64,000 nt of DNA from an uncultured Acidimicrobiales bacterium (lineage in GTDB: Bacteria; Actinomycetota; Acidimicrobiia; Acidimicrobiales; CATQHL01). The stretch covers positions 1,572 to 65,571 of the forward strand of contig OY282384.1 in NCBI GenBank assembly GCA_958295925.1, written 5' to 3'. The position numbers and the translations under genes are program-made. This document shows, piece after piece, positions 1 to 64,000 of this stretch (its first letter is position 1; every line of letters starts with the position of its first letter). Under the pieces are notes generated by a model. That model did not search any database and had not been told where the DNA came from. It saw only the letters and a list, made by a program, of their open reading frames with translations.

Positions 1-1
1 A

Positions 2-139
2 CTCCGCGGCTACGTGCCGGGATTCCTGGAAGGATTTCATATCGGCATCGCCGAGGAGCTGGCCGACCAGGCCTGGGAGAGCCGAACCATCGACTACGAC
101 GACGTCTATAAGGGCATCAGCTACCGGTACACCGCGTAG
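2..139 (+). CDS. 3-prime end of a gene truncated by the window edge, function unknown
   Basis: Frame open from position 2 (..GYVPGFLEGFHIGIAEELADQAWESRTIDYDDVYKGISYRYTA), ends TAG 137-139. Confidence 0.4.
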   Translation, partial: LRGYVPGFLEGFHIGIAEELADQAWESRTIDYDDVYKGISYRYTA

Positions 140-304
140 CCGTAGAGCTGCCCAGCCATAGACCCGCCCAGCAGGGAAACCGACCCCACCGGGCGGCCCA
201 AGGCCCCATCCCAACGCCCCATGCCGTCAAATCAGTAAAGTGAAAGAAGGAGGCAGCCCGCCACGAACTATCCCAAACTCCTGGACCTGGGCGACCCCAA
301 GGAG

Positions 305-751
305 GTGAACCGGCTCTACTCGGAGCAGGACTTCGAACAACTCAGCCCGGGCCGGCAGGAGCACCTGCTCAAGCGGCTGATCACCGACCTGGCCGAGTTC
401 AAGAGCCTGAAAGCCTCCACCCTGTGGCTCAGCGACCCGGCCCAGAGCGGCGACACCGGACAATACGGGAACTTCCCCGAACCCCTGGTCCAGGCCGGAG
501 TGGGAGCCAGCTTCCACGTCCGCAACCTGACCGGAATCTTCAACCAGAAGGGCAAATACTGGAGCATCGGCATGGCGCTGCACGGCAGCTACGTCGCCGA
601 CCACGTCGCCGCCGACAAGCTGGCCAACCTGCACCAGCACCTGCCAAGGATGCTGGAACTCTTCCGGACCCGCGCCGACCGGGCCGGGACCTTCGAGTAC
701 GCCGGACCGACCCAGCAACTGGCAGCAGGAGGCGCCCCGCCATGGAGCTGA
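305..751 (+). CDS. hypothetical protein, family A copy 1
   Basis: Track ORF; aligns with next gene (KEVNRLYSEQDF/KEVHRLYPEQEF, STLWLSDP/STLWLTDP, PEPLVQAG in both). Conserved LDLGDPKEV lies upstream of GTG 305, and AGGAGG 248-253 is followed only by in-frame ACG 263, so the real start is probably 5-prime of 305. Confidence 0.6.
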   Translation: MNRLYSEQDFEQLSPGRQEHLLKRLITDLAEFKSLKASTLWLSDPAQSGDTGQYGNFPEPLVQAGVGASFHVRNLTGIFNQKGKYWSIGMALHGSYVADHVAADKLANLHQHLPRMLELFRTRADRAGTFEYAGPTQQLAAGGAPPWS

Positions 752-1227
752 CCAGCCCGACCCGGATAGACCTGGACAACCCCAAGGAAGTCCACCGACT
801 CTACCCGGAACAGGAGTTCAACCGACTGACCCCAGACCAGCAGGCCCAGCTGCTCCAACAGCTGCTCGACGACCTGACGAAAGAAGACAAGCTGGACCAG
901 TCCACCCTCTGGCTCACCGACCCCGGGCGAGTGGGCTACGCCGGCCCCCGCGGCACCTACCCGGAACCGCTGGTCCAAGCCGGAGCAGGCACCAGCTTCA
1001 GCGTCCGCAAGCTCTCCCCAATACTCTACGGCGGAGGCCACGACTCTCACAGCATCGGATATGCGCTGCCGAACAGCTGGGTCGACGACCGCTGGAGAGC
1101 CGTCAGCCCGCTGAACGACCTGCACCGGCACATCCCGGAGCTGCTGGAAGAACGTCGACCGCGCAGGGTGGAACTAGGCGTAGACCACCGCCCACCGAAG
1201 GAAGGAACCCCCACCCCAGGCAGGTAA
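742..1227 (+). CDS. hypothetical protein, family A copy 2
   Basis: ATG 742 inside track ORF 424..1227 (upstream part is Arg/Pro-rich off-frame junk); paralog of 305..751; overlaps previous stop by 10 nt. Confidence 0.65.
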   Translation: MELTSPTRIDLDNPKEVHRLYPEQEFNRLTPDQQAQLLQQLLDDLTKEDKLDQSTLWLTDPGRVGYAGPRGTYPEPLVQAGAGTSFSVRKLSPILYGGGHDSHSIGYALPNSWVDDRWRAVSPLNDLHRHIPELLEERRPRRVELGVDHRPPKEGTPTPGR

Positions 1228-1269
1228 AACCGTATCCTAAACGCTATATAAAGAAGGAGGAACTAAACG

Positions 1270-1434
1270 ATGCTACATCAACTTTCCGAAGGCCGCATCC
1301 CCGGACGGCCGAACACCCAAGGGACCAGCCCCCAGGAAGAACTGATCCGGCTCCGGCTGGAAGAGATTAAGCGCGAACGCCGGGAGCACGTCCGCCATCA
1401 GCGGCAACTCGGCCAAGCCCAGGAGTCCGCCTAA
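1270..1434 (+). CDS. small hypothetical protein (54 aa)
   Basis: AAGGAGG at about 1253-1259, ATG 1270, MLHQLSEGRIPGRPNTQGTSPQEELIRLRLEEIKRERREHVRHQRQLGQAQESA, TAA 1432-1434; below the track length cutoff. Confidence 0.45.
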   Translation: MLHQLSEGRIPGRPNTQGTSPQEELIRLRLEEIKRERREHVRHQRQLGQAQESA

Positions 1435-1458
1435 GGGCAGAGTCCCTCAGGGACGACA

Positions 1459-1480
1459 CAGGGGGCCATACCGCCCCCTG
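1459..1480. terminator. GC hairpin between convergent genes
   Basis: CAGGGGG-N8-CCCCCTG perfect 7-bp stem between + stop 1434 and - stop 1488; no clear U-tract. Confidence 0.35.
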
Positions 1481-1487
1481 ACGCCCC

Positions 1488-2597
1488 CTAGGCCACCACT
1501 ACGCCGCCCAGGAGTAGGCCCACGCCCCAGCCACCCACAGAGCCAGGGCCAAGCCCCAACCAGGCCGCCAGCCGCCCCGAAACCAGGTTGACCATGAGAT
1601 TGGCCGCCACAATGGCCGCCGTCCCCACGATGAGAAAGTCCACCCGGGCCACCCCGATGCCCAGGAAAAAGGCCAGCCAGACCAGACTGGCCGCCGGCGT
1701 CACATACCCCAGGGCATTCACTCCCAGATTGTCAGTCAACGTATTGGCGATGCGGAACAGGACGCCCCCGGCGGCAATCAACAGCCCGCCCCCGCCGGCA
1801 ACGACCACCAGGTCCAGGGACATGGCTTCACCCCAGGCCACGCCCAGACCCAGCGTGACCACCCCGCTGGCCAAGCTGCTCAGCATATAGCCCACGATAA
1901 CGCCGAAAATCGCCAGCGAACCCGGAGTGTAACCGGCCACCGGGGCACCCCCAAGGCCAGCGACTGGAACAGCCCGCAACCGGTCAACCAAGTCCCGCGC
2001 CCAGCGGAAGGTGAACGCGGAAAAAGAAGAAGCCAACGCCGCGGCTACCGCCAGGCCCAAGCCGACCGCCAGCGTAGAGAAACCAGCATCTCCCAGCGCC
2101 AGCCCGCCGGTCTGACTGGCCACCACGAACCCCACCCCGGCGAAGACTACGACCAGAGAAGGCGCCATCGCCCGAAAGTTCCGCCGGTACTGGCCCAGCC
2201 GAAAGAGCCGAGCCATGAGTATTATCATCAAGATCGGCCAGAGCTCATACAAGACCGCCGATACTGATATATCAACGAACTGCGCCGACGCGGCCAGAAA
2301 AGCCAGGTCGAAGTAGCTCAGCAGCGAGAAGAACATGGTCCAGCGGACCGCGCTGCGGGCTATTATTGAACATACCCCCGCATTAACCAGCAAAGACCGA
2401 TACCCGGCCGCCAGCGCCACCAAACAGCCCAGGACTATGCCCATCCGCATCGTCGCATTGAACAAGAGCGGGCTATCCACACCGCCGCTGCGGGCCACCG
2501 CCAACGGCAGAAAGGGCAATAACAGAACGGCGACGAACATCAAAGCCGTCGCCTTCAGATTGGCCCCGCCCTGTATTGGTTGCTGCGCTGCTACCAC
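1488..2597 (-). CDS. polytopic membrane protein, DMT/EamA-like transporter (copy 1 of 3)
   Basis: 369 aa, about 10 hydrophobic helices in two halves; protein-level conservation with 23700..24848 and 36379..37495 (TDNLGVNALGYVTPAASLVWL / TDNLGINGLAYLVPVLSLAWL / TDNVGVLSLAYLAPLFTLAWL). Family assignment by resemblance only. Confidence 0.65.
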   Translation of the reverse strand: MVAAQQPIQGGANLKATALMFVAVLLLPFLPLAVARSGGVDSPLLFNATMRMGIVLGCLVALAAGYRSLLVNAGVCSIIARSAVRWTMFFSLLSYFDLAFLAASAQFVDISVSAVLYELWPILMIILMARLFRLGQYRRNFRAMAPSLVVVFAGVGFVVASQTGGLALGDAGFSTLAVGLGLAVAAALASSFSAFTFRWARDLVDRLRAVPVAGLGGAPVAGYTPGSLAIFGVIVGYMLSSLASGVVTLGLGVAWGEAMSLDLVVVAGGGGLLIAAGGVLFRIANTLTDNLGVNALGYVTPAASLVWLAFFLGIGVARVDFLIVGTAAIVAANLMVNLVSGRLAAWLGLGPGSVGGWGVGLLLGGVVVA

Positions 2598-2715
2598 AAT
2601 GGCAAGTATAATTGCACCGACCGGCCTGGATTACTAAACCCCAGCTAAACGGCCGGCAAGCTACCCAGCAGAACCCCACGGCCAACGGGGCTCCACCGCG
2701 ATACGAAGGATGTAA

Positions 2716-3231
2716 ATGGACATGACCACCCTGGAAACCCCGACTCTGGGGCCCGAGAGGAAAGAGGAGATAGCCCTCCTGGACAACGAGCTCTTCCACC
2801 AGCACCCCCGCAGCCAGCAGCTGGCCATACTGGCCACGCTAGGCACACCCTTCCCGGAGCAGCCCGACCTGGAACGCGCCACCCTGCTGCTGACCGACCC
2901 GGAGCTGACCGAGAAGCTGACCAGGAAACGGGAAGCCGGCGAACCAATCCAGGACCAGGACAAGAGCTACGGCGGCGTGATAGTTGAATTCTTCGTCGAA
3001 AGATTGATGGACGACGAGGAAGGCGCCGGCGACCCCCATCCCGCCAAAGCCGAAGGCTACTACTACACCGTCGGCTGGTCGGAGGACTCCAGCATCAGCT
3101 GGGATTATTTGCACAACCTGGACGAACTCCAAGGCCCCATCCTGGCGAAGCTCCTGGAAGACTACCTGACCCAGAAGGAAATCGGCTGGGAGGCCTATTG
3201 GTCCCAGCGACCCGCCGACAAGGAGGAATAA
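2716..3231 (+). CDS. hypothetical acidic protein, family B copy 1
   Basis: Track ORF; tandem paralog of 3234..3698 (METPTxG, LFHQ, ATLG, VGW, LDxL, ILxxLLEDYL/LEEILDDYL). Confidence 0.65.
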   Translation: MDMTTLETPTLGPERKEEIALLDNELFHQHPRSQQLAILATLGTPFPEQPDLERATLLLTDPELTEKLTRKREAGEPIQDQDKSYGGVIVEFFVERLMDDEEGAGDPHPAKAEGYYYTVGWSEDSSISWDYLHNLDELQGPILAKLLEDYLTQKEIGWEAYWSQRPADKEE

Positions 3232-3233
3232 GC

Positions 3234-3698
3234 ATGACACCGACCATGGAAACCCCGACTTACGGGGAACAAGCCACGCCCTGCAGAGAAGAGAGAGCCT
3301 ACCTGCCAGCGAAGCTCTTCCACCAGCAGACCCGCACCAAGCAGCTGGAACTGCTAGCCACCCTGGGCAATCCCCTAGCCCGGAACCCGGAATTGAACCG
3401 CACGGTTCTCTACTTGACCAAGTCCGGGCAGTCCGAAAAACCGATCGCCGAGTTCTTCATCGAACGCAAGCGCCAACCGCCCGGCTGCCCCTGGGTCATC
3501 GTCGGCTGGGACCAGGAAGTCAGCTCCACTCTCAGTAGCGAGTGCCTGCCCAGCCTGGACGACCTGGACCGCGCCAAGCTGGAGGAGATACTGGACGACT
3601 ACCTGGACCAGCGCGCCCAGGCAAAAGCCGAACAGCGGGAACGCAAGCGGTCCAAGGCCGCGCAACTACTGCTGGCCCCGCTGTTGGGCGGCTTCTAG
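3234..3698 (+). CDS. hypothetical protein, family B copy 2
   Basis: ATG 3234 seven nt after AAGGAGG 3220-3226 (inside the end of the previous gene); MTPTMETPTYGE parallels MDMTTLETPTLGPE. Confidence 0.65.
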   Translation: MTPTMETPTYGEQATPCREERAYLPAKLFHQQTRTKQLELLATLGNPLARNPELNRTVLYLTKSGQSEKPIAEFFIERKRQPPGCPWVIVGWDQEVSSTLSSECLPSLDDLDRAKLEEILDDYLDQRAQAKAEQRERKRSKAAQLLLAPLLGGF

Positions 3699-3727
3699 CC
3701 AGAGAGAACAAGGCGCTGCCTTTTTTC

Positions 3728-3775
3728 TTTCCCGGTTTGGGGCCGTGTTGGGGTCCCGCGTTTCGGCGGGGTTCC
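3728..3775 (+). repeat. intergenic TTTCCCGGTT element, copy 1 (long form)
   Basis: tttcccggtttggggccgtgttggggtcccgcgtttcggcggggtt; about 80% identical to copies at 61766 and 62561. Confidence 0.6.
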
Positions 3776-3813
3776 CGACAGGGCAGAGAGACTTGACCAA
3801 CAGACCATCCGCC

Positions 3814-3860
3814 GCTGGGCGAAGGGAGTTAAGCCTTCCTTCGCCCAGCGGCCTTTTTTT
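3814..3860 (+). terminator. rho-independent terminator
   Basis: GCTGGGCGAAGG / CCTTCGCCCAGC perfect 12-bp stem, 12-nt loop, then 7 T (3854-3860). Confidence 0.75.
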
Positions 3861-3911
3861 ACTGCCCCGCATTGTACCGGCCTACCCACCGGCCGGAAAG
3901 GAGAACTAACT

Positions 3912-4151
3912 ATGAGAACCACCCAAGCGACCATCACCGCCACGGAGCAGGCCGACCTGGAGCGGGTCCGCCGCCTGATTACCCGGAACTCGGACGGCCT
4001 GGCCAGTTGCTACGAATGCAACCGCGACTTCCCCGCCCGGGAACTCATCATCACCCGCTACTACGACGCTCACCGCATCGAATGCGAGGAGTGCCAAGCC
4101 CGCCGGGAGATGATAGAAGAACAAACCGACGTCTTCTACGCGTCAAGATAA
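3912..4151 (+). CDS. small zinc-ribbon-like protein
   Basis: GGAAAGGAG SD; 79 aa with CYEC..(36 aa)..CEEC. Confidence 0.6.
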   Translation: MRTTQATITATEQADLERVRRLITRNSDGLASCYECNRDFPARELIITRYYDAHRIECEECQARREMIEEQTDVFYASR

Positions 4152-4363
4152 CCGCCCGGCGTAGAAAAGACCCTCCGGCCCATCCTTACGAATTCCATTC
4201 ATTGGAAACAACGAAACATCCACGTTTCGTCCCCTGACGGGAATCACGGATTTCGTAAGGATGAGACCATGAGCATACTATTGAGGACCACCAGCCCCAA
4301 CGCTAAACCGCCGGCCCACCCCCCAGGGCTAACCAGCCCGACGCCGGCCATAAGGAGGCAGAT

Positions 4364-4837
4364 ATGCCCGCACCGCGAAATACCGAAGCCCCGGCCCACT
4401 ACGAAGACATCCTGCACCAGTGGCCCGACTGCCCCGGCTGCCAGGCCGCACAGCCCATACCCTACGGCTGCTACGTATGCCGCCAGACCGACCGGCCCAG
4501 CGCGACCTGGTCCGCCTTCCATCCGGGAGCCTGGCTCTGCCGGGAATGCCGGAGCAGCGTCTACGCCGCCGACCCGGTGCGCTACCAGTTCGACTTGGAA
4601 AGCATCCTGGCGCTGCCCGACTTCGACCGCTTCCTGCAGGGCGCCGTCCCCCTGGGCCGGCAGCTCCGCGAGGAGCTGGAGAACCAGGCCCAGGGCTGCC
4701 ATACCTGCGGCAACGACAAGGTAGACAACAGCCACCGGCTGACCATCGCCGCCGGCGGCTATTGGCTCTGCCCCAATTGCGTCTATGCCATGTCGCTGGA
4801 GAACATCGCCCGCGCCGCCGGAGTGCCTACCAACTAG
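4364..4837 (+). CDS. Cys-rich (multi CxxC) protein
   Basis: TAAGGAGG SD, ATG 4364; CPGC, CYVC, CREC, CHTC, CPNC pairs. Confidence 0.6.
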   Translation: MPAPRNTEAPAHYEDILHQWPDCPGCQAAQPIPYGCYVCRQTDRPSATWSAFHPGAWLCRECRSSVYAADPVRYQFDLESILALPDFDRFLQGAVPLGRQLREELENQAQGCHTCGNDKVDNSHRLTIAAGGYWLCPNCVYAMSLENIARAAGVPTN

Positions 4838-4889
4838 GCCCCGGCCGGCCCCGGCAGGACCCAAACTAGATTCTCAGGAGGTGAACCCT

Positions 4890-5042
4890 ATGCCTACCCT
4901 AGCGCAACGGGAAGCTGCCGCCGCCCGCGTCCGGCAGTCGCAAGCCCAAGAGGAAAACGCCCGCCAGGGGCTTCTTCCCGGTTTGCCGCCGAGTTACACC
5001 AGACTTGGTGGGAACCAGTATTTTGGGAACCCAGTATTATAG
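4890..5042 (+). CDS. small hypothetical protein (50 aa)
   Basis: AGGAGG 4876-4881 + 8 nt + ATG 4890 (the optimal pattern in this window); its 3-prime half overlaps element copy at 4984 so the product is uncertain. Confidence 0.4.
   Translation: MPTLAQREAAAARVRQSQAQEENARQGLLPGLPPSYTRLGGNQYFGNPVL
4984..5003 (+). repeat. intergenic TTTCCCGGTT element, short copy
   Basis: gcccgccaggggc hairpin then cttcttcccggtttgccgccg. Confidence 0.45.
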
Positions 5043-5065
5043 AATTTCAGGAGGTGAGAACCATC

Positions 5066-5656
5066 ATGACTCAAGCAACTCTCAGCGGCGGGACCATCAC
5101 CGCGCCCGCCGGAACCAACGTCGTCGTCAATGGCCTCAACATCACCGTGCCCGAAGGCGGGACCGTCAGCTGGGGCGACCAAGCCGCCCAGGCCCCGGCG
5201 GCCTACCCGGGGGCGCAGCACGGCAGCTACCCGTGCCAGACCTTGCCCCGCGTCCAGCGGAACGGCGAAGTGAACCATCCCGGAGTCCACTGGTGCATCT
5301 ACGCCGAGGGCGAGGAGGACCGCATGGACGCCGGCAAGCCCTTCGCCAACCACGACGCCTGGGTCGCGGCCTTCGACGACCTGGTCCTGGACACCAAGAC
5401 CGCCGCCCCCGACGGGATTCATAATTTCACCCTGCGGGGCGACCGCGGCAAGCAGCACCACGGCATCGTGGTCAACAAGGGCCACATCGAGGCCGCCTTC
5501 GCCTGCCAGGCGATTTATATGGCCCACTGCCGGGACAACGACGTCAAGCAGGAGGCCAGCAAAGGCGAGCACCTGCTGAAGAAGTCCGGCTTCCTGCTGG
5601 AGAGAATCGAGTGGGACAGCCTCAAGGGCATCTTCGTCATCGAACTCGGCTGCTAG
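5066..5656 (+). CDS. hypothetical protein, family C copy 1
   Basis: AGGAGGTGAGAACC then ATG 5066 (GTG 5054 is part of the SD); shares APDGxHxF..HG(I/C)VV(N/K)(K/D)G..(I/F)xxL(E/T)WD with 5765 and 6239 genes. Confidence 0.65.
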   Translation: MTQATLSGGTITAPAGTNVVVNGLNITVPEGGTVSWGDQAAQAPAAYPGAQHGSYPCQTLPRVQRNGEVNHPGVHWCIYAEGEEDRMDAGKPFANHDAWVAAFDDLVLDTKTAAPDGIHNFTLRGDRGKQHHGIVVNKGHIEAAFACQAIYMAHCRDNDVKQEASKGEHLLKKSGFLLERIEWDSLKGIFVIELGC

Positions 5657-5764
5657 CCAGCCCCAGGCACCGGCCGCCCCTGGAGAGAGATTACAGCGCA
5701 ACGCTCTATTCCCTTCCCGGGGGCGGCCGCCGGCCCCAAATCTGCACACCAGGAGGTAAGAGTG

Positions 5765-6160
5765 ATGAAGCTCAGCCAATTCAAGCATGAAGTGATGCAA
5801 TGGTCCATATATATGCCCAGCGCCATGGACAACCTACCGAAGTACGGCACGGATAAGCAGTGGCGGGAGGCCTACGACGCCATCGACCTGGATTTGTCGA
5901 CCAACGCCCCAGACGGGAACCACCCCTTCGTCTTCGACGGCGGAGTGCCCGGCCGCTGTCACGGCTGCATCGTCGTCAAGGACGGCCAATTCGACGCCAT
6001 GGCCACCGCCGAGGCCATCCACCAGGCCAGCCTGGCCGAAAAGGAATCCCCCGGCTACAATGAGATGCTCGGCCACGTGGTGCCCTACCACCACCGTTTC
6101 ATCGAGGACCTGACCTGGGACCCGGAGACGGAACTCTTCACCGTGGGACTGGGGTCCTAG
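5765..6160 (+). CDS. hypothetical protein, family C copy 2
   Basis: AGGAGG 5751-5756 + 8 nt + ATG 5765; paralog of 5066 gene; stop TAG 6158 lies in a tandem repeat. Confidence 0.65.
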   Translation: MKLSQFKHEVMQWSIYMPSAMDNLPKYGTDKQWREAYDAIDLDLSTNAPDGNHPFVFDGGVPGRCHGCIVVKDGQFDAMATAEAIHQASLAEKESPGYNEMLGHVVPYHHRFIEDLTWDPETELFTVGLGS

Positions 6161-6192
6161 AGCCCTGGGGTCCTAGAGCCCTGGGGTCCTAG
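6149..6192 (+). repeat. perfect 16-nt tandem repeat, 2.75 copies
   Basis: CTGGGGTCCTAGAGCC at 6149, 6165 and partial at 6181; each unit contains TAG. Confidence 0.9.
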
Positions 6193-6238
6193 CCCAGCCC
6201 CCACAGGGCCATTCCGACAATCAGGAGGAACTAACCTT

Positions 6239-6811
6239 ATGAACAACGCCGAACTGAACCGGCTGCTGGCCCGTCCCACCCAGCTGATCTGGCCGGCCGT
6301 AAAAGTCGCCGGCTTCAGCGAATGGAACACCAGCGCCACCGAGTACGCCGCCGCCAAGCTGCATACCCTGACCGACGCCCCGCCGGGAGTCCACGAGTAC
6401 TATCACCAGACCGGCCGGGAAGACGAAGGCGAAGTACGCCACCAAGGCATCCTGGTCCAAGACAACGGCCACATAGAGCCCTGCTTCTCCATCGGGCAGA
6501 TCTACCGGGAGACCTACCAGCACCTGGTCGAGCACGCCTGGGCCGGCGCCACCGGCGACTACCTGGTCTGGCTGGCGATATATTACATCGACTGGAACCC
6601 GGAACAGCAGGCCTTCAAGGTCATGCTGGAGGCCGCCACCGGCGCGGAGCCGTGGGAACGGAAGCACGTCCGGGAGCAGCCCAACCGCAAGCTGGACCCC
6701 CGCATCAACCACCGGCTGCTGGACTACGCGAAATGGCCCAATGAGGCGCAGCGCCGCCGGCGGGAGTTGAACCTCCCGGCAGAGCTGATGGACGTGGAAT
6801 TCGTCCACTAG
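6239..6811 (+). CDS. hypothetical protein, family C copy 3 (longer C-terminus)
   Basis: AGGAGG + 10 nt + ATG; APPGVHEYY..RHQGILVQDNGHIEP..IDWNPEQQAFKVMLEA aligns to family C. Confidence 0.6.
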   Translation: MNNAELNRLLARPTQLIWPAVKVAGFSEWNTSATEYAAAKLHTLTDAPPGVHEYYHQTGREDEGEVRHQGILVQDNGHIEPCFSIGQIYRETYQHLVEHAWAGATGDYLVWLAIYYIDWNPEQQAFKVMLEAATGAEPWERKHVREQPNRKLDPRINHRLLDYAKWPNEAQRRRRELNLPAELMDVEFVH

Positions 6812-6922
6812 GGAAAGCCTTGATCCCGGCCCCCACGGGCGGTAGAATAGCAGCAGAAAGCCATAGAAGGACACCCAGGCCATTCCACCGCCCCCACCGG
6901 GCCCGAGGAGCCGCCCTGCGCC

Positions 6923-7714
6923 ATGCCGGAAGTGATAAACGACCTGCCTGCGAAGTTTCACCAGCGACTGTTCCAGGAAGACGTGACAGCAGTCCTGAAA
7001 CGCCTGCCCGACGCCTGCCTGGACGTAGTCTACGGCGACCCCGACTACAACGTCGGGATCAAGTATTCAGGCCATTCCTATACCACCGAGTGGCAGGAAT
7101 ACGTGGACTGGTACGTGGAACTGGCTACCCAGTGCCTGCGGGTATTGAAGCCTACGGGTAATTTATTCCTCATCAACTACCCGAAGCAGAACGCCTACCT
7201 CCGAGTCCTGGCCTTGGATAGATTGGCCCACGCGGTCCACGACTACGTCTGGGTCTTCAATACCAACGTGGGGCACTCGCCCCAGCGATTCACGACTGCG
7301 CACCGGTCAATCCTTCACGCGGTGAAGTCGCCGGACAACAACTGGCACAAGGACGCCGTGGCCCAGCCCTACCTGAACCCCCGGGACAAGCGCATCCAGA
7401 CGCGCATCGCCCAAGGCGAAACGGGCCGGATGCCCTACTCCTGGCTGAACTTCGAACTGGTCAAGAACGTCGCCAAGGACAAGACCGAGCATCCCTGCCA
7501 GATTCCGGAAGGCCTTTCGGAGTTATTGCTGAAGGCCGCCGCCCGGCCCGGCGACTCCGCTTTCATCCTATTCGGCGGCTCCGGCTCGGAGGTGCTGCAG
7601 GCAGAGCGACTAGGACTCACCTGGCTGAGCTGCGAACTCTCCACCGAGTTCTGTGAATTGATCGAAAACCGGCTGGCCAAGCAGCGTCAGCTGGAACGCA
7701 GCCGGCTGCTTTAG
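6923..7714 (+). CDS. DNA methyltransferase, beta-class N6-adenine/N4-cytosine type
   Basis: VVYGDPDYNV (DPPY-type motif IV) early, then HPCQIPEGL and FGGSGSE (SAM motif I region) near the C-terminus. Confidence 0.8.
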   Translation: MPEVINDLPAKFHQRLFQEDVTAVLKRLPDACLDVVYGDPDYNVGIKYSGHSYTTEWQEYVDWYVELATQCLRVLKPTGNLFLINYPKQNAYLRVLALDRLAHAVHDYVWVFNTNVGHSPQRFTTAHRSILHAVKSPDNNWHKDAVAQPYLNPRDKRIQTRIAQGETGRMPYSWLNFELVKNVAKDKTEHPCQIPEGLSELLLKAAARPGDSAFILFGGSGSEVLQAERLGLTWLSCELSTEFCELIENRLAKQRQLERSRLL

Positions 7715-7761
7715 GGCGGACACCCCCGCCGCCTTATTAGACTACTTCCCCGAACTCCGCG

Positions 7762-7790
7762 TTTCCCGGTTTCCCAGGCTGTGGCTGAAA
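7762..7790 (+). repeat. intergenic TTTCCCGGTT element, copy
   Basis: ccgcgtttcccggtttcccaggctgtggc in the 200-nt gap after the methylase gene. Confidence 0.5.
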
Positions 7791-7914
7791 GGGAAAACCA
7801 CCCCCCTTACCCCTCCGCTACCGGACACTTCCCCAACTTTATTCATTCCTACCGCCCAAGCCTACTTTCAACACGCCCCTGCTTTAGAAGCCTTCACCGA
7901 AGGAGGAATCACTC

Positions 7915-9504
7915 ATGTTCGTAGAACAGCCACCCCAAGACAGCCGAAGCGCCCCGCGGACCGAAACCCGGCCCCCGAGGCAGAAGAACCCCCAGAAGGG
8001 CCAGCAACCCGACATCAAGCGCGGCCAGCAGATGCCCTTCCCCAAGAAGTTCCCCCGCACCATCGAGCTGACCGGAGATCTGACCACCAGACTGACCCTC
8101 AGCCTGGCCCTCACGGTCCGCCTGTACCGCAGCGTCAATCCCAACGGCATCGACCTGGTCATCGCCGAGGTTGAATCCATCCAAGAATCGGTCCACGGCG
8201 ACAGCGAGGAGCAGGCCATCGACCGGCTGCGCCTGCATCTGGCCGAGCTGTACCACACGCTGAACGACAGCCAGCACCTGCTGGGCGCCGCCCAGGAGCG
8301 CACCCGACTGACGTTGAACGGCTACATCGCAGTCAAGCAAAGGACCGCGCCACCGGCGCCACCGGCCCCCGAAGCAGCGCAAACCGCAGCACCAGCTGGA
8401 GAGAGCGAGAAGAAGAAGAGTAGCGCCGGAGCCCTATGGATAATCGCCCTCCTGCTCATTGCAGGCGGCGGCGGCGGATACTGGGGCTTCCTCGAATACA
8501 TGATCGTGATCGAAGCCAACCGGGCGTACGCGGCTAACTACGTTGCCGTCCAGCGGCACGTCAAGAACATGGAAGCAACCCAGGCCGCGTACCATTCAGA
8601 AATAGCGGCAAGCCACGCCGCATACGAGAACCTGCGAGGCAAGCACAACTCACTCGTCGGCGAATTCAACGTCCTCGCTGGAGACTACAACCAGCTGCAC
8701 GAAGAGTACAACACGCTGACCAACAGCTTCAACAGCATGGTCGGATACCGTAGCGGCACCAGCAGCCAAGGCCGCCACACCACCAGAGTGACCACCTATA
8801 AAGGAGCCGAAGTAGACATAACCGTCGAAGGGTTCAACAACAACCAGAAGCGGTTCTGGGAACTCCGGGACGCCATCAACGGCCTGGAAGGCTTGCTCAA
8901 CAAGCCTTATCCTACCCCGGCAGTAACGATGTCAGCCGTCCACGCATTCCAAGAGGACAACAGCATTTGCGGAGTGCATTCCAGGCAGTGGCAAACGACC
9001 TACTCGGGCCACTACCACATTATGCCTTCCCACATCCAGGTCGCCACCAACCAGGACTGCAGCGATACCATCTCCGGGACCATCATCCACGAAGCAGCCC
9101 ACGGCTTCTTCACGAATAAAGGCAGCGACTTCAACCATCCCGACTGGACCGAGGAGGGACTAGTGGAAGACCTCGTCTTCCAGCTACTGCCGTCAGACCG
9201 GCAGAGCACACGCTGCCCTTACCATCGGAACCTCCACGAGCTGGAGCAAGCAATGCTGGGCACCAACTTCGCGGGGGAATGCGCCTACAACCTGGGCACC
9301 GGGCTCTACCGAGAACTACGCCACCATTACGGCGACACCGCCTTCAACCGAATGGCCGCCAGCTTGGCCATAAGGCGAAGCGGATGGGAGAGCGCACTCG
9401 AAGCGCGAGACGTCCACGACATCGCCAACATCTTCGCCCGCAACGACCAGGCAGCCGCCGAGATCATCGGCAAATGGTACTACGGCAACCCCAACCGCCA
9501 TTAA
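7915..9504 (+). CDS. membrane-anchored coiled-coil protein with C-terminal HExxH (Peptidase_MA-like) domain, copy 1
   Basis: GAAGGAGG SD; TM ALWIIALLLIAGGGGGYWGF; heptad-like N/Y-rich repeats; TIIHEAAHGFF..DWTEEGLVE; C-terminal domain paralogous to 13055..14764. Confidence 0.7.
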   Translation: MFVEQPPQDSRSAPRTETRPPRQKNPQKGQQPDIKRGQQMPFPKKFPRTIELTGDLTTRLTLSLALTVRLYRSVNPNGIDLVIAEVESIQESVHGDSEEQAIDRLRLHLAELYHTLNDSQHLLGAAQERTRLTLNGYIAVKQRTAPPAPPAPEAAQTAAPAGESEKKKSSAGALWIIALLLIAGGGGGYWGFLEYMIVIEANRAYAANYVAVQRHVKNMEATQAAYHSEIAASHAAYENLRGKHNSLVGEFNVLAGDYNQLHEEYNTLTNSFNSMVGYRSGTSSQGRHTTRVTTYKGAEVDITVEGFNNNQKRFWELRDAINGLEGLLNKPYPTPAVTMSAVHAFQEDNSICGVHSRQWQTTYSGHYHIMPSHIQVATNQDCSDTISGTIIHEAAHGFFTNKGSDFNHPDWTEEGLVEDLVFQLLPSDRQSTRCPYHRNLHELEQAMLGTNFAGECAYNLGTGLYRELRHHYGDTAFNRMAASLAIRRSGWESALEARDVHDIANIFARNDQAAAEIIGKWYYGNPNRH

Positions 9505-9516
9505 CCTGCCCGCAGA

Positions 9517-9584
9517 GGGCAAAGAAGAAAAGGAGGTAATTACCGTGGGAAGAACCCTCAGATTCTAGCTGATATTCTTTGCCC
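9517..9584 (+). promoter_or_regulatory. hairpin enclosing an SD and a 7-codon mini-ORF
   Basis: GGGCAAAGAA 9517-9526 / TTCTTTGCCC 9575-9584; inside it AGGAGG 9531-9536 + 8 nt + GTG 9545 (MGRTLRF, TAG 9566-9568). Confidence 0.4.
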
Positions 9585-9749
9585 TCACCCTAGCAACAGT
9601 GAACATCACGAGTTGAATATCACGAGGCGAAGCCAGCACGGAGCTGCTGGAAGAGCAGGGAGTAGCCCCCACCACACAAGCCATCCCAAGCCACTAGGCA
9701 CCCGGAGACCCATTGACCCCAATCCCAACAATCGAAGGAGGTAGAAAAG

Positions 9750-10058
9750 ATGAAGAGACTTGCCATAGGCATAGCAATGCTGGTCATCAGCACGAGCCTA
9801 GCCTGCGGGACCATAACCGGCCCTTGGCTATCCAGCTACGACTGCCACGAATTAGCCGAAATGGCGGTGGAGCTGTCGGCTGAGAAGAACACAAACCCCA
9901 GGGTCAGGAGTATCAGCAGAGTCAGCGAGACCTACCGGAGCAGCCACCAAGTGGAATGCGCCGGGGAGGCGCACCTTTCCTCGGGATATACCAGAGACAT
10001 CATCGTCCACGCAGAAAAGAAGGGAGACAGCCTACAGTACGGCTACCGCAGTAAGTAG
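9750..10058 (+). CDS. small lipoprotein
   Basis: GAAGGAGG SD; MKRLAIGIAMLVISTSLAC = signal peptide with lipobox (SLAC). Confidence 0.65.
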   Translation: MKRLAIGIAMLVISTSLACGTITGPWLSSYDCHELAEMAVELSAEKNTNPRVRSISRVSETYRSSHQVECAGEAHLSSGYTRDIIVHAEKKGDSLQYGYRSK

Positions 10059-10095
10059 TTAACCCCATGACCTAAAATCGAAGGAGGTGAGAACA

Positions 10096-10962
10096 ATGTG
10101 GAGGTTAAAAACCATCCTACCCTGGTCGCTGGCCGCAGCAGCCATAATGGTGGCCGCCTACACGACCCACCAATACACCCAGGCAGTGGAAGCCCGCACG
10201 GACTACCACCAGGCCAACCTGAAGTGGAAGCAAGCCTATAACGAACTGCTGGGCGACTACAACGGCATCGTCCGCCAGTTCAACCGGCAGCACGCCAACA
10301 AAGGCGTCCTCGAAGATGGCTACCAGAGCCAACTGACCCGGAAGGAAGCCCTGGAAAAGGAATTGGAAACTCTGACCACCCAGAACGTCAAGCTAACCAG
10401 CGAGGTCGAAAGCATCCAGCAGAGGAACCGAAACCTGACGCAGCGGCTACAGGGCGCAGAATCCGACCTGAGCAGCCTCCGGCAGGTAATAGACCGCCTG
10501 CAGAAGACAAAGGCGCCGGCCAGGGAGAGCACAGTGAGCCTAGCCCAGTACGAACGCCTCCAAAAGCGTTACGACACCAAGTCGCGAGAGCTCACAGCCC
10601 TGGAGAAGAAATACAACCAGGTCCGCTGGCAAAGGACGAGCACTCCCACGCAGGGAGTCGCTACTGCCACGCACAACACGCTGGTACGGGAACACGAGGA
10701 GCTAAAGCGGTCCTACAACGGGCTATTAAGCCAATTCAAAGGACTCAAGAGCTACGCCATACTCCTGCAAGCGGACAACCGAGAGCTGCAGGCCAACGGA
10801 AACCGGCGAAGAGCAGCAACGGCCCTTTGGGACATAGCCTTCCAAGCCGTTGGCCCCGCCCTAGCGGACATCGCTTGCGCCCACTTCGGTGCATCTCCGG
10901 GAATATGCAGCAGCATAGTCCACAAAATAGGAGAGAAGCTCATCGACGCGTGGAGCAACTGA
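10096..10962 (+). CDS. N-terminally anchored coiled-coil protein
   Basis: AAGGAGGTGAGAACA then ATG 10096; TM LPWSLAAAAIMVAAY, then long heptad-like region (LEKELETLTTQNVKLTSEVESIQQRNRNL). Confidence 0.65.
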   Translation: MWRLKTILPWSLAAAAIMVAAYTTHQYTQAVEARTDYHQANLKWKQAYNELLGDYNGIVRQFNRQHANKGVLEDGYQSQLTRKEALEKELETLTTQNVKLTSEVESIQQRNRNLTQRLQGAESDLSSLRQVIDRLQKTKAPARESTVSLAQYERLQKRYDTKSRELTALEKKYNQVRWQRTSTPTQGVATATHNTLVREHEELKRSYNGLLSQFKGLKSYAILLQADNRELQANGNRRRAATALWDIAFQAVGPALADIACAHFGASPGICSSIVHKIGEKLIDAWSN

Positions 10963-11084
10963 ACTAAAGAAGGTGAGCCACCCGCCTACGGGACACCCCA
11001 AGGCGGGCGTAAACCGCAAGTCTGGTGGCAAGCCCAGACTGAAGAACCAACCCCTACCAGGGCAGAACGAGGAGAATAACCACA

Positions 11085-11249
11085 ATGAAGCAAGTAAAGC
11101 AAAACCTGCTGAACACCGCCATCGGCGCCGTCTTCGGAGTATTCCTGGGAATCGCAGTCATCGGGCTGACATACGACGACCAGGCGCCGACCAAGGCAGA
11201 CTACGAAAAGCTGGAGTCCAGAATAACCACCCTGGAACAGCAGAACTAG
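11085..11249 (+). CDS. small single-pass membrane protein (54 aa)
   Basis: GAGGAG SD, ATG 11085; MKQVKQNLLNTAIGAVFGVFLGIAVIGLTYDD..; TAG 11247-11249; below track cutoff. Confidence 0.5.
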   Translation: MKQVKQNLLNTAIGAVFGVFLGIAVIGLTYDDQAPTKADYEKLESRITTLEQQN

Positions 11250-11285
11250 CCGGCAGCCGATCAGAGGAGAAAAGAGAGGCCGACC

Positions 11286-12365
11286 ATGCCATTGACCACC
11301 CCAGGAGCCGACCCCAAGGCCGTAGAGCTAAACCAGTACCTGCAAGCCCTGCACCCATCCCCAGCCATGATATTATTCGGCGCCCACGCCCGAGGCGACC
11401 ACCGCCCCGGCCAGACCTGGATCCACGTCGTCATCTACGACGGCCTGCGCCGGCCGCAGGACCGCTGGGCCCTGGACGAGCAGAGTGAGGCCAAAGCCGA
11501 AGAACTATACGGCCACACCCAGCGCGTCTGGCTGCACGACTACCAACCCGAACGCTGGGCGGAGGAACGCCGCTTCTGGAACTCCACCGCCAGCAACGCC
11601 TACCACGAAGGCATCTTCGTTCCGCCACCGACCGAACCGACCGCCGGCCAGGACCTCCTGACCCCCGACCTACAGGAACGACTGCGACAGACGGTCGCCA
11701 TCGCCGGCCCGGTGGAACAACTCTACGACTGGACCAGGTTCGACGACCACCTGAGACACGCCGAAAAATTAGGCCGCTGGCTACGGAAGAAGCCCCGCGA
11801 GGCCCGCCTCCCGTTGAACAATTCCACGGAAGACCAGGAAGCGCGAGCCGGAGACGCCCAGCTCTACCCCGAAGCCCACGCGATAATCAAGAACATGATG
11901 CGGGGCCACGCCGTGCGCGCCGACGCCGCCCTGGGCCACTGGGCCGCCGAAATGGTCAGCCAAGCCCTCAGAGCCCGCGCCCTGGCCGCCGGCTACCACT
12001 ACGACGCCCACCCCATGAGCAACCGCGGGCACAGCTTGCCTATACTCACCACCGCCTGGGAGGTGGACTGGGACTTCCCAGGAATTACATGGCCCATCCC
12101 GGCCCGGATCTACGACCAGTACGTGGAACACGAAGGCGGCGACCTGGCGGAAAGGCTGACCGACCAGCCGTATTGGGAACGCGCCACCATGCAGCTGGTC
12201 AAAGAACTACTCCAAGCCGCGAAACAAGACCGCGCCTACCACGAACCCCGCGGCGGCCCGCCCAAGGCGAACTATCTTTATCGAACACCCCAGGCCCTGG
12301 CGGAGCGAAGTCGCTACGGCGAGATTCCAGCGTTCCCCGCTGCTTTTCCCGGTTCGCGGCGGTAA
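11286..12365 (+). CDS. nucleotidyltransferase-like + HEPN-like fusion protein
   Basis: MILFGAHARGDHRPGQTWIHVVIY resembles the MNT motif LFGSxARGD..DxD (DxD not conserved); C-terminal half has AAGYHYDAHPMSNRGHSLPIL resembling the HEPN (PF05168-type) helix. Confidence 0.5.
   Translation: MPLTTPGADPKAVELNQYLQALHPSPAMILFGAHARGDHRPGQTWIHVVIYDGLRRPQDRWALDEQSEAKAEELYGHTQRVWLHDYQPERWAEERRFWNSTASNAYHEGIFVPPPTEPTAGQDLLTPDLQERLRQTVAIAGPVEQLYDWTRFDDHLRHAEKLGRWLRKKPREARLPLNNSTEDQEARAGDAQLYPEAHAIIKNMMRGHAVRADAALGHWAAEMVSQALRARALAAGYHYDAHPMSNRGHSLPILTTAWEVDWDFPGITWPIPARIYDQYVEHEGGDLAERLTDQPYWERATMQLVKELLQAAKQDRAYHEPRGGPPKANYLYRTPQALAERSRYGEIPAFPAAFPGSRR
12344..12362 (+). repeat. intergenic TTTCCCGGTT element, copy overlapping a gene end
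   Basis: cagcgttccccgctg hairpin then cttttcccggttcgcggcgg; overlaps the last codons of 11286..12365. Confidence 0.5.
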
Positions 12366-12471
12366 GTCTTCCGTGGCTTCCCTTCATTGCCGGCGTGATT
12401 GCCGTTATGATTGCGTCAACTGGAAAACGCGGAGAACTACCGACATTCTTCATAGAAAGGAGCAATGCATC

Positions 12472-12876
12472 ATGAGCGACGACACCAATACCAGCAACGG
12501 CAACAGCAGCCGCACGGCCGTCCTGGCCCAGCCCAGCGCCCCGCTGGACGACCGCCTGGCCGACCAGCCCCGCCCCGACGCCATCGTCAACCTGGACTTC
12601 ACCGCAGTGAAGGAGAACCGAGGCGACCACTGGGCCGCCTATATCGACCCCACCGGGACCACCGTCTACGCCGACGACGAGGCCGCCCTGGACGCCCGCG
12701 TGGAGCAATTCATCAGCCTCTTCCTGAGCGTCGCCCCCGACGTCATGGGCTATCTGCACGCCCACCACGTGCCCCATACGGTGGAGTACGACGGCCATCA
12801 AGTAAACCCGCTGGCCCAGCGGTACCCGACGACGGTTATCATACCCGGCGCCCCGCCAGTGACTGACGCCGCCTAG
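12472..12876 (+). CDS. hypothetical protein, possibly HicB/UPF0150-like fold
   Basis: AAAGGAG SD, ATG 12472; DHWAAYIDPTGTTVYADDEAALDARVEQFISLFL resembles the HicB N-terminal pattern (weak). Confidence 0.5.
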   Translation: MSDDTNTSNGNSSRTAVLAQPSAPLDDRLADQPRPDAIVNLDFTAVKENRGDHWAAYIDPTGTTVYADDEAALDARVEQFISLFLSVAPDVMGYLHAHHVPHTVEYDGHQVNPLAQRYPTTVIIPGAPPVTDAA

Positions 12877-12906
12877 CGGTTAAACACTGCAACCACGGAA
12901 CCCCAC

Positions 12907-12958
12907 AGCCCACCGGGCTTGGCCTTCATTGGCCGAACCCGGTGGGCTTAAATTTTTA
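12907..12958 (+). terminator. rho-independent terminator
   Basis: AGCCCACCGGG / CCCGGTGGGCT 11-bp stem, then TAAATTTTT. Confidence 0.75.
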
Positions 12959-13054
12959 CGCTGCCCCGCAGCCGGTTCCCATCCGAAACCCCGTGGAAGG
13001 AGAAGCGAACCCGGGAGCATAAAGGCAGCTACGCCTATTTAGGAGGTGAGAACC

Positions 13055-14764
13055 ATGACCGCCGCACGCCCGCGCCGCCGGCTCACGCCGGAACGCAGCC
13101 AACAGATACTCCAAGCTATGCAGGATAGCAAGAACCAAGCCAGCTACCAGCAGGAGCAGGAAGCCACCGAGGCCAGGAGCAGAGCCCAAGCATCGGCTCA
13201 GGCCGCCGCCCCGCCGGCGAAGCCCCGCACCCCGGGGCGAGGCGGCAAGTTCCTGCTTACCTCCGGCGTCGCCGCCGGCACCTGCGCCATAGTACTGGCC
13301 GGGTGGCTGACGCTGGCCAGCACCTTCGGTGGGAATGAACCGGAAAACTACGCGGCTATCGCCGACAACCCGTACTATGCCGCCGCAACGGCACCGCCCC
13401 AGGCCCCGGCCGCTGAGCTATGCCGCTACGGCGAGGAATGGGCTGCTTGCGCCGCGCCCACGCCGGAGACCACAGCACCCAGATACAGCGAACCGGAAAT
13501 GGGAAATCTGACCATCCACCCCGAGGTATGGAACGAAGGCATCATCACCGGTGAGTACCAGGCCGAGAGCCGTGCCCACAGCCCAGCACCGGACAACGAA
13601 CCTAAGCCGACCCAGGCAGAACCGGAAACGCCGGCAGAGGCAGCCCAGGCCCTTACATCCCTGGCCCAGGCTGAAACCGAAGACCCAGCCGCGCTGGAAA
13701 CGGCCGCAGAAGCCGCCCCAGAAGCCGCAGCGGAGACCACCCCGGTGGAGCTTCCCAGCAATGAGGGAACTACTCCAGAGACGACCCCGGAGTGGAACCC
13801 AGAGACCGATGCCAGCATCGACGTGACCCTGGTCACGGAAGTACCCGCCGAATGGCAAGAGCCTTTCACCGTCGCAGGCACGGCCGAAGAAACAGACAGC
13901 TATGCGCCGACCAGCGCCGTCAGCCAACCGGCCTACCTGGCCTACCTGGACCCCACAATGATAGAGGAGATCTTCGGCAACCCGGAGAAGAGGGACGGAG
14001 GAGAGGAGCCCCTATGCACCAAGGCCCAACCCGAGCACGTGGAAACACTGGTCACCAGCAAATCGGAAGTGGAGACCATCGTCACTGGGTTCCACTGCAA
14101 CCACAGCAGATACCTACAGCTAGGTAACGCCATTGCGCAGCTGGAAAGCATGCTCGGTAGAGCCTACCCTCTGAGCAAGACCGTTCTACTGAACACCCCC
14201 GCAGAGGGGCACGACACTTGCGGGTTCCTACCCCACCCAGACTACAATGTATATTCAGGCAACGTGGTTTGGGACAAGAGCACCATCGTGGTCCACACAA
14301 CCCGGCATGGAGCAGACACCAGCTGCGGAAGAATGGAAGCAACCATCATCCATGAGGTAGCGCACGCTTGGTTCCACGGAAACGAGCTCTGGTTCGATGA
14401 GGGAATGGCCGACCACTTGGAGCGCAAGCTCACCGAGACACGAGCCAGGCCGGTCTGCACCCAGTTCAAGAACCTAAAGGAGTTAGAACGAGCCCTCGAC
14501 GACGGAGAGGAAACCAGCAACTGCGAGTACTCCATGGGCGGCGCGCTCTTCGACGAGCTAGAAATGCACTTCCGGTCAAAGCGAGGAGCGAACTTCTACA
14601 CTCTGATGGGAGAACTAGCCCGCCAGACGGTCGAGAGCAGCAATCATGGCTGGCTGGACTACCGTAAAGGCAAAGCCAACCTCTGGATGGCAGATGGGAT
14701 GGATTCCAAGGCCCGCGAGATCATCGACAGATGGTGGGACGGAGACCCATACAAGCCCAGATAG
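13055..14764 (+). CDS. membrane-anchored protein with C-terminal HExxH (Peptidase_MA-like) domain, copy 2
   Basis: AGGAGGTGAGAACC then ATG 13055; TM FLLTSGVAAGTCAIVLAGWLTLA; acidic A/E/T/P linker; TIIHEVAHAWFHGNELWFDEGMADHLE. Confidence 0.7.
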   Translation: MTAARPRRRLTPERSQQILQAMQDSKNQASYQQEQEATEARSRAQASAQAAAPPAKPRTPGRGGKFLLTSGVAAGTCAIVLAGWLTLASTFGGNEPENYAAIADNPYYAAATAPPQAPAAELCRYGEEWAACAAPTPETTAPRYSEPEMGNLTIHPEVWNEGIITGEYQAESRAHSPAPDNEPKPTQAEPETPAEAAQALTSLAQAETEDPAALETAAEAAPEAAAETTPVELPSNEGTTPETTPEWNPETDASIDVTLVTEVPAEWQEPFTVAGTAEETDSYAPTSAVSQPAYLAYLDPTMIEEIFGNPEKRDGGEEPLCTKAQPEHVETLVTSKSEVETIVTGFHCNHSRYLQLGNAIAQLESMLGRAYPLSKTVLLNTPAEGHDTCGFLPHPDYNVYSGNVVWDKSTIVVHTTRHGADTSCGRMEATIIHEVAHAWFHGNELWFDEGMADHLERKLTETRARPVCTQFKNLKELERALDDGEETSNCEYSMGGALFDELEMHFRSKRGANFYTLMGELARQTVESSNHGWLDYRKGKANLWMADGMDSKAREIIDRWWDGDPYKPR

Positions 14765-14795
14765 GAAACTACACCCCGAAGACGGGGAGGAGAAT

Positions 14796-15488
14796 ATGCA
14801 TGAATTCATCGGCACGATAGGAACAGTTGCCGGCGCCGCACTGAGCGGCGCCGGCATCGTATATCTCCACAGGATCACCAGAGCCCTCCGCCCCGAGACC
14901 AACGAGTACTCGCTGACGCTAAGCGACGGAGAGGGAGAGTTCAAGGACCCCGCGAAGGTATTAGACTTGATCAACGGGATCAAGCCGGATACCGGATACC
15001 ATCCCATATGGAAGGGCAAGCTGCCCAGGCACGACGACACCTGGCTGGGGACGAGGACGGCCAACCAGCCGTTCCATTTCACCCTGAAAGCCGATGGGAG
15101 GGAAGTACAAGGGAGGCTCCGCCTGGAGGTAAGTGAGCACATTCGGCAAGAAGAGGCTCACCACCGGACCATGCCTGCCAACCTTCGAACGAACCTTCCG
15201 TTATCCGAAAGGACAGATTGGGATTACGTCCAACTATCCTTCAAGCCCGAACCAACGGGAAAGAATACTCCACCCAGCGCGGACGAAGTCCACTTCGCCA
15301 TCCCCATCACCTACAAGTTTCGCAGGAAGCATTACGCCCGACAGTGGAAGAAGGCGGAACGGAACACCAAGCGGCGGAATCTATTAGCAAGATTATGCCC
15401 CCGCTGCATACACACGCGGGAGTCGGAGATCACCAGGGAGCTCCGGGCCGCGGAACTGGAAGCCGAAAAGGAGGAGTTCCAGAACTGA
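14796..15488 (+). CDS. N-terminally anchored hypothetical protein
   Basis: GGGGAGGAG SD, ATG 14796; MHEFIGTIGTVAGAALSGAGIVYL TM; C-terminal CPRC. Confidence 0.55.
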   Translation: MHEFIGTIGTVAGAALSGAGIVYLHRITRALRPETNEYSLTLSDGEGEFKDPAKVLDLINGIKPDTGYHPIWKGKLPRHDDTWLGTRTANQPFHFTLKADGREVQGRLRLEVSEHIRQEEAHHRTMPANLRTNLPLSERTDWDYVQLSFKPEPTGKNTPPSADEVHFAIPITYKFRRKHYARQWKKAERNTKRRNLLARLCPRCIHTRESEITRELRAAELEAEKEEFQN

Positions 15489-15575
15489 ACGGAACCAGTA
15501 TGGCCGGAGCAACAGGACACACGCCCCGCCGGACGGAAGAGCCGGGAGACTACCAAAAACGAACCCACCCAATGG

Positions 15576-15581
15576 TAGAAT
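15576..15581 (+). promoter_or_regulatory. candidate extended -10 (TGGTAGAAT) giving a leaderless dcm mRNA
   Basis: TAGAAT 15576-15581 preceded by TGG; ATG 15589 is 7 nt downstream and has no SD, unlike nearly all other genes here. Confidence 0.35.
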
Positions 15582-15588
15582 AGAGAAG

Positions 15589-16842
15589 ATGAAGAAAGAA
15601 AATGAACCGAAATTCCTTGCCGTGGACTTTTACTGCGGCGCCGGCGGAACCACCCGCGGGCTGAGCGACGCCGGTGGATACGTGATCGCCGGCGTAGACA
15701 AGGACCCGGCCTGCCGCCGCACCTACCAGGAGAACAACCCCAACTGGACACTCGACCGGGGAACCCCCGAATACCTAGAGATGGACATGTTCCCAGCAGC
15801 CCCAGACCATCCCGAGGGCCAGCAGGACGAAATCATGTCCGAACTCAACCGGCTACTCGGCCCAGCCAAAGAGAATCATCCGCAGCTCCCCCTGCTTTTC
15901 GCCATCTGCGCCCCGTGCCAATCCTTCACAAAGTATCCGCAGCCGCACATGTCGGAAGGGAGAACGCGGGCCCGGGCGACAGACAGCAGCCTGATCGCCC
16001 AGTCCCTGCCCTTCATCGAACGGTTCAAGCCCGAGATGATACTCTGCGAGAACGTAGCCGGCATCGAAAAGAGCAGGTACGCCGCAGTCTGGACCGACTT
16101 CATCGAGCAGCTAAAAGAGAAAGGGTACCGAGTGGGAACCAGCACCGTGTGCGCCGCCGACCACGGCGTCCCGCAGAACCGCAAGCGCTCCATCATAATG
16201 GCCGTCAAACGCAAAGACGGCGACGAGGCGAAGAACGAACCCATCGCAATGCCGCAGCCAACCGGAGAAGGCCGAAAGCCGACGGTGGCTGACGCCATAT
16301 CACACCTGCCGGCACTGCAAGCCGGGGAGAAAGACGAGAAACTAAGCAACCATGCGTGCCTGAACCTCTCGGAGACGAACAAGAGCCGACTACGCGCCCT
16401 CGCGCCCGGACAGCCGAACCACCTGCTCCCCGACGAACTGGCGCTCCCCTGCCACCGCCGGCTAGAGAAGAAAGGGAGAAAAGGATTCGAGGATCCCTAC
16501 ACCCGCCTGCGGCCGGACCGCCCGGCCCCGACGATAACGACGCGGTTCAACAGCGTGTCCAACGGGAGATTCGGACATTACGACCCGGAGCAGACGAGGG
16601 GACTATCCCTGCTGGAAGGAGCGCTGCTCCAATCCTTCCCAGAAGGATACCGGTTCCGCGGAGGAAGTGCGGAGACCGTCGCCCGGATGATCGGAAACTC
16701 AGTCCCGCCGAAGCTGGCAGCCAGCATGGCGGAGCACCTATGCGCCGCGTACGGCAAGAACCCGTCCCAGGAGAACCCATACGACGCCTGCGAGGCGGAA
16801 CCAAGGAGGACGCAATGCCTGAAGAGGGAAAAGAGACCATAG
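15589..16842 (+). CDS. dcm: DNA (cytosine-5)-methyltransferase
   Basis: Motifs I FYCGAGG, IV CAPCQSFT, VI LCENVAGI, VIII QNRKR, X GNSVPP. Confidence 0.95.
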   Translation: MKKENEPKFLAVDFYCGAGGTTRGLSDAGGYVIAGVDKDPACRRTYQENNPNWTLDRGTPEYLEMDMFPAAPDHPEGQQDEIMSELNRLLGPAKENHPQLPLLFAICAPCQSFTKYPQPHMSEGRTRARATDSSLIAQSLPFIERFKPEMILCENVAGIEKSRYAAVWTDFIEQLKEKGYRVGTSTVCAADHGVPQNRKRSIIMAVKRKDGDEAKNEPIAMPQPTGEGRKPTVADAISHLPALQAGEKDEKLSNHACLNLSETNKSRLRALAPGQPNHLLPDELALPCHRRLEKKGRKGFEDPYTRLRPDRPAPTITTRFNSVSNGRFGHYDPEQTRGLSLLEGALLQSFPEGYRFRGGSAETVARMIGNSVPPKLAASMAEHLCAAYGKNPSQENPYDACEAEPRRTQCLKREKRP

Positions 16843-17210
16843 AAGAAGCCGCAGACAGAGCGGCGAAGCGGATCGAGGAGCCCCCTGGAGACGACGGCAT
16901 GGACGCCGTGCTGCTCCGCGCGTTGGACGGAGGCGCGCTGGTAGGAGCACTGTGGCGAAACGCCGCGGACCAGGAAGCCGGGGCCGAGCCCGGGAAAACC
17001 AAGGACGCGAAAGGGAAGGAGCAAGGAGTGACAGGGAACGAGAACGACAACGGGAAGAAGGCGTCGCTGCCCGCGAAGGGGCTGCAGGCCCTGCTGGACT
17101 TGGCGGAAGGGTACGTCAGCGAGAACGGAGCCGAAGCTGGACGAAGATACGCCGACCCGGCCGAGCTAGAGAAGGCGATGAGGAACGCCGCCACGGCCTT
17201 GAAACGATAA
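16815..17210 (+). CDS. acidic hypothetical protein in the dcm-vsr operon
   Basis: AAGGAGG 16803-16809, ATG 16815 overlapping the dcm 3-prime end by 28 nt; 131 aa. Confidence 0.5.
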   Translation: MPEEGKETIEEAADRAAKRIEEPPGDDGMDAVLLRALDGGALVGALWRNAADQEAGAEPGKTKDAKGKEQGVTGNENDNGKKASLPAKGLQALLDLAEGYVSENGAEAGRRYADPAELEKAMRNAATALKR

Positions 17211-17223
17211 CTGCGAGGACGGA

Positions 17224-17652
17224 ATGACGGACTTCCTCACCCCGGAAGACCGCTCCCGGCTGATGTCCAAGATCAGAGGAAAGGACACCCGGCCAGAGAA
17301 AACCGTGCGCCAGCTCCTCTGGCACGCCGGATTCCGCTACCGGCTGAACGACAGGAAGCTGCCGGGAACCCCAGACCTGGCGCTAGCCCGATACCGCACC
17401 GCCGTCTTCGTCAACGGATGCTTCTGGCACCGCCACGACTGCCGGAAAGGCACGAAGCTCCCCAAGACAAACCGGCAGTACTGGCTGAAGAAATTCGCCG
17501 ACAACGCCGCGCGAGACGCCGCCAATCTCCGGATACTATCCCAGTACGGATGGACGACCACGGTGATCTGGGAATGCAGAATGGAAGAGGGGACGCAGCA
17601 CCTGCTGTTGGAGCTGTCCGAAAAGAGACGAAGGGAGAAGGACCGAACATGA
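17224..17652 (+). CDS. vsr: very short patch repair endonuclease
   Basis: RSRLMSKIRGKDTRPE..LPGTPDLALARYRTAVFVNGCFWHRHDC..TNRQYWLKKF..GWTTTVIWEC matches E. coli Vsr along its length. Confidence 0.93.
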   Translation: MTDFLTPEDRSRLMSKIRGKDTRPEKTVRQLLWHAGFRYRLNDRKLPGTPDLALARYRTAVFVNGCFWHRHDCRKGTKLPKTNRQYWLKKFADNAARDAANLRILSQYGWTTTVIWECRMEEGTQHLLLELSEKRRREKDRT

Positions 17653-19844
17653 CCACTGCGACACAACCAGAAATGCATGCTGCAGAGAGAAAGGACGTCG
17701 AGCTGCAGCTGCAGATACTGCCCAGAGCACTCACCGCCCTCGGGAAGGACTTGGTCACCGACGACATAGTCGCCATCACGGAACTGGTGAAGAACTCCTA
17801 CGACGCATTCGCTCAGGAAGTTCTCGTGAAGCTGCATATGGACGAGAACGGGGAACAAAGCCTGGAAATACGCGATGACGGTCTCGGGATGAACAGAAGG
17901 ACAATAGAAGACCAGTGGTGCAAGATCGGCACAGCCTACAAGAGAGAAAACCCCTGGGCAAGAAGGGCGGGAAAGACCCGCAGAGTATCAGGGAACAAAG
18001 GACTCGGCAGGCTTTCCATGGCCAGACTGGGCAACAGGATGACGATGGTGACCCAAGCTCTCGGAGAGAAATGCTGGGAGGTGGAAGCAAACTGGGCGAC
18101 GATCGCCGGGTCGGCAGACATGCCGACGAACGGAATCACTCTGCGAGAGGCGCGGGGTGGAAGCCCATTCGACACATCCGGCACCCGGATAACAATACAA
18201 GAACTGAGCAGCGAATGGAGCGAAGGGAAGCGGCAGGAACTGCGCGAGAACCTACGCCGGCTAATATCCCCCTTCGCAGAGGCGTCCGACTTCGGAATCA
18301 CGCTGGACCTCGCAGGAGAACAAGAAGAAGGAAAGCTGGAGGCCCAGACGTTCCTCCAAACACCCAAATACGCAATCCGCGGCGAGGCGGACAGCCAGGG
18401 AAACATAAGAGCGGAATATCGACGCCAACCGGAGGGATCAAGCGGAATCACAGCAGCGGCGAAGGTAACACTCTCCTGGAGCCAGGTATGGGAGGAGGAG
18501 ACCAAGAGGGAGCGCTGGCAGTTCGAACACGACAGGGAGACCGCAAAATGCGGAGGGTTCTCCTTCGAAATCCGCGCATGGGACATAGACACCGAGGGAA
18601 CGAAGGAGATAGCGGAGGAATACGGGCTGGCGCGAAGGGACATCCGAGAGGCCATAAGAGCCCACAAGGGCATATCCATATACAGAGACGGAGTGCTGGT
18701 ACTCCCGAAATCGGACAGAAACGCCGACTGGCTAGGCATGAACCTACGCCGGGTGAGCAATATCGGGAGAAGGCTGAGCACCAGCCAGATCGTAGGATGC
18801 ATCTCCATAACCGAAGACGGCAACCCAAGGATCCAGGACACGACGGACAGAGAACGCCTCTCCGCCAACAGGGAAACGGAAGAGTTCGAATCACTCGTGA
18901 AATACGTTCTTTACGAGGTTGAGAAGCGTCGGAACGAACAACGGGCGGAGAGAAGAGCGGCGGCGCCAGAGAGGACGATGACCCACCTCTTGGAGAACGT
19001 ATCCGCAAGCCGTCTGATCGAGGAGACGGAGGCGCTAGCGAGAGATGGAGAGAAAGCCGAAGCAGTAGTGCCCCTAGTCAGAGAGCTGGAGACAGCGCTA
19101 GCAGACAGCCGGGAGGAGATCGAAAGGAGATTGTCATACTACAGCCGGTTAGCAGCCATAGGCACGATAGCGGAAACGTTAGTCCACGAAATCAGGAACA
19201 GGACGACCGCCGTCGGACGATTCCTCAAAACCGCGGAGAAGCTACTCCAAGCACATCCCGACGACCGGGCGGAGCAGGAAAGAAAGCGGGCAGAGAAGTC
19301 GGTCCGGATCCTCGAGGACATGGCGGACCGGTTCGCACCGATGGCGAATCGGAAGTTCAAGCGCGGGACGAGACGCTCGATCCTGGAGGAGAGAATGGAG
19401 ACATGCCTAGACATGAGACAGGGAGAGTTGAAGGCCCACGGCATCACATGGTCCCGACCAGAAGGAAGGACGGAAGCGCGAGTAGACCCCGGTGAGTTGG
19501 ACATCATCTTGGACAACATGATCGCCAACGCAACGTACTGGCTACGGCACTGCGAAAATCCAACCCCACGAATGGAATTCTCCATCCAGGAGTGCGAAGA
19601 CCCAGAGAGAGCCGAATTATGGCTGCATGACAACGGCCCAGGCGTAGCGGAAGAAGACAAGAGGAGAATATTCCTAGCCGGGGTCTCCGGCAAGCCGGAC
19701 GGAATCGGCATGGGACTGACGACAGCCGCCGAGATAGTCGCCGCCTACGGCGGGAGCATGAGAGCTGAGTGCCCAGGCAAATTAGGCGGGGCATCCTTCA
19801 GATTAGACCTGCCACTAGGCAGGGAAGGAACAAAGAAAGAATGA
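17649..19844 (+). CDS. dual-GHKL protein: N-terminal MORC/HATPase_c_3-like ATPase fused to C-terminal histidine kinase
   Basis: ATGA overlap with vsr. N-terminal: ELVKNSYDA, RDDGLGM, GNKGLGRLS. C-terminal: H-box ETLVHEIRNRTTAV, N-box LDNMIANATYW, G1 DNGPGV, G2 GIGMGL. Confidence 0.85.
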   Translation: MTTATQPEMHAAERKDVELQLQILPRALTALGKDLVTDDIVAITELVKNSYDAFAQEVLVKLHMDENGEQSLEIRDDGLGMNRRTIEDQWCKIGTAYKRENPWARRAGKTRRVSGNKGLGRLSMARLGNRMTMVTQALGEKCWEVEANWATIAGSADMPTNGITLREARGGSPFDTSGTRITIQELSSEWSEGKRQELRENLRRLISPFAEASDFGITLDLAGEQEEGKLEAQTFLQTPKYAIRGEADSQGNIRAEYRRQPEGSSGITAAAKVTLSWSQVWEEETKRERWQFEHDRETAKCGGFSFEIRAWDIDTEGTKEIAEEYGLARRDIREAIRAHKGISIYRDGVLVLPKSDRNADWLGMNLRRVSNIGRRLSTSQIVGCISITEDGNPRIQDTTDRERLSANRETEEFESLVKYVLYEVEKRRNEQRAERRAAAPERTMTHLLENVSASRLIEETEALARDGEKAEAVVPLVRELETALADSREEIERRLSYYSRLAAIGTIAETLVHEIRNRTTAVGRFLKTAEKLLQAHPDDRAEQERKRAEKSVRILEDMADRFAPMANRKFKRGTRRSILEERMETCLDMRQGELKAHGITWSRPEGRTEARVDPGELDIILDNMIANATYWLRHCENPTPRMEFSIQECEDPERAELWLHDNGPGVAEEDKRRIFLAGVSGKPDGIGMGLTTAAEIVAAYGGSMRAECPGKLGGASFRLDLPLGREGTKKE

Positions 19845-20893
19845 GGATACTCTTCGTCGAGGACGAGCCGGAGAATATCGAGACGGTGCAAGAGCGCCTA
19901 CGCGAGGAAATGAGGGGAATTCAGATGAGGACCTGCGGGTTCAAAGAAGCGCAGGCGGAAATCAAGACCTTCGCTCCAAGCCTGGTAGTCCTCGACCTGA
20001 TCGGAGAGGAGGAAGAGCCAGAGGGCTTGGGAACACAGGAATACATCTGGGCATACCATTTCTGCCCGATCGTCATATACTCGGCCAAAGCCGAGATGGC
20101 ACGAAAGGAGCACCCCTTCATAAGGGAAGTCAAGAAGGGAACCGGGAGCGAAGAAAAGGTGCTGGCAGCAGTCAAAGGATTCAAGCCGCACATCGACGCG
20201 CTCGAGGAAACGAGACGACGCGTAAACAGAGAACTGACGGAATCCATGAAGGCGACAGCCCCATGGGCCTTCCAGAACCTCGAGGATGAAGAGGAGAAAA
20301 AGGACTACATAGCCAGAGCAGGAAGAAGGCGGCTGCCTGAGATGGCTGCCGAGGAAGAGGACGACAAACCCCAACCAGGATGGGAGCAATACATACACCC
20401 ACCGCGCCCGGGGGAACTGCTGACCGGAGACATAATACGCGAGACCGGCAGCGACGAGAATGCGGCAACCAGCTACCGAGTAATCTTGACGCCGTCATGC
20501 GACCTCAGCAAGCACGGAGGCGCCAAAGCAAAAACGGACAGGGTGCTGACAGCACGCTGCGTACCAACGAAACAAGCACTAAAGCGAGAAGGAACGAAAT
20601 TCAACGCAGGGGAGATCCGATCCCGCCTGAACCAAGGCTACTGGAGAACGACGCTCCCGCTCCCAAGCATGAAAGGGGCATTCCCGCCGATGGCAGTCGA
20701 CTTCCGGCAGATGGAAACGCTCCCCATAGAGGACCTAGAGGACGGGAAAGCTTTCGAAAGAATAGCCAGCCAATACAGCCCCTTCAGAGAGCTGGTATCA
20801 GAGGCGGCAGCCGCCTACGTCGGCAGAGCGGGACTGCCCGACAGGGATACGGGAGCATGGGCAAAGGAGATACTAGATGAACCAACCAAATAA
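19841..20893 (+). CDS. response-regulator receiver domain fused to an uncharacterised C-terminal domain
   Basis: ATGA overlap with the kinase gene; MRILFVEDEPEN..SLVVLDLIG..PIVIYSAK = CheY-like REC; about 220-aa C-terminus (VILTPSCDL..) with no motif I recognise. Confidence 0.8.
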   Translation: MRILFVEDEPENIETVQERLREEMRGIQMRTCGFKEAQAEIKTFAPSLVVLDLIGEEEEPEGLGTQEYIWAYHFCPIVIYSAKAEMARKEHPFIREVKKGTGSEEKVLAAVKGFKPHIDALEETRRRVNRELTESMKATAPWAFQNLEDEEEKKDYIARAGRRRLPEMAAEEEDDKPQPGWEQYIHPPRPGELLTGDIIRETGSDENAATSYRVILTPSCDLSKHGGAKAKTDRVLTARCVPTKQALKREGTKFNAGEIRSRLNQGYWRTTLPLPSMKGAFPPMAVDFRQMETLPIEDLEDGKAFERIASQYSPFRELVSEAAAAYVGRAGLPDRDTGAWAKEILDEPTK

Positions 20894-20924
20894 GAGCAAC
20901 TTCCCGCGTGAAGAAGGAGAAGAG

Positions 20925-22238
20925 ATGATCAGAGGCAGAGAGAGAGCAGAAATGCCCCAACCCCCCACCCAAGACCAAATCCAATTCCTCTGGGAGTACC
21001 TGAAGCACATCGAAGCCAAAGGCTGGTCCTACCGGGACCTGGACAGCTGGGAAGTCGACGATGACCCAGAGGTCCTCCTGGGCCAATACCTGGCCTACCG
21101 CCAGAGCGAAGCCCGCAACGCCGACCCGGCCCAGATACCCCAAGCCCCCGGCCTGCGGGTCCAGGACACCCATCTCATCCTGGACTTCCCCGACGGCTCC
21201 GTCTGCATCGAAAGGAAGGAAGGAACCGGCCCGCCCACCAACCCGGCAGTACCCAAGCCGCCGAGGACCGCGCCGGCGCCCCTAACCCAATGGTCCCAGC
21301 CCCGGCCCAATCCAATCAGCGGCATCGAAAAGGCCAAGCAAGTCTTCCACCAAACTCTCGACCGAATGCAGGACCTGCAGATCCTGGCCGGCCGCCCCGA
21401 CCCCCACGACCCCCTGGCCGAAAAGATGACGGTTGAGAGGGACAAGGCCAAACAGCAAGCGGCCGAACTCATCGCCAGCTGGGCCACCCACCACTGGGAG
21501 GAGACCGAACTGTCGGAAGAACAGCAGAAGGAATTCGTCCGCATCGACCTCTGCCGGGACTGCGGCCAGAAACGCAAGATAGTCCGCATGAGCATGCGGG
21601 AGAACCTGAAGCCTGACCAACGCCACGGGCTCATCAATACGAAGGGCGCCACGAAGAGCGCCACGAAGAACGCCGTAACCGACCCGGGGAGCGCCGACCA
21701 AGGCTGGCGGGAGTTTCACTGTCCCGGGCCCACCCCGGTGGAAGAGCGGAAAGAAGTGGAAACCGAAATCGTATTCGACGACCGGGAGCCGGCCGCCCGG
21801 GCCAACCTGGATGCGATGACCCGCAACCTCCTGCGCGGCACCCGGCAACTCCGAGAAGACCTGGACATAGACCTGGACCTAGACGCCGAGGCCGGCAGAC
21901 AGCACGAGCTGATGAGCAGACGCCACTGGAGCGTGCCGGAGCCTGAGAACACGCCGTCCAGCCAGGAACCCCGGCGACAACCGGTCCGAGTGGCCGTAAC
22001 CACCGGCGACGCCGCCGCGGACCAAGGGCCGAACCCGGAGACCAGCCAAGCGCTCCAAGCCCTGGCCGGAGTGCCCGGAGTGGAAGTGGTCACCGACCTC
22101 AGCAAGCTGGTGGAGCGGTTCAACGCCGACCGGAAGGCCCAAGGCCTGGAGCCAATAGAACCAGTGCGGCCCCTGCCCCGGAAGGACGACCAGGACAGCG
22201 ACACCACCGCGGAACCCAACGAACAGAACGGGAAATAA
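20925..22238 (+). CDS. hypothetical protein
   Basis: GAAGGAG 20913-20919, ATG 20925 (track start 20877 overlaps the previous gene); contains CRDCGQK..HCPGP. Confidence 0.55.
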   Translation: MIRGRERAEMPQPPTQDQIQFLWEYLKHIEAKGWSYRDLDSWEVDDDPEVLLGQYLAYRQSEARNADPAQIPQAPGLRVQDTHLILDFPDGSVCIERKEGTGPPTNPAVPKPPRTAPAPLTQWSQPRPNPISGIEKAKQVFHQTLDRMQDLQILAGRPDPHDPLAEKMTVERDKAKQQAAELIASWATHHWEETELSEEQQKEFVRIDLCRDCGQKRKIVRMSMRENLKPDQRHGLINTKGATKSATKNAVTDPGSADQGWREFHCPGPTPVEERKEVETEIVFDDREPAARANLDAMTRNLLRGTRQLREDLDIDLDLDAEAGRQHELMSRRHWSVPEPENTPSSQEPRRQPVRVAVTTGDAAADQGPNPETSQALQALAGVPGVEVVTDLSKLVERFNADRKAQGLEPIEPVRPLPRKDDQDSDTTAEPNEQNGK

Positions 22239-22241
22239 CCA

Positions 22242-22974
22242 ATGGACGCCTACCCGGCAACACCGCCCGCCCTGGAAACCTGGCTGCAGACCGAAGACAA
22301 CCCCGCCAACCAAGAAAAGACGCCGCCCCCGCCGCCAGCCGTCCGCCCCGGCGACCAACTCATGGCGGTCACCCTGACCATCCGCGGCCTGCAACCAGGA
22401 ATCAGCATCCCCCACTGGGCCGCCCAGCACCAGCCCCTGACCAGACAAATAACCTACCTGAACATGACCAACGCCGGCCGGCTGGCCCAGAACCACGTCA
22501 ACCTGACCCAGCCGATACGACCCGCAGCCCCACGAATACACCGCCCCCGGCGCAGCAGCCGGAGACCCCTGGCTGGAACGGCTGCACGCCAAAAGGCGCC
22601 CGCCGCCCCGGATCCTGGCGGTAACCCAGTACCAGCGCTACCGCCGGACCATGGACCACTTCATCGAACAACGCAGCAACCTCCGGCGGGAATTGATCAA
22701 GCGGATTGCCATAGATTACCAGACCACCGGCGTAGTCGGCGCCCTCACCCCGGAGCGCTGCCAGGGAATCCATGCCGAATACATCATCCAGCCAATACCG
22801 GAAGAACTCTACGAAGCCTGCATCAGGAAAGTACGCCGCCTGCCCCCGCCGGAAGAGCGACGGGAGAGGCAACTGACCGACCAGGCTCTGGAGGAGCACC
22901 CCCTCTCACGCAAGCTGGCAGAGATAACAGCGGAGACGCAGGAACATACCCAGGGCTTTTGGAAACCCGGCTGA
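22242..22974 (+). pseudogene. hypothetical gene with a frame discontinuity (frame of 22242 to frame of 22651)
   Basis: Frame of ATG 22242 looks coding to about 22505 then becomes Arg/Pro junk up to 23012. The +1 frame opens at 22507 with no canonical (ATG/GTG/TTG) start before ATG 22651 and reads YDPQPHEYTAPGAAAGDPWLERLHAKRR..MDHFIEQRSNL.. to TGA 22972-22974. Confidence 0.4.
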
Positions 22975-23032
22975 ACGGACCAGGACGACACGCACTCCTG
23001 CCAGACTCCTGAAGCGAAAGGAGAGAACCGAC

Positions 23033-23659
23033 ATGCCCACCCAGCCGACCGCCGCCTCCCGGCGCGGGACGCGGCAGCCCGACAAAACCGACCCCTTCGC
23101 CCTGAAGGCCAATCAGCAGCCCCTGCTGCCCATCCCCACCAACTCATATATGTCGGTCCAACTCTATCTCCAATCCCCCACCGTACCCCCCGACATCCAA
23201 GCCAAACTGTACCAGCCCCCCAAGCAGGCCGGCGACCTGATCGAAGAAACGCTGCGGCTGATCTACATGAACGCGCGAAGGCTGCTATCAGTGCACCTAA
23301 GGCTCACCGCCTTCTGGCTGCCCAGCGCCATCGAAGGCAGCCGCCAACCAGGACAGGAAGAATACCTGAACCAGGACTTCTACCGAGTGGAAAGCGGAGG
23401 CCAAGAACCGGCCGCCCCACCCCGGGTGTTGGCGGTGCGCACCCACGAGCACTACACTGAAAGACTACGAGAAGTAATCGAAGAACGCATCCTGATCCGC
23501 CAGGAACTATTGAAACTCTACGACCAGACCCCGGCGGAAAGACGCTGGCCCCACGCCGACCGCGCCGCGCTGGAGAGCATCGCCGCCTGGTTCCGGTTCG
23601 CGGCCATCGACGCGGAAGCCGAGGAGGCCCGGGCCAAGAAATTACAATGGATACACTAG
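23033..23659 (+). CDS. hypothetical protein
   Basis: GAAAGGAGAG SD; track ORF 208 aa. Confidence 0.6.
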   Translation: MPTQPTAASRRGTRQPDKTDPFALKANQQPLLPIPTNSYMSVQLYLQSPTVPPDIQAKLYQPPKQAGDLIEETLRLIYMNARRLLSVHLRLTAFWLPSAIEGSRQPGQEEYLNQDFYRVESGGQEPAAPPRVLAVRTHEHYTERLREVIEERILIRQELLKLYDQTPAERRWPHADRAALESIAAWFRFAAIDAEAEEARAKKLQWIH

Positions 23660-23699
23660 GAAGAAATGAGAGTGCCCCTGGCAGGATAAAAGCAGCAGG

Positions 23700-24848
23700 C
23701 TAGCCCCAGCCAAGCGTATCCCGCAGCCACCCGGCAGCCTCCCGGAGATAAGCCAACACGCCCCCGGCCCAGACCGACACCAGCACCAGCTGATAACCGG
23801 CCAGCTGCCGAGCCTGGAAGTTAATGAGTAAGTTGGAGGCCACGATAGCCGCGGCCCCGATGATCAGGTAATCCACCAATTCCACACCCACCCGGGACAG
23901 CAGGAAGAGCCAAGCCAAGCTGAGAACCGGAACCAAGTAAGCCAAGCCATTGATACCGAGATTGTCCGTGTCCAGATTGGCCTTCCGCCAAGTAATACCG
24001 GCCATCGCATAGGCCAACGCCCCGCCGAGGATAGTAATACCGAAGAGGTCGAAATCAGCCCTTTCCCCCTGGGTCAGACCAACAGCCAAGTTCAGCGGCA
24101 CCGCCACACAATTGGCCAGCAAAGTAGCGAAAATAACGCAGAACAAGTCGACCGAAGCCGGAGACCTACCGGCGACCAACCCGGCCGGCAGCGCCACCTT
24201 CAAGTCCAAGCCCCACCGGTACCCGAAGGCCGCCAGCGACCCCAGGACCACCGCCGCCAGCGCCAACGCCACGCCGAGGAGCGTCGCCCCAAGCGAAGCA
24301 GTGAAAGAAAGCAACTCACCAAACCCGCCGGACTGGCCCGCCACCACGAAGCCGAACCCGGCAAAGCCGAAGCCGAGCAACAGCAGGTCCCCCAGCGTGA
24401 AACGCCGGTAACGGCCACTGCCAATCAGCCGATGGAGGAAAAGAATCATCACCAGCGGCCACAGCTCCCAGAGCACCGCGGCTACTGACACGTCGATATA
24501 CCTGGTCGACCAGGAGAACACCGCCAGGTCCAAATAGCCCAGCAGCGCGAGGAACATGGTCCAACTACAAAGCCGCCCTAGCGCCAGCTTCCACAGGTCA
24601 ACCCGTTTCAGCAGCGACGAATAGCCCACGGCCAAGAAAGCGAAGTAGCCCACCGCCAAACCAAAACGCAGACCAGCCCCGGTAAGGAAAGGACGGTCCT
24701 GCCCACCAGCCAGCGACACCAGCAGCGGCAAGAGGGACATGCCCAAGACAGCCGCCAACATATAGCCGACCGCTGGGAGATTCCCAAAGGCACGAAGAGA
24801 AACGCCGGAAGCCGACAGCGAAGAAAGAGCACCCACGCAAGGTATCAT
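23700..24848 (-). CDS. DMT/EamA-like transporter (copy 2 of 3)
   Basis: Track ORF 23700..25253 trimmed to Met 136 (MIPCVGALSS..), because upstream codons overlap the divergent + gene and are not conserved in copy 1. Confidence 0.65.
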   Translation of the reverse strand: MIPCVGALSSLSASGVSLRAFGNLPAVGYMLAAVLGMSLLPLLVSLAGGQDRPFLTGAGLRFGLAVGYFAFLAVGYSSLLKRVDLWKLALGRLCSWTMFLALLGYLDLAVFSWSTRYIDVSVAAVLWELWPLVMILFLHRLIGSGRYRRFTLGDLLLLGFGFAGFGFVVAGQSGGFGELLSFTASLGATLLGVALALAAVVLGSLAAFGYRWGLDLKVALPAGLVAGRSPASVDLFCVIFATLLANCVAVPLNLAVGLTQGERADFDLFGITILGGALAYAMAGITWRKANLDTDNLGINGLAYLVPVLSLAWLFLLSRVGVELVDYLIIGAAAIVASNLLINFQARQLAGYQLVLVSVWAGGVLAYLREAAGWLRDTLGWG

Positions 24849-24927
24849 AACAGCAGGCCAATCCCTAACCCCGCCAGCGGCGCTACGACAAGACAACCAC
24901 CAGACCGACAAAGGAGAACCAAACAAC

Positions 24928-25455
24928 ATGCGCGACCCCAAGCCCAAGATGGCCCAGCCCCTGCCCCACACCGGCCCCCACCCCGGGGCGGACGGCAGAG
25001 TAAGAATGTTTAGACCGGAGCCCACACCACCGCCTAGCCAATTAAATACTAAACCCATCCAGCACCTGCCCAACGACTTTCGCAAGCCCCAGGCCGCAGT
25101 GGCCGACCAGGCCCAGGCCGTACTGGCCAAGCTGCCCGGCCCCAACCTGGCCCGGGAATACGACTTCAACTGGTTCTTAACCCAGTACTTCAATAATTGG
25201 TCCCCGGAGCTCCCCCAGCCCCGCCTGGGTTGCACCCCGAGCGACGAAATCATCGCGGAATGGCAGACCCAGGATTATATTTGGGAACTGATCGTCCAAC
25301 CCGGCGACCACAGCACGGAAATGTACCGGCTGGAGGACGCCGACACCCCGGAGCAACGCAGCCGTCCCCACCGGATCGAACCCGACCTGGAAACCGCCCA
25401 GGGTTGGCGGGAAGTGCTAGACTTTCTGGGACTGAGCGACACCAGAGACGAATGA
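24928..25455 (+). CDS. hypothetical protein, family D
   Basis: AAAGGAG SD; C-terminal module NWSPELPQPRL..EIIAEWQT..WELIV..GWREVLDFLGL shared with 25961, 32102 and 35450 genes. Confidence 0.65.
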   Translation: MRDPKPKMAQPLPHTGPHPGADGRVRMFRPEPTPPPSQLNTKPIQHLPNDFRKPQAAVADQAQAVLAKLPGPNLAREYDFNWFLTQYFNNWSPELPQPRLGCTPSDEIIAEWQTQDYIWELIVQPGDHSTEMYRLEDADTPEQRSRPHRIEPDLETAQGWREVLDFLGLSDTRDE

Positions 25456-25519
25456 CACAGCGCCCCCAGGCAAGTTAAAGCACGCTACTCCTACGAGAGC
25501 GAGAAGGAGCTTCACCCCC

Positions 25520-25918
25520 ATGAACCAGAACACAATTTTCTTCAGGCCCCTGAACCAGAAAGCCTTCCAGGACGGCAAAATCAAGCCGGAATTGGTGACC
25601 GCCCAGGCCTTCCTGCCCCGGCAGCAGGACCACCCCTGGCATACGCCGGTCTACGACGGCGACCGCATCACCCCCGGCGACCTGGTGGAACTGTTCCGCA
25701 GCTTCAGCCCCGGCAAGACCCAGGGCGTGGCCTGGCTGAGCCTGGCCCAATGCCGGGAGCTGGGCTGCAAAGTCGAAACTTCTCCCTATTCCGAAACACG
25801 CCAGCGCTGTGACCTGTATTTCCCTTCGCCAGCCACCTGGGAGAGAATAGAAGAGTTGGCCCAGCGGCTCACCGACCAAGCCGTAGAGAACGGAGTAATC
25901 ATCTACCCGCTGCCCTAA
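25520..25918 (+). CDS. hypothetical protein
   Basis: GAGAAGGAG SD; track ORF 132 aa. Confidence 0.6.
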   Translation: MNQNTIFFRPLNQKAFQDGKIKPELVTAQAFLPRQQDHPWHTPVYDGDRITPGDLVELFRSFSPGKTQGVAWLSLAQCRELGCKVETSPYSETRQRCDLYFPSPATWERIEELAQRLTDQAVENGVIIYPLP

Positions 25919-25960
25919 CGCCATACTGCGCCGCAGGGAAAGGAGAAGGCGCCGCCTGAC

Positions 25961-26467
25961 ATGACGCCATCGACTGCACCAGCCGAGACCCCGGCCGAGA
26001 CCCCGGCCATGACCCCCGACAACAAGGCCCACCCCCAGCACCGGAACACCCCGGCCTGCCTGCTCTTCGATGAGAACAAGTTCACCCTGGAAGAGGAAGT
26101 AGAGTTCCTCAAGGACACCAGCGTCGTCGACCTCCGCCAGGCCACCACATCCGAGCACCTGGACTGGCTGCTGGCCCAGTCCAAGAAGTACTGGCCGGAC
26201 GACCACCCCCGGCCCAACGTCGACTGCCTGACCACCGGCGACATCCGCCTCACCTGGTGCAGCCATCACGGCTGCGATTACTACCTCATCGTCTGCCCCC
26301 ACCGAGGCGACGGGACAGTCTATCGTTTCCACCAGGACGCGAACGTCGCCGGAATGGAACTGTCCCAGCCGCGGCAGAGGCTGCCGGACTTAAATCAGCG
26401 CAGCAGCTGGGCCGCCCTGGCCAAGTATATGAGGGCGCCGCTACCGCCTGAGGAACAGCGCGATTAA
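25961..26467 (+). CDS. hypothetical protein, family D
   Basis: YWPDDHPRPNV..DIRLTW..YYLIV..SWAALAKYMRA; N-terminus carries the AETP/AETP/AMTP tandem repeat (25982-26017). Confidence 0.6.
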   Translation: MTPSTAPAETPAETPAMTPDNKAHPQHRNTPACLLFDENKFTLEEEVEFLKDTSVVDLRQATTSEHLDWLLAQSKKYWPDDHPRPNVDCLTTGDIRLTWCSHHGCDYYLIVCPHRGDGTVYRFHQDANVAGMELSQPRQRLPDLNQRSSWAALAKYMRAPLPPEEQRD

Positions 26468-26489
26468 AACCGTCACCCACAGAGGGAAG

Positions 26490-26921
26490 ATGTTTATTAC
26501 ATACACAGTCGATACCGACTACACGAAACCATTCCAAACAACGGTATGGTGCCACCCAGGGAACAAGAAACCCGAGGGCGGACACACCATCATTTACTGC
26601 GCGCACCACCCAGGCGGACCACCCTCAATGCTATATGATGTAGCCGGCATCACAGGAACCAACCCAAGAGTAACTAAGGGTGAGGAAACAGAGCTACGCG
26701 CCCACGGGATAGGAACAATAAGGATAAATTACAAGCGAAGCGAGACTGCTCTACGGTCACCCATCACCTCAATGCACGTATTCAGACAGTTCTCGAGAAC
26801 CAAGAGATGGTGGATAAAACCTTGCAAACAAACACCGCCATGCGGCCTGCAAGAAATAGTCACCCAAATAATCGACTACCAACACAGGGAGCCGGAAAGA
26901 CGCGGCCAGCGACCACAATGA
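26490..26921 (+). CDS. hypothetical protein (lower-GC gene)
   Basis: Track ORF 143 aa; visibly more AT-rich than its neighbours. Confidence 0.5.
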   Translation: MFITYTVDTDYTKPFQTTVWCHPGNKKPEGGHTIIYCAHHPGGPPSMLYDVAGITGTNPRVTKGEETELRAHGIGTIRINYKRSETALRSPITSMHVFRQFSRTKRWWIKPCKQTPPCGLQEIVTQIIDYQHREPERRGQRPQ

Positions 26922-27163
26922 AAGAAACCATCCTGCACAAGCCCAGGCCACCACTGCGGTGGCCCCTGACCGCCCATTGCGGCTACAACCGAGAACGCTG
27001 GCATACACCTCCAGAACAGCGACATCGCTTTTGGCGGACGGCGCCCACCGGAGAGCCGCCCCACGGCCGGGAGCTGACCTGTCCCGACTGCTACGCGCCG
27101 GCTGGGCCACCGGCCAGGCTTAACCAGACAAGCGGAGCCAGGGAACATGAAGCTATTGCTTAA
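26918..27163 (+). CDS. small hypothetical protein (81 aa)
   Basis: ATGA overlap with the previous gene; MKETILHKPRPPLRWPL..CGYN..CPDC. Confidence 0.45.
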   Translation: MKETILHKPRPPLRWPLTAHCGYNRERWHTPPEQRHRFWRTAPTGEPPHGRELTCPDCYAPAGPPARLNQTSGAREHEAIA

Positions 27164-27234
27164 CCGGACACAGCCGGGACCACAGACGAGACCATAGACC
27201 GACACAGACCGGCCTGGAACTCACCCAGGCCAAA

Positions 27235-27264
27235 TTGACAGCCACCGCCAAAATCTGCTAGACT
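27235..27264 (+). promoter_or_regulatory. sigma70-like promoter P1
   Basis: TTGACA 27235-27240, 18-nt spacer, TAGACT 27259-27264. Confidence 0.5.
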
Positions 27265-27343
27265 GAAAGGGCAAGACTGGACGATGAAGCCGCTCAAGCT
27301 TCGAGTCCAGCGATGCATGCACAGACCGAGGCTGCGTTTTGAG

Positions 27344-27362
27344 GGTCTTACCTCTACGTTTC
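27344..27362 (+). repeat. left arm of a 19-nt perfect inverted repeat
   Basis: GGTCTTACCTCTACGTTTC, reverse complement of 27580-27598; sits in the 27-nt loop of the GCTGCG/CGCAGC hairpin. Confidence 0.9.
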
Positions 27363-27418
27363 GCGCAGCAGCGGTTGCCAAGTAAGGAGTGCGAAACCGA
27401 ACTTGGCGGGGCGGTAGG

Positions 27419-27458
27419 AACCCCGAAGGGCGAAAATAAACCCTTCGGGGTTTTTCTT
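27419..27458 (+). terminator. rho-independent terminator
   Basis: AACCCCGAAGGG / CCCTTCGGGGTT 12-bp stem, 10-nt loop, TTTTT. Confidence 0.8.
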
Positions 27459-27493
27459 ATACCAACCCACACAGATTTGCACCCCGCCAGGGA

Positions 27494-27521
27494 TTGACAT
27501 TCCACGGCATACGGCTAAAAT
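27494..27521 (+). promoter_or_regulatory. sigma70-like promoter P2
   Basis: TTGACA 27494-27499, 16-nt spacer, TAAAAT 27516-27521. Confidence 0.55.
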
Positions 27522-27579
27522 AGAAAGTGCCAGCCGAGGAAACCCTCTTCGCACGAGGGAAACCGCCACAGACGGCTGA

Positions 27580-27598
27580 GAAACGTAGAGGTAAGACC
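27580..27598 (+). repeat. right arm of the 19-nt inverted repeat, covering an SD and abutting ATG 27599
   Basis: GAAACGTAGAGGTAAGACC followed directly by ATG 27599-27601. Confidence 0.9.
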
Positions 27599-27639
27599 AT
27601 GCGACTACGCTGCAAAGCGTCAAACTTAACAATCCCCCA

Positions 27640-28190
27640 CAACCTCCCCGGTGAATCGAGCGCCGCCTCAGGCAGGGCTTCCGACCTTCAAAGGAACACG
27701 CCCAGCGAAAAGGCGGAGGAGTTCCAACTCAACCCAGCAACTGGAGCAGCAACTGGACCAGCGACTGGAGCAGCAACTGGAGCAGCAACTGGAGCAGGGC
27801 GAGCCGAATTGGCGATAATCCGCTCCAGTCGCGCAACTCACCGGGCAAATAGCACACCGCCAGGGAATTCAGCTACGAAAGTCGGCCGCGACGAAGAGCG
27901 GCTGGAGCACTGGAGCGATGGAGCAGCAATTACGAGTCGAATCTTCCCGGGAGTGGAAGAAGAGGAGGAAGAAGAGAATCTCTTCTCTCTATTCACATTA
28001 GCACCTGATCAGATCAGGATCGACCCCGAAACTCCCGCTCCAGTGCTCCAGCGCTCCAGAGACCCTCCGCTCCGCTCCAGGAAACCAGGGAACGTACCGC
28101 CCCGCACCTACCCCCGCAGCAACAACAGAATAGAAAAGCCCCAGCGACCAGGCACGGTCACCGGGGCGAAACCAAGAATAAAGGTGGCAA
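27640..28190. other. origin-of-replication-like iteron region
   Basis: Direct CTGGAGC: 5 x 12-nt units at 27735-27794, then 27902, 27910, 27919. Inverted GCTCCAG at 27822, 28037, 28045, 28053, 28074. Purine tract with hairpin 27970-27986 and palindrome CCTGATCAGATCAGG 28004-28018 lie between them. Immediately upstream of the primase-helicase gene. Confidence 0.55.
27735..27794 (+). repeat. 12-nt tandem repeat x5
   Basis: CAGCAACTGGAG x5 with variants CAGCAACTGGAC and CAGCGACTGGAG. Confidence 0.9.
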
Positions 28191-28191
28191 A

Positions 28192-28470
28192 ATGGTACAG
28201 CATCAGAACTCCCTTGACAACCCCCTGGCCGAGACGCCAGCAGGACAACCAGAGGAAAACCCGACGACCGGGGCGGGAGGCAGGCCCGCCCGCCCGACAG
28301 CCCGCACGGTAGCCGAGGCCCACAGCCGCGCCCGCTGGCTGATCACCGAGAACAAGACACCGGCCTTCGGCTGGATCCACCCCAGAGCGGCCGCGGTCCG
28401 TCCCCCGTCCTGCGAACACGTAACGGTCAGCGCGCAATTCAAGGTCACCGCCAACACCCCGCGCGCGTAG
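28192..28470 (+). CDS. small hypothetical protein upstream of, and in frame with, the primase gene
   Basis: AAGGTGG SD, ATG 28192; 92 aa; ends TAG 28468-28470 in the same frame as the downstream gene. Confidence 0.45.
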   Translation: MVQHQNSLDNPLAETPAGQPEENPTTGAGGRPARPTARTVAEAHSRARWLITENKTPAFGWIHPRAAAVRPPSCEHVTVSAQFKVTANTPRA

Positions 28471-28494
28471 CTCACCCACCAGGAGGCAATCGAC

Positions 28495-30456
28495 CTGGTC
28501 AGAGAGCTGAAGGCCAGAGGCCGTCCGGCAGCCCCCGCCTACTGCCACTCCAGCGTGAACCACACCATCGACCAGGACAATCTGGGCTTCAATTTTTTGG
28601 ACCTGGACAACGGGAGCCGGGACGACCCCGACGGCCTGGGCGCGGAATGCTTCCGCCAGGTCATCAATACCTTCCTGGAACGGTGGCCCGACGCCCCCAT
28701 AGCAGAAAGCCTCTCCGGCAACGGACGCTGCCACATCCTCCACAATGCCGACCCGAAGGACCGAGCCGCCTGGAGCAACGACAAGAAGCAAACCTACATC
28801 GCCCACGGCGCGCCGGAGTGGAAGGTGGAATTCTGGGACCCCTACGGGCAGGGACGATACCGAATCTTCACCGACCGCTGGCTGAACGGCGACGCCGACC
28901 AGGCGCCCCTGCCTACGATCACGCACACCGAATTGAGAGAGTTCTTCCAGACCATCCTCGCCCAGCTCTGGCGCCCCGAGCCGCCAAAGCGGCCGGTAGG
29001 AAGGCCGCCGGCGGCCGACCCCGACATCCCCTACCCCGATGGAACCCACCTGGCTCAGACCGAGCAGGGTGCAGCGCTGCGGGTGGCCCAGCGCCAGCTG
29101 GAACAGGAACGACCCATGGTCATGCTGGACGACGGAACCTGCTACATCGCCCGAGACAGCGGACTGCTGGTCCAAATCCGAACCGACCAGCCCCTGGGCG
29201 CCGGCTCCCGGCTCTTCGCCAGCGAAATCAGGAAAGCCAATCACGCGGCAACTCAGGAATTCACCGAAGACCGCAGCGAAGCCGAACTCCCGACCTATCG
29301 GCATTACCAGGACCAATTCATCACCTGGGCCGACTCCCGCCCAGCCAACTTTCCGGATAAAGTGCTGCGCCACCTCACGATACTAGCCGAGGACGAAGCG
29401 GAGCACCCTCAGCTGATCTGGCACCAACAGAACAGAGCCCCGCTCACTCAAGCCAACCTGAACCCGCAGCCGCCGAAGGATTCACTGTACCCGCTGGCCG
29501 ACGGCCGGATCTACTCCACCGCCCGCAGCGACGTACTCAGCCCGGAGGAGGTCTACCACGACCTCCACACCGACGACGTGGCGCGGCTCACCCGTACCTG
29601 GGTGCCCGGCGCCTTCCAGCCGGACGCGGGCAAGTGCCAGCCCCAGGGGCAAACCTACGCCGCTTGGCTGCTCCAAGCATGGGCCGACAGCTTCAAGCTC
29701 CTGGTCTTCGCCTCCACCCGCCCCCGCAAGGAATGCGGCTTCAGCATCATGATCGGACACCCCGACCGCGGAAAAACCACGATGCTGGACATCTGGCAGA
29801 CGCTGGGGCTCTGCAACAAAACCAACCAACCGCTCCGGGACCAGAGCCGCAGCGGCATCCGACCCTTCGACTACCTGGCCGCCGCCCTCTGCAAGGAGCG
29901 ACTGGTGTTTCTGGACGAACTGGCCACTCCCCTGGAGGAGAATCCCAAGCCGATCCCCAGCGGGCCGCTGAAGGCCCTCACCGGACAGACCACGCTGACG
30001 TACGAGACCAAGTTCAAAGACGAAGTAACCCGCACCCGGCGGGGCAACCTGCTGGGCGTGGGAAACCACCCGCTGCTTTTAGACGCCGCGAACCCGGCCA
30101 TCCGTGAGAGGCTGCTCTTCATCCCGGAACCGAAGGAAGTGGAAGCCCTGAAGCCCCACCACGGCCTGCCGCCGGGACTCCGCAACACCGCCGAGTGCCT
30201 GGACGCGATACTGGACGCCTACCTCCAAGAAGCCAGCCGGCAGAGCAAGAGCAAGAACGACAGCCCGCCCTTCACCGCAGCCAGCTCACGAGAGTCCCGT
30301 AAAATCCGCGCCCAGCACGAAGCCCACTACGCCGCCTGGCAGGAGCAACAGCGCAGGAAACAGGGCCGCAACGGAAAGGCGCCCACCCCAGAGAAAGCAC
30401 CCGGAAAAGAGACCAGAACCAAAACAACCGGTACCAGGAAGCAGGCCAGCCGGTAA
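28495..30456 (+). CDS. replicative primase-helicase (AEP prim-pol N-terminus + SF3/P4-D5-type helicase)
   Basis: FNFLDLDNG (DxD) and SLSGNGRCHILH (SxH); Walker A GHPDRGKTT, Walker B LVFLDE. Start uncertain: AGGAGG 28481-28486 + 8 nt + CTG 28495; track start GTG 28555 has no SD. Confidence 0.8.
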   Translation: MVRELKARGRPAAPAYCHSSVNHTIDQDNLGFNFLDLDNGSRDDPDGLGAECFRQVINTFLERWPDAPIAESLSGNGRCHILHNADPKDRAAWSNDKKQTYIAHGAPEWKVEFWDPYGQGRYRIFTDRWLNGDADQAPLPTITHTELREFFQTILAQLWRPEPPKRPVGRPPAADPDIPYPDGTHLAQTEQGAALRVAQRQLEQERPMVMLDDGTCYIARDSGLLVQIRTDQPLGAGSRLFASEIRKANHAATQEFTEDRSEAELPTYRHYQDQFITWADSRPANFPDKVLRHLTILAEDEAEHPQLIWHQQNRAPLTQANLNPQPPKDSLYPLADGRIYSTARSDVLSPEEVYHDLHTDDVARLTRTWVPGAFQPDAGKCQPQGQTYAAWLLQAWADSFKLLVFASTRPRKECGFSIMIGHPDRGKTTMLDIWQTLGLCNKTNQPLRDQSRSGIRPFDYLAAALCKERLVFLDELATPLEENPKPIPSGPLKALTGQTTLTYETKFKDEVTRTRRGNLLGVGNHPLLLDAANPAIRERLLFIPEPKEVEALKPHHGLPPGLRNTAECLDAILDAYLQEASRQSKSKNDSPPFTAASSRESRKIRAQHEAHYAAWQEQQRRKQGRNGKAPTPEKAPGKETRTKTTGTRKQASR

Positions 30457-30482
30457 CTCCGCCGATAACGGAGCAAGCAGGG

Positions 30483-31005
30483 ATGAGCAACGATCTCAGA
30501 ACCTACCAGGACACGCCCCTGGAAGAGTTGAGCATAGCGATGCAAGGCGCCGGCGCCAGGGGCAGAATGGTGAGCAACGAAGCCCGCTTCTACATCGACT
30601 GGGCCGGCGGCTGCCACGTCACCAGCCCGAGCACCGGCAACGACCCGCCGCTGGCAGTGCGAACCAACTCCGTCTCCGGCAAGACCGGCGCCTACTACTA
30701 CGCCTGCGAAAGGGAAGCACTGGACACGGTCGACGCCCTGCTCAACTGGACGCCAGCCAGAAACTCGGCCAGAACGCCAGCCAGGAACGGCGAACCCAAG
30801 GAGAAGACAAGACAGACCACCCCGAGGCACACCCCGGCCCGCCGGCGGCGGAGTAACCCACGCCGGCATCTGCCCCCAGTGCCAGGGGCCTTCCTACGCC
30901 AGGAACAAGCTCTGCGCGCCTTGCCTGAACCGGAACCGACTGGCCAAGTACACCCAACTGCTAAAAGACCTGGAACAAGAAAGAAGCCGGCCAACCGGCA
31001 GCTAA
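30483..31005 (+). pseudogene. hypothetical gene with a frame discontinuity and a zinc-ribbon C-terminus
   Basis: Frame of ATG 30483 looks coding to about 30840 then becomes RRRRSNPRRH junk. The +1 frame has no canonical (ATG/GTG/TTG) start and reads GGGVTHAGICPQCQGPSYARNKLCAPCLNRNRLAKYTQLLKDLEQERS to TAA 31003-31005. Confidence 0.4.
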
Positions 31006-31057
31006 GCACCATAAGTAAAGAAAAGCCATAAGCGGCACCCACCCGTAAAATAGCCGC

Positions 31058-31930
31058 ATGGCTGGAGCAACAACAAAACAGCGCGCCAAGCGCCTGAACG
31101 ACCTCTCCGGGAAAGAGTGGATGAAATTCAGCAAGTCCTGGTTCACCCTGCCCCCAGGCAAGCCCGACAAGGCCAAGCAGGCCCTCCACCCCGCCACGTT
31201 CCCGGACACCCTGGCCGAACAATATATTACCTTCTTCACCCAGCCCAGCCAGGCCGTCCTGGACCCCTTCCTGGGCAGCGGGACGACAATAGAAGCCGCC
31301 GAGCGCTTGGACAGAAAAGCCGTCGGCATCGAACTAGAACCCAGCTTCGCCGACTTCGCCCGCACCCGAACCGGCAGCCCTATCCTGGTCGGCGACGCCC
31401 TGACGGTACTACAGGACCACGACCGGCTCCCCAACCACTCAATAGACTACATCCTGACCTCGCCGCCTTATTGGAACACCCTGGCCCAGAGCCGCGGCGG
31501 CAACAAGGACACCCGCCACAAGAAAAGAAAAGAACGCGGCGACGCTTTAACCTACGGCGACCACCCCGCCGACCTGGGCAACCTGGATGACGCCGAGGAG
31601 TACATCGCCAAGCTGGTCGACATCCTCGCCCACGCCCACCGCGTGCTAAGACCCAAGGGCTACCTGACCGTGATCATCCAGAACCTGAACTACCAGGGCT
31701 CCTTAGTACCAATCGCCTGGCAGCTGGGGATGGCCCTGGCCAACACCGGCCTCTACGACCTGAAAGGCGAACGCATCTGGTGCAAAGAACAAGGCCGGCT
31801 GGGCATCTACGGCTACCCCACCGCGTATCAGACCAATAATTTCCATCACTACTGCCTGACCTTCCGCCGGAAAGGAGACCAAGACCAGCAACAGCGCCGG
31901 ACAGAAGTCGCGCCCAGCCCCCAAGGCTGA
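31058..31930 (+). CDS. DNA methyltransferase (SPPY type; N4-cytosine or N6-adenine)
   Basis: HPATFPDTL..VLDPFLGSGTT (motif I) precedes ILTSPPYWN (motif IV). Confidence 0.85.
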   Translation: MAGATTKQRAKRLNDLSGKEWMKFSKSWFTLPPGKPDKAKQALHPATFPDTLAEQYITFFTQPSQAVLDPFLGSGTTIEAAERLDRKAVGIELEPSFADFARTRTGSPILVGDALTVLQDHDRLPNHSIDYILTSPPYWNTLAQSRGGNKDTRHKKRKERGDALTYGDHPADLGNLDDAEEYIAKLVDILAHAHRVLRPKGYLTVIIQNLNYQGSLVPIAWQLGMALANTGLYDLKGERIWCKEQGRLGIYGYPTAYQTNNFHHYCLTFRRKGDQDQQQRRTEVAPSPQG

Positions 31931-32101
31931 GCCCCATAAAGCCAACCCCGCACTCCCTCTTTCCAGGTTGCTAAGCCCCCACTACACCACAACCAGAGCC
32001 GGAAAAGACACCGGCCAAAGCAGCCCAAATCAGCGTTCAGCGTATAGAATGGAAAGTGAAGAGCATACAGAACGCCAGCCGCCCTGAAGGAGCACACCGG
32101 A

Positions 32102-32527
32102 ATGGCCACCCAGACCAGAAGGAATCCTCCCTTCTACCACCGGGCCGCACCCCCAGGATTCGAACAGCCGGAGGACAGCATCCAGGAACAAATCGACTGG
32201 ATTATGGAAGTCAAGGACGCCGAAGCCAAGCCGTCCCTGGCGGACCTGCACTGGTTCCGCGGCCAATACGAAGCCCATTGGCCCAGCCACGCCCCCAGGC
32301 CCTACCTGAACTACACCCCCGCCGGTGAGATCCACACCGAATGGGCAACCCCGGATACCTGCTACGTCCTGGAGCTGGACCCCGAAACCCGCCTCGCCAG
32401 CGTGGTCCGCTTGGACCGAAACGAAGACCCGGACAACCGGTCGGAGCCGCCGGCAATCACTCCGGACCTGACCCGCAGCAGCGGCTGGCAGGAACTAGCC
32501 CGCTTCCTGGGAGTCCCCACCAAATGA
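32102..32527 (+). CDS. hypothetical protein, family D
   Basis: YEAHWPSHAPRPYL..EIHTEWAT..YVLEL..GWQELARFLGV. Confidence 0.65.
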   Translation: MATQTRRNPPFYHRAAPPGFEQPEDSIQEQIDWIMEVKDAEAKPSLADLHWFRGQYEAHWPSHAPRPYLNYTPAGEIHTEWATPDTCYVLELDPETRLASVVRLDRNEDPDNRSEPPAITPDLTRSSGWQELARFLGVPTK

Positions 32528-32633
32528 ACCGGACGACGCCGCTATTGCGTCAAATTGAAAGGAACGGCATACCGAAAGGCCGACTGAGCTCCCTGGTCTT
32601 CCTGCCCAAGCCAGTAAGTGAGAGAGAACAACC

Positions 32634-33089
32634 ATGACCAAAGCCCTGGACCGACACCGCCGCCGCGCCAAGCTCTATTGCTGCGACGGCGCAAACGACC
32701 GCGGCGAACTGCCCGCCGCCCTGCAAGCCCTCTGGCAAGCAGACCACGACCCCCACGGCAAACGCCGCCACGATTACATGAAGGACGAGCACTGGCGCCA
32801 TCCCTGCGACCTCTACTGGTATACCGACAATACGCTGCAGGACGAAGAGGGCTACTTTCTCTGCGAGAATTGCATGAAGGCCGCCCACCCCGGCATCGAC
32901 CTGGATTATGAGATTCGGATGGAACAGGTACTGGAAATTCTCCGCATCTTCGGCGGCAAGGCAGTCGACGACCCCCAGTACGGCCCCAGCCGAAGCGAAA
33001 TAGAAGCCTGGGAAGAATGCAAGGCGGAACGCCAAGCACAAGCGGAGAACGCGCCCACCACAACGAACCCACCGGTAACCGACGCCTAG
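32634..33089 (+). CDS. hypothetical Cys/His-containing protein
   Basis: Track ORF 151 aa; YCCDG..HPCD..FLCENC. Confidence 0.55.
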   Translation: MTKALDRHRRRAKLYCCDGANDRGELPAALQALWQADHDPHGKRRHDYMKDEHWRHPCDLYWYTDNTLQDEEGYFLCENCMKAAHPGIDLDYEIRMEQVLEILRIFGGKAVDDPQYGPSRSEIEAWEECKAERQAQAENAPTTTNPPVTDA

Positions 33090-33146
33090 CCGCCGAATAA
33101 CCGAAGCGCGCTACGGGAGGAATCCTTCCCCCAGGAGAGGCAAAGC

Positions 33147-33536
33147 ATGACCGCGCTGCCAACCGCTACTACCAACGAGGATTACCCCGACCTGATCCGC
33201 CGCTGGACCGAAGGCGGCGGCAAAGAAGAACAAGAAAGGCTGAAAGCCTGGGCCCACGACGCCAGCGAATACCTGAAAGCAGAAGCCGAAAAGAACCGGC
33301 AAGAACCGGACCAGCCGGCCCTGGCCATACTCCTCTGTTTCATGGACCAAGAGAACTACCAGGCATCCCGAGCCCTGGCCCTGCCCATCAGCGACCAAAC
33401 CAGCGCCCCGCTGAACTACCCGTCCCGGCCCCGGATTACGAAGAACGCCGTCACAATCTACTACGGCGTGCCACTAGATGCCTACTGCCTACTCCTGGGC
33501 ATCGCCATCGGCGACATCATCGACGACAACGGCTAG
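33147..33536 (+). CDS. hypothetical protein
   Basis: Track ORF 129 aa; ends TAG 33534-33536 with the same frame staying open for 68 more codons. Confidence 0.55.
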   Translation: MTALPTATTNEDYPDLIRRWTEGGGKEEQERLKAWAHDASEYLKAEAEKNRQEPDQPALAILLCFMDQENYQASRALALPISDQTSAPLNYPSRPRITKNAVTIYYGVPLDAYCLLLGIAIGDIIDDNG

Positions 33537-33892
33537 GAGCAGGAAGCAGCCAGCTATCACGCAGTCTGTCCCGCAGAACGACAGGAAGCCGCCCTGCAGG
33601 CGTTCATGAAGCTAACCCGGGATGAACAGGAAGCAGTCCTGGGCACCTTTACCACCACCCTGGACCATCAGCTCCACCGGAAGAACGTCGTCGAATTAAG
33701 ACAGCGCGAAGACGACATCATCACCTACCTCCGGCCCGCGTAGGGGGCACCAGAGCAACCCACCCCACGACCAAAGCCAGCACCCTAGCCGAAACCCGAC
33801 CCCTGGGGTGCCGAACGGCAGCAGAGAATAGCGCACACATCTCTGCAGGGCGTACTCACGCCCAGACTTCACCAGAAGAAGGAGAATCAGCC

Positions 33893-34069
33893 ATGCCGAA
33901 AGAGGAAGAAGAAAGCCGAGCCAGCGAAGAATACTGGAAATGGAAAATGGAACAGGAGAAGACAAAGAAAGCGAACACCGCCACCTGCCAGAAGGGCTGC
34001 CTCATCATCTTCGCAGCAGGCGCAGCACTATTCGTCTTGATATTCCTCATCAGCACTTTCGCCAGCTAA
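33893..34069 (+). CDS. small tail-anchored membrane protein (58 aa)
   Basis: GAAGGAG + 8 nt + ATG; MPKEEEESRASEEYWKWKMEQEKTKKANTATCQKGCLIIFAAGAALFVLIFLISTFAS; coordinates +/-1. Confidence 0.5.
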   Translation: MPKEEEESRASEEYWKWKMEQEKTKKANTATCQKGCLIIFAAGAALFVLIFLISTFAS

Positions 34070-34160
34070 AACGCGCCACCAGCCGAGACGAAGGAGAGAA
34101 GCACAGCCTAACACAGGTACAACCCCCGCGACGACAAGAGACTCCACTCACCGAGCAAAC

Positions 34161-34190
34161 CCCTGCCCAGGCAGGGGTATTTTCATTCAA
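34161..34190 (+). terminator. rho-independent terminator
   Basis: CCCCTGC / GCAGGGG stem then TATTTT. Confidence 0.55.
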
Positions 34191-34206
34191 GGAAGGAAGA
34201 TCACAA

Positions 34207-35283
34207 ATGAGAAAGACCATCGCAACCCTATTCCTGGCAGCATTGACCGCCACCGCCATGTTAGCCTGCAACATGGGAGAAACCCCGGAACCCACCGTCG
34301 ACCCTGCCATCGCTGAGATCAAGTTGGAACGTGACATCGAGGTCGCCAAAGCCAACGCCAACCAGGACGTCGCCTCCGCCCAGAACCGCGCCTTCGTCGC
34401 CGAGGCCGACCTCACAGTCGACCAAGCCGCCATCGAGACCAACCGGGCAGCAGCTGAGCTTAACGCGCAGCAATTGAGCTTAACACGCAGCCAACTGGAC
34501 GACGTACGCAAGGAGATGGCCCGGGTAGAGGCCAGCCGCGCCGACGCGGAGGCGAAAAGAGAGAAGGCCGACGCCGCCCTGAAAGCCGCCCAGGACGAAC
34601 TCAAGGAGTACCGCGCCAACGAAGTCGCAAGGGAAGCAGAACTCAAGACCAACCTCACCGCAGACATCCGAGCCGAACTGGAAGTAGGCATCAATGCCCG
34701 AGAAGAAGCAGCGCAGGACCTGGAAAACACCTTAGCCTTACAGAACGCCGAACTCACGCGGAAGGAAATCAGTTTCTCAGAGCAACTCGAAACCCTCCAG
34801 AAGGAGAAGACAGAGCTCCAGAACGAGTACAACCAGCTGTTGAAGGACCAAGAAGCACTGACTCGCGAGAGAGCCGAGCTCACCACAGAGGTAGAGAGAT
34901 TAGTAGCAGCACAAGTAACGGAAGCCACTGCCGCGGAAAGAGAAAGGCTCCGACTAGCAGAGCAGAGTGCCATCGCCAGAGAAAGCGAAGCGTCAAGAAT
35001 CATCGGAACCAGAGCAGAGCTAAACGAGGCCATCGGCCGGTACAACCTGCACCACGCAGGAGTGCTCGAACAGTGCGGAGCAACCAGAGAAGCCATCATG
35101 AGTCTCTTCAATGAGGCCAACGACGGCCTAGAAGGAGCATTGAACGACCCCGACGACAAGAGCGAAGGCCTGAACGCCATCAAGGGCACCATCAGCAAGA
35201 TGAGACAGCTGACAAGGAACCTCGAGGACCACTGCCTATCAGCATTGCAGCGGGCAGGCACGGAACAACCCTACAGCCCCTAG
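34207..35283 (+). CDS. coiled-coil lipoprotein
   Basis: ATG 34207 inside track ORF 33940..35283; MRKTIATLFLAALTATAMLAC (lipobox MLAC); about 330 aa of A/E/L/Q-rich heptad-like sequence. Confidence 0.7.
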   Translation: MRKTIATLFLAALTATAMLACNMGETPEPTVDPAIAEIKLERDIEVAKANANQDVASAQNRAFVAEADLTVDQAAIETNRAAAELNAQQLSLTRSQLDDVRKEMARVEASRADAEAKREKADAALKAAQDELKEYRANEVAREAELKTNLTADIRAELEVGINAREEAAQDLENTLALQNAELTRKEISFSEQLETLQKEKTELQNEYNQLLKDQEALTRERAELTTEVERLVAAQVTEATAAERERLRLAEQSAIARESEASRIIGTRAELNEAIGRYNLHHAGVLEQCGATREAIMSLFNEANDGLEGALNDPDDKSEGLNAIKGTISKMRQLTRNLEDHCLSALQRAGTEQPYSP

Positions 35284-35412
35284 GCAGCAATCGACCAAGG
35301 AAGAGAATCAACAGATCCGGGACAGCAGAGCCAACAGCCGTCCCGGCCAACTTCCCACCAGGTCGAGGCACGACAGAAACAACCACTCCCTGCTTCGAGA
35401 AGCATTACATTA

Positions 35413-35438
35413 TGACCACGTCACTGGTCACCTGACCA
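35413..35438 (+). promoter_or_regulatory. operator-like TGACCA/TGGTCA repeats
   Basis: TGACCA-N6-TGGTCA-N2-TGACCA just upstream of SD GAGGGAGAG and ATG 35450. Confidence 0.3.
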
Positions 35439-35449
35439 AGAGGGAGAGA

Positions 35450-36445
35450 ATGAGCATGCAAAAGCTAGAACACGAAGCCCCCGACAACATCTCCATCACC
35501 GAACAGCTAACCTGGCTGCAGGAACTGGCCCGCCGCGCCGGCAAGCCCGGCGTCGGCCGGAACTTCATTGAACGCTTCCAAGAGCTTTACAACCAGCACT
35601 GGGCGAGCAGCTGGGAGGTCGACAGCCCCCACGCCCAACTAGCCAACGGCGGCCTCTGCGTCAACGCCGATGCGGACATCACGATAGAGTGGCACACGCC
35701 CCAAGGAACCTGGCGCATGCTGGTCCAAGACCAGGGCCCCGACCACACCAGAGGCAAGGTATTTCTATTTCCCACTGCCTTCCCGGAGCATCCCAACCAT
35801 GAGGACAACAGCACCCCCGTCGACCAGACCCCGGTGCACCTGGGCAGCATGAAACTGCAGTACTTCCATTCCTGGCGGCAGCTGGCCTTCTGGATGGGCC
35901 TGCCCCAGCAGAACCTCTGGGAGGAAGCCAGCGCACCGCTGCAAGAGAAACCGCGGATCGCTGACGAAGTAGCGAAGGAATACGGCTACGCCCGGCCCAC
36001 CGACCAAGAGATAAACGACCTGCTGAAGCTGTACCGCACCCACTGGGCCCGAGGCTGGCCCCAGGGGCATAAGAACCACAGCAACGAACAAGTGAACGCC
36101 GCCGTGCCGCCTTTCGCAGCCCGCTGGCTGGAAGACACGACCTTCCACTTGGAATGGATGGGATTGCCCTTCACTTACACCCTGCGGGTCAATCCGGCCA
36201 CCAAACAAGCCAGCGTGATACGGGCGAGCGACGGTGACTGGAGTTTGACCTGGAAGTTCGAACCGGACCGGGACGAAATAGTAGACCTGGACCTGAACCA
36301 GCCAGCCGACTGGCAGAGACTGGCCAGGTTCATGCAGGAAATGCCCAACGGCATCGACGTGGACTTCGTCCGTAAGCCTTATGCATATAGATATAGCCAT
36401 GCCGAGACCGCCCAAAGCAGGACAACAGTGCCAGGCACCCCGTAG
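35450..36445 (+). CDS. hypothetical protein with two family D modules
   Basis: YNQHWASSW..ITIEWHT..SWRQLAFWMGL then YRTHWARGWP..FHLEWMG..DWQRLARFMQE. Confidence 0.65.
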   Translation: MSMQKLEHEAPDNISITEQLTWLQELARRAGKPGVGRNFIERFQELYNQHWASSWEVDSPHAQLANGGLCVNADADITIEWHTPQGTWRMLVQDQGPDHTRGKVFLFPTAFPEHPNHEDNSTPVDQTPVHLGSMKLQYFHSWRQLAFWMGLPQQNLWEEASAPLQEKPRIADEVAKEYGYARPTDQEINDLLKLYRTHWARGWPQGHKNHSNEQVNAAVPPFAARWLEDTTFHLEWMGLPFTYTLRVNPATKQASVIRASDGDWSLTWKFEPDRDEIVDLDLNQPADWQRLARFMQEMPNGIDVDFVRKPYAYRYSHAETAQSRTTVPGTP

Positions 36446-37495
36446 AGCCGCAAGGTCTCAAAGTTACTAAGCAAATTAGCTGCCACGATGCCCACTGCCC
36501 CGATGAGCAGCAGGTCAGGCCGCACGACCTGCAAGGCACCCTGCAAGACACCCAGCCAGGCCGGAGCGTGGAACAGTCCCACCAGCGCAAAGCTCCAAGC
36601 TACCGCGCCGCCAGCGGCCAATCCCAGCCAAGCCAGGGTGAACAGCGGCGCCAGGTAAGCTAAGGAAAGCACACCCACGTTATCAGTCAAGAGCAGAGCC
36701 TTCCGCATCAAAAAGGACGACGCAGGGAGCAGGACAAAGCCGCCCAGCACGCCGGACCAGGCCAGCCCGGGAGTGAGATTCTCCCCAAGGAACCAGCCTA
36801 CTATCAGGTTGGCCGGCACCGACCCGACACTGCCCAGCAGAAAGGCCGTCAACGCGCAGAACAACTCCGCCGGCCCGGGTTCCCTGACGCCCAGAGCATC
36901 CACCAGCCCCCGAGCCCAGACCAGGCTGAAGGCGGCGCAGGAACCGGCGAAGGCCGCCAGCAGGACTAGGAAGACGCCCCACAGGGTCGACCACCCGACC
37001 AACCCCGCCAGCACCAGGCTGCCGGTCTGCCCCGCGACCACGAAAGCGACGCCGGCCAGGGCGAAGAGGAGCAGCACGACCACAGAGAAGTAATTACGGC
37101 CGTAACGCCGGTGGGGAACGCCGCTACCCCTGCCGCCCTTCCGATCCCACCGGAGCCGAAAACAGGCCGTACTCTACGCCGTTGAAGACCAGCAGCAACA
37201 CCATCCAGTGGCCGGCCCGCCCCCGGACCAGCCGCCAGAACAGCTTATTGAACATCAGCCCCGGCTGGTGGATGCTGAGCAGCAGGAAGCAGCCCAACGC
37301 CGTACCCAGCCGCCACATGGCGTTGAACAGGAAGGGAGAACCCGCGCCGCCGCTGGCCACCAGCACCGGCGGCACCAGAGAGATGAGAACTACCGCTACC
37401 AGGAGCAGCGCCACAGCTTGCAGGTTGCCGCTGCGCTGCGCCATTGACCTGGAACCCAGCAAACCGGTCTTTATTACATCTGCCATCACTGGCAA
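36379..37495 (-). pseudogene. DMT/EamA-like transporter copy 3, interrupted
   Basis: Two ORFs (37124..37495 and 36379..37083) in different frames. Relative to copies 1-2, the segment equivalent to FVDISVSAVLYELWPILMIILMARL is missing and a stop follows ..GLFSAPVGSEGRQG. Confidence 0.55.
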
Positions 37496-37705
37496 TTATA
37501 GGCGGCTACTGGCTAATAGACTGAAACCACCCCACCACTCCCTTTATTTCATCGCTGCCACTGCCTTCCCTCCCCCAGCTCTGGAAACCCGGTCAGCCAC
37601 AGTCTCCCACTGGCAAACAACCCCGATTACAATGAGAATAGAAGACCGACCGACGATAACCCCACCGCCAAGCCAGACCGACGCCAAGAAGGAGAGAACC
37701 CCAGC

Positions 37706-38110
37706 ATGACACCCGCCATGGTTCAATACGGCCACATCTACGTGGCCAAACCCGACACCCCGGCCCTCAAGCCGGAAGAAGACTACCTGGACAACCAGAA
37801 CTGGTGCGCCACCAGCGGGAACGACGACATCGTCGAGTATCACATCGACAACGGGGGAATCCACGTCCGACTCCGGGCCAACTACCGCATGACGACCCAC
37901 GAAATCCTGACCGACCAGCTGACCAGCCCGGACAGCGTCTTCGCCGTAACCCTGAAAGAAGCCGACAACGTGGTCACCTACCATCCCCGGATGCGCCGCA
38001 CCACCAGCAATCGGAAGACCAATACCCCAGCGCAGCAGGAAGGCTGGGCCACCTTCGAGCCAGTCCCGCCAGTCCCACCGGCGCCAACAGAAGCGGAAAG
38101 GACAAACTAA
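37706..38110 (+). CDS. hypothetical protein, family E copy 1
   Basis: GAAGGAGAG SD; YGHIYVAKPDTP../..TYHPRM parallels the next gene. Confidence 0.6.
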   Translation: MTPAMVQYGHIYVAKPDTPALKPEEDYLDNQNWCATSGNDDIVEYHIDNGGIHVRLRANYRMTTHEILTDQLTSPDSVFAVTLKEADNVVTYHPRMRRTTSNRKTNTPAQQEGWATFEPVPPVPPAPTEAERTN

Positions 38111-38114
38111 GGCC

Positions 38115-38510
38115 ATGCCGTTGCCCGAAGTCCGACAAGGACACTTCTACGTCGCCAAGCCCGGCTACCCGCCCTTTCCCCCAGGGATGAGTTACAAAGA
38201 GACCCAGTCCACCAAGGACGGAAAAGCCGAAGGCTGGTTCGCCCTGAACCTCAAGAACGAAGCGGTCTACTACCGAGACCACGGCGACCGCCTGGAAACC
38301 CGCCTCCAACCAGTCAAAGAAGTGGAAATCAACGACCTGGACCAGGTCATGGCCTACCAGCTCACCAAACCAAATTATGCCTTCGCCCTGCTGGTGCGCA
38401 GCACCCACGGCGCCGGGACCATCTATCATCCGATGGCGCAACGCGACCCTACCACCCCACCACACACCCCCGGCCAGCAAGGCGGCGGAACCATCTTTCA
38501 CATACTATGA
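38115..38510 (+). CDS. hypothetical protein, family E copy 2
   Basis: QGHFYVAKPGYP..TIYHPMAQR; tandem paralog. Confidence 0.6.
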   Translation: MPLPEVRQGHFYVAKPGYPPFPPGMSYKETQSTKDGKAEGWFALNLKNEAVYYRDHGDRLETRLQPVKEVEINDLDQVMAYQLTKPNYAFALLVRSTHGAGTIYHPMAQRDPTTPPHTPGQQGGGTIFHIL

Positions 38511-39094
38511 GACCAATTCCCAGCACTGGGCAGAAGAGAAGCAAGTCAATGCAACTAGACACCATCAAACGGAAAGTATTCCGCACCAAGCGACCCTTCC
38601 TGAGCGTCACGCTGCAGGCAACCAGCCAAGACTACGGCGACGAACAGACCCAGGTCACCGCGACCGCAGAGATGCACAACCCCTCCAAAGCGGTAGCCCA
38701 CGTAGAAAACATCGAGTGGACCTGCCACGGGGTAGCACCCTACGCCACGGATATAATCGAAAAGAAGGTCAAGGAATACTTCAACCAACCGGACGGCCGG
38801 TCGAGAATAGAAACGGAACCGGGAGAGTTCCCCTGGGACCTGTTGGAGCGGATAACGCACTCCGATTCCCAGCGGGCACTCAACCCAGGAGAGACCCAAA
38901 CCGACACCGCTGCCTTCATCATCCCCCGATTCTGGAACACGGTACAGATAAGAATAGCCATTCCCAAAGCCCAAGACAGGAAGCAAAGGTGGGCCGCAGT
39001 AGTCACCCACGACATCCGCATCACCGGACAGAACGACCGAGCAGCCCATCGACCAGTCAATAGAGAACCCAGCCGCCTCCCGGCGCAGCAGTAG
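38507..39094 (+). CDS. hypothetical protein
   Basis: ATGA overlap with the previous gene; track ORF 195 aa. Confidence 0.55.
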   Translation: MRPIPSTGQKRSKSMQLDTIKRKVFRTKRPFLSVTLQATSQDYGDEQTQVTATAEMHNPSKAVAHVENIEWTCHGVAPYATDIIEKKVKEYFNQPDGRSRIETEPGEFPWDLLERITHSDSQRALNPGETQTDTAAFIIPRFWNTVQIRIAIPKAQDRKQRWAAVVTHDIRITGQNDRAAHRPVNREPSRLPAQQ

Positions 39095-39133
39095 CCGCCC
39101 ACTCCTACCATTACGAAGGAAAGAGAACACCGC

Positions 39134-42100
39134 ATGCAGAACGACCCCGCCCAGACCACCGACGCCACTCAAGACGCCATCCAGCAAGCCCTCCAGTCCC
39201 TGGAAGAAAACAACCCCAACCCAACCCAAGGCCGCTGGCTGGAAGCCATAACCATCAGCGCCGCGCCCCTGATTAAAGAATACGACCTAGCCGCCTGCCA
39301 TTCCTGGGCCGACTGGCCCGAGCGGGAAGACCACTTCCCGGAGACTTCCCAGCAGGACATCGGCATCGACGCCGTAGCCCAACGCCGGTCCGATGGCGCC
39401 TACGTCGCCATCCAGTGCAAAGCCCGGCAACTCAACGAAGCCGGCCAGGGCCAGGACATCCAGAAAGGCGAATTGGACAAGTTCGTCGCCGCCTCCAGCA
39501 ACCCCCTCTGGGCCGAACGCTGGCTGGTCACCAACGGCGACAACCAGATCAGCGGCAACGCCGGGCAAGTGGCAACCATGTCCGACCCCGGCCGCCCGGT
39601 CAAGCTGGTCAACCTCCACGCCGACCTGGTGGCTCAGGCCCAGAGCCAAAGCTACCAGGAAGAACCCTGCCCCCACTGCCGGGCCCAGGAGGACGCCTTC
39701 CTGCCGGATAACTACATTGACAGTAACGACGGCGCGAGCCGGCCCATCCAGACCAAGTCCTGCATGCAGCACGAGGCCGTCGCCGCCAGCGTCCGAATAC
39801 TCAAAGAGCACGAACAATCCGATACCGGCGGCCTCCCCGTCGGCCAGGCCCGCGGCCGACTGATATTACCCTGCGGCACCGGGAAGACCCGCATATCACT
39901 GCGAATAGTGGAAGAACTGACCGACCCCGGGCAGCTTTCGATAGTACTCTGTCCTTCAATCGCATTGGTCGCCCAGCTGCGGCAGGAATACCTCAACCAG
40001 GCCCACCGGCCCCTCCGCGCCCTGGCCGTCTGCTCCGACCAGACCGCCGGCTACGACCCCCGGGGCGAGGATAAGCGCAACACCGCCGAAGACCCCACCC
40101 TGGACAACAGCAACGTCAGCGCCAAGGAACTCAAAGGCAAAGTAACCACCGACTCCCAGGAGATCGCCGACTGGATACGGCAAGGACAAGCAGAGAACCA
40201 GGAAAGCGACGACAAAGCCATCAGCGTCATCTTCGGCACCTACCAATCCGGCGCCGCCGTCGCCGAAGCCCTGAAGCTGGCCGAAGCCGAGGTCCAGGTC
40301 CTCATCGCCGACGAGGCCCACCGCACCGCCGGGCTGAAAAAGAAGCAGGGCGCCTCCGCCAAGGCCTACGAGGCCGAGCAGCGCATCCGCGACTTCACCC
40401 TGTGCCACGACCAACAGGCCTTCCCGGCAAAATATCGCATCTACCAGACCGCCACCCCGCGGATCTACACGCAGCAAGCCCGCCGGGCCGTCCCCGACAG
40501 CGACTGGGTGGTCCGCTCGATGAACGACGAATCCATCTTCGGCGTGGTCCTCTACGAAAAACAGTACGTCGAAGCCGTCAGGAACGAATGGCTCAGCGAC
40601 TACAAGATAATCGCCCTGGGAGTGAACGACCACCAGGCCCTGGAACAAGCCAATCTGATGGCCCTCCAGGACACCGGAAAAGGGACCAACCAGCTGACCG
40701 TCACCAAGTACCTGAAGGGGCTGGCCTTCGCCCTGGCCATGGCCGGCGCCACTCAGTGGCCGCCCAACCCGGAAGACAAGCAGGACGACCAAGACGGCCA
40801 GAACAACCAACAGACCCAACAACAGCGCAACCAAACTGAAAAGCTCCACCTGCCGATCCAATCCTGCATCGCCTTCATGAACACGGTGGAGAAGTCCAAG
40901 AAGATGCAGCGAGAGCTGAGCACGGACACCATCCGCAGCTGGCTCCGCATCTGGATGGCAGAGAACAAGATGCCGGAAGGGCCGGCGCACTATCAACTGG
41001 AGCACCTGGACGCGAGCAGCAACATCGTCAAACGCGACAACGCCAAACGCAAACTGGCCCAAGCCACCAAAGAAGCACCCCACGCCATCATCAACGTCGG
41101 CATCTTCGGCGAAGGGACCGACTCACCCTCCCTGAACGCCATCGCCTTCCTGGAACCCCGGCGCAGCCCCATCGACGTGATTCAAGCCGTGGGAAGAGCC
41201 ATGCGGACTTCTCCAGGAAAGGAAACCGGCTACATCATCTGCCCCATCGTGATTCCGCCCAACGCCGACCCCGAACAATGGCTGAAGCACAGCGGACCCG
41301 ACGACGGCTGGAAGGAGCTGGGCGATATTCTCCTAGCGCTCAGGGCTCATGACTCCAGGATCGAAGACAACCTGGCCGACCTGCTGACCCTCTACGTCCC
41401 CAAGCCGCCGCCGGTAGTGACTAATCTAGTAGCCATCGCGATCGGAGAGGACAAGCGTTTCAGCTACCGGGAGCATACCGGAGAACCCGGCCAAGCCGTG
41501 GAAGACCTGGAACTCGTGCTGACCGACCAGATGCCGATCAATAGAAAGTTCCGGCCGGTAACCGAAAGGACCGGGAACGAAGCCGCCCGGCTCAGCGTCA
41601 CCGCCGCCAGGACCGGCCCGCTTTCCGAGGAAGACGGCCCCATGTTCCAAGGGCTGAACGGCAGCCCCGAAGGCGCCGGCCAGCCCGGCACGGCCCCCGC
41701 CGCCGAAGCAGCGGCAACGATTGAAACAACCCAAGCTATTACAGCCCATCTCCCGGAACCCACCGAGATCCTAGCCGGTAAGAAGCACAGCGACGGCTCC
41801 CTGGAAATCCGCCAGGATTGCGTGGTACGGCAGAAGCCCCAGAACGACGGCACTCCAGGGCCAATCGACCTGGACAAGTCCAAGAAGCGCGCCCAGGACA
41901 TGCTCAACAAAGGCGAAGGCCTCCGCCTGGCCACCGGCGAGAACCGGCCGCCCCGCCGCCAGCGCCGCAGCATCCACGAGGAATCAGCCTACCAGCTATT
42001 GATGCGGACCAACCTGGACGAACACGGCCAGGCCATCCAGATGAACCTCCTGGCCAAGTCGGGACTGGTCCAGAACCGGCCCCAGCGGGACGCCAACCTG

Positions 42101-44467
42101 ATCGAAGCCTCCATCAAGGAGGCCGCCCACCAACTCACCCAGGACGGACTCAAGGCGGAATTGGAACGACACCTAGGCCTGGACCTACTCAAGCCCGACG
42201 ACAAGAAGCAGCAGGCCGACGGCTGCACCATCGCCGCCCTATTACTGATGAACGCCGCCATGCTGCACCAGCGCATCGCCCAAGGGCAGTGGCTGCCCAA
42301 CGTCAGCGACCTGAAGGAAATCAAACAGGACGTCCACGTAATTAGAAGAATCAAAAGGGAATGGGACCGCATCGGCCGCGTCGACTTCCTGCCTATAATA
42401 GAACCGGCCCTCAGCGTCATCGAAACCATCGAGGACACGGAACGGGTCGCCGGCCTGGAACGGGCCCTGCGGCACCTGGCAGCCGAGGCCGAACGCCTGG
42501 CCGCCACCTACGCCGACCTGGGCGCCGACCACGCCGGAGCGCTATTCAACAAGGTACGCGGCCACCAGGCCTCCGACGGCGCCTACTTCACCCGGCCCAC
42601 GGCAGCGTCGCTATTGGCCCGACTGACCCTGGACTGCCACGAACCCCAGGACTGGACCAGCGAAGAGACCTGGCGGGAAATGAAGACGATTGATTTAGCC
42701 TGCGGCAGCGGGACGATCCTGGCCGCCGTCCTGGCCGACCTGAAACGCCGGGCTCGGCTGCAGGGAGCTAGCGAAGAGCACCTCGCCCAGCTGCAGAAAA
42801 TAGCCGTCGAAGACGTCCTCAAGGGCCTGGACATTGACCCCATCTCCCTGCAGCTGGCCGCCGCCCAGCTCACCGGCGGAACCCAGGACATCCGCTATAG
42901 AAGAATGGGCCTGTTCCAGATGCCCTACGGCCCCAACCCCGAATACCCGGACCGCGTCTCCGCCGGAACCCTGGAACTGATCAGCCAGCAGTCCCTGGTC
43001 CCCCAGCCCGGGCAGCTTGGATTCCAAGACGAAGCGATCCAGACCCGGAACGCCTGGGAGAAGCAGCAGGAGACCGCGCTGGAAGGCGCGGTGGAAGCCG
43101 CACGAAGTCCCCGGAACATCGTAATGAACCCACCCTTCAGCAACCGCACCAAGGTCGGAGAGAAATTTCCCAAGGAGATTCAGAACAAGCTGCGGCAACG
43201 GATCGACCAGATGGAGAACCTGCTGGTGAAAAGCGACCCGGGCCTGACGGAGTTCGTCGACAAGAACTCCGTCATGCCCTTGTTTGCGGCCCTAGCGGGC
43301 CAACTGCAACAAGGGCATGAGAACAACGTCCTGAGTATGATCTGCCCAACTATCTCGCTCTCCAACACATCAGGATTAAACGAGCGAAAACTACTCGCCC
43401 AGCGATACCACATCCGCACGATCCTGACTTCCCACCAACCACGCAACGTCAATATGAGCCAAGGCACGGGCATCCACGAAAGTATTGTCATCATGGACAA
43501 TCAAGCCCCAGGCTCCAGGGTGCCAACCCGTTTCGTCCACCTAGACCGGATGCCAGTGGCTGAAACCGAGGTTGCGGACTTACACCAAAATCTGCAGGAT
43601 TGCCAACAAGGCCAAATTCCAAACGGATGGGGAGAGATCTCCCAGTGGCCCGCCAATCAAATGGAACAAGGCGACTGGACGCCAGCCGTCTGGCGGTCGC
43701 CCGAATTGGCGGAAGCGGCCCGGCAATTCGCCGCCCACCCGGAAATGCGAACCATTCAGGAACACGGATATTCTTGTGAAGCCACCCGCGATATGATGAG
43801 GAAGTCCAACTTTATCCCGGCCACTCCCGGAAATAAAAGTAGCTTTCCCATCATCGACTCAAAAGGCGCCGACGGACAGAGAACCATCCGAAGCACGCCG
43901 GACGCGCAATGGCAGCCGACGAACCCGGACGAAGAGCAACGCATGCGCAAACGACTACTATCAAAAGCCGGTTTCCTGATGATAACATCAGGACAGAATA
44001 CGTCCACCGCCCGGCTGACCACCATTGCCAGTGACGAAGCCTACGTCGGACGTGGGTGGCTGCCCATCACCGGGCCTAACGCCGAGGAAGCTAAAGCCGT
44101 AGCAGTATTCCTCAACTCTACCCCAGGCCGTCTCCAAATACTGAGCAGCGCCGGTCGCACAATAGCCTTCCCCCAATACAATCCAGAGCCCCTGGAGAGC
44201 ATCCAAATCCCCAATATCAAAGAAAAAGCAACCCTGAAGACCCTAACCGACTGCTGGGAGGCAACGAAAAACATGGTAGTCCCCCAGTTCCGCGACGGAG
44301 AATGCAGAGTGCGACAACTCTGGGACGAAGCAGTCGCCGAAGCTCTAGGCTGGGACCCTGAAGAATTAACCCGGCTCCGCCTACTCTTGCACCAAGAGCC
44401 CCACGTGCGAGGACTAGGCTACAACCAGTACCAAGAAGCAGAAACGATTCACGAGGAAGGAAATTAG
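39134..44467 (+). CDS. Type ISP-like single-polypeptide restriction-modification enzyme (nuclease + SF2 helicase + N6-adenine methyltransferase + C-terminal specificity region)
   Basis: 1777 aa. N-terminal PD-(D/E)xK-like DIGIDAV..YVAIQCK; helicase motifs I PCGTGKT, II IADEAHR, III QTATP, VI QAVGRAMR; methylase motifs I DLACGSGTIL and IV NIVMNPPFS. Confidence 0.85.
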   Translation: MQNDPAQTTDATQDAIQQALQSLEENNPNPTQGRWLEAITISAAPLIKEYDLAACHSWADWPEREDHFPETSQQDIGIDAVAQRRSDGAYVAIQCKARQLNEAGQGQDIQKGELDKFVAASSNPLWAERWLVTNGDNQISGNAGQVATMSDPGRPVKLVNLHADLVAQAQSQSYQEEPCPHCRAQEDAFLPDNYIDSNDGASRPIQTKSCMQHEAVAASVRILKEHEQSDTGGLPVGQARGRLILPCGTGKTRISLRIVEELTDPGQLSIVLCPSIALVAQLRQEYLNQAHRPLRALAVCSDQTAGYDPRGEDKRNTAEDPTLDNSNVSAKELKGKVTTDSQEIADWIRQGQAENQESDDKAISVIFGTYQSGAAVAEALKLAEAEVQVLIADEAHRTAGLKKKQGASAKAYEAEQRIRDFTLCHDQQAFPAKYRIYQTATPRIYTQQARRAVPDSDWVVRSMNDESIFGVVLYEKQYVEAVRNEWLSDYKIIALGVNDHQALEQANLMALQDTGKGTNQLTVTKYLKGLAFALAMAGATQWPPNPEDKQDDQDGQNNQQTQQQRNQTEKLHLPIQSCIAFMNTVEKSKKMQRELSTDTIRSWLRIWMAENKMPEGPAHYQLEHLDASSNIVKRDNAKRKLAQATKEAPHAIINVGIFGEGTDSPSLNAIAFLEPRRSPIDVIQAVGRAMRTSPGKETGYIICPIVIPPNADPEQWLKHSGPDDGWKELGDILLALRAHDSRIEDNLADLLTLYVPKPPPVVTNLVAIAIGEDKRFSYREHTGEPGQAVEDLELVLTDQMPINRKFRPVTERTGNEAARLSVTAARTGPLSEEDGPMFQGLNGSPEGAGQPGTAPAAEAAATIETTQAITAHLPEPTEILAGKKHSDGSLEIRQDCVVRQKPQNDGTPGPIDLDKSKKRAQDMLNKGEGLRLATGENRPPRRQRRSIHEESAYQLLMRTNLDEHGQAIQMNLLAKSGLVQNRPQRDANLIEASIKEAAHQLTQDGLKAELERHLGLDLLKPDDKKQQADGCTIAALLLMNAAMLHQRIAQGQWLPNVSDLKEIKQDVHVIRRIKREWDRIGRVDFLPIIEPALSVIETIEDTERVAGLERALRHLAAEAERLAATYADLGADHAGALFNKVRGHQASDGAYFTRPTAASLLARLTLDCHEPQDWTSEETWREMKTIDLACGSGTILAAVLADLKRRARLQGASEEHLAQLQKIAVEDVLKGLDIDPISLQLAAAQLTGGTQDIRYRRMGLFQMPYGPNPEYPDRVSAGTLELISQQSLVPQPGQLGFQDEAIQTRNAWEKQQETALEGAVEAARSPRNIVMNPPFSNRTKVGEKFPKEIQNKLRQRIDQMENLLVKSDPGLTEFVDKNSVMPLFAALAGQLQQGHENNVLSMICPTISLSNTSGLNERKLLAQRYHIRTILTSHQPRNVNMSQGTGIHESIVIMDNQAPGSRVPTRFVHLDRMPVAETEVADLHQNLQDCQQGQIPNGWGEISQWPANQMEQGDWTPAVWRSPELAEAARQFAAHPEMRTIQEHGYSCEATRDMMRKSNFIPATPGNKSSFPIIDSKGADGQRTIRSTPDAQWQPTNPDEEQRMRKRLLSKAGFLMITSGQNTSTARLTTIASDEAYVGRGWLPITGPNAEEAKAVAVFLNSTPGRLQILSSAGRTIAFPQYNPEPLESIQIPNIKEKATLKTLTDCWEATKNMVVPQFRDGECRVRQLWDEAVAEALGWDPEELTRLRLLLHQEPHVRGLGYNQYQEAETIHEEGN

Positions 44468-44475
44468 ACCAAAAC

Positions 44476-45462
44476 ATGAAGGTATGGGAGCCGAACCCAA
44501 ACGCCACCCGGGAGCAGAGCAAGGCCTTCGGAAACGCAATAGGCACAATTGACCTCACTCTCAAGAGCATGCTCAAATCTCTAGAACCCCAAGACGAATA
44601 CCTAGAGCTAAGGGCCCACGTCCAGCAACCAGCTGTAGAGCTTGGGAAACTACTGCCCATCGGAAGACACGGAGGGAACCTATTAGCAGAGGTAATCCAA
44701 GACCTCTTGTTGCACCCACTGCAAGCACCCACAGAAGCTAAACCATTCATCAAGCAATTCGAGTTCGAGATGCTTTACTGCAAATGGATCACCGAGCCAA
44801 AAGCAATGCAGACTCTGAGAAGCATGGCCAGAGGCAGCCAACGCGGGATATTCCATCCACGACCGGCAGAAGTAGTACACACTACTAAGTGGCAGCTCCG
44901 CAAAGAGATCCACCCGATGCACGGGATAAAGCACACCGGCGAGGGCTTCTTCCAAACCGAGGAACGCCTCTTCCAAGATTACAAGGAACCGACAATCGAC
45001 ATCGGTGCTTGGGGAAGCCAGCCACTATACGAGACAATCACGGAGGCCGGAGAAACCAAACAATTCACCCTCCTAGAGACAATCCGTTACATTCGGAACA
45101 CAGAAGGAGCCCACAGCGACACCAGTAAGCGGAAGGAGAGGGAAATCGCCCTCATGGACGTATTTGGCGACGCCGACAGCTTCAGCTACCCTCACTGGGT
45201 AATCATCCTGACCGCAGTCTACTTACGGAACGAATACGTCCTAGCACTGGAAAGAGCACCAGAGCATTGGAAACCGTACGTAGACCAGAAGCTAGTCCTT
45301 CACCTGACCGGAAAGTTACCCGAACCAAAGAGGATGCGCGGCGTCCAAGTACTAGAACCCAAGTCAGCAATGACCATTTACCTCCCAGACAACGTCAGCT
45401 CCCTGCCGACAGAAGGACAACGCCACTGGCTACATCGCACCATCACGAACCGCCACAAGTAA
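44476..45462 (+). CDS. hypothetical protein with a HEPN-like Rx4-6H motif (lower GC)
   Basis: 328 aa; IRYIRNTEGAHSD fits RNxxxxH; gene is visibly AT-richer than its surroundings. Confidence 0.5.
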   Translation: MKVWEPNPNATREQSKAFGNAIGTIDLTLKSMLKSLEPQDEYLELRAHVQQPAVELGKLLPIGRHGGNLLAEVIQDLLLHPLQAPTEAKPFIKQFEFEMLYCKWITEPKAMQTLRSMARGSQRGIFHPRPAEVVHTTKWQLRKEIHPMHGIKHTGEGFFQTEERLFQDYKEPTIDIGAWGSQPLYETITEAGETKQFTLLETIRYIRNTEGAHSDTSKRKEREIALMDVFGDADSFSYPHWVIILTAVYLRNEYVLALERAPEHWKPYVDQKLVLHLTGKLPEPKRMRGVQVLEPKSAMTIYLPDNVSSLPTEGQRHWLHRTITNRHK

Positions 45463-45529
45463 ACCTACCCCAGAGAAACACCAACCGACATAAAATAACA
45501 CTCAAGAGCCGAGAAGGAGAACGAAAGCG

Positions 45530-46135
45530 ATGAGTAAGAAAGACACCCTTAGAAACCACGTGGACACTGAGCTCAGAGCAATCCTAAACTTGACCATAGA
45601 AGAGAATGGAATACTACATTCCATCCCAGGAGAGGAAGAAGTAATCCAGGAAGGAACCATCTCTGTATCAGAACTACTACAGATGCGTTACCCACTCAGA
45701 GGAGAGATTACGAATGCCAGAGGAGGATATACACTCTTCAATTTCAGCTTGCCCAGCAGGAAAGAAGTAAGGAGACTAAAAGACCAGTACTTCCTTGAGC
45801 ACGAAAATATGAGATACGTACGCGTCTCAGAGCTCGAAGCAGCAGATTTTCCACAATTAGAATCTGCACAGTGGAGCAACAAATACACCCTAGTAGAGGC
45901 TACAAGGTACCCACCGGAATTCCGCAACGCGATCAAATTCTCGAACGCACGAGCAACTCTGTACAAAGCCTTGATCCAAGGCTTAGACGACACCGAGGAG
46001 AAACTGGAACTAAAAGGGAATTTCGAGAATGCGTTTACCGCATTCAAGGACCAGATAAAGATCACCATAGACGGAGCGAGCCTCAAGGTAGAATGCTACT
46101 TCAAGGTCGCAAGTAAAAACAAGGAACTAACATAG
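45530..46135 (+). CDS. hypothetical protein (lowest-GC gene in the window)
   Basis: GAAGGAG SD; track ORF 201 aa; no motif recognised. Confidence 0.55.
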   Translation: MSKKDTLRNHVDTELRAILNLTIEENGILHSIPGEEEVIQEGTISVSELLQMRYPLRGEITNARGGYTLFNFSLPSRKEVRRLKDQYFLEHENMRYVRVSELEAADFPQLESAQWSNKYTLVEATRYPPEFRNAIKFSNARATLYKALIQGLDDTEEKLELKGNFENAFTAFKDQIKITIDGASLKVECYFKVASKNKELT

Positions 46136-46225
46136 AAGCGAAAACTCCCTTAACATAACCCCTACAATGAAGACTTGCCGCCTGCCTGCATCCATCCTCA
46201 CATCCACCCCCACAGGAGGCAAGTC

Positions 46226-46591
46226 ATGTCTGACCCAGACTCCAGTACCCCACTGTCCTTGCCAGCCGACGACAAGACCAACAGCCCTACCAGTGCCCCC
46301 ACCGACCTCCCCGTCCTGAAGACCGCCCACGCCGAACGAAGACTCCAGCAACGCGGCATCAACCCCGGCATCATCCAGGTCCTCCTGGACTACGGCGTCT
46401 GCCGCCGGATCCGCAACCGCGATTCGATCTCCTACTCCATGAACCGGGACGCGAGGAAGAAAGCCCGCCGCGGCCTGGGCGACGCCCAGTACAAAGTAAT
46501 CGAGAAATGGTTCCACTGCTACCTGGTGGTCTGCCCCAAGAAGGACGTAACCATCACCGTCGGACACCGGAAGCGACGCCTGCGCCGCTAG
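46226..46591 (+). CDS. DUF4258-like putative toxin
   Basis: AGGAGG 46214-46219, ATG 46226; TAHAERRLQQRGINPGIIQVLLDYG resembles the H-x-x-x-R-x-x-x-RGI signature of DUF4258. Confidence 0.5.
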   Translation: MSDPDSSTPLSLPADDKTNSPTSAPTDLPVLKTAHAERRLQQRGINPGIIQVLLDYGVCRRIRNRDSISYSMNRDARKKARRGLGDAQYKVIEKWFHCYLVVCPKKDVTITVGHRKRRLRR

Positions 46592-46689
46592 AAGAAACAA
46601 CCCAGTTTTGGGCTAAACCCAAGGATTAAACGCTATCTAAAGGAACGGATCCAGGTACTCTAAGAACCAAGCCGCTACCAACCAGAACT

Positions 46690-47271
46690 ATGAACGAAAA
46701 CAGACCTTCCCACCACCCCACTTTCGTCCACTGCCGCTACGCCGGGATGAGCCAAGCTCTCGACCGCGACACCTACCACCGCCTCACCCCGCGCCACGGG
46801 GAGCCGCCCAGCGGAGAGCTGGACCGCCATCAACTAATCATCCAGGACTATGCGTTCCTACTGACCAACCTGACCCAAGCCCTGCTGACCGCGAAGGTCC
46901 AACTACGCACCCTGCCCGGCCACCACCGGAGAAACGGCGCCAGCCCCAACGGCCAGCACCCGGAGCAAAATAACGGAGCCCAGCCTTCCACCAACGGCGC
47001 CACCCCCCAGCCCCACGGCCGGACAGTACTCAACATCATCCTGACCCTGGACTACACACAGTTACCACCGACAGGAGAAATGCTGCACCAGGACGCCTGG
47101 CACCAGCCCCGGCTGCTATACCTGGTCGACCAGGAAGACCGCAGCCTCACCGCCATCGTCCACCTGCTCTACGTCATCCAAGGCGACCGGCAGCTCTGCC
47201 TGGGCATGAGCAACCCCGCAAGAGCCAAAGCCCCGCACTGGCAGAAAGTCTCAGTAGCAACGCCAGCGTAG
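46690..47271 (+). CDS. hypothetical protein
   Basis: Track ORF 193 aa, no SD; IIQDYAFLLTNLTQALLTA resembles VIENWTYALTDATAAVLEA of the next gene. Confidence 0.45.
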   Translation: MNENRPSHHPTFVHCRYAGMSQALDRDTYHRLTPRHGEPPSGELDRHQLIIQDYAFLLTNLTQALLTAKVQLRTLPGHHRRNGASPNGQHPEQNNGAQPSTNGATPQPHGRTVLNIILTLDYTQLPPTGEMLHQDAWHQPRLLYLVDQEDRSLTAIVHLLYVIQGDRQLCLGMSNPARAKAPHWQKVSVATPA

Positions 47272-47359
47272 GAAAAGCCCGGCAAGGCAAGAGCTTTACA
47301 ATAACCAGGTTGCCCCAAACCCCCAGAACAGCCAGCAACCGCGAAGGAAACACCCCCAC

Positions 47360-47563
47360 ATGCCGGACTACACCGAATACCCGCACCAGTACGTAGGCAT
47401 CAGCCAGCCCATCGACCAAGCCGAAGCCAAGCTCATGGACAACTACGACCTGTCGGAGTGCATAAGAACCGACAACGGAATCGTCATCGAGAACTGGACC
47501 TACGCCCTGACCGACGCAACCGCAGCAGTGCTGGAAGCAACCCTGACCAAAGAGCAGGAATAG
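47360..47563 (+). CDS. small hypothetical protein
   Basis: Track ORF 67 aa; ends TAG 47561-47563 with the frame continuing open. Confidence 0.5.
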   Translation: MPDYTEYPHQYVGISQPIDQAEAKLMDNYDLSECIRTDNGIVIENWTYALTDATAAVLEATLTKEQE

Positions 47564-47617
47564 ACCAGAACGCGAAAACGCCTGCAGCTATCCCTGCAGC
47601 AGACCGGCGACGCCGCA

Positions 47618-47833
47618 GTGGACGACCTGTTTCCGACCGCGGTTCAAGGCCCCGAACTCCCGAGAATCATCCACGTGGAGCAGCAGAACGGACAGAAGCT
47701 CACCACATTGATGCGACCCAGCTCCTTCACCGGCTGGCTGGAGTCGACCAACCCCAAAGCGACCAGCACCCGAACAGTCGAGCTGGTACAACCCCCGGAA
47801 CGCAGACTGCCCCGGTGGACCGAGCGAACTTAA
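47618..47833 (+). CDS. possible small protein, start undefined
   Basis: Coding-looking frame (..IIHVEQQNGQKLTTLMRPSSFTGWLEST..), in phase with the previous gene across its TAG; no SD before GTG 47618. Confidence 0.3.
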   Translation: MDDLFPTAVQGPELPRIIHVEQQNGQKLTTLMRPSSFTGWLESTNPKATSTRTVELVQPPERRLPRWTERT

Positions 47834-47859
47834 CCCCAACTAACAAGGAGGATTGCCTC

Positions 47860-48120
47860 ATGGCAGACTTCGGCACCGCCATCAGCGACCTGAAAGCAGG
47901 ACACCGGGTCACGCGCCCCGGCTGGAACGGCCAGGGCATGTACCTGGAACTGCACAAAGCGGGCCCCGACTGCCCCATGACCAACGACTACATCTTCATG
48001 AAGACCAGCGACGACAACTTAGTACCCTGGCTAGCCAGCCAGACCGACATGCTGGCCGAAGACTGGACCCGAACCCTCAACCCGGAAACCCCGGCCGTAG
48101 CCGAACCGCAGACCAGCTAA
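47860..48120 (+). CDS. DUF2829 / Tad2-like protein (anti-Thoeris family)
   Basis: AAGGAGG 47845-47851, ATG 47860; FGTAISDLKAGHRVTRPGWNGQGMYL..IFMKTSDDNLVPWLASQTDMLAEDW matches the DUF2829 signature. Confidence 0.8.
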   Translation: MADFGTAISDLKAGHRVTRPGWNGQGMYLELHKAGPDCPMTNDYIFMKTSDDNLVPWLASQTDMLAEDWTRTLNPETPAVAEPQTS

Positions 48121-48135
48121 GGGCAAGGACGGAAG

Positions 48136-48420
48136 ATGTTCATCAAAGTGCCGGTCTACGACGACCATTCCCAGCACGACCAATGGCTGAACGCCAGGCT
48201 AATCGCCAGGATGCGCGAAGGCACCACCACGCGGGAAGGCGGCATCGGCACAATAAACTCCAGCTTCCGGGAACGGACCGAAGGCGCAGACCGCTTACCC
48301 GCAACCAGGATCGAAATGCGCCACACCAGCGAAGTGATACTGACCCCGATGCCGATGAGCGAGCTGAGCAGAGAGCTGACCAAAGCACTAAACCTGCCCC
48401 ACCCGGGCGTACCAGGGTAG
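48136..48420 (+). CDS. hypothetical protein
   Basis: Track ORF 94 aa. Confidence 0.5.
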   Translation: MFIKVPVYDDHSQHDQWLNARLIARMREGTTTREGGIGTINSSFRERTEGADRLPATRIEMRHTSEVILTPMPMSELSRELTKALNLPHPGVPG

Positions 48421-48458
48421 GCCCCAGCTACCCCAACTCCAATAGGAGCATTCCCACC

Positions 48459-49430
48459 ATGCCCATTCACCTAATCGCAATAGGCGGAGCCGTCGGAGTA
48501 GTCACCCTCGGTATCACCGCCCATGCCGCCCTGAAGAAAAGAAACGCCAAGAAACGATTCGAAGCGAAGAAGGAAGGGACCCAGCGCATCGAAGAGGAAA
48601 CGAAGAACGTCCACCGGGACTTCACCACCGCCAGCGAGACCCTGGGCCGAACCCGGGTCAAAGCCACCGAAACCCTGCAGCAAGCCGCCGATTATCTACG
48701 CGGCATAGCCAAGCAGTACGACCTGGAAGCCATCCCCGAAATACCCGACGAAGTCCTAGCGGAATGGACAGAGCTAGAACAGGACATCAAGGTCAGCCTA
48801 GGAGTCAGCACCGCCGCCGGCGCGACCAGCGGAGTAGCCGCCGCCACCCCCAGCGCCTTATATACCGCGGCCGGACTCTTCGGAGTAGCCTCCACCGGCA
48901 CCAGAATCAGCACCCTATCCGGAGCAGCGAACGAAGCTGCACGATTAGCCTGGCTGGGCGGAGGAGCCCTAACCTCCGGCGGCGGAGGAATCGCCGCCGG
49001 AGCCACCATACTGAACGTGGCCTCCCGGGCCAACATAGTACTGGCCCCCATCGCCCTGGCCACCGCCCTCTGGAGCGAGAAGAAAGCCCACGAGGCCGAA
49101 CAGGAAGTCAACGAGAAAATCGGCCAGCTCAATCAGACCGAAGCCAAACTCGGGCTGAAGGCCAGCACCATGCGCACCGCCATGCTGCGCATCAAGGAAC
49201 TCAAGACCGGAATCGAAAACGGCGACAAGGCAGTCCAGGACCTGCTGGCCAAGGCCCGCGCCCTGCCCCTGCCGGCGCTGAACGCCCCCGAGGGCAGCGT
49301 CAACGTCCCAGTGGAACCAGACCTGCACCTGCCCCACCAGGTCTACCTGGGCGCCAAGACGCTACGCAGCCTGATCGAAGAACCGGCCCTGAACAGCGCC
49401 CAACGCGCCATCCTGGAGCAGGAAATATGA
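48459..49430 (+). CDS. TM + coiled-coil + AWLGGG glycine-rich core protein (G family, member 1)
   Basis: ATG 48459 inside track ORF 47853..49430; MPIHLIAIGGAVGVVTLGITAHAALKKR; core STGTRISTLSGAANEAARLAWLGGGALTSGGGGIAAGATIL. Confidence 0.7.
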   Translation: MPIHLIAIGGAVGVVTLGITAHAALKKRNAKKRFEAKKEGTQRIEEETKNVHRDFTTASETLGRTRVKATETLQQAADYLRGIAKQYDLEAIPEIPDEVLAEWTELEQDIKVSLGVSTAAGATSGVAAATPSALYTAAGLFGVASTGTRISTLSGAANEAARLAWLGGGALTSGGGGIAAGATILNVASRANIVLAPIALATALWSEKKAHEAEQEVNEKIGQLNQTEAKLGLKASTMRTAMLRIKELKTGIENGDKAVQDLLAKARALPLPALNAPEGSVNVPVEPDLHLPHQVYLGAKTLRSLIEEPALNSAQRAILEQEI

Positions 49431-49807
49431 CCAGCCACCTGGGAAAGATAATAGGCCTCACGCCGTTAGTCGAAAGCACCCTGCAGTCCATCAGCGAGAT
49501 GTACCAAGCCCATGAGGCTGCCGCCACTCAGCAGGCCTGGATCCAGGAGTATTCCGCGGTCCTGACCCGGAAACTAGAACTGGAACAGGAGCAGATACTC
49601 CGCTACTACGAACTGAGATTCGCCGAGCGGCACGAAGCGCTGCAGGAGTTCTACGACCTGCTGCACCAAGCCGTCGCCAGCGGCAACAACCAGCATCTGC
49701 TGTTCGCCCTGCAGAGCATCCTGGGCATCATCAAGCTGGACCCCCTGGCCGACTACGACCAATTCGTTGTAGCCTACCGAGACACCAACCACGTGCTGGA
49801 GATTTAG
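49427..49807 (+). CDS. small partner protein (S family, member 1)
   Basis: ATGA overlap with 48459 gene; RFAERHEALQEFYDLLHQAV..HVLEI parallels 51026..51403. Confidence 0.65.
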   Translation: MTSHLGKIIGLTPLVESTLQSISEMYQAHEAAATQQAWIQEYSAVLTRKLELEQEQILRYYELRFAERHEALQEFYDLLHQAVASGNNQHLLFALQSILGIIKLDPLADYDQFVVAYRDTNHVLEI

Positions 49808-49808
49808 C

Positions 49809-50249
49809 TTGGAGAAGCTCAAAAGAAGATTACCCCAGGTATTAGTGACTACAGCCGCCACAGCCTTAGTAGCTATGAGCATAAACACGACACTGGAACA
49901 AGGAGACAGTCGACTGCAGCAAGCTTGGCAGGAAGCCATAGACTACGACCGAAGCCGGGAAGGGAGCGAGTACACGAAGACGCAGAACGAGGCCTGGAAG
50001 GAGTTCCTCACGAACAAGAGATACGAACTAGACGAGGAACTAAGAGAAGTAAGACAAGACATAATATCCTTTCAGAGCCGGTACCTCACCTGCTCGAGAA
50101 ACGCAATGGCTGCTGCCAACACAGAAGCCATGCAACAATGCGAGACAATGTGGGGGCCATTCCGAGACAATCAAGACCGCCAGCACCAGCTGCTCGGCGA
50201 GATAGGAATCACCAGACAACTCTACGAAACCGCCACCAAGCGACCGTAA
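49809..50249 (+). CDS. hypothetical secreted/anchored protein
   Basis: GGAG + 8 nt + TTG 49809; hydrophobic N-terminus LPQVLVTTAATALVAMSI. Confidence 0.45.
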   Translation: MEKLKRRLPQVLVTTAATALVAMSINTTLEQGDSRLQQAWQEAIDYDRSREGSEYTKTQNEAWKEFLTNKRYELDEELREVRQDIISFQSRYLTCSRNAMAAANTEAMQQCETMWGPFRDNQDRQHQLLGEIGITRQLYETATKRP

Positions 50250-50286
50250 GAGAAGAACCTGCATTGCAAGAATCAGGAAGACGAAA

Positions 50287-50997
50287 ATGGGATTCGGACG
50301 AGACCTAAGGGCCGCAGCCACCTTCGGAACAGTTCACACCAGGAAGCATAAGAACGCCGAAGACGCGCTAGAAAGGCGGACAGTCATCCACGAAGAAAGA
50401 GTAAGGCAGTTCTACGAAAGCAGAGAACGCCTCCAGACCCACGTCAAAGAAATGAACCAAGCATTCAACCAAGCCCAAGAAGTCCTCCGCACCAAAAAGC
50501 CAATAGGCCAGCCCAATGATTCCAACTCGAACCGAAGAGTAGAAGACCCAGGAATAAACTTCGACGAATTATTCGACATACACATGCTATTCCCCTGGCC
50601 ACCCTTCCTGGGCTTAGGCATAATCACACTGCCGCTCGGAGCAGCCATCGCTGGGAAACAAGAAAGAGAGTTCCTAGAAATGAGCAGGCAATCCGCGGAA
50701 CGGATGACCGCAATAGAAAGCGACTTCAACTCAATCACAGAGAAACTGCCGCCATACCAGGACCTGCAAAGGACAACGGAAGAGCTACAGACACATACGA
50801 GGGAACTAGCAGAAAGCACACCCGAGGCACCGGCAGAGGAAGAGCATGCCTACCAATTAGAACAAGCGATGCTCCAGGCATTACACCTGATACGAGCAAT
50901 CAACGAAGCGACTGGAGAACCAGACACCAGCCAGTTCTACCGCCAGCATAGGCAACAAGAAGGACCCGAGCGAGTAAACGGAGCCATACCACTCTAG
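50287..50997 (+). CDS. divergent G-family member (reduced hydrophobic core, no N-terminal TM)
   Basis: TFGTVHTRKHKNAEDALER aligns with GGLTATKHGSDRIKRAQ; core reduced to PPFLGLGIITLPLGAAIAG. Confidence 0.55.
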   Translation: MGFGRDLRAAATFGTVHTRKHKNAEDALERRTVIHEERVRQFYESRERLQTHVKEMNQAFNQAQEVLRTKKPIGQPNDSNSNRRVEDPGINFDELFDIHMLFPWPPFLGLGIITLPLGAAIAGKQEREFLEMSRQSAERMTAIESDFNSITEKLPPYQDLQRTTEELQTHTRELAESTPEAPAEEEHAYQLEQAMLQALHLIRAINEATGEPDTSQFYRQHRQQEGPERVNGAIPL

Positions 50998-51025
50998 TAA
51001 GAACCACCACGTCAAGAGGAAGCCC

Positions 51026-51403
51026 ATGGTAGCATCAGCAGCGTTCACCGGGGCCAGAATAGCCGGCCCCGCCATAGCCAGCCTACTGTTCAAGTACCTC
51101 ACCCAGGACACCGAGAAGACCGACCTGGAAGTAGCGAAACTACACGCCCAACGCGACGTCCTCATCGCCCAGATCAACGCCGAGCAGCAAGTCCTCCAGT
51201 CCTACATCGACCAACGATTCGCCGAACGCCGCGGCTCCCTGGACGACCTCTTCGGCCTCCTACACCAGGCAGTCGATAATAATAACAACGACCAGATACA
51301 CGTCATGCTAGCCGGGATCCTGAACATCATGCAGCAGAACCCCCTGGAAGAACTCAACGTCTTCATCGAACGCTGGGAGCAAGGGCACATCATAGAGATC
51401 TAA
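51026..51403 (+). CDS. small partner protein (S family, member 2)
   Basis: RFAERRGSLDDLFGLLHQAV..HIIEI. Confidence 0.65.
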   Translation: MVASAAFTGARIAGPAIASLLFKYLTQDTEKTDLEVAKLHAQRDVLIAQINAEQQVLQSYIDQRFAERRGSLDDLFGLLHQAVDNNNNDQIHVMLAGILNIMQQNPLEELNVFIERWEQGHIIEI

Positions 51404-51438
51404 ACAGAGCACAAAGTCTCAAGGAGTCGAATACGACC

Positions 51439-53829
51439 ATGCCATTCTTCATCCCCATCCTCGTTGGTATCGGAATAGCCGCCGCGTTAAGCGGCTCAGG
51501 CGCCGCAACTATCCACGCCAACGATCGTAAGAAGAAAGCCAGGAAACGCCTGAAGCGGAGCGAAACGGAATACACCAACCAAGGCCAGAAGACCCAAGAC
51601 TTCCAAGAACAAGTAAACAAAGCGATCGAGAGCTTGGGCCAAGACCGCATCGACGCCATGCGGACGATCAAGGAGGCAATCACTTTCCTGCAACAGGCCA
51701 GACTGAAGAATCCCAACCTGATCGTTGACGACCTGCTCAAAGACCTCCAGGAGCTGGAGAAGCTAGGCCAGATCTACGACCCCATACTAAGCAAGATAAC
51801 AACCAACGCCGCCGGGACCGCCGGCGGCCTGGCCGTGGGCGCCTTAGCTTCACTAGGAGCCTACGGCCTAGCCAGCACCATCGGCATCGCCTCTACCGGC
51901 GCAGCCATCTCCGGACTCAGTGGAGCCGCCGCCAGCTCAGCAGCCCTAGCCTGGCTAGGCGGAGGGGCACTAGCCGCCGGTGGCGGAGGCGCAGCCCTAG
52001 GCGCCAACCTGATACTGCCAGGAATCGCGATCATCCCCACCATTGCCGCGTGGGGCATACTGGCGGAGTTCCAGGCCGGGAACTTCGAGAAGAAAGTGGA
52101 CGACGAAGTCTCCCGCATCAGAAAGGAAATCAGCGAGCTCAAACTGCTCCATACCAAGTTCGACGGCATCCACCAACGCACCCAGGAAATCAGCCGAGCC
52201 GTAAGAGAACTGAACCAGCTACTCCAGGAACAGCTGAAGACCGAACGGCAGAAAGAAGCCGCCGGCCAGGCGACCAAAGAAGAAAAGTACGCCGGACTAC
52301 AGCGGATCGCCCTGCTGGCCAAAGCACTGCGCGACACCCTGGACATCCCGGTAATCAACAAGAACGGCGAGGCCGCCACCGGACCAGTCCGTTCCCCACA
52401 CCATCCCAACGGCTCACAGGCATCGCTACCCAGCGCCCACCCAACAAGAGTGGAGAGCTATCAAACCACCAAGACCATCACCCGCTCCGGCACCGGCGCC
52501 GCCGTCCCCCAGGTCTTCACCCTGAACAGCGGACTAGCCATCATCGAGTGCGAGCACCGCGGCGAGGGAACCTTCCAGGCCACCCTCGAACCAGCCAACA
52601 AAGAAGCCGGAGACCCGGCCGTAACATTGGCCGACACGGAAGGAAGCATCAAACGACAGCAACTCGTCATGATCCAACCCCACCCGGCCGAAACCGCCGG
52701 AAAGCCATTTCCCAAGACCTACTACCTGAGAGTCAAAGCCAGCGGCAAATGGACCGTAACCATCACCCAGCCCAGGGCCGGAGGCAGCAAAGCCCCCACC
52801 GACTGGAACGGAACAACCACCCCACCCCACCAGCCCTATTTCTCAGCGCCCTTCACCATCGGCTCCCAGCCAATCGCGCTGCATCACGAACAGAAGAACC
52901 CCTCACCATTGAGCGTCACCGCCTACCCCGTGGACGGCAGAGGCGAACCGATCGACATCATCCGCTCGGTGAATCAGAACGGCCCCGCCAGCAACCTGCT
53001 CCTCCAGCCCAACACCGAATACATGCTGGAAGTGGAAGCCGCCAGCGATTGGTCCCTCACCGTCGTCCCGCCGCCACAATCAAAAACGCTTCAGGCCCCC
53101 GACCAAAAAGCCCTGCGCAAGGCCCTGAACGCCGGCCGAAGCGTCGAACGCCGCGGCACCGACAGCCGGAAAACGACCACCACCTTCCACCTGATCCCCG
53201 GCCTAGCCCTGGTCACCACCAAGCACGAAGGCGCCGGACAATTCAAGGTAGTGCTACGCCCCAACACCGCCCCCAACGGCCATTCAACAGGCGCCACCCC
53301 GCAACCAACCCCGGTACCCCACATCGTCCTGATCGACAAGGTAGGCGCAGCCGACACCAACGACCTTTACGTCATCATGAACGAAGCGCCACCGGCACCG
53401 CCAAGCAAGGATACAACTGAAGAGACCAGCCCCACCGTGAGAACCCAGTCCATCCAGACCGGCCCCTGGCCCTGGAAGGACTACACCCTGGAAGTAACCG
53501 CCGACGGCCCCTGGAAAATCAAACTCAGCCAACCCGCCGCCGGCCTGGCCAAGCCCTGCCCCGGCTGGCAAGGCGAAGGCATGCTGCCCGGACGCAGCGT
53601 CATCACCGAGCCGGTCACCTTCCCCAGCGCCAGCCGCCAACTCTTCCTAGAGCACTCCGGCCCCGGAGCTTTCATCGTCGACGCCTACCCGGTGGACGGC
53701 AGCAGCCCGCCGGTCAACCTGGTCCGAACCAAAGGAAAATACGCCAAACGCCCCGAGACCGAACTGAAAGAGAACTTAGAATACCTACTGGAAATCCAAG
53801 CCGAAAGCGACTGGAAACTCAAAGCCTAA
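51439..53829 (+). CDS. G-family N-terminal module fused to a duplicated beta-rich C-terminal region
   Basis: MPFFIPILVGIGIAAAL; STGAAISGLSGAAASSAALAWLGGGALAAGGGGAALG; two C-terminal repeats of about 224 aa (VFTLNSGLAIIECEHRGEGTFQATL / TFHLIPGLALVTTKHEGAGQFKVVL). Confidence 0.7.
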   Translation: MPFFIPILVGIGIAAALSGSGAATIHANDRKKKARKRLKRSETEYTNQGQKTQDFQEQVNKAIESLGQDRIDAMRTIKEAITFLQQARLKNPNLIVDDLLKDLQELEKLGQIYDPILSKITTNAAGTAGGLAVGALASLGAYGLASTIGIASTGAAISGLSGAAASSAALAWLGGGALAAGGGGAALGANLILPGIAIIPTIAAWGILAEFQAGNFEKKVDDEVSRIRKEISELKLLHTKFDGIHQRTQEISRAVRELNQLLQEQLKTERQKEAAGQATKEEKYAGLQRIALLAKALRDTLDIPVINKNGEAATGPVRSPHHPNGSQASLPSAHPTRVESYQTTKTITRSGTGAAVPQVFTLNSGLAIIECEHRGEGTFQATLEPANKEAGDPAVTLADTEGSIKRQQLVMIQPHPAETAGKPFPKTYYLRVKASGKWTVTITQPRAGGSKAPTDWNGTTTPPHQPYFSAPFTIGSQPIALHHEQKNPSPLSVTAYPVDGRGEPIDIIRSVNQNGPASNLLLQPNTEYMLEVEAASDWSLTVVPPPQSKTLQAPDQKALRKALNAGRSVERRGTDSRKTTTTFHLIPGLALVTTKHEGAGQFKVVLRPNTAPNGHSTGATPQPTPVPHIVLIDKVGAADTNDLYVIMNEAPPAPPSKDTTEETSPTVRTQSIQTGPWPWKDYTLEVTADGPWKIKLSQPAAGLAKPCPGWQGEGMLPGRSVITEPVTFPSASRQLFLEHSGPGAFIVDAYPVDGSSPPVNLVRTKGKYAKRPETELKENLEYLLEIQAESDWKLKA

Positions 53830-53864
53830 AGCCAACAGCCCCACGCACTAGAAGGAAGCATCAC

Positions 53865-54257
53865 ATGCCTTTTCACACATTTACCGAGGGCCACGTAGGA
53901 CACCCCACCAGCGAATACAAAGAAGCCCACTGGGTCAAAGCAAAGAACATCCGCATCAACCTGGACCACGTCACCCACGTCTACGAAGCCGACTACGGCA
54001 GCATCGCCACCCACCAACAGAGAACCGAACACTACTTCCACCTGGTAACCGGAGAGACCATCAGAATAGACGAAGAGTACCTGCCGCCCTGCGACAATTG
54101 CCTGGAACCAATCCTACCCCAGGGCATCCAGAACGACCACGGCCTGCGCAAGTGCATCCCCGCCCCCAGCGTCATCGCCCTGCGGGAACGCGCCAAAGCC
54201 GAACACGAACAGCAGATGCAGGAAATCAGCCAAGCCAACTATCCTCAGGCCATCTGA
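53865..54257 (+). CDS. hypothetical protein
   Basis: GAAGGAAG SD; track ORF 130 aa. Confidence 0.55.
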   Translation: MPFHTFTEGHVGHPTSEYKEAHWVKAKNIRINLDHVTHVYEADYGSIATHQQRTEHYFHLVTGETIRIDEEYLPPCDNCLEPILPQGIQNDHGLRKCIPAPSVIALRERAKAEHEQQMQEISQANYPQAI

Positions 54258-54305
54258 ACCCGGTTAGACTGAAAGCACCCCCACCAGCATAAGGAGCCGC
54301 CCGCA

Positions 54306-55196
54306 ATGCCCCTACCCATAATCATCCCAATCGCCATCGGCGCCGTCACCCTGGTCGGCGGCCTCACCGCCACCAAGCACGGCTCTGACCGAATCAAACG
54401 CGCCCAAGCCCATCATCAACAGGAATACGACGCCTACGCCAACCAGCACCAGCACACCGTCGCCGCCCAGCAGGAAATCGACGAGCATTACCTGCCACTA
54501 TTGGGACAGATGCGACTGGACGCGATGGCCGCCGTCCGCGAAGCCATCAAGCTGGCCAACCAAGCCGTTCAACACCACGCCCACGCCCTGCCCGACTCGC
54601 TCCACGACGAATTAGTGGAACTCAAGAACAGCCACGGAGTCTACGACTCACTACTGGACCAGACCACCCTCCCGGGCAGCACCCTGGCTACCCAGGACAT
54701 GGCCCAACTAGGCGCCTCAGGGCCGTCTTCCGCCATCAACGCCATCAGCGCCGCCGGCACCGGAGCCGCCATCTCGGGCTTGGGCAGCCTCTACGCCGCC
54801 AAGGCCGGAATAGCCTGGCTGGGCGGCGGTACTTTAGTCGCCAGCGGAGCCGGCATCGCCGGGGGCGCAGTGCTGCTGGGCGGGTTGGCCGCCGGGCCAC
54901 TCCTGGCCATGGGAGTGCTCAAAGAGATAAAGGCCGGCCGCGTCGAAAAAGAAGTGGAAATCGAAGTGGACCAGCTGCACCGGCAGATGAACCGGCTGAC
55001 CGCGCAGCGGGAACGCATGGACAAGAGACTATTCCGCATCGGCGAACTCCAGGGCACTCTGGACCGGAAGAGCCGGGCCCTGGCCCGCTACACCCAGAAG
55101 CTAGACCTCACCCAAGCGGAGGCGCCCGAGGCGCTACACCAACTAGCTATCGGCATCCGAGAGCTGCAGCAGCTGATCAATGAACCAGTGCACTAA
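54306..55196 (+). CDS. G-family member 4
   Basis: MPLPIIIPIAIGAVTLVGGLTATKHG; GTGAAISGLGSLYAAKAGIAWLGGGTLVASGAGIAGG. Confidence 0.7.
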   Translation: MPLPIIIPIAIGAVTLVGGLTATKHGSDRIKRAQAHHQQEYDAYANQHQHTVAAQQEIDEHYLPLLGQMRLDAMAAVREAIKLANQAVQHHAHALPDSLHDELVELKNSHGVYDSLLDQTTLPGSTLATQDMAQLGASGPSSAINAISAAGTGAAISGLGSLYAAKAGIAWLGGGTLVASGAGIAGGAVLLGGLAAGPLLAMGVLKEIKAGRVEKEVEIEVDQLHRQMNRLTAQRERMDKRLFRIGELQGTLDRKSRALARYTQKLDLTQAEAPEALHQLAIGIRELQQLINEPVH

Positions 55197-55229
55197 GACA
55201 GGACAATACCCAAAGATTGGAGGGCAAAT

Positions 55230-56165
55230 ATGCCGCTACCGCTACTGATACCCATAGCCCTGGGGGCCGCCAGCATCATCACCGGCCTCACAGCCACAAA
55301 ACACGGTGAACATCGCATCAAGAAAGCGCAAGAGCACCTCCAAGCTGAGTATGACCTCTACAAAGCCCAGCACGAAGAGACAGCAGTATCAGTCAACCGA
55401 TTCAACGACGAAGCACTTCCACTCTTTGGACAATCAAGGCTCCATGCCATTGAGAACCTAAGGATGGCCTTCGAGTACACCAACCAACAGTGGGAGGAGA
55501 ACCCAGAGCTCCTCGGCGAGGAAGGGAGAGCCAAACTGGAAGACCTAGCCGCAAAGCAGGAAGCATACAACACTATCGTCGATGAGTATGCCAACGCGAA
55601 GACCGGACTAGGCACCGGGGCACTCGCGACCCTAGGCGCAGCAGGGATCGCCGGCGCGTTTGGCACTGCCGGGACCGGCGCGGCCATCAGCAGCCTAAGT
55701 GGCATCTACGCCGTAAAAGCAGGACTAGCCTGGCTAGGGGGCGGCACCCTAGCCGCCGGAGGGGCCGGAATGGCCGGCGGAGCCAGCCTACTCGGTGGAC
55801 TAGGCGGCATCCCGATACTCGCCATCGGCATCCTCAAGGAGGGAAAAGCCGACAAAGTTGAGAAAGAGGTCGAAAAAGAGGTAGCCAAGCTACAAGAGAA
55901 GAAGCACAAACTTCTGCAGGAAAAGAACAGAATAGACCAACTCAGCCTCGACTCCGCTGAACTCCATTACCGCATGAACCTAGAAGGCAAAGCAGTACTA
56001 AAGGCAATAATGCGCACAGAACGTAGCGAGAAGTGGTTAGCTTGGCTCTACCAAATCTACCAGCTCATCTGGAGACGACCATTCCCAGGGAAAGTGAAGA
56101 ACATCAATCGCATCATCACCCGCGCAGCAACACTACAAGCAACCCTGCAGCAGAAGCTGATCTAG
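55230..56165 (+). CDS. G-family member 5
   Basis: MPLPLLIPIALGAASIITGLTATKHG; GTGAAISSLSGIYAVKAGLAWLGGGTLAAGGAGMAGG. Confidence 0.7.
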   Translation: MPLPLLIPIALGAASIITGLTATKHGEHRIKKAQEHLQAEYDLYKAQHEETAVSVNRFNDEALPLFGQSRLHAIENLRMAFEYTNQQWEENPELLGEEGRAKLEDLAAKQEAYNTIVDEYANAKTGLGTGALATLGAAGIAGAFGTAGTGAAISSLSGIYAVKAGLAWLGGGTLAAGGAGMAGGASLLGGLGGIPILAIGILKEGKADKVEKEVEKEVAKLQEKKHKLLQEKNRIDQLSLDSAELHYRMNLEGKAVLKAIMRTERSEKWLAWLYQIYQLIWRRPFPGKVKNINRIITRAATLQATLQQKLI

Positions 56166-56247
56166 ACAGCTCGCCATGCCCCTTCCCAGCCTGTTGCAAA
56201 CTACAGCAGAACACAAGGACTAACACCTACCAGGAGCCGCCTACATC

Positions 56248-58131
56248 ATGACTAACGCCGCCAACAGCCAGGCAGTCCAACAGCCAGGGCATAAATCGCC
56301 TCTTACAGAGCCGATTTATGCCCAAGGTCCCCTCAATCGCGGTGTCTATATCGCCGACAACTACCATTTCCTCCAGTCCTTAAACTCAGAAAGCATCGAC
56401 CTCTGCGTCATCGACCCGCCCTTCGCCAAAAACGAAACCTTCGGCCGCCGCAATCCCAAGAACCCGGACCCGCTGAAACCGCCCCTCTCCGCCCTGGAAC
56501 AGCAGACCGAGCTGGAACTCCTGGCCCGCTGGGGCATCCACAACCAGGAACAAGCCGACCAAGCCGGCATCAACTGGCCCGAAACCCGGTACCACGACAT
56601 CTGGTCCTGGGAGAAGGACATCCATGAGAACTGGCTGACCGACTTGAAGGCCGACCACCCGGCCATCGCCGAGCTGATCGAAGCGGCCGCCCTGACCCAC
56701 AGCGACTCCACCGCCGCCTACCTCTGCTACATGGCAGTCCGCCTGCTGGAGATTCACCGCGTGCTGAAAGCCACCGGGAGCCTGTACCTCCACTGCGACC
56801 ACACCGCCAACGGGTATTTAAGAATGCTGCTGGACGCAGTATTCGGACACCAGAACTTCAGGAATGAGATCACATGGAGAAGAACCTACGCCCACAACGA
56901 ACAGAAACAATATGGCCGCACCAGCGACACCATACTGTTCTACAGCAAGTCAACAGAACATAAATGGAACAGGGTACTAACCCCCTACACAGAGGAGTAC
57001 AAAGGAAAGTATTTCAATTACTCGGACGAGAGGGGAATATTCCAGCCAATCACATTGACCGGAGCAGGAACTACCCGCGCCGAGTCCGGCAGCACCTGGA
57101 AAGGATACAACCCAACAGATTCAGGGAGACACTGGAGCATCCCTAGACGAATCATCCAACAATTAGTTGGAGAAAAAGCAAACCAACTTTCCCTGGAAGA
57201 GAAGATGAACCTACTAGAGCGGGAAGGATACATCTATTGGCCCAAGGAAGGGAACACACCCAGAGTTAAACAATATCTCCACGAGATGAAAGGGACACCA
57301 GTCCAAGACATCTGGACTGACATCGGACCACTCTCTGCACACGCAGCCGAACGCACCGGCTACCCCACCCAGAAACCAGTCGCCCTGTCCGAAAGAATAA
57401 TCAAAGCCTCCACCAACGAAGGCGACGTCGTCCTGGACTGCTTCGCCGGCTGCGCCTACGTCCCCGTCGCCGCCGAAAGATTGAATCGACGCTGGCTGGC
57501 CTGCGACCTCAACCCCCGCGCCTGGACCGTCTTCAAACGCCAATTTTCCAAGCCCTCCCTGGCTCTGCTGGACTGCCAGGAGGAGACCCACGACCAATAC
57601 ACTCTGGGCGAAGGCTTCAACGGCCTGGCCACCGTCCACGGGCCCAACGAACTGCCGGTCCGCACCGACCCGGAGCACAACGGCCACGCCAAGACCAGGA
57701 ACCTGCCCACCCCGGAACGCAAGTTCAAAGTCCCCGCCGCCAACATGCCGAACCAGCTAATGCTGCAGAAATTACTGGAACTCTCCGGCTACCAGGCCTG
57801 GTGCTGCGGCTTCGCCAATCGCAAGGCGGACGGTACAGTAGTCCAGACCACCAACAACTTTCACCTGGACCACATCAACCCTAAAAGCGTCAGCGGCTCC
57901 GGCTGGTCCAACGACATCACCAACCGCGCCCCGCTCTGCCCGCATCACAATATTCAGAAATCCAACCGCAGAGTCGGATTATACGAACTCCGCCAGGAGA
58001 TAGAAAAGGCCGGCGAGCTGCTAGTCGACTCCGTCAGGGAACTGAAAGACCTGGACCAAGCCCACCACCAGGCCCTGCAGCTGCACCTAAAAGCAGAGCT
58101 GGATAAGCAGCAGCCATTCGTACAGCTGTAG
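56248..58131 (+). CDS. beta-class DNA methyltransferase fused to a C-terminal HNH nuclease domain
   Basis: LCVIDPPFAKNE (motif IV); GYPTQKPVAL..VVLDCFAGCAY (motif I region); C-terminal FHLDHINPKS..NRAPLCPHHNIQKSN (HNH). Confidence 0.85.
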   Translation: MTNAANSQAVQQPGHKSPLTEPIYAQGPLNRGVYIADNYHFLQSLNSESIDLCVIDPPFAKNETFGRRNPKNPDPLKPPLSALEQQTELELLARWGIHNQEQADQAGINWPETRYHDIWSWEKDIHENWLTDLKADHPAIAELIEAAALTHSDSTAAYLCYMAVRLLEIHRVLKATGSLYLHCDHTANGYLRMLLDAVFGHQNFRNEITWRRTYAHNEQKQYGRTSDTILFYSKSTEHKWNRVLTPYTEEYKGKYFNYSDERGIFQPITLTGAGTTRAESGSTWKGYNPTDSGRHWSIPRRIIQQLVGEKANQLSLEEKMNLLEREGYIYWPKEGNTPRVKQYLHEMKGTPVQDIWTDIGPLSAHAAERTGYPTQKPVALSERIIKASTNEGDVVLDCFAGCAYVPVAAERLNRRWLACDLNPRAWTVFKRQFSKPSLALLDCQEETHDQYTLGEGFNGLATVHGPNELPVRTDPEHNGHAKTRNLPTPERKFKVPAANMPNQLMLQKLLELSGYQAWCCGFANRKADGTVVQTTNNFHLDHINPKSVSGSGWSNDITNRAPLCPHHNIQKSNRRVGLYELRQEIEKAGELLVDSVRELKDLDQAHHQALQLHLKAELDKQQPFVQL

Positions 58132-58255
58132 CCTACAGAGACCGGAATAGGAAACCCAACAGAGGGTGATCCAAGCCCATTTTGTCAACAGCGAGGATTT
58201 TGAGTGAGTGCAACAAAAACAGCCGATTCCCGGCCGTTTGTCAACAGCCGCCCAG

Positions 58256-60496
58256 CTACAGACCAAGCAAGGAAAGCCCGAGACGCTGCCGCGCAACATC
58301 AATCGAACAAATCCTCACCTTCATAACCTGCCCAGCAGCAAAAGCATCTGCCGCCCGCCAATCCTCCCCCGGTGGGATCTCGGTCTTATGCACCAAGCCT
58401 TTCAAACCCAGCTCAAAGCGGACGAAGATACCAAAATCAGCCAGGCCGTCATAAACCCCTACTATCACGTCCCCCACGGAATGACGCTCAGCCAGGAAGT
58501 CCCAAGGGTCCCGGAGACACGGAAGAGTCAACCGCACGTTCCCCTTCTCCGGGTCCCTACCATCCACGGAAGTCACCCGAACAACGACAGGATCGCCCAC
58601 TGAAAGCTCACCCAATTCCTGGGCAGCGAGCATAGAGAGACACTCCGAAGGAACAAGACCATCCACAACCCCCAACGAGACAAAAGCCCCATGCTCAGTA
58701 ATCGAAGACACTCTACTGCTGAACTCCTGGCCCACCTGGAAAGACTGCCGCCGCCCCCGCCGTACAGCCTCAACCCCACCGGCAGTGTCCAACTCCACCC
58801 ACGGACCCCACCCATGCCCGTTCACCGCCCGGACGCGGTAACGAGCACCAGCAACAAGGCTCCGCCCCACCATCGTAGAGAAGGCGCCAGAGCGACCACC
58901 CACTGAAACATCCCGATCCGACTGCCATTCCCCAGCATGATGCTGTACCTCAAAATGCGTCACGGGAGAATAACCGGACCACACCGGCATCTCCCAGGAG
59001 AAGCCATAAGCGTCTCCCCGCTGATAAACCAAGGACAAAGAGCGCACCGCGCCAGGAAAAGCACCTTTCACCTGCACCGACGAACCGTGCCAAGGCGTGG
59101 AATAACCCCGCCACCTTGCCCGAACACGATATTCGTAAAGAAACGTCTCCAGAGGAGGCACCAGCGGTTGATCCACAAAATCGACACCCTCGGTCTCAGG
59201 GAAGACCTCGTCCTCGCTGAACCCAGAAAGAGAAGAGACATACCGGACAACTTCAAAAACGACGCCGTCAGGACGGCAGGACAAGCTCCAAGAAAGGTCG
59301 ACCATCCCACTCCCCGGGCGGACCGCAGCCCGCAGCGGAGACAAACCCAGAACAGAAGAAACCGCCTGCACCAACTCCTCCTCAGTGAGAGAAATCAGGG
59401 CCCAAGGCCCAGGGATACCAACATCGCTAATACCCCGCACCCGAACCGAAAGACCCGACAAGTCGGTTACCTCGTAAGAATAAGGAACATCCGAACAGAC
59501 ACACTCGAACCGGACCGACCCATCGGAGAATTTTTCCACCGGACAAGAACAGGGAACCCCCGGAACGGTTTCGACGGCAGCCCAGGAACCAGAGAAAGAA
59601 TCCCAAGACTCCAACTCATACGCGCGAGTAGGAAGGATCTGCCGCGGCCCCAAGTCGCCAGAGAGTCCCCACTTCAAACCGAAAAGGAAATTTTGATTCT
59701 CCGGATCAAAGGACAGCCCAGCCGACTTCAACGCCAGCAGCGGAACCGCAGAGACACTGGTCACCTCAGCAAAGCGCGCAGCGCCAAAAACCGCCCGCTC
59801 CTGCTTATAAGCCTTCAAAGCCCATTCACACCGCCACGCCGTCTGACGACTATCTAAAGGCGGCGAAAGCCAACGAATCCGATGCTCACCCCGATTGCGA
59901 GTATCAGAATTACGAACCTTCTTCCAATGTTCGTCATAAATGAGAACAAACTCAGAGGAACGATACTCAACGACCCTAGAGCTATAGGCCCCTGGATTCC
60001 GAATATCATTACGCCCCGCCATATACAAGGCATTCTTAGCAACAACCTCATGTTGAAACTGACGAAGCGAGGGATTGTAAGTCATACCAACGTAACCAGT
60101 CTCCAGCTGGTAGACAAAGAATCCTTCACGAAGCAATGGCTTACCCTTGCACCCAGGGACAATCCCATCAACCGGCTCAACAGAACAAACATTGCTAGTG
60201 CAACTGGACGGCTTGCCCCCACAGGAGAGATCAAGCGTCACCAACCACCCAGCACAGAACGGACACATTGGAGAATCAACTTCCAGATAATGCTTTTCCT
60301 TGTGATCGGGATCGACACAAGCACGAGCGCAAGCGCCACAGACAAACTCGGACTGCGACTTAGCAGAACCGCACATGGCACAATCCAGGAGCAACAAAGG
60401 GTCCAGCAACCCCAAAACACGGTTCATCTCAGGAAGATGAGAACTCTCCCCAGCCAGGAACCGCCGCGACCAGACGTCACGATACTCAGTAGTCAT
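58256..60496 (-). CDS. multidomain protein: zinc ribbon + GIY-YIG nuclease + FN3-like repeats + two S1 RNA-binding domains
   Basis: 746 aa. CAMCGS..CGACARAC; FFVYQLETGYVGMTYNPSLRQFQHE (GIY-YIG); YEYRVRARW and ARYRVRAVNGHGWGPW (FN3-like); GQEFSSRVSSITEHGAFVSL and VGDVIVGVYDGLADFGIFVRF..GLVHKTEI..GQVMKVRICSIDVARQRLGLSL (S1). Overlapping + ORFs are Arg-rich junk. Confidence 0.75.
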   Translation of the reverse strand: MTTEYRDVWSRRFLAGESSHLPEMNRVLGLLDPLLLLDCAMCGSAKSQSEFVCGACARACVDPDHKEKHYLEVDSPMCPFCAGWLVTLDLSCGGKPSSCTSNVCSVEPVDGIVPGCKGKPLLREGFFVYQLETGYVGMTYNPSLRQFQHEVVAKNALYMAGRNDIRNPGAYSSRVVEYRSSEFVLIYDEHWKKVRNSDTRNRGEHRIRWLSPPLDSRQTAWRCEWALKAYKQERAVFGAARFAEVTSVSAVPLLALKSAGLSFDPENQNFLFGLKWGLSGDLGPRQILPTRAYELESWDSFSGSWAAVETVPGVPCSCPVEKFSDGSVRFECVCSDVPYSYEVTDLSGLSVRVRGISDVGIPGPWALISLTEEELVQAVSSVLGLSPLRAAVRPGSGMVDLSWSLSCRPDGVVFEVVRYVSSLSGFSEDEVFPETEGVDFVDQPLVPPLETFLYEYRVRARWRGYSTPWHGSSVQVKGAFPGAVRSLSLVYQRGDAYGFSWEMPVWSGYSPVTHFEVQHHAGEWQSDRDVSVGGRSGAFSTMVGRSLVAGARYRVRAVNGHGWGPWVELDTAGGVEAVRRGRRQSFQVGQEFSSRVSSITEHGAFVSLGVVDGLVPSECLSMLAAQELGELSVGDPVVVRVTSVDGRDPEKGNVRLTLPCLRDPWDFLAERHSVGDVIVGVYDGLADFGIFVRFELGLKGLVHKTEIPPGEDWRAADAFAAGQVMKVRICSIDVARQRLGLSLLGL

Positions 60497-60637
60497 AAAA
60501 CAACACCACCCCCGCCAAGAGATTACTTTCCCGATTATAGAAAAGAGAGAAAGCCTACTCTCTAAACGAAAACGCCCCCAGTCCTAAACCACTGCCCCGC
60601 AGCTGCAATCCGGCTTCCGCCGTCTGGTTTGGTTCCT

Positions 60638-60659
60638 CTTCCCCGGTTGCGGGCGGTGG
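60638..60659 (+). repeat. intergenic TTTCCCGGTT element, variant copy
   Basis: cttccccggttgcgggcggtgg upstream of 60752 gene. Confidence 0.45.
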
Positions 60660-60751
60660 CCTTGCGCCTCGTGCTTCCCTTTTCCGTTCCTGGGGAAAAG
60701 ACAGCGCCCAGCGCAAAAGCCGCCAGCTTCAACACACCCGAGGTGAGAACT

Positions 60752-61165
60752 ATGATCAAGTCAAGCAAGCCCTTCAACCCCCAGTCCCACCGGGCCGAAA
60801 AGGCCCTCGCCGAACACAGCCCGGCCGACCAACAAGCCCTGGCCAACGGCTTCCGCTCCAGCGAAGAGCAAGGCGCCTACCTGGACGCGCGCCTCAGCGG
60901 CCTGACCCACGACCAAGCCGAAGACCGCCTGACGGACCTCCGGATGTCCAGCCGCTTCCCCGTCGGCGAGTATTTCGAAGACCTGGCCACCGGCAAGGCC
61001 GCCGCCCGCGCCGGAGTAGCCCAGGCCAGAGCCGCCGCCCGGCAGAACCCCGACGTCGCCGACGCCTATAACGACATCGCCCAGGCCCGGGCCACCCTGG
61101 CCAATAGCCAGTCGCTGGACGACACCGAGGCCGCCCTGGAAAACCTGCGCCGCACGGCTTTCTAA
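60752..61165 (+). CDS. hypothetical protein
   Basis: GAGGTGAGAACT then ATG 60752 inside track ORF 60629..61165. Confidence 0.6.
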   Translation: MIKSSKPFNPQSHRAEKALAEHSPADQQALANGFRSSEEQGAYLDARLSGLTHDQAEDRLTDLRMSSRFPVGEYFEDLATGKAAARAGVAQARAAARQNPDVADAYNDIAQARATLANSQSLDDTEAALENLRRTAF

Positions 61166-61269
61166 ACGATAGGCCGCCAGGCCACAGAGAACCCCTTCCC
61201 GGGGCCAAGACGCCGCCCCAGCGACCAAAGAGCCGCCAGCCGGGAGCCAAACCAGCCCCCGGCTGCTTC

Positions 61270-61289
61270 TTTCCCGGTTCGCGGCGTGG
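61270..61289 (+). repeat. intergenic TTTCCCGGTT element, copy
   Basis: CAGCC-ccc-GGCTG hairpin then cttctttcccggttcgcggcgtgg. Confidence 0.55.
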
Positions 61290-61348
61290 GGCGTCGCCAG
61301 CCCCACGATCGACTTTCCCAACTCTTATTCATAAAGGAGGACATATTC

Positions 61349-61663
61349 ATGTCTAACAACGCCACCCCCAGCGCCACCGCAGTCGCCGACTGCACTCTGG
61401 AGAACCACTGCGCCCTCTGCGCCCGCCTCATGGCTCATCCCAAGAACACCGCCGCCGGCGTCCTGGAAATGTGCGCCGACAGCCGGCGCGACGGCCAGGC
61501 CGGCCCGGAACGCGAACACGCCGCCAACGTCAAGATGGGCCTCTGCCGCCCCGACTCCCCGCCGCATCAGCGGGCCTGCCCGGAAAAGTATTGCGTATCC
61601 TTCTCCGCCGGTGAAATATGCAGACATCAGTGCAGCGGCTGCGGCGCGCCCCTCGGCGCGTAG
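61349..61663 (+). CDS. small Cys-rich protein
   Basis: AAAGGAGG 61333-61340, ATG 61349; 104 aa with 8 Cys (CALCARL, CSGCG). Confidence 0.6.
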   Translation: MSNNATPSATAVADCTLENHCALCARLMAHPKNTAAGVLEMCADSRRDGQAGPEREHAANVKMGLCRPDSPPHQRACPEKYCVSFSAGEICRHQCSGCGAPLGA

Positions 61664-61745
61664 ACCGCCCTCCCGGCCCGACACAAGCCCCCCAGGGCCT
61701 CTCAGCAGCTACCCCGCTGCCCGGGAGCCCCCCAGGGGGCCAATC

Positions 61746-61808
61746 AACGCCTACCCCGGCGTTTCTTTCCCGGTTTCAGGCCGTTTGGTTCCGCGGTTCG
61801 GGCGGAGT
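61746..61808 (+). repeat. terminator hairpin + TTTCCCGGTT element (long form)
   Basis: AACGCC-N6-GGCGTT then tctttcccggtttcaggccgtttGGTTCCGCGGTTCGGGCGGAGT; last 22 nt identical to 62584-62605. Confidence 0.7.
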
Positions 61809-61891
61809 CGTCGTGTCTTGGAGTTTTATAGACGTGAGACCGCCCGCGCCGCAGAGAATCAGGCAAATCTTAAAGAAAGCAGGTGAAAATT

Positions 61892-62470
61892 ATGTCCTTC
61901 AAACCCTTCCACGGCATGATCATCGTCCCCCGGGAAAAGCAACCCGTCGTCTTCCAGCCGACCCAGCCGCTGGACACCCTGCCGCGCATGGTCTTCCAAA
62001 ACGACCCCGTGGCCCAGGTCATCAACTACATCAAGGCGACCCCGCCCCGGATCGCAGGCTGCCTCTATCGCGACGGCCAGGTCATCCAGGGCCTGATCGA
62101 AGAGAGCACTCGCGACCGCAACTGGAACTTCGTCATCAATCGGCCCTACGCCTTCCCGCTGCTGCACGGCGACTTGGAAAAGTGGTACGGCCCCCACATC
62201 TATGGGCTGCACGCGCCGGACCGCACCTGGCTGCTCTATATCGACCACGAATACCGCCCCCACGGGAATTCGGGCAACGTCATTCTGCATGAGAATACGC
62301 CCGGCGCCATCGACCGGCTGCTCAGCGGCGACTTCAGCCAAGGCTGGCGGATGGACAAGTCCGCCCACACAGTCGGCGGCGCCATGCGCGACGCGGCCAA
62401 GACCCACCAGTGGGTGCTGGAGAACCACCTCCGCGCGGCGGAGCAGGCTGCTGCAGCAGCATCAGCATAG
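61892..62470 (+). CDS. hypothetical protein, family F copy 1
   Basis: AGGTGA SD, ATG 61892; TWLLYIDHEY..SQGWRMDKSAHTVGGAMRDAA parallels DWLLWVNPSL..PKGWRFDAAMGWKLAGLA in the next gene. Confidence 0.6.
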   Translation: MSFKPFHGMIIVPREKQPVVFQPTQPLDTLPRMVFQNDPVAQVINYIKATPPRIAGCLYRDGQVIQGLIEESTRDRNWNFVINRPYAFPLLHGDLEKWYGPHIYGLHAPDRTWLLYIDHEYRPHGNSGNVILHENTPGAIDRLLSGDFSQGWRMDKSAHTVGGAMRDAAKTHQWVLENHLRAAEQAAAAASA

Positions 62471-62506
62471 CCGGCCAGCGGCAGCTACCGCACTGTAGTA
62501 AAGCCC

Positions 62507-62563
62507 AGTCCCCTGGGGAGCAGCACCCCCCAGGGGACTGGCAGCCCCTCCCAGGGGCTTTTT
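62507..62563 (+). terminator. double-hairpin rho-independent terminator
   Basis: AGTCCCCTGGGG / CCCCAGGGGACT (12 bp), then AGCCCCT-ccc-AGGGGCT followed by TTTTT. Confidence 0.8.
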
Positions 62564-62605
62564 CCCGGTTTTCGGCCCGGGGGGTTCCGCGGTTCGGGCG
62601 GAGTG
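62561..62605 (+). repeat. intergenic TTTCCCGGTT element (long form)
   Basis: tttcccggttttcggcccgggGGTTCCGCGGTTCGGGCGGAGT. Confidence 0.7.
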
Positions 62606-62685
62606 GCTTCGCTTTTCGGAGTCATTCGACGGCCCAGCGCCGCCGGACCCAGACCGGCAAACTTAAAGAAAGGAAGTGAAAGAAA

Positions 62686-64000
62686 ATGAGTAACGGCAAC
62701 AACACGGGCAACCTCAACGGCAGGCCCACCCAGGTTATCGACCACGGCATCCGCGGCAAGACCGGCCAAAAGCCCGGCGAATGGACCGAAGTCCAACCCA
62801 TCCTCCAGGTCCACGAACCCATGACCACCTTCCCGGACATCTTCTACCATCCCACGCCGGTCCAGAACTTCATCGACCAGGTCGCCAACGGCCTCTACAA
62901 GCTGATGGACGACAACATGGCCCGCCTGCGGGGCGAAAGGAATCCCCGGGCCGTCTTCGACCAGGAATGGCTCAGCCAGGTGGTGGAAAGGAGCAACCAG
63001 CAGCAGCCCGGCATCTTCGCCCACGAACTCTATTTGCCGGACGCCGGCGACGTCTTCGTCATGAACGGCGACTGGCTGCTCTGGGTCAACCCGAGCCTGA
63101 ACCTCATCGCGGTGTTTCCCAACACCCAGGACTCCCTGGACTATATCCAATCCAACCAGGACGCCCCCAAAGGTTGGCGCTTCGACGCCGCCATGGGCTG
63201 GAAACTGGCCGGCCTGGCCAACGAAGTCCATTACGCCCTGATGACCGGCATCCATGCCGGTCTGCCCAGCAGCCTCAAGCGGAACGACCGGGACCGCTAT
63301 TACCACAAGCTACTGGACGCCTACGCCCAGGTCCGATACCAGAGCCTCTTCGCCGTCAATCCGACGCCGCCCTTCAACGGCGGCGGAGAATGGGACGGCT
63401 TCACGCCCAGCCAGGAAGACCTGCCCGGCGCCCAGGCCGTCCAGGAGCTTCATGACCTCCAGGCCCGCTACCAAGTCCCGCGCGGGCACCAGAAAAGCTA
63501 CAACTTCGACTACGGCGACGTAATCGAACGATGGCTGCTGGCCGACCCCCAGGCCATCACGGAACTCCCCAGGCCCCAGCGCCGCCCGCGCTACGACCTG
63601 GACCGGGCCGCCGCCCGGGCCCAGAGCCGATTCCAGGGCCAGAAATACGGCGGCCAAATGAAAGACGCCGCCGCCTTCCGCCTTAACCTGGGCGCCGCCG
63701 GCCAGTTCATCCTGTTGACTGAGCACCAGTCCTGGTACGAATGGGTCGACGGCCATGGCGAACAGCAGTTCAGCGACGACGCCTGGCTGATCATGGACCG
63801 TCCCGGCTTGGAATCGGAATTGGACGACCTACAGGTAGACCGCCCCGGCCCGAACGTCTTCCGGCATCGGCTGACCAAGCAGGGCGAAAAGCTCGCCAAC
63901 TGCATCCGCGCGGCCTTGGGAAACATCCCAAGCGCCGCCGCCACTGACGTCCCGCCCACGCCGGTAGAGCACGCGGTAGAGCACGCGGTAGAGCACGCGG
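62686..64000 (+). CDS. hypothetical protein, family F copy 2 (runs off the window; not in the ORF track)
   Basis: GGAAGTGAAAGAAA then ATG 62686; I translated 438 codons by hand with no stop (MSNGNNTGNLNGRPTQVIDHG..VEHAVEHAVEHA). Confidence 0.65.
   Translation, partial: MSNGNNTGNLNGRPTQVIDHGIRGKTGQKPGEWTEVQPILQVHEPMTTFPDIFYHPTPVQNFIDQVANGLYKLMDDNMARLRGERNPRAVFDQEWLSQVVERSNQQQPGIFAHELYLPDAGDVFVMNGDWLLWVNPSLNLIAVFPNTQDSLDYIQSNQDAPKGWRFDAAMGWKLAGLANEVHYALMTGIHAGLPSSLKRNDRDRYYHKLLDAYAQVRYQSLFAVNPTPPFNGGGEWDGFTPSQEDLPGAQAVQELHDLQARYQVPRGHQKSYNFDYGDVIERWLLADPQAITELPRPQRRPRYDLDRAAARAQSRFQGQKYGGQMKDAAAFRLNLGAAGQFILLTEHQSWYEWVDGHGEQQFSDDAWLIMDRPGLESELDDLQVDRPGPNVFRHRLTKQGEKLANCIRAALGNIPSAAATDVPPTPVEHAVEHAVEHA
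63964..64000 (+). repeat. perfect 12-nt tandem repeat, at least 3 copies, truncated by the window end
   Basis: GTAGAGCACGCG x3 in frame (VEHA repeats). Confidence 0.9.

Follow-up and report, generated by a model that had tools for sequence, protein, structure and literature searches.

The locus described here lies within a 64-kb stretch of DNA, hereafter the window (the whole stretch that was analyzed), and comprises two promoter-like sequences (P1 and P2), an intrinsic terminator, a candidate small RNA, a perfect 19-nt inverted repeat, an iteron-like array with an origin-like core, and a primase/helicase-like replication gene (Table 1). The initial annotation of this DNA had proposed P1, P2, the terminator, the 19-nt repeat, an SD-like GAGGT, and the start codon ATG 27599, and we recovered all of them at the same positions. 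No coding signal was found by a codon-usage scan in any frame from approximately 26470 to 28190, and the inverted repeat thus sits in a non-coding region of ~1.7 kb.

The window was very unusual in composition and gene content. GC was ~0.6 and AT skew ranged from +0.2 to +0.45 along all 64 kb, so that the strand-wide excess of A over T on the + strand of the element was extreme, and every open reading frame with a positive codon-usage score in the window (54 of 54) was on the + strand. The few family matches in the window were to DNA methyltransferases, a Vsr endonuclease, a restriction/helicase giant, and an ATPase. The sole record of the adjacent replication protein was a contig of 643,545 bp. 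Exact-protein look-ups for further assemblies of the element, which could potentially hold an inverted variant, found none on record, and a blastn search of 26000-31000 against phage and plasmid collections returned 0 matches.

Table 1. Features of the replication control region, ordered by position in the window
Feature	Position	Strand	Description
Promoter-like P1	27235-27264	+	TTGACA-18-TAGACT with TG-extended -10; 10/12; predicted start near 27271
Candidate small RNA	27271-27458	+	~188 nt; three hairpins plus terminator; predicted ends
Hairpin 2	27324-27376	+	12-bp interrupted stem and 25-nt apical loop (27338-27362); predicted fold
Left arm	27344-27362	+	GGTCTTACCTCTACGTTTC; holds anti-SD-like CCTC
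Second leader-complementary segment of small RNA	27406-27423	+	Linker between hairpin 3 and terminator, plus lower terminator stem
Intrinsic terminator	27413-27460	+	GC-rich stem, then TTTTTCTT; perfect 12-bp core 27419-27430 / 27441-27452
Promoter-like P2	27494-27521	+	TTGACA-16-TAAAAT; 11/12; predicted start near 27528
Right arm	27580-27598	+	GAAACGTAGAGGTAAGACC; in P2 leader; exact reverse complement of left arm
Open frame	27599-28312	+	237 codons; crosses iterons, overlaps start of replication gene
12-nt tandem iteron-like array	27735-27797	+	CAGCAACTGGAG; 5.2 copies; score 112, the window's best tandem repeat
Origin-like core	27901-28059	.	CTGGAGC repeats on + (27901-27925) facing - (28036-28059)
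Second leader site	28088-28105	+	GGGAACGTACCGCCCCGC; complementary to 27406-27423
Candidate true countertranscript	28128-28220	-	Promoter-like site 28220-28192, 9/12; hairpin 28167-28138 and U run
Primase/helicase-like replication gene	28192-30456	+	DUF5906, PHROG DNA primase; continuous coding signal

The origin-like core contains a 17-nt perfect inverted repeat (27901-27917 / 28036-28052) that encloses a spacer of lower GC, with GC down to 0.50 at 27900-28049. Of the 28 copies of CTGGAGC in the window, 11 fall in 27741-28080, including 6 on the + strand, none of them right of 27920, and 5 on the - strand, 4 of these right of 28030. The region thus combines the hallmarks of an iteron origin, namely, opposed and clustered repeats, a lower-GC spacer, an adjacent initiator-like gene, and the recurrence of this arrangement in homologues. 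Another repeat, GCACMCCGCCAGGGA, was found at 27479-27493 near P2 and again at 27852-27866 in the origin. The initial annotation had read ATG 27599 as the entry into an iteron region and replication genes, and the 12-nt array, the CTGGAGC arrays, and the primase/helicase-like gene downstream bear this out.

The product of the replication gene matched PHROG "DNA primase" families with E = 7.6e-12 and DUF5906 with 27.5 bits, just below the family cutoff of 27.6, and searching PDB sequences with the profile of the replication protein gave 0 matches. The N-terminal ~100 residues of its relatives (P0002, P0004, and P0005 in the alignment) align with the frame at 28192-28470, which sets the gene start at ATG 28192. 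An in-frame TAG was identified at 28468-28470, where the relatives have a conserved Trp. Recoding of TAG was rejected as an explanation, with TAG ending 26 of the 54 genes; TAG is an ordinary stop here, and the gene consequently holds a nonsense codon, a sequencing error, or a read-through site. Given its position at a conserved Trp, this TAG suggests that the replication module may be decaying.

Relatives of the replication protein were scarce. A word-based homologue search recovered only the protein itself, protein-based and profile-based scans found nothing in the viral and genome collections, and an exhaustive profile-free protein search yielded 19 relatives besides the query, with the best being 44% identical. 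We compared the loci on five relatives' contigs (L006-L010). In all five, opposed short-repeat arrays or a long inverted repeat with an AT-richer spacer precede the homologous gene, including GTTGCG inside a 61-nt perfect repeat in L006, a 51-nt repeat in L007, and TGCTACC / GGTAGCA arrays in L008-L010. The repeat sequence varies by clade and the design is common to all five loci, which supports the assignment of 27735-28080 as an origin served by the protein encoded downstream. The upstream regions of the five loci had zero nucleotide similarity to the window and no significant complementarity between a regulator and an SD. L007 has a pre-origin unit consisting of a near-consensus promoter (3371-3399), a structured RNA of ~150 nt, and a 15-bp terminator (3514-3547), and the complementarity of this regulator-like RNA to the SD of the replication gene is 7-8 nt, which is at chance level. 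L006 has a small HTH gene at the position of the small RNA unit.

Among sigma-70-type matches in 1-60000, P1 and P2 scored highest; every other one reached 9/12, and these occurred in about the number expected by chance from shuffles. With P1 and P2 ranking highest, the window's two best promoter matches are 260 nt apart, one before each arm of the inverted repeat. Between them stands the terminator; the + strand of the window has just one other that is strong. P1 and the terminator would bound the candidate small RNA, and the predicted fold of 27271-27460 reached -83.7 kcal/mol (z = -5.0 relative to shuffles). Among all same-size + strand windows, the small RNA fell in the lowest 1.7% for minimum free energy and in the lowest 3.4% for AT skew. 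A local balance of A and T on a strand otherwise rich in A is expected for an RNA that pairs with itself, which requires A≈T. No coding signal was found in the candidate small RNA by the codon-usage scan.

The stem of hairpin 2 (27324-27337 / 27363-27376) is predicted to hold up a loop that displays the left arm. The initial annotation had described this display in a loop of 27 nt; the display was reproduced, and the predicted loop measures 25 nt. A weak 4-bp mini-helix is possible within the loop. Computed accessibility placed the left arm second among the 170 windows of 19 nt in the small RNA, and the window ranked first is the same stretch moved by one base. We searched the whole window against Rfam at gathering thresholds, a check that the initial annotation had put forward, and no family matched, the C4 antisense RNA model included. 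A permissive Rfam scan of 26900-28300 returned just 4 matches, all at chance level (E 2.6-4.5) and to eukaryotic miRNA and lncRNA families.

The arms of the inverted repeat are complementary at 19 of 19 positions and are separated by a spacer of 217 nt, giving a whole unit of 255 bp. They form the longest spaced perfect inverted repeat of the 64 kb; across 100 dinucleotide-preserving shuffles of the whole window, the longest spaced inverted repeat was 15 nt, and two copies of the 19-mer occurred in 0 of the 100. The inverted repeat is clearly non-random, far beyond chance. No third copy of the 19-mer was found in the 64-kb window with up to 3 mismatches allowed. The 19-mer is non-palindromic and bears no relation to the CTGGAGC iterons. 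A search of IMG/VR gave no match, and 5 matches in metagenome contigs, all to one low-GC marine coding sequence, were dismissed as chance because the similarity ends beyond 20 nt.

On the predicted P2 transcript, the right arm would occupy approximately nt 53-71. It covers the GAGGT (27588-27592), and its final base directly precedes ATG 27599; the GAGGT is six bases 5' of this ATG, and both motif and spacing resemble those of the element's real genes. About 1.8% of window positions would put a random 19-mer over such an SD-ATG. The predicted energy of the arm-arm duplex is -32.5 kcal/mol and opening the two sites costs ~6.8 and 6.0 kcal/mol, leaving a net of about -19.8 kcal/mol. In a read-through RNA spanning 27271-27640, the minimum-energy structure (-152.2 kcal/mol, z = -8.1) contains the 19-bp long-range stem. 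The structure and duplex energies thus came out in favor of the pairing proposed in the initial annotation, and the computations support its view that pairing could occlude the SD and ATG, whereas the relatives' control regions share no sequence with this one.

The frame that begins at ATG 27599 is longer than chance, with its 237-codon open run being reached by 1.45% of shuffles. Its codon-position composition is flat (third-position C of 0.33 vs ~0.5 in genes), a negative coding score classes it as non-coding, and its hydrophilic, low-complexity product had no family match and no homologues in our searches. The frame is probably not a conventional gene and at most a translated leader; the leader ORF of the initial annotation keeps an SD-ATG typical of the element and lacks coding statistics. 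A G-free, C-rich stretch of ~30 nt lies in the leader at approximately 27622-27651. Among known arrangements, a type I toxin-antitoxin pair was rejected because the 237-aa, hydrophilic, low-complexity product is not a small hydrophobic toxin, and a retron was rejected on anatomy.

We identified a further complementarity between the small RNA and the leader. The pair 27406-27423 / 28088-28105 has 11 perfect nt within 15 of 18 and a predicted energy of -30.7 kcal/mol; it is GC-rich, has the same polarity as the first, and lies ~500 nt further along the leader. A perfect run of 11 nt was reached in 1.5% of 400 shuffles. On the opposite strand, a candidate unit at the start of the replication gene would yield a ~58-nt antisense RNA against the SD region of that gene; its hairpin is the strongest - strand terminator hairpin of the region (-27.4 kcal/mol, z = -5.9).

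In our reading, the best explanation of these features is RNA-RNA pairing, in both trans and cis modes, that holds down the replication leader, and we give this model about an even chance of being correct. From the features above we infer both transcripts with their ends, pairing in vivo, translation at 27599, and control through Rho, RNase III, and copy number, in the following way. P1 would give rise to a terminator-bounded RNA of ~188 nt, with the loop of hairpin 2 displaying the 19 nt. This small RNA would pair in trans with P2 transcripts, and any P1 transcript that passes the terminator would pair in cis. Pairing would conceal the GAGGT/ATG 27599 start and block ribosome entry, and the 19-bp duplex would be a potential substrate for RNase III. 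The untranslated leader, C-rich and poor in G, could then undergo Rho-dependent termination or decay before the origin (27735-28080) and the gene at 28192 are reached, and the second pair may reinforce the shutdown. Since regulator and target are both encoded by the element, the level of the small RNA would track copy number, and such an RNA could act as negative feedback on replication or as an immunity-like block.

Several lines of evidence favor this model. The best two promoters are placed to transcribe the arms on two different + strand RNAs, the left arm falls within a near-top accessible stretch of a structured, terminator-bounded RNA, and the right arm lies on an SD-ATG of the type used by the element's genes. 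Further, a second complementarity of the same polarity is present, which a DNA switch does not predict, the target transcript enters origin-like iterons and a primase/helicase-like gene, and there is precedent in P4 CI RNA and P1/P7 c4 RNA. What counts against the model is that the ORF behind the occluded ATG has no coding statistics, that the in-frame TAG leaves the module possibly decaying, that the relatives' control regions, in homologues at most 44% identical, have neither shared sequence nor SD complementarity, and that no Rfam family matched. A further point against it is that arms identical at 19 of 19 positions around a promoter are also what an inverton looks like.

The DNA inversion that the initial annotation had named as an alternative fits the geometry well. 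A recombinase would flip the 217-bp core, with the terminator and P2, at the 19-bp arms and so switch the state of the replication leader. The unit has the perfect 19-bp arms, the 255-bp extent, and the inner promoter P2 reading toward the right arm that this requires, and arm identity is what recurrent recombination would keep. More than 75% of the 10,983 invertons catalogued with PhaseFinder are shorter than 300 bases (PMC11602134), a size range that takes in the 255-bp unit, and short perfect inverted repeats around a segment of <300 bp with an outward promoter are likewise found in fimS, the Bacteroides polysaccharide promoters, and the PhaseFinder invertons. Unlike in these invertible promoters, the window showed no recombinase and offers no - strand target for a flipped P2: no recombinase family was identified among the coding-scoring + strand ORFs or among further large ORFs tested from both strands (64-kb window of the 643-kb contig), and a flipped P2 would face, to the left, a - strand stretch without coding signal. 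The flipped terminator would lack its U tract, so that P1 would take the place of P2 and no clean ON/OFF would result. Inversion also leaves unexplained the display of the left arm on an RNA loop, the coincidence of the right arm with the SD-ATG, and the second complementarity. We consider it unlikely, yet the most serious of the rival readings; if it does occur, the element would have a phase-variable replication promoter, which would be likewise unusual. The arms could instead serve for insulation in cis, without a trans role, where the upstream arm masks the start in P1 read-through RNA and only P2 RNA is translatable. In IS10 fold-back inhibition, sequence lying 5' of the point where the gene's own transcription begins can pair with the RBS, which keeps transcripts arriving from outside translationally silent. 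The same geometry is seen here, with the P2 start preceded by the left arm and the RBS covered by the right arm, and the 19-bp stem is part of the minimum-energy structure of the read-through RNA. Unlike in IS10, no insertion sequence is present, a terminator stands within the 217 nt that separate the arms, and the upstream arm belongs to a discrete predicted small RNA. That terminator between P1 and P2 is strong, so read-through should be a minor species, and a dedicated 25-nt loop display and a second site would be superfluous for plain insulation. A role restricted to insulation is, in our estimation, quite improbable.

Two other readings place the function at the DNA level or deny one. If the 19-bp sites were operators, a regulator or initiator bound to them would loop the DNA around P2; two identical sites do bracket P2, and other repeats near P2, such as GCACMCCGCCAGGGA, recur in the origin. 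However, the 19-mer is non-palindromic and unrelated to the CTGGAGC iterons, has no third copy in the window, and is adjoined by no recognizable DNA-binding regulator, and why the arms match both an RNA structure and the SD would go unexplained, which makes an operator function very unlikely. The unit could also be a relic or an insertion, either a promoter-carrying miniature inverted-repeat element or a functionless chance duplication. The premature stop in the replication gene would agree with a region that might be decaying, and almost no relatives exist for gauging constraint. A decaying repeat would, however, lose its 19/19 identity, and the stem of hairpin 2 crosses the supposed insertion boundary. 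The flanks (TTTTGAG vs ATGCGAC) show no target-site duplication and no further arm copy exists in the 64 kb; on these two grounds a MITE was rejected, and we hold the relic or insertion reading as a whole to be extremely improbable.

The RNA-pairing model has its closest parallels among regulators encoded on the same strand as their targets. The alpha protein of P4 is a primase-helicase that binds iterons. CI RNA of P4 pairs with same-strand complementary sequences (seqA and seqC), as a result of which the P4 replication genes are not expressed; processing of a long leader releases it, and its targets flank it on either side (PMC4825925). As in P4, the regulator RNA unit here (27235-27458) is on the same strand as, and upstream of, a primase/helicase-like gene, and the target leader enters such a gene preceded by iterons. 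In contrast to P4 CI, the predicted small RNA here starts at a promoter of its own and stops at an intrinsic terminator, a second promoter serves the target, both complementary sites are downstream of the regulator with no upstream target copy, the main target is an SD-ATG where that of P4 is a termination-control site, and there is no sequence or Rfam similarity. The c4 RNA of P1/P7 pairs through two short segments with the region of icd where ribosomes bind; icd is a small ORF that lies upstream, and the block on its translation stops expression of the downstream gene. The locus here resembles c4 in having two complementarities; its right arm covers the SD-like GAGGT next to ATG 27599, the start of an ORF that may or may not be translated. 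According to a secondary account, c4 shares an operon with icd and ant, and without it ant is not fully repressed (PMC8198154, citing Citron and Schuster 1990). Unlike the small RNA here, c4 controls an antirepressor and not replication and is processed from an operon transcript; further, the Rfam C4 model had no match, and the ORF here has 237 codons without coding statistics.

Countertranscript systems are the more distant comparison. In R1 and ColIb-P9, the target of the countertranscript is the start region of a leader ORF. The present arrangement is like R1 CopA/CopT-tap-repA, ColIb-P9 Inc/repY-repZ, and ColE1 RNA I/RNA II in that the loop of a structured small RNA, constitutively made in those systems, is complementary to a replication leader, and, as with ColE1 RNA II, the predicted target RNA continues into the origin. 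The regulators of R1, ColIb-P9, and ColE1 come from the opposite strand of the target, whereas the one here is a separate same-strand gene with its complementary arm 217 nt away. The initial annotation had likened the locus to R1 and ColIb-P9 and set the tandem, same-strand regulator apart from their logic. The tandem layout is no departure from known biology: the defining countertranscript feature is absent from the proposed pair, and P4 CI and, as far as the secondary account of c4 goes, P1/P7 c4 are already same-strand RNAs, which is also why R1 and ColIb-P9 are not the closest analogues.

With the P4 and P1 precedents, the pairing would not be a new principle. It is a tentative and rather doubtful proposition that a same-strand tandem small RNA, with its own promoter and terminator and two sites in the leader, sets copy number or immunity without countertranscript overlap and so constitutes a new form of replication control. 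If the two RNAs do pair, P4/P1-style same-strand antisense control would extend to an unrelated primase-type replicon on a very large, poorly known mobile element, and the locus would be a compact case in which regulator and target evolve in the form of an inverted repeat instead of by gene overlap. The pairing would also pinpoint where origin and control region lie on a 643-kb element that is almost free of homologues and can barely be annotated.

We identified a candidate true countertranscript on the - strand. Its promoter-like site (TTGTCA-17-TACCAT, 9/12) is followed approximately 20 nt further on by a terminator hairpin (28167-28138), the strongest on that strand in the region, and then by a U run. 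This unit would produce an antisense RNA of approximately 58 nt opposite the SD region of the primase/helicase-like replication gene (28192-30456), and the candidate RNA had a predicted fold of -27.4 kcal/mol (z = -5.9). The start codon of the replication gene is really ATG 28192. An in-frame TAG was identified at 28468-28470, where 3 relatives (P0002, P0004, and P0005) have a conserved Trp; this codon could reflect a sequencing error, be subject to read-through, or indicate that the gene is a pseudogene. Elsewhere in the element TAG is a normal stop, used by 26 of 54 genes.

The candidate small RNA headed by the promoter-like site P1 also showed a second complementarity to the leader of the downstream promoter-like site P2, with a pairing energy of -30.7 kcal/mol and a perfect match of a length reached in only 1.5% of shuffles. 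The 19-mer through which the small RNA would pair with the SD region of the same leader was found, extended to 20 nt, in 5 low-GC (30-33%) metagenome contigs, which were homologous to one another in a coding region. Beyond the 20 nt, these contigs had no relation to the window, and the match is therefore due to chance.

Coordinates of features in the window and in contigs with homologous replication genes (L006-L010)
Feature	Locus	Coordinates	Strand	Details
Candidate true countertranscript	Window	28128-28220	-	Promoter-like site, terminator hairpin, U run
Second complementarity, candidate small RNA vs P2 leader	Window	27406-27423 and 28088-28105		11 nt perfect within 15/18
Origin-like region	Window	27735-28080
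Origin-like region	L006	8432-8664
Origin-like region	L007	3573-3766
Origin-like region	L008	5665-5930
Origin-like region	L009	5729-5952
Origin-like region	L010	130-166
Methyltransferase/Vsr genes	Window	6923-7714, 15589-16842, 17224-17652, 31058-31930, 56248-58131

The window, from a contig of 643,545 bp, showed extreme strand asymmetry over its whole length (1-64000; AT skew of +0.2 to +0.45, C>G), with all 54 coding-scoring ORFs on the + strand. The only convincing - strand gene (58256-60496) encodes 746 aa, with an fn3 domain in addition to two S1 RNA-binding domains, and falls within a 2.5-kb break in the + strand coding. Very few window proteins had family matches, and almost no homologues were identified among 5.8 billion proteins. 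DNA methyltransferases of the N6/N4 and C5 types account for four genes within the 64 kb, which also encode a Vsr mismatch endonuclease; L006 and L007, two of the relatives, likewise have abundant methyltransferases. Strong structure was also seen in a second intergenic segment (3690-3870; -97.5 kcal/mol, z = -6.4), where the AT skew reverses locally and two + strand terminators occur, one of them with a stem of 18 bp at 3811-3852. The 95-nt tRNA-Arg(tct) called by ARAGORN at 13581-13675 (-), inside a + strand coding ORF (13046-14764), is probably a false positive.

Repeats were also identified near both promoter-like sites. The 12-nt tandem repeat CACAGACGAGAC (2.6 copies, 27169-27199) lies approximately 35 nt upstream of the P1 -35. 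A 15-nt direct repeat, GCAC(C/A)CCGCCAGGGA, adjoins the P2 -35 (27479-27493) and recurs between the iteron arrays (27852-27866); it may be a protein site connecting P2 with the origin. Statistically, this match is marginal. The origin-like design itself, an AT-richer spacer flanked by opposed short-repeat arrays or a long inverted repeat, was common to all 6 loci with homologous replication genes, with a different repeat sequence in each clade.

Follow-up and report, generated by a model that had tools for sequence, protein, structure and literature searches.

Mirrored iteron arrays around an AT-rich core form a putative replication-origin-type site upstream of an AEP-primase/SF3-helicase gene

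Introduction

The replication origins of SaPIs contain 6-12 short iterons and an AT-rich centre, with at least two opposed iterons on each side (PMC9371898). Their initiator, Rep or Pri-Rep, is a self-loading helicase that binds the iterons and is thought to load as two hexamers (PMC9371898). The SaPI/PICI origins are the closest described system to the site presented here.

Comparable arrangements exist in other replicons. The ori and crr of P4 consist of octamer repeats in direct and inverted orientation, which are recognised by alpha, a fused primase-SF3 helicase. At site II of the SV40 large T antigen and at the papillomavirus E1 site, inverted short repeats nucleate two head-to-head hexamers beside an easily melted tract. 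The iterons of theta plasmids, by comparison, are 17-22 bp long, stand in tandem and in one orientation, and go together with a winged-helix Rep and usually with DnaA boxes.

In this study we analysed a stretch of 64 kb (in the following termed the window) belonging to a contig of 643,545 bp. A preliminary description of this DNA had proposed that opposed arrays of the heptamer CTGGAGC, located in front of a primase-helicase gene, are the replication origin of the element.

Results

CTGGAGC occurs in 28 exact copies in the 64-kb window, and 11 of them are found inside 340 bp (27741-28080). For a stretch of this length about 0.08 copies would be expected, and the accumulation is therefore far beyond chance. 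The copies form an auxiliary direct array with 12-nt phasing and a dyad with 8-nt phasing (Table 1). The direct array reached a score of 112 in TRF. Instead of the five CTGGAGC units described before, it contains four exact copies on the + strand (27741, 27765, 27777 and 27789) and the variant CTGGACC at 27753; the array as such and its phasing were confirmed. Similarly, the three units of the left dyad arm consist of two exact copies (27902 and 27910) and the variant ATGGAGC at 27918, and they are spaced by exactly 8 nt, not by 8-9 nt. The complement GCTCCAG is present on the + strand at 27822, 28037, 28045, 28053 and 28074, exactly where the preliminary description had placed it (at 27822 and four times in 28037-28080). 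The inverted repeat 27901-27917/28036-28052 has arms of 17 nt with 100% complementarity and extends to 33 nt at 79%. Around the centre there are thus 3 + 3 (+1) mirrored CTGGAGC units, compared to the at least two opposed iterons per side of a SaPI origin. The dyad site lies 131 nt upstream of the start of the primase-helicase gene at 28192.

As described earlier, a purine tract with a small hairpin and a palindrome holding two GATC sites are located between the arrays. The tract comprises 24 nt (27955-27978) and the hairpin spans 27970-27986. The palindrome CCTGATCAGATCAGG has a length of 15 nt (28004-28018), and a third GATC, not mentioned before, abuts it. The three GATC sites at 28007, 28012 and 28018 in this part of the spacer (28004-28021) span 11 nt and are clustered more tightly than any others in the window, where the next tightest cluster spans 81 nt. 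No 40-mer within ±2 kb is less stable than the spacer core (about 27960-28000, 37.5% GC), which belongs to the top 0.07% of the window in this respect. The dyad accordingly has an AT-rich and easily melted centre.

Table 1. Coordinates of the features in the window and of the clear dyads at homologous loci
Locus	Feature	Position	Strand	Details
Window	Promoter-like sequence P1	27235-27264	+	TTGACA-18-TAGACT, TG-extended; 10/12 in consensus scan; putative function
Window	Candidate small RNA (about 188 nt), P1 to terminator	27271-27458	+	fold z = -4.45; putative
Window	Intrinsic-terminator-like hairpin	27419-27457	+	12-bp stem, then T run
Window	Promoter-like sequence P2	27494-27521	+	TTGACA-16-TAAAAT, 11/12; faces arrays and primase gene
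Window	Right arm of perfect 19-nt inverted repeat	27580-27598	+	covers GAGG Shine-Dalgarno-like motif, abuts ATG 27599
Window	Auxiliary direct array	27735-27797	+	(CAGCAACTGGAG) x5.2, 12-nt phasing; CTGGAGC core shared with dyad
Window	Lone inverted CTGGAGC copy	27822-27828	-	from motif count
Window	Dyad, left arm	27901-27925	+	3 iterons, 8-nt phasing: CTGGAGCA CTGGAGCG ATGGAGCA
Window	Dyad, spacer	27926-28035		110 nt; 48% GC vs 61% in window
Window	Dyad, right arm	28036-28060	-	3 inverted iterons, 8-nt phasing
Window	Extra inverted copy and half-copy	28069-28080	-	GCTCC GCTCCAG
Window	AEP primase/D5-type SF3 helicase, putative initiator	28192-30456	+	one gene, in-frame amber 28468-28470
Window	Conserved downstream partner gene	30483-31031	+	53% identical to gene after L001 homologue
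L001	Dyad	6432-6492 / 6604-6664		arms 61 nt, 100%; GTTGCG x3; spacer 111 nt
L004	Dyad	6941-7008 / 7134-7201		arms 68 nt, 90%; TTGCTTAACAAGGG (14-mer) x2; spacer 125 nt
L005	Dyad	813-891 / 971-1022		50 nt, 84% (813-862 / 972-1021); 9-nt units x~8, x~6; spacer 79 nt
L006	Dyad	5431-5488 / 5605-5662		arms 58 nt, 98%; AAACGGGG x3; spacer 116 nt
L007	Dyad	767-796 / 880-916		17 nt, 94% (767-783 / 900-916); GTGGCGT x4, 7-8 nt; spacer 83 nt
L009	Dyad	1622-1661 / 1750-1789		arms 40 nt, 93%; GGGGA units; spacer 88 nt

Downstream of the dyad, the preliminary description had listed two separate products, starting at 28192 and 28495. Instead, we found one gene that is interrupted by an amber codon. An exhaustive HMMER search returned 19 relatives of the primase-helicase, most of which extend about 100 residues beyond the N-terminus of ORF 28555..30456. 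The ORF 28192..28470, lying in the same frame, aligns with this N-terminal extension (48% identity to P0002, E = 7e-12). In a tblastn search with P0002 a single segment crosses the stop codon (28321-30351, E = 1.5e-162), the 84 nt following TAG 28468-28470 have a gene-like composition, and TAG is otherwise a normal stop codon. On this sequence evidence, 28192-30456 is a single gene carrying a nonsense codon, with its true start at 28192. At the position of the TAG, inside the primase fold, six homologues have an invariant Trp (TPxTW[LV]T). The stop codon could be due to a genuine mutation, or it could be read through or result from a sequencing error; the module may be inactive unless one of the latter two applies.

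Three observations led us to consider a reassignment of TAG: the alignment of the amber codon with Trp, the rank of TAG as the most frequent stop codon of the window (28/55 genes), and the common frame of four genes at 4364-6811. We discarded this idea because TAG does not occur within long genes and the gaps that follow a TAG have the composition of non-coding DNA. The four predicted genes at 4364-6811 are consecutive and separated only by TAG codons; this run is probably due to chance rather than to recoding, the gaps between the genes being non-coding in composition.

The primase-helicase (P0001) is a singleton cluster from NCBI/ENA. Its AEP motifs FLDLD and SGNGRxH and its Walker A motif DRGKT are conserved across the homologues, in line with an AEP primase fused to an SF3 helicase. 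The protein matched phrog_1156 (PHROG 'DNA primase') at 7.6e-12 and reached 27.5 bits against DUF5906, just below the cut-off of 27.6. A Foldseek search with its AF2 model (pLDDT 81.5) returned ASFV PrimPol, mpox E5/vaccinia D5 and the SaPI5 primase-helicase with E-values of 1e-10 to 1e-12; the SaPI5 Pri-Rep 7ola (E 1e-10, 429-473 aligned columns) was outscored by D5, E5 and ASFV PrimPol. Thereby, dyad, stability and protein identity agree with the earlier picture of opposed iteron arrays around an easily melted core beside a prim-pol/SF3 gene. Word-indexed protein searches matched the primase-helicase to itself alone, homologues being detected only by the exhaustive HMMER search, and 11 aligned homologues diverged too strongly for pattern scans to be applied. 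No close relatives of the locus were present in the phage DNA collection, in viral_contigs or in genome_contigs, nor were any found by a protein-pattern search of metagenome_contigs. The gene following the primase-helicase shows its 53% identity to L001 10141-10860 over 119 aa; it has no family assignment and is a possible replication partner.

A comparison with related elements had been suggested as a check of the origin proposal. For this purpose we took the DNA flanking ten homologues (24-44% identity to the window protein); the upstream sequence was usable at nine of them. The same architecture was found upstream of these distant homologues: clear dyads precede the gene at six of the nine loci (Table 1), with spacers of 79-125 nt and at distances of 111-1336 nt, and partial or weaker dyads are present in L003 and L010. 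In L011 no dyad was found in the upstream gap of 190 nt. The iteron sequence is different at every locus, as would be expected of co-evolving initiator/site pairs. An AT-rich, TATA-like spacer core is present in five of the six clear dyads, whereas in L004 the GC content of the spacer is not below that of the locus. In the high-GC loci L005 and L007 the spacer core is among the 0.02-0.04% least stable 40-mers; the spacers of the two low-GC relatives are not unusually unstable. No convincing alignment of the relatives' spacers was obtained, the common theme being a loose one of purine and pyrimidine tracts. Like the window with its 12-nt array, L006 and L007 have an auxiliary direct array beside the dyad.

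A blind scan for at least three copies of a 6-mer within 45 nt together with at least three reverse-complement copies within 300 nt gave a single hit in each of five sequences (the window, L001, L005, L006 and L007), and every hit is located upstream of the gene. The remainder of the 131 kb gave no hit, and 0.0 sites were expected from Markov resamples. The genes are co-oriented across the dyad in L001, and in L004, L006 and L009 the dyad lies in a divergent gap. The only gene constantly associated with the dyad across the loci is the primase-helicase. The recurrence upstream of distant homologues is the strongest argument for a functional cis-element tied to the primase-helicase.

Mirrored arrays of CTGGAGC/GCTCCAG with 8-nt phasing were also observed at 820-1010 of an unrelated metagenome contig of 1.1 kb (L008, JGI Ga0079224_101148183). 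Its spacer is GC-rich, its base composition is ordinary and there is no gene context to the right. This may be a chance convergence of the motif.

Two promoter-like sequences, a candidate small RNA and a terminator-like hairpin precede the arrays (Table 1). As P2 is located upstream of the arrays, these would be transcribed in the window. The segment 27344-27362 of the candidate RNA is perfectly complementary to 27580-27598, and this pair of 19-mers is unique in the window (0.02 expected). Duplex folding of the whole candidate RNA with the leader was no different from that of shuffled sequences. At gathering thresholds the window had no Rfam match, and relaxing the search of the region to E <= 1 brought up no meaningful one. 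By analogy with P4 CI and P1 c4, the RNA 27271-27458 could be an antisense regulator encoded on the same strand as its target. Another possibility is that the arms 27344-27362 and 27580-27598 flank an invertible promoter segment; neither a target-site duplication nor a nearby recombinase was seen.

The + strand of the window is composed of 34% C, 27% G, 27% A and 12.7% T (third-codon T 5%), the AT skew ranges from +0.2 to +0.48, and nearly all genes are on the + strand. Between 26467, the end of the last well-scoring gene, and ATG 28192 there are 1.7 kb of low coding potential, the largest such gap of the window bar one that holds a minus-strand gene. At the beginning of this gap, a 143-aa ORF (26490-26921) has an atypical codon-position composition with a third-position A of 0.38, and it matched no family; it may be a gene that was acquired recently, or not a gene at all.

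A skew minimum or maximum had been expected at 27.6-28.2 kb, but none was found there within the 64-kb window. The GC skew is negative and the AT skew positive on both sides, the cumulative skew is monotonic, and neither a change of skew sign nor a switch of gene orientation occurs at the site (64 of 643 kb examined). Nothing here points to a bidirectional origin for the 643-kb replicon as a whole, and a unidirectional or secondary origin is compatible with these data. The replicon may be a giant phage, a plasmid-like element or of another kind.

Further observations concern the window as a whole. ORFans make up most of its genes; the encoded proteins also include an Mrr-ResIII helicase (1777 aa) and at least four DNA methyltransferases. 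The sole stretch with positive GC skew (16000-21000) coincides with an 808-aa double HATPase gene (17418-19844) and is possibly a foreign insertion. A tRNA-Arg(tct) of 95 nt, called by ARAGORN on the - strand at 13581-13675, lies inside the + strand ORF 13046-14764 and is probably a false positive. Other tandem arrays of the window are a perfect 16-nt repeat (x2.8, 6149-6192) straddling the stop codon of ORF 5762..6160 and the following gap, and a 12-nt repeat (x3.6, 63957-64000) that is cut by the end of the window; an inverted partner array is lacking in both cases.

Discussion

The arrays need not be an origin. They would merely reflect coding sequence if ORF 27527/27599..28312, or the 55-aa ORF 27651..27818 with its QQLE repeats, encoded a repeat protein, and a conserved protein of this kind had been named in advance as evidence against an origin. 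The frame of the longer ORF is indeed open over 237-261 codons, a GAGG motif is found 6 nt ahead of ATG 27599, and the repeat period of 12 is divisible by 3. However, ORF 27599..28312 exhibits no codon-position signature (third position A.33, C.33, G.22, T.12, compared to C.47-.51 and T.04-.05 in the real genes of the window), and its codon log-odds score is negative, whereas the primase gene scores +0.4 to +0.6 per codon. It matched no Pfam or PHROG family and no homologue among 5.8 billion proteins; as even the self-hit was absent, the ORF is uncalled in the source's own annotation. Furthermore, it overlaps the true primase start in another frame. Long spurious ORFs are to be expected since all stop codons begin with T and the + strand is T-poor: calculated from a strand with 12.7% T, about one ORF of this length would occur by chance per window. 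The long ORF is spurious and the array region non-coding, and we consider the probability of a repeat protein to be negligible. Alternatively, the arrays might act as RNA, namely as a structured 5' leader of the primase mRNA starting from P2, in which the stem 27901-27925/28036-28060 regulates translation or stability. P2 (11/12) is located upstream and no other promoter was seen before 28192, the leader folds with z = -4.3 and forms a long stem, and the candidate small RNA is complementary to the leader start. In L004, L005, L006, L007 and L009, however, the best promoter lies between dyad and gene, so that the dyad is outside the mRNA and the conserved element is therefore a DNA site, not a leader RNA. 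Moreover, the arms consist of tandem repeats that are perfect over about 60 nt in some relatives, which is untypical of regulatory RNA stems, and Rfam gave no match. A regulatory leader seems highly improbable to us.

Among DNA functions, an operator or looping site has to be weighed, at which a repressor or activator (e.g. the small HTH protein of the relatives) would control the promoter of the replication operon, with replication starting elsewhere. Four relatives have a small HTH gene with a strong promoter directly downstream of the dyad, between it and the primase gene (L001 7747-7938, L005 1139-1378, L006 5839-5996, L007 1107-1286), the HTH proteins of L005 and L007 being related to each other. 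In L006, extra iteron copies are located just upstream of the HTH promoter, and origins and operators often overlap. This reading is nevertheless unlikely. In the window, as in L003 and L004, no HTH gene separates the dyad from the primase gene, and none of the window's proteins is homologous to these HTH proteins. The repeats that overlap the HTH promoter of L001 (TTATACTTTTG x2) are unlike the iterons of the L001 dyad, which is located 1.3 kb and two genes away. In addition, 3-8 tandem units of 7-9 nt mirrored around an unstable core typify oligomeric initiators, not dimeric HTH operators. Another arrayed DNA site, i.e. a partition centromere, a packaging (pac/cos) or a recombination site, is very unlikely. 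Plasmid centromeres also carry arrayed short repeats, and the dyad of L006 lies in the gap between the packaging and the replication module; yet the genes next to the site in the window include no par, terminase or recombinase gene, and the primase-helicase is the sole constant neighbour of the dyad across the loci.

We favour, with moderate confidence, the reading that 27735-28080 is a replication-origin-type binding and melting site of the adjacent AEP-primase/SF3-helicase gene. The element is real and, by prediction, probably a functional or recently functional site of origin type. For the 643-kb replicon it may serve as the main or as a secondary origin, or it may be an origin that was disabled recently. 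Of the original proposal of a replication origin of this element, the origin-type architecture was strengthened by its recurrence in the relatives; the skew test did not support the proposal, and the initiator gene carries an amber codon.

Which protein binds the repeats, the melting of the core and a start of replication at this site we infer as follows. Initiator subunits would recognise the CTGGAGC iterons. The most likely binder is the primase-helicase itself because it is the sole gene constantly associated with the dyad, but given the HTH gene in four relatives it could also be a protein other than the helicase. Two oligomers (hexamers) would then assemble on the two opposed 3x8-nt arrays, and the purine/pyrimidine core of low stability between them (about 27955-28000) would be opened. 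Subsequently, the helicases would load outward and the fused primase would make the first primers. The 12-nt direct array might serve as an auxiliary or regulatory binding array, e.g. as recruitment enhancer or for copy control. A far-reaching version of this model, which we regard as a long shot, is that the dyad is the single unidirectional origin of an extrachromosomal element of about 0.64 Mb. The extreme one-strand composition (T 12.7%, nearly all genes co-oriented) would follow from it, and firing would be gated by the antisense small RNA 27271-27458 pairing with the leader 27580-27598, as in P4/P1 immunity, together with amber read-through at the invariant Trp.

If confirmed, the site would provide an origin architecture for an uncharacterised clade of AEP-primase/D5-like helicases, whose elements are phage-like and range from 37 kb (L006) to at least 119 kb (L001), in addition to the 643-kb contig. 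The architecture, at least three iterons of 7-9 nt, a meltable spacer of about 80-125 nt and mirrored iterons, could then help to locate origins in metagenomic phages and giant elements by a rule that is independent of sequence. Furthermore, it would yield sets of natural iteron/initiator specificity pairs and minimal replicons for hosts without genetic tools. Even so, the general understanding of replication start would be unchanged, as this is most likely an ordinary kind of origin element in a new primase-helicase family.

Compared to known systems, the site shares with the origins of the theta plasmids F, P1, pSC101 and R6K the repeated initiator sites beside an AT-rich unwinding element. 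A theta-plasmid iteron origin of the Rep_3/RepA type was rejected: the iterons are not long and direct, but 7-8 nt long and mirrored, DnaA boxes are absent from 26.4-28.6 kb, and no Rep family is found among the neighbouring genes. The core origins of the SF3 viruses resemble the site in having inverted short repeats next to an easily melted tract. SV40 and papillomavirus, however, are eukaryotic viruses, their origin-binding domains are unrelated and their origins are more compact (about 64 bp). The 8-nt-phased inverted arrays and the 12-nt direct array can be set beside ori and crr of P4, where the second cis region of direct repeats (crr) could correspond to the 12-nt array, a putative equivalence. 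Also, the candidate small RNA recalls the RNA-based control upstream of the P4 replication gene. In contrast to this likeness, the site geometry is unlike that of P4, and the primase is of the AEP type and not of the Toprim type as in alpha. TIGR01613, the P4-family primase C-terminal region, is matched so weakly (16.7 bits versus a cut-off of 108.7) that the protein does not fall into this family.

With respect to SaPIs, several details differ. The site is located immediately downstream of the rep ORF in SaPIs, whereas here and in the relatives it lies upstream of the gene. The iterons of SaPIs comprise 5-6 nt, those of the present site 7-8 nt at a strict phasing of 8 nt. In addition, the spacer is longer here (about 110 nt), and there is an extra direct array phased by 12 nt. 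No winged-helix iteron-binding domain was identified in the primase-helicase, for which iteron binding is predicted. Nevertheless, the site has in common with SaPI origins two opposed groups of short iterons that flank an AT-rich centre beside the initiator gene, iteron sequences that differ between elements, and a primase-helicase as putative initiator, with the SaPI5 Pri-Rep 7ola among its fold matches.

Follow-up and report, generated by a model that had tools for sequence, protein, structure and literature searches.

A Type ISP-like restriction-modification enzyme from a large unnamed clade, followed by two genes that are probably unrelated to it

The open reading frame at 39134-44467 of the window, the whole 64-kb stretch of DNA that was analysed, is confirmed to encode a Type ISP-like restriction-modification enzyme of 1777 aa. 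The enzyme probably stands alone, with the two genes that follow it being unrelated cargo. The find is a divergent member of a known enzyme class, accompanied by orphan genes. The features are listed below by nucleotide position in the window, and residue numbers refer to the 1777-aa protein.

39134 to 44467, + strand: Type ISP-like restriction-modification enzyme of 1777 aa, a single polypeptide and the short form of its clade (open reading frame, translation, Pfam and PADLOC matches, homology to LlaBIII and LlaGI)
39287 to 39616, + strand: Mrr-type PD-(D/E)xK nuclease, aa 52-161 (Pfam Mrr_cat_2, E 5.3e-14)
39764 to 41416, + strand: SF2 helicase-like ATPase/translocase with motifs I-VI, aa 211-761 (ResIII, E 5e-15; Helicase_C, E 2.7e-5)
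40763 to 40843, + strand: Q/D/N-rich low-complexity insert of 27 aa between the RecA lobes, aa 544-570 (alignment gap)
41534 to 41773, + strand: disordered linker, poorly conserved and variable in length, aa about 801-880 (mean pairwise identity 0.39, against 0.6-0.77 elsewhere)
41774 to 42643, + strand: conserved helical region before the methylase, aa 881-1170 (AF2 helices H75-H298, identity 0.71)
42644 to 43483, + strand: gamma-class N6-adenine DNA methyltransferase core, aa 1171-1450 (motifs I and IV; fold)
43484 to 44464, + strand: C-terminal mixed alpha/beta region, presumed target-recognition domain, aa 1451-1777 (AF2, Foldseek)
44476 to 45462, + strand: 328-aa protein of an unnamed family, not HEPN (25 remote homologues)
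45530 to 46135, + strand: orphan gene of 201 aa, lowest in GC within the window (open reading frame call, GC, searches)

The original prediction of a Type ISP-like enzyme is borne out, as four modules, the last of them a presumed recognition domain, lie in the order known from LlaGI and LlaBIII and their catalytic motifs are intact. Its component claims hold as well: the PD-(D/E)xK-like N-terminus through the Mrr_cat_2 match and motifs that align with LlaBIII, the SF2 helicase motifs through Pfam profiles and homology to LlaBIII and LlaGI, the gamma-type methylase motifs DLACGSGTIL and NPPF through invariant or nearly invariant family columns, and the Q/D/N-rich helicase insert, which had been placed at about 40780-40850.

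GVDLV and IQAK of LlaBIII have their aligned counterparts in GIDAV (aa 77-81) and IQCK (aa 93-96) of the nuclease. The predicted catalytic residues are D75/D79 and Q94-x-K96, and D75, G77, I78, D79, Q94, C95 and K96 are invariant in the family alignment of 21 sequences. The helicase carries GTGKT (aa 248-252), DEAH (393-396), TATP (439-442) and QAVGRAMR (684-691); the Pfam matches to ResIII and Helicase_C span aa 211-700, and aa 239-761 match 4xqk_A with an E-value of 1e-51 (phmmer). A profile of the family matches LlaBIII residues 16-657, comprising nuclease and helicase, with an E-value of 2.7e-71. The Q/D/N-rich insert is private to this copy, being missing from all 20 aligned homologues and gapped against LlaBIII, and is without tandem repeat structure at the DNA level.

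The protein had been described as about 200 aa longer than its characterised relatives, and it does exceed LlaBIII (1578 aa) by 199 aa. Full-length members of its clade have 1666-1917 aa, so that 1777 aa is a normal length; the added length as such is ordinary within the clade. Much of the clade's spread in length is explained by the linker at aa about 801-880, of which the last ~10 residues are included in the AF2 model, which begins at aa 870 (pLDDT below 50 for model residues 1-6). The following region, aa 881-1170, falls inside the fold matches to BpuSI and BrxX and is read as a likely coupler together with the N-terminal helical domain of the methylase.

Motif I of the methylase, DLACGSGTIL, occupies aa 1187-1196 (nt 42692-42721) and motif IV, NPPF, aa 1332-1335 (nt 43127-43138); the DLACGSGT and NPPF columns are invariant or nearly so in the family alignment. 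Sequence profiles recognise this part weakly (Pfam MTS, E 0.012-0.049; PADLOC MTase_II, 3.5e-6), and PF02384 is recorded for two homologues. The AF2 model of the C-terminal half is of moderate quality (pLDDT 68, pTM 0.60) and was matched by Foldseek to BpuSI (1.4e-14), CamA (about 2e-13), BrxX (3e-13), MmeI (1e-8) and LlaBIII (4.7e-8), the methylase core also matching M.BseCI and M.TaqI. The alignments to enzymes with a methylase and a recognition domain extend over 660-1005 columns at low TM-scores of 0.34-0.46. The presumed recognition domain, aa 1451-1777, is the best-modelled part (pLDDT 70-95). It is conserved to the same degree as the catalytic domains (0.60-0.67) and is not hypervariable, an unusual trait in a restriction-enzyme family whose specificities vary.

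Over the methylase and recognition half, roughly 1000 aa, no sequence-level match to characterised ISP enzymes was found, and these two domains are identifiable at the level of motif and fold only. No NCBIfam model reaches its cut-off for the 1777-aa protein, the PADLOC model REase_MTase_IIG is covered at positions 46-645 of 1646 only, and the nearest annotated plasmid genes, named 'type ISP restriction/modification enzyme', match over aa 36-806 only.

Among known systems, LlaGI and LlaBIII of Lactococcus lactis (PDB 5ffj, 4xqk) are likewise single polypeptides and show the same order of modules, in which an Mrr nuclease is followed by an SF2 translocase, a gamma N6-adenine methylase and a recognition domain, the last of these being presumed in the window protein. 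Homology is clear for nuclease and helicase, with the catalytic motifs kept in the window protein, whereas its C-terminal roughly 1000 aa resemble LlaBIII in fold only. The window protein differs further by its added length, which includes the disordered linker and the private insert, and its clade is set apart by the recognition domain without hypervariability. In structure, the half with methylase and recognition domain is matched best by BpuSI and MmeI (Type IIG/IIL), CamA and M.BseCI, with E-values from 1e-14 to 1e-8. These enzymes share the gamma-class motif order with the window protein but lack a helicase motor, CamA and M.BseCI also a nuclease; where they cleave, the cut is made at a fixed distance and does not follow ATP-driven translocation. 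PglX/BrxX of BREX matches in fold over ~900 columns, and weak PADLOC and NCBIfam PglX matches lie over motif I. PglX, however, is part of a six-gene system and has neither nuclease nor helicase; no BREX partner genes were found in the window.

The clade comprises more than 1,888 proteins and 409 genome loci. It spans many phyla, mostly in metagenome-assembled genomes (MAGs) with names that suggest sponge symbionts. It is unnamed in the source databases, where the two named representatives are called 'hypothetical protein'. From the 409 loci, 80 were retrieved, all of them in bacterial MAG contigs or chromosomes (27 titled 'chromosome'), and the clade was not found in viral contigs of IMG/VR. 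Of the 80 loci, 36 carry a DUF7689 gene downstream and in the same orientation; in 35 it directly follows an ISP open reading frame with a C-terminal extension of ~90-105 aa, and in the remaining locus (L041) the DUF7689 gene is 1.9 kb from a short-form ISP gene. The clade thus occurs in two forms, with or without the C-terminal extension and DUF7689 partner gene, about 45% being of the former kind; the window has neither extension nor DUF7689. We know of no description of such an extension and partner for LlaGI or LlaBIII, and a literature search on Type ISP in sponges and on DUF7689 returned nothing relevant. The importance of this single gene is modest. It exposes a very large Type ISP-like clade now annotated as hypothetical, which has moved between many phyla, apparently in sponge microbiomes. 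With a single member characterised, thousands of proteins would gain a name, and it could become clear whether a symbiont community uses a shared methylation mark.

If it works as LlaGI and LlaBIII do, the enzyme would bind an asymmetric site through its methylase and presumed recognition domain, and methylation of one adenine in this site would label the DNA as self. Where the DNA is unmethylated, the SF2 motor would move the enzyme along the duplex at the expense of ATP. The N-terminal Mrr nuclease would nick the DNA, and the collision of two converging enzymes would produce a double-strand break. The copy in the window is a short-form member of its large, unannotated clade, which has spread across phyla and apparently among sponge-associated bacteria. 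Its gene has probably been resident long enough to adopt the local codon usage, and the 328-aa and 201-aa genes are probably independent cargo of the same region and not conserved partners.

All three genes lie on the + strand. The ISP stop codon and the start of the 328-aa gene, which has GGAAGGAA upstream, are 8 nt apart; 67 nt separate the 328-aa gene from the 201-aa gene, which has an AAGGAG Shine-Dalgarno sequence 9 nt upstream. Spacing of 8 nt suggests co-transcription of the ISP and 328-aa genes. A promoter/terminator scan found no terminator-like site on the + strand, but its counts did not exceed shuffle expectation, which makes it uninformative.

The two downstream genes had been called visibly AT-richer than the rest of the window. 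This is correct for the genes themselves, with a GC of 0.53 (44476-45462) and 0.45 (45530-46135) against a window mean of 0.606, and 45601-46200 is the lowest-GC 600-nt stretch of all 64 kb (0.458, z -3.7). Low GC is not exclusive to them, however, as further patches with a GC of 0.50-0.51 occur at 50001-50600, 56801-57400 and 59901-60500. The claim of recent acquisition is weak: both genes show the extreme T3 avoidance of the window, and of the two only 45530-46135 has mildly atypical codon usage (z -1.8). Codon usage of the ISP gene is typical of the window (z +0.36). Repeats around 43.8-47.3 kb, examined as possible insertion scars, gave matches of chance length only.

The 201-aa protein is a true orphan, with no detectable relative in the searches made: nothing was found in phages (tblastn), in PDB (phmmer) or in the metagenome and viral scans, and a word-index search returned only the protein itself. 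A weak NCBIfam match to tRNA-splicing endonuclease (E 0.014) scored 14 bits, where the cut-off is 501, and was rejected as noise.

The surrounding region is gene-dense, orphan-rich and probably mobile. Nearly all of its genes are orphans; it holds four to five orphan-type DNA methylases and, 1.3 kb downstream, a gene with a Tad2-like anti-Thoeris domain (E 1.4e-22), and DUF4258 was matched weakly. Of about 50 open reading frames scanned with Pfam and PHROG, hardly any had a match, and no capsid, terminase, relaxase or T4SS gene was among them. A megablast search with 36-50 kb found nothing in phage and plasmid collections, and the primase-like protein of the region has no phage or plasmid relatives. 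Rfam gave no matches, and the sole tRNA call, inside an open reading frame on the opposite strand, was regarded as dubious. In such surroundings the 328-aa and 201-aa genes might be offensive or selfish cargo, for instance anti-defence proteins or a toxin-antitoxin-like pair, unrelated to the ISP enzyme. The prevalence of orphans, the orphan methylases, the Tad2-like gene and the weak DUF4258 match are consistent with this, as is a homologue of the 328-aa protein in a 116-kb orphan-rich contig of the same strand composition. Neither protein resembles known anti-defence or toxin families, however, and the two genes do not co-occur elsewhere, since tblastn found no 201-aa gene accompanying the 328-aa family in L081-L087; we consider such cargo rather unlikely.

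The three genes could also form one cooperative defence operon, in which the ISP enzyme senses or cuts foreign DNA while the 328-aa protein, alone or together with the 201-aa protein, serves as accessory effector or regulator, as a partner does beside other helicase-type defence genes. The common strand, the short gaps and the scan without a + strand terminator-like site agree with this, as does the enzyme-like cluster of conserved residues retained in the 328-aa family. Four informative contexts are available for this family. In one of them (L089) the gene of member P0140 runs over the stop codon of its neighbour, a GajB-like UvrD helicase (E 2e-190) without GajA; the pair lies in a defence island between a KAP NTPase (PDC-S20) and HmaB/HmaC, the gene called downstream being a DUF1156/HmaB methylase. 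Taken together, the 8-nt spacing and the translational coupling of P0140 to the GajB-like helicase indicate that functional cooperation is possible. Against the operon, a tblastn search of the 10-kb flanks of the 80 ISP loci found no relative of either downstream gene. The trio does not recur in these loci, and the composite island of an ISP enzyme with an acquired module, as it had been proposed, is not borne out. Homologues of the 328-aa protein occur elsewhere without an ISP gene or a relative of the 201-aa gene; members other than P0140 adjoin integrase and transposase genes or lie in an orphan array with no neighbouring helicase. The 201-aa gene is without relatives, and no PADLOC model matches. 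A cooperative operon of the three genes is clearly improbable.

In a narrower version, which leaves out the 201-aa gene, the 328-aa protein would define a new family of unmatched fold and serve as effector or accessory enzyme to defence proteins that contain a helicase and to which it is coupled, here the ISP enzyme and in L089 the GajB-like UvrD helicase without GajA. Positions 39134-45462 would then be an unrecognised two-component translocating restriction variant, which we hold to be a quite improbable arrangement.

The large protein itself might serve in DNA protection or processing for a mobile element and not in restriction, in the manner of DarB of phage P1, a very large mobile-element methylase-helicase with anti-restriction function; it would, for example, modify incoming DNA. 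It does sit in a probable mobile element rich in orphan methylases, and its recognition domain is conserved family-wide. But DarB has no Mrr nuclease and another domain order, the Mrr catalytic residues are invariant in the clade, and the nuclease-helicase module is homologous to LlaBIII from end to end. With all 80 loci in bacterial MAG assemblies and the family absent from IMG/VR viral contigs, a DarB-like role is very improbable, and the reading as a stand-alone restriction-modification enzyme is preferred.

The 328-aa protein had been taken for a HEPN-type, Abi-like module by its fit to the Rx4-6H motif. The string IRYIRNTEGAHSD is indeed present at aa 203-215 (nt 45082-45120), but it is at chance level: Rx4-6H occurs four times in the protein, against an average of 2.6 in shuffles, 94% of which hold at least one, and it is found in 28 of the 36 window proteins. 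H213 is invariant. R207, the Arg of the claimed Rx5H, is replaced by Ala in almost all of the 25 remote homologues (or by Val, Ser or Ile), and R204 is variable. No HEPN, Abi or PADLOC profile matched any of the 26 family members, the Pfam HEPN families being searched at E-values up to 1. The all-alpha four-helix HEPN fold was rejected, as the protein is modelled confidently (pLDDT 84) as an alpha/beta structure around a central sheet, and Foldseek found no match to this model, HEPN or other, in PDB or BFVD. A HEPN RNase, in whose favour stand an RNxxxAH string at a helix end and the invariant His, is thus extremely improbable, with motif, profile and fold all against it; the chance-level R-x5-H string is the sole likeness to HEPN-domain Abi proteins, from which the protein differs in conserved Arg, profile match and fold match alike.

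No match to the 328-aa protein or its family was found in phages (tblastn), in the viral and metagenome scans or in PDB (family profile), and the protein had no match in Pfam, PADLOC, PHROG or NCBIfam; a word-index search returned only the protein itself. Conserved in the family are E210, H213, D/E215, Y238, H240 and W265. The family, a small one, appears to adopt a new-looking alpha/beta fold, and its conserved Glu/His/Asp/Tyr/His cluster suggests that the 328-aa protein is an enzyme. Being small, confidently foldable and without structural relative, and occurring in defence as well as mobile contexts, the family is a reasonable target for function discovery.

The flagged interval contains three co-directional ORFs:

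39134-44467, plus strand: ISP gene, encoding the Type ISP-like protein of 1777 aa
44476-45462, plus strand: gene of the 328-aa protein
45530-46135, plus strand: gene of the 201-aa protein

The intergenic gaps measure 8 nt (ISP gene to 44476) and 67 nt (44476 to 45530). A clear AAGGAG Shine-Dalgarno sequence lies upstream of 45530 and a weaker one of this type, GGAAGGAA, upstream of 44476. A scan gave no terminator-like site on the plus strand; it is uninformative there because this strand has almost no T runs.

The original prediction, a Type ISP-like enzyme forming a composite island with a recently acquired HEPN-type (Abi-like) module, is partly confirmed: the data support the enzyme but lend no support to the HEPN/Abi composite island. 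In the ISP protein Pfam detects Mrr_cat_2 at aa 52-161 (E 5e-14), ResIII at aa 211-443 (E 5e-15) and Helicase_C. The best PADLOC model is a fused restriction-methylase, with the match confined to the first 40% of the model. As a single sequence against solved structures, the protein matches LlaBIII and LlaGI, Type ISP enzymes of Lactococcus lactis, over aa 239-761 (E about 1e-51); with a 21-member family profile the match also covers the nuclease (LlaBIII 16-657, E 2.7e-71). The nuclease residues D..D...QxK, Walker A GTGKT, DEAH, TATP and motif VI QAVGRAMR are family-invariant and present in this protein. The predicted methylase strings DLACGSGTIL and NPPF were located at aa 1187-1196 and 1332-1335, in invariant or near-invariant columns of the family alignment. 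The methylase is barely visible to sequence profiles (MTS E 0.012-0.049, PADLOC MTase_II 3.5e-6), and PF02384 is on record for two ISP homologues only. A structure model of aa 870-1777, built from a 38-sequence alignment (pLDDT 68, pTM 0.60), was compared with the PDB by Foldseek and matched solely gamma-class methylase-plus-recognition-domain enzymes: BpuSI (E 1.4e-14), CamA (about 2e-13), BrxX/PglX (3e-13), MmeI (1e-8), LlaBIII (4.7e-8), M.BseCI and M.TaqI. Motifs, profiles and C-terminal fold therefore place nuclease, helicase, methylase and a presumed recognition domain, the four modules of a Type ISP enzyme, in canonical order.

The closest annotated plasmid genes carry the name 'type ISP restriction/modification enzyme' and share about 30% identity over aa 36-806; the ISP protein counts as a divergent new representative of this known enzyme class. 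By homology, a classical stand-alone Type ISP enzyme is the most likely reading: it would recognise and hemi-methylate its site, translocate at the expense of ATP and cleave upon collision. This identification is outweighed by the observations made beside it, namely a dimorphic clade with DUF7689, a conserved recognition domain, an unmatched 328-aa fold and a T-depleted strand.

The ISP protein has at least 1,888 relatives in the protein database, the top 120 of which are 1666-1917 aa long, with 55-59% identity and 98-99% query cover. Just two of the listed representatives carry source names, both 'hypothetical protein', and no NCBIfam model reaches its cut-off for the ISP protein. Scanning a single genome for each species gave 409 ISP loci. 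The best 80 are from MAGs of Dehalococcoidia, Caldilineaceae, Poribacteria, Entotheonella, Gammaproteobacteria, Gemmatimonadota, Cyanobacteria, Acidimicrobiia and Rhodothermales; several record titles (Candidatus Poribacteria, Candidatus Entotheonella) name what we take to be sponge-symbiont taxa. IMG/VR viral contigs contain next to no members of the family.

Given the lengths in this clade, 1777 aa is ordinary, and the extra length of about 200 aa originally noted against LlaGI/LlaBIII is thus not special. The Q/D/N insert noted with it is real: 27 aa (aa 544-570, nt 40763-40843) between the RecA lobes, at a gap in the LlaBIII alignment; of 21 sequences, only the window copy has it. Lengths in the clade differ mostly through a poorly conserved linker, itself variable in length, at aa about 801-880. 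The presumed recognition domain (43484-44464) shows pairwise identities of 0.60-0.67 across phyla, on par with nuclease and methylase, in a family alignment that was drawn from the closest matches and may represent one specificity group. This conservation is unlike that expected for restriction enzymes of diversified specificity and suggests a specificity common to very different bacteria.

The clade occurs in two forms. A conserved gene that encodes about 150 aa and belongs to Pfam DUF7689 (E 4e-35) lies downstream on the same strand at 36 of the best 80 of the 409 loci, in 35 directly after the ISP ORF (about 0-500 nt). It co-varies almost perfectly with a C-terminal extension of the ISP protein by 90-105 aa with the motif ...LADxWE...HPA...GHWFxAL...WLxWG: 35 of these 80 loci have both, 44 neither, and one is an exception. 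The pattern resembles a docking- or toxin-immunity-style pairing. The window protein is of the short form, without DUF7689.

Co-occurrence of the three genes, as implied by a composite island, was not observed. With 25 window proteins as tblastn queries, the 10-kb flanks of the best 80 of the 409 ISP loci gave generic methylase matches only, with no relatives of 44476-45462, 45530-46135 or any other neighbour. The 328-aa and 201-aa genes are quite probably cargo unrelated to the ISP enzyme.

A word-index search with the 328-aa protein returned the self-match alone; when 1.84 billion representatives were searched exhaustively with HMMER, 25 remote homologues emerged (E 2e-25 to 5e-4). The family could be viewed in four informative contexts:

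window, plus strand: 8 nt past the ISP gene
locus L081: adjoining a split integrase and transposases
loci L085/L086, 116-kb contig: one-directional orphan-gene array with dCTP deaminase, primase-N domain and orphan methylase
locus L089, 1-13029: dense defence island

The order in L089 is SNF2/NOV_C protein, IetS-like gene, KAP NTPase (PDC-S20), GajB-like UvrD helicase (E 2e-190, no GajA), the homologue P0140, HmaB and HmaC; the start of P0140 overlaps the helicase stop codon. Across these four contexts the family thus belongs to the cargo of mobile or defence regions. Two of these contexts adjoin helicases, as would fit cooperation of the 328-aa protein with adjoining helicase proteins, a reading of low probability; no ISP gene is present in L081, L085/L086 or L089.

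The HEPN identity originally proposed for the 328-aa protein from an Rx4-6H motif is refuted within the limits of these tools. R207, the Arg of the proposed Rx5H, is replaced by Ala in almost all 25 homologues, and R204 is variable. The pattern is at chance level (four occurrences versus a mean of 2.6 in composition-preserving shuffles, 94% of which contain at least one) and is found in 28 of 36 window proteins. None of the 26 family members matches a HEPN family, and Pfam, PADLOC, PHROG and NCBIfam offer no family for the window protein. The family motif is Y-V-A-N-T/K-E-G-A-H-x-D with H213 invariant and E210 nearly so; D/E215, Y238, H240, Y249, W265, W179, Q182 and G150 are also conserved. 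The confident AF2 model (pLDDT 83.7, pTM 0.81) places two helices N-terminally and further helices C-terminally of a six-strand sheet (aa 91-198), with H213 directly past helix 199-211. The conserved Glu/His/Asp/Tyr/His set suggests that the protein may be an enzyme.

For the 201-aa protein no relatives were found in 5.8 billion proteins, phage records, PDB, metagenome contigs, viral contigs, L081-L087 or the called genes of L089. It has a good ribosome-binding site, its codon-position statistics look like those of coding DNA, and the gene is probably a genuine orphan.

The lower GC of both downstream genes holds, with 0.53 (44476-45462) and 0.45 (45530-46135) and the window minimum at 45601-46200 (z -3.7). 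Both keep the extreme third-position T avoidance of the window (T3 0.07 and 0.11 versus about 0.04 elsewhere, A3 well above T3). Leave-one-out synonymous-codon z values are typical for the ISP gene (+0.36), unremarkable for 44476 (-0.85) and mildly outlying for 45530 (-1.77). No flanking repeats were found as insertion marks. Of the predicted recent acquisition there remains a plausible, not demonstrably recent, acquisition of 45530.

The 64-kb window is transcribed from the plus strand nearly throughout and consists mostly of orphan genes. It encodes four to five DNA methylases and a double-HATPase protein, has primase-like and Tad2-like genes and shows a weak DUF4258 match. Structural, conjugation and housekeeping genes are absent, and the window looks like a piece of a large mobile element. 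Features beyond the ISP methylase are:

6923-7714: DNA methyltransferase
15589-16842: DNA methyltransferase
31058-31930: DNA methyltransferase
56248-58131: DNA methyltransferase fused to an HNH nuclease domain
13581-13675, minus strand: tRNA-Arg(tct), 95 nt (ARAGORN), within plus-strand ORF 13046-14764
17418-19844: 808-aa protein with two GHKL ATPase domains (HATPase_c_3 8e-17, HATPase_c 1e-16)
19769-20893: ORF overlapping the end of the 808-aa gene, weak response-regulator receiver match
46227-46591: small gene, DUF4258 match below threshold (23.6 bits versus cut-off 25, E 6e-5)
47458-48120: 220-aa protein with Tad2-like (anti-Thoeris) domain (PF11195, E 1.4e-22), 1.3 kb past the flagged genes

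No restriction partner was found adjoining any of the four methyltransferases. The tRNA call is probably a false positive; Rfam has no match anywhere in the window. The small gene probably starts with ATG at 46227, preceded by AGGAGG, and has the most atypical codon usage of the window (z -3.75).

The plus strand of the window is extremely asymmetric, with an AT skew of +0.35 and a GC skew of -0.12 at 61% GC, and its genes have T at merely 3-8% of third codon positions. Plausible minus-strand genes mirror the bias with T3 well above A3 (58256-60496, S1/fn3, Pfam 4e-16; 23703-25274; 1491-2630); the T bias is therefore tied to the DNA strand, independent of coding direction. The same signature occurs in the 116-kb metagenome contig carrying a 328-aa homologue (GC 0.60, AT skew 0.35, GC skew -0.11).
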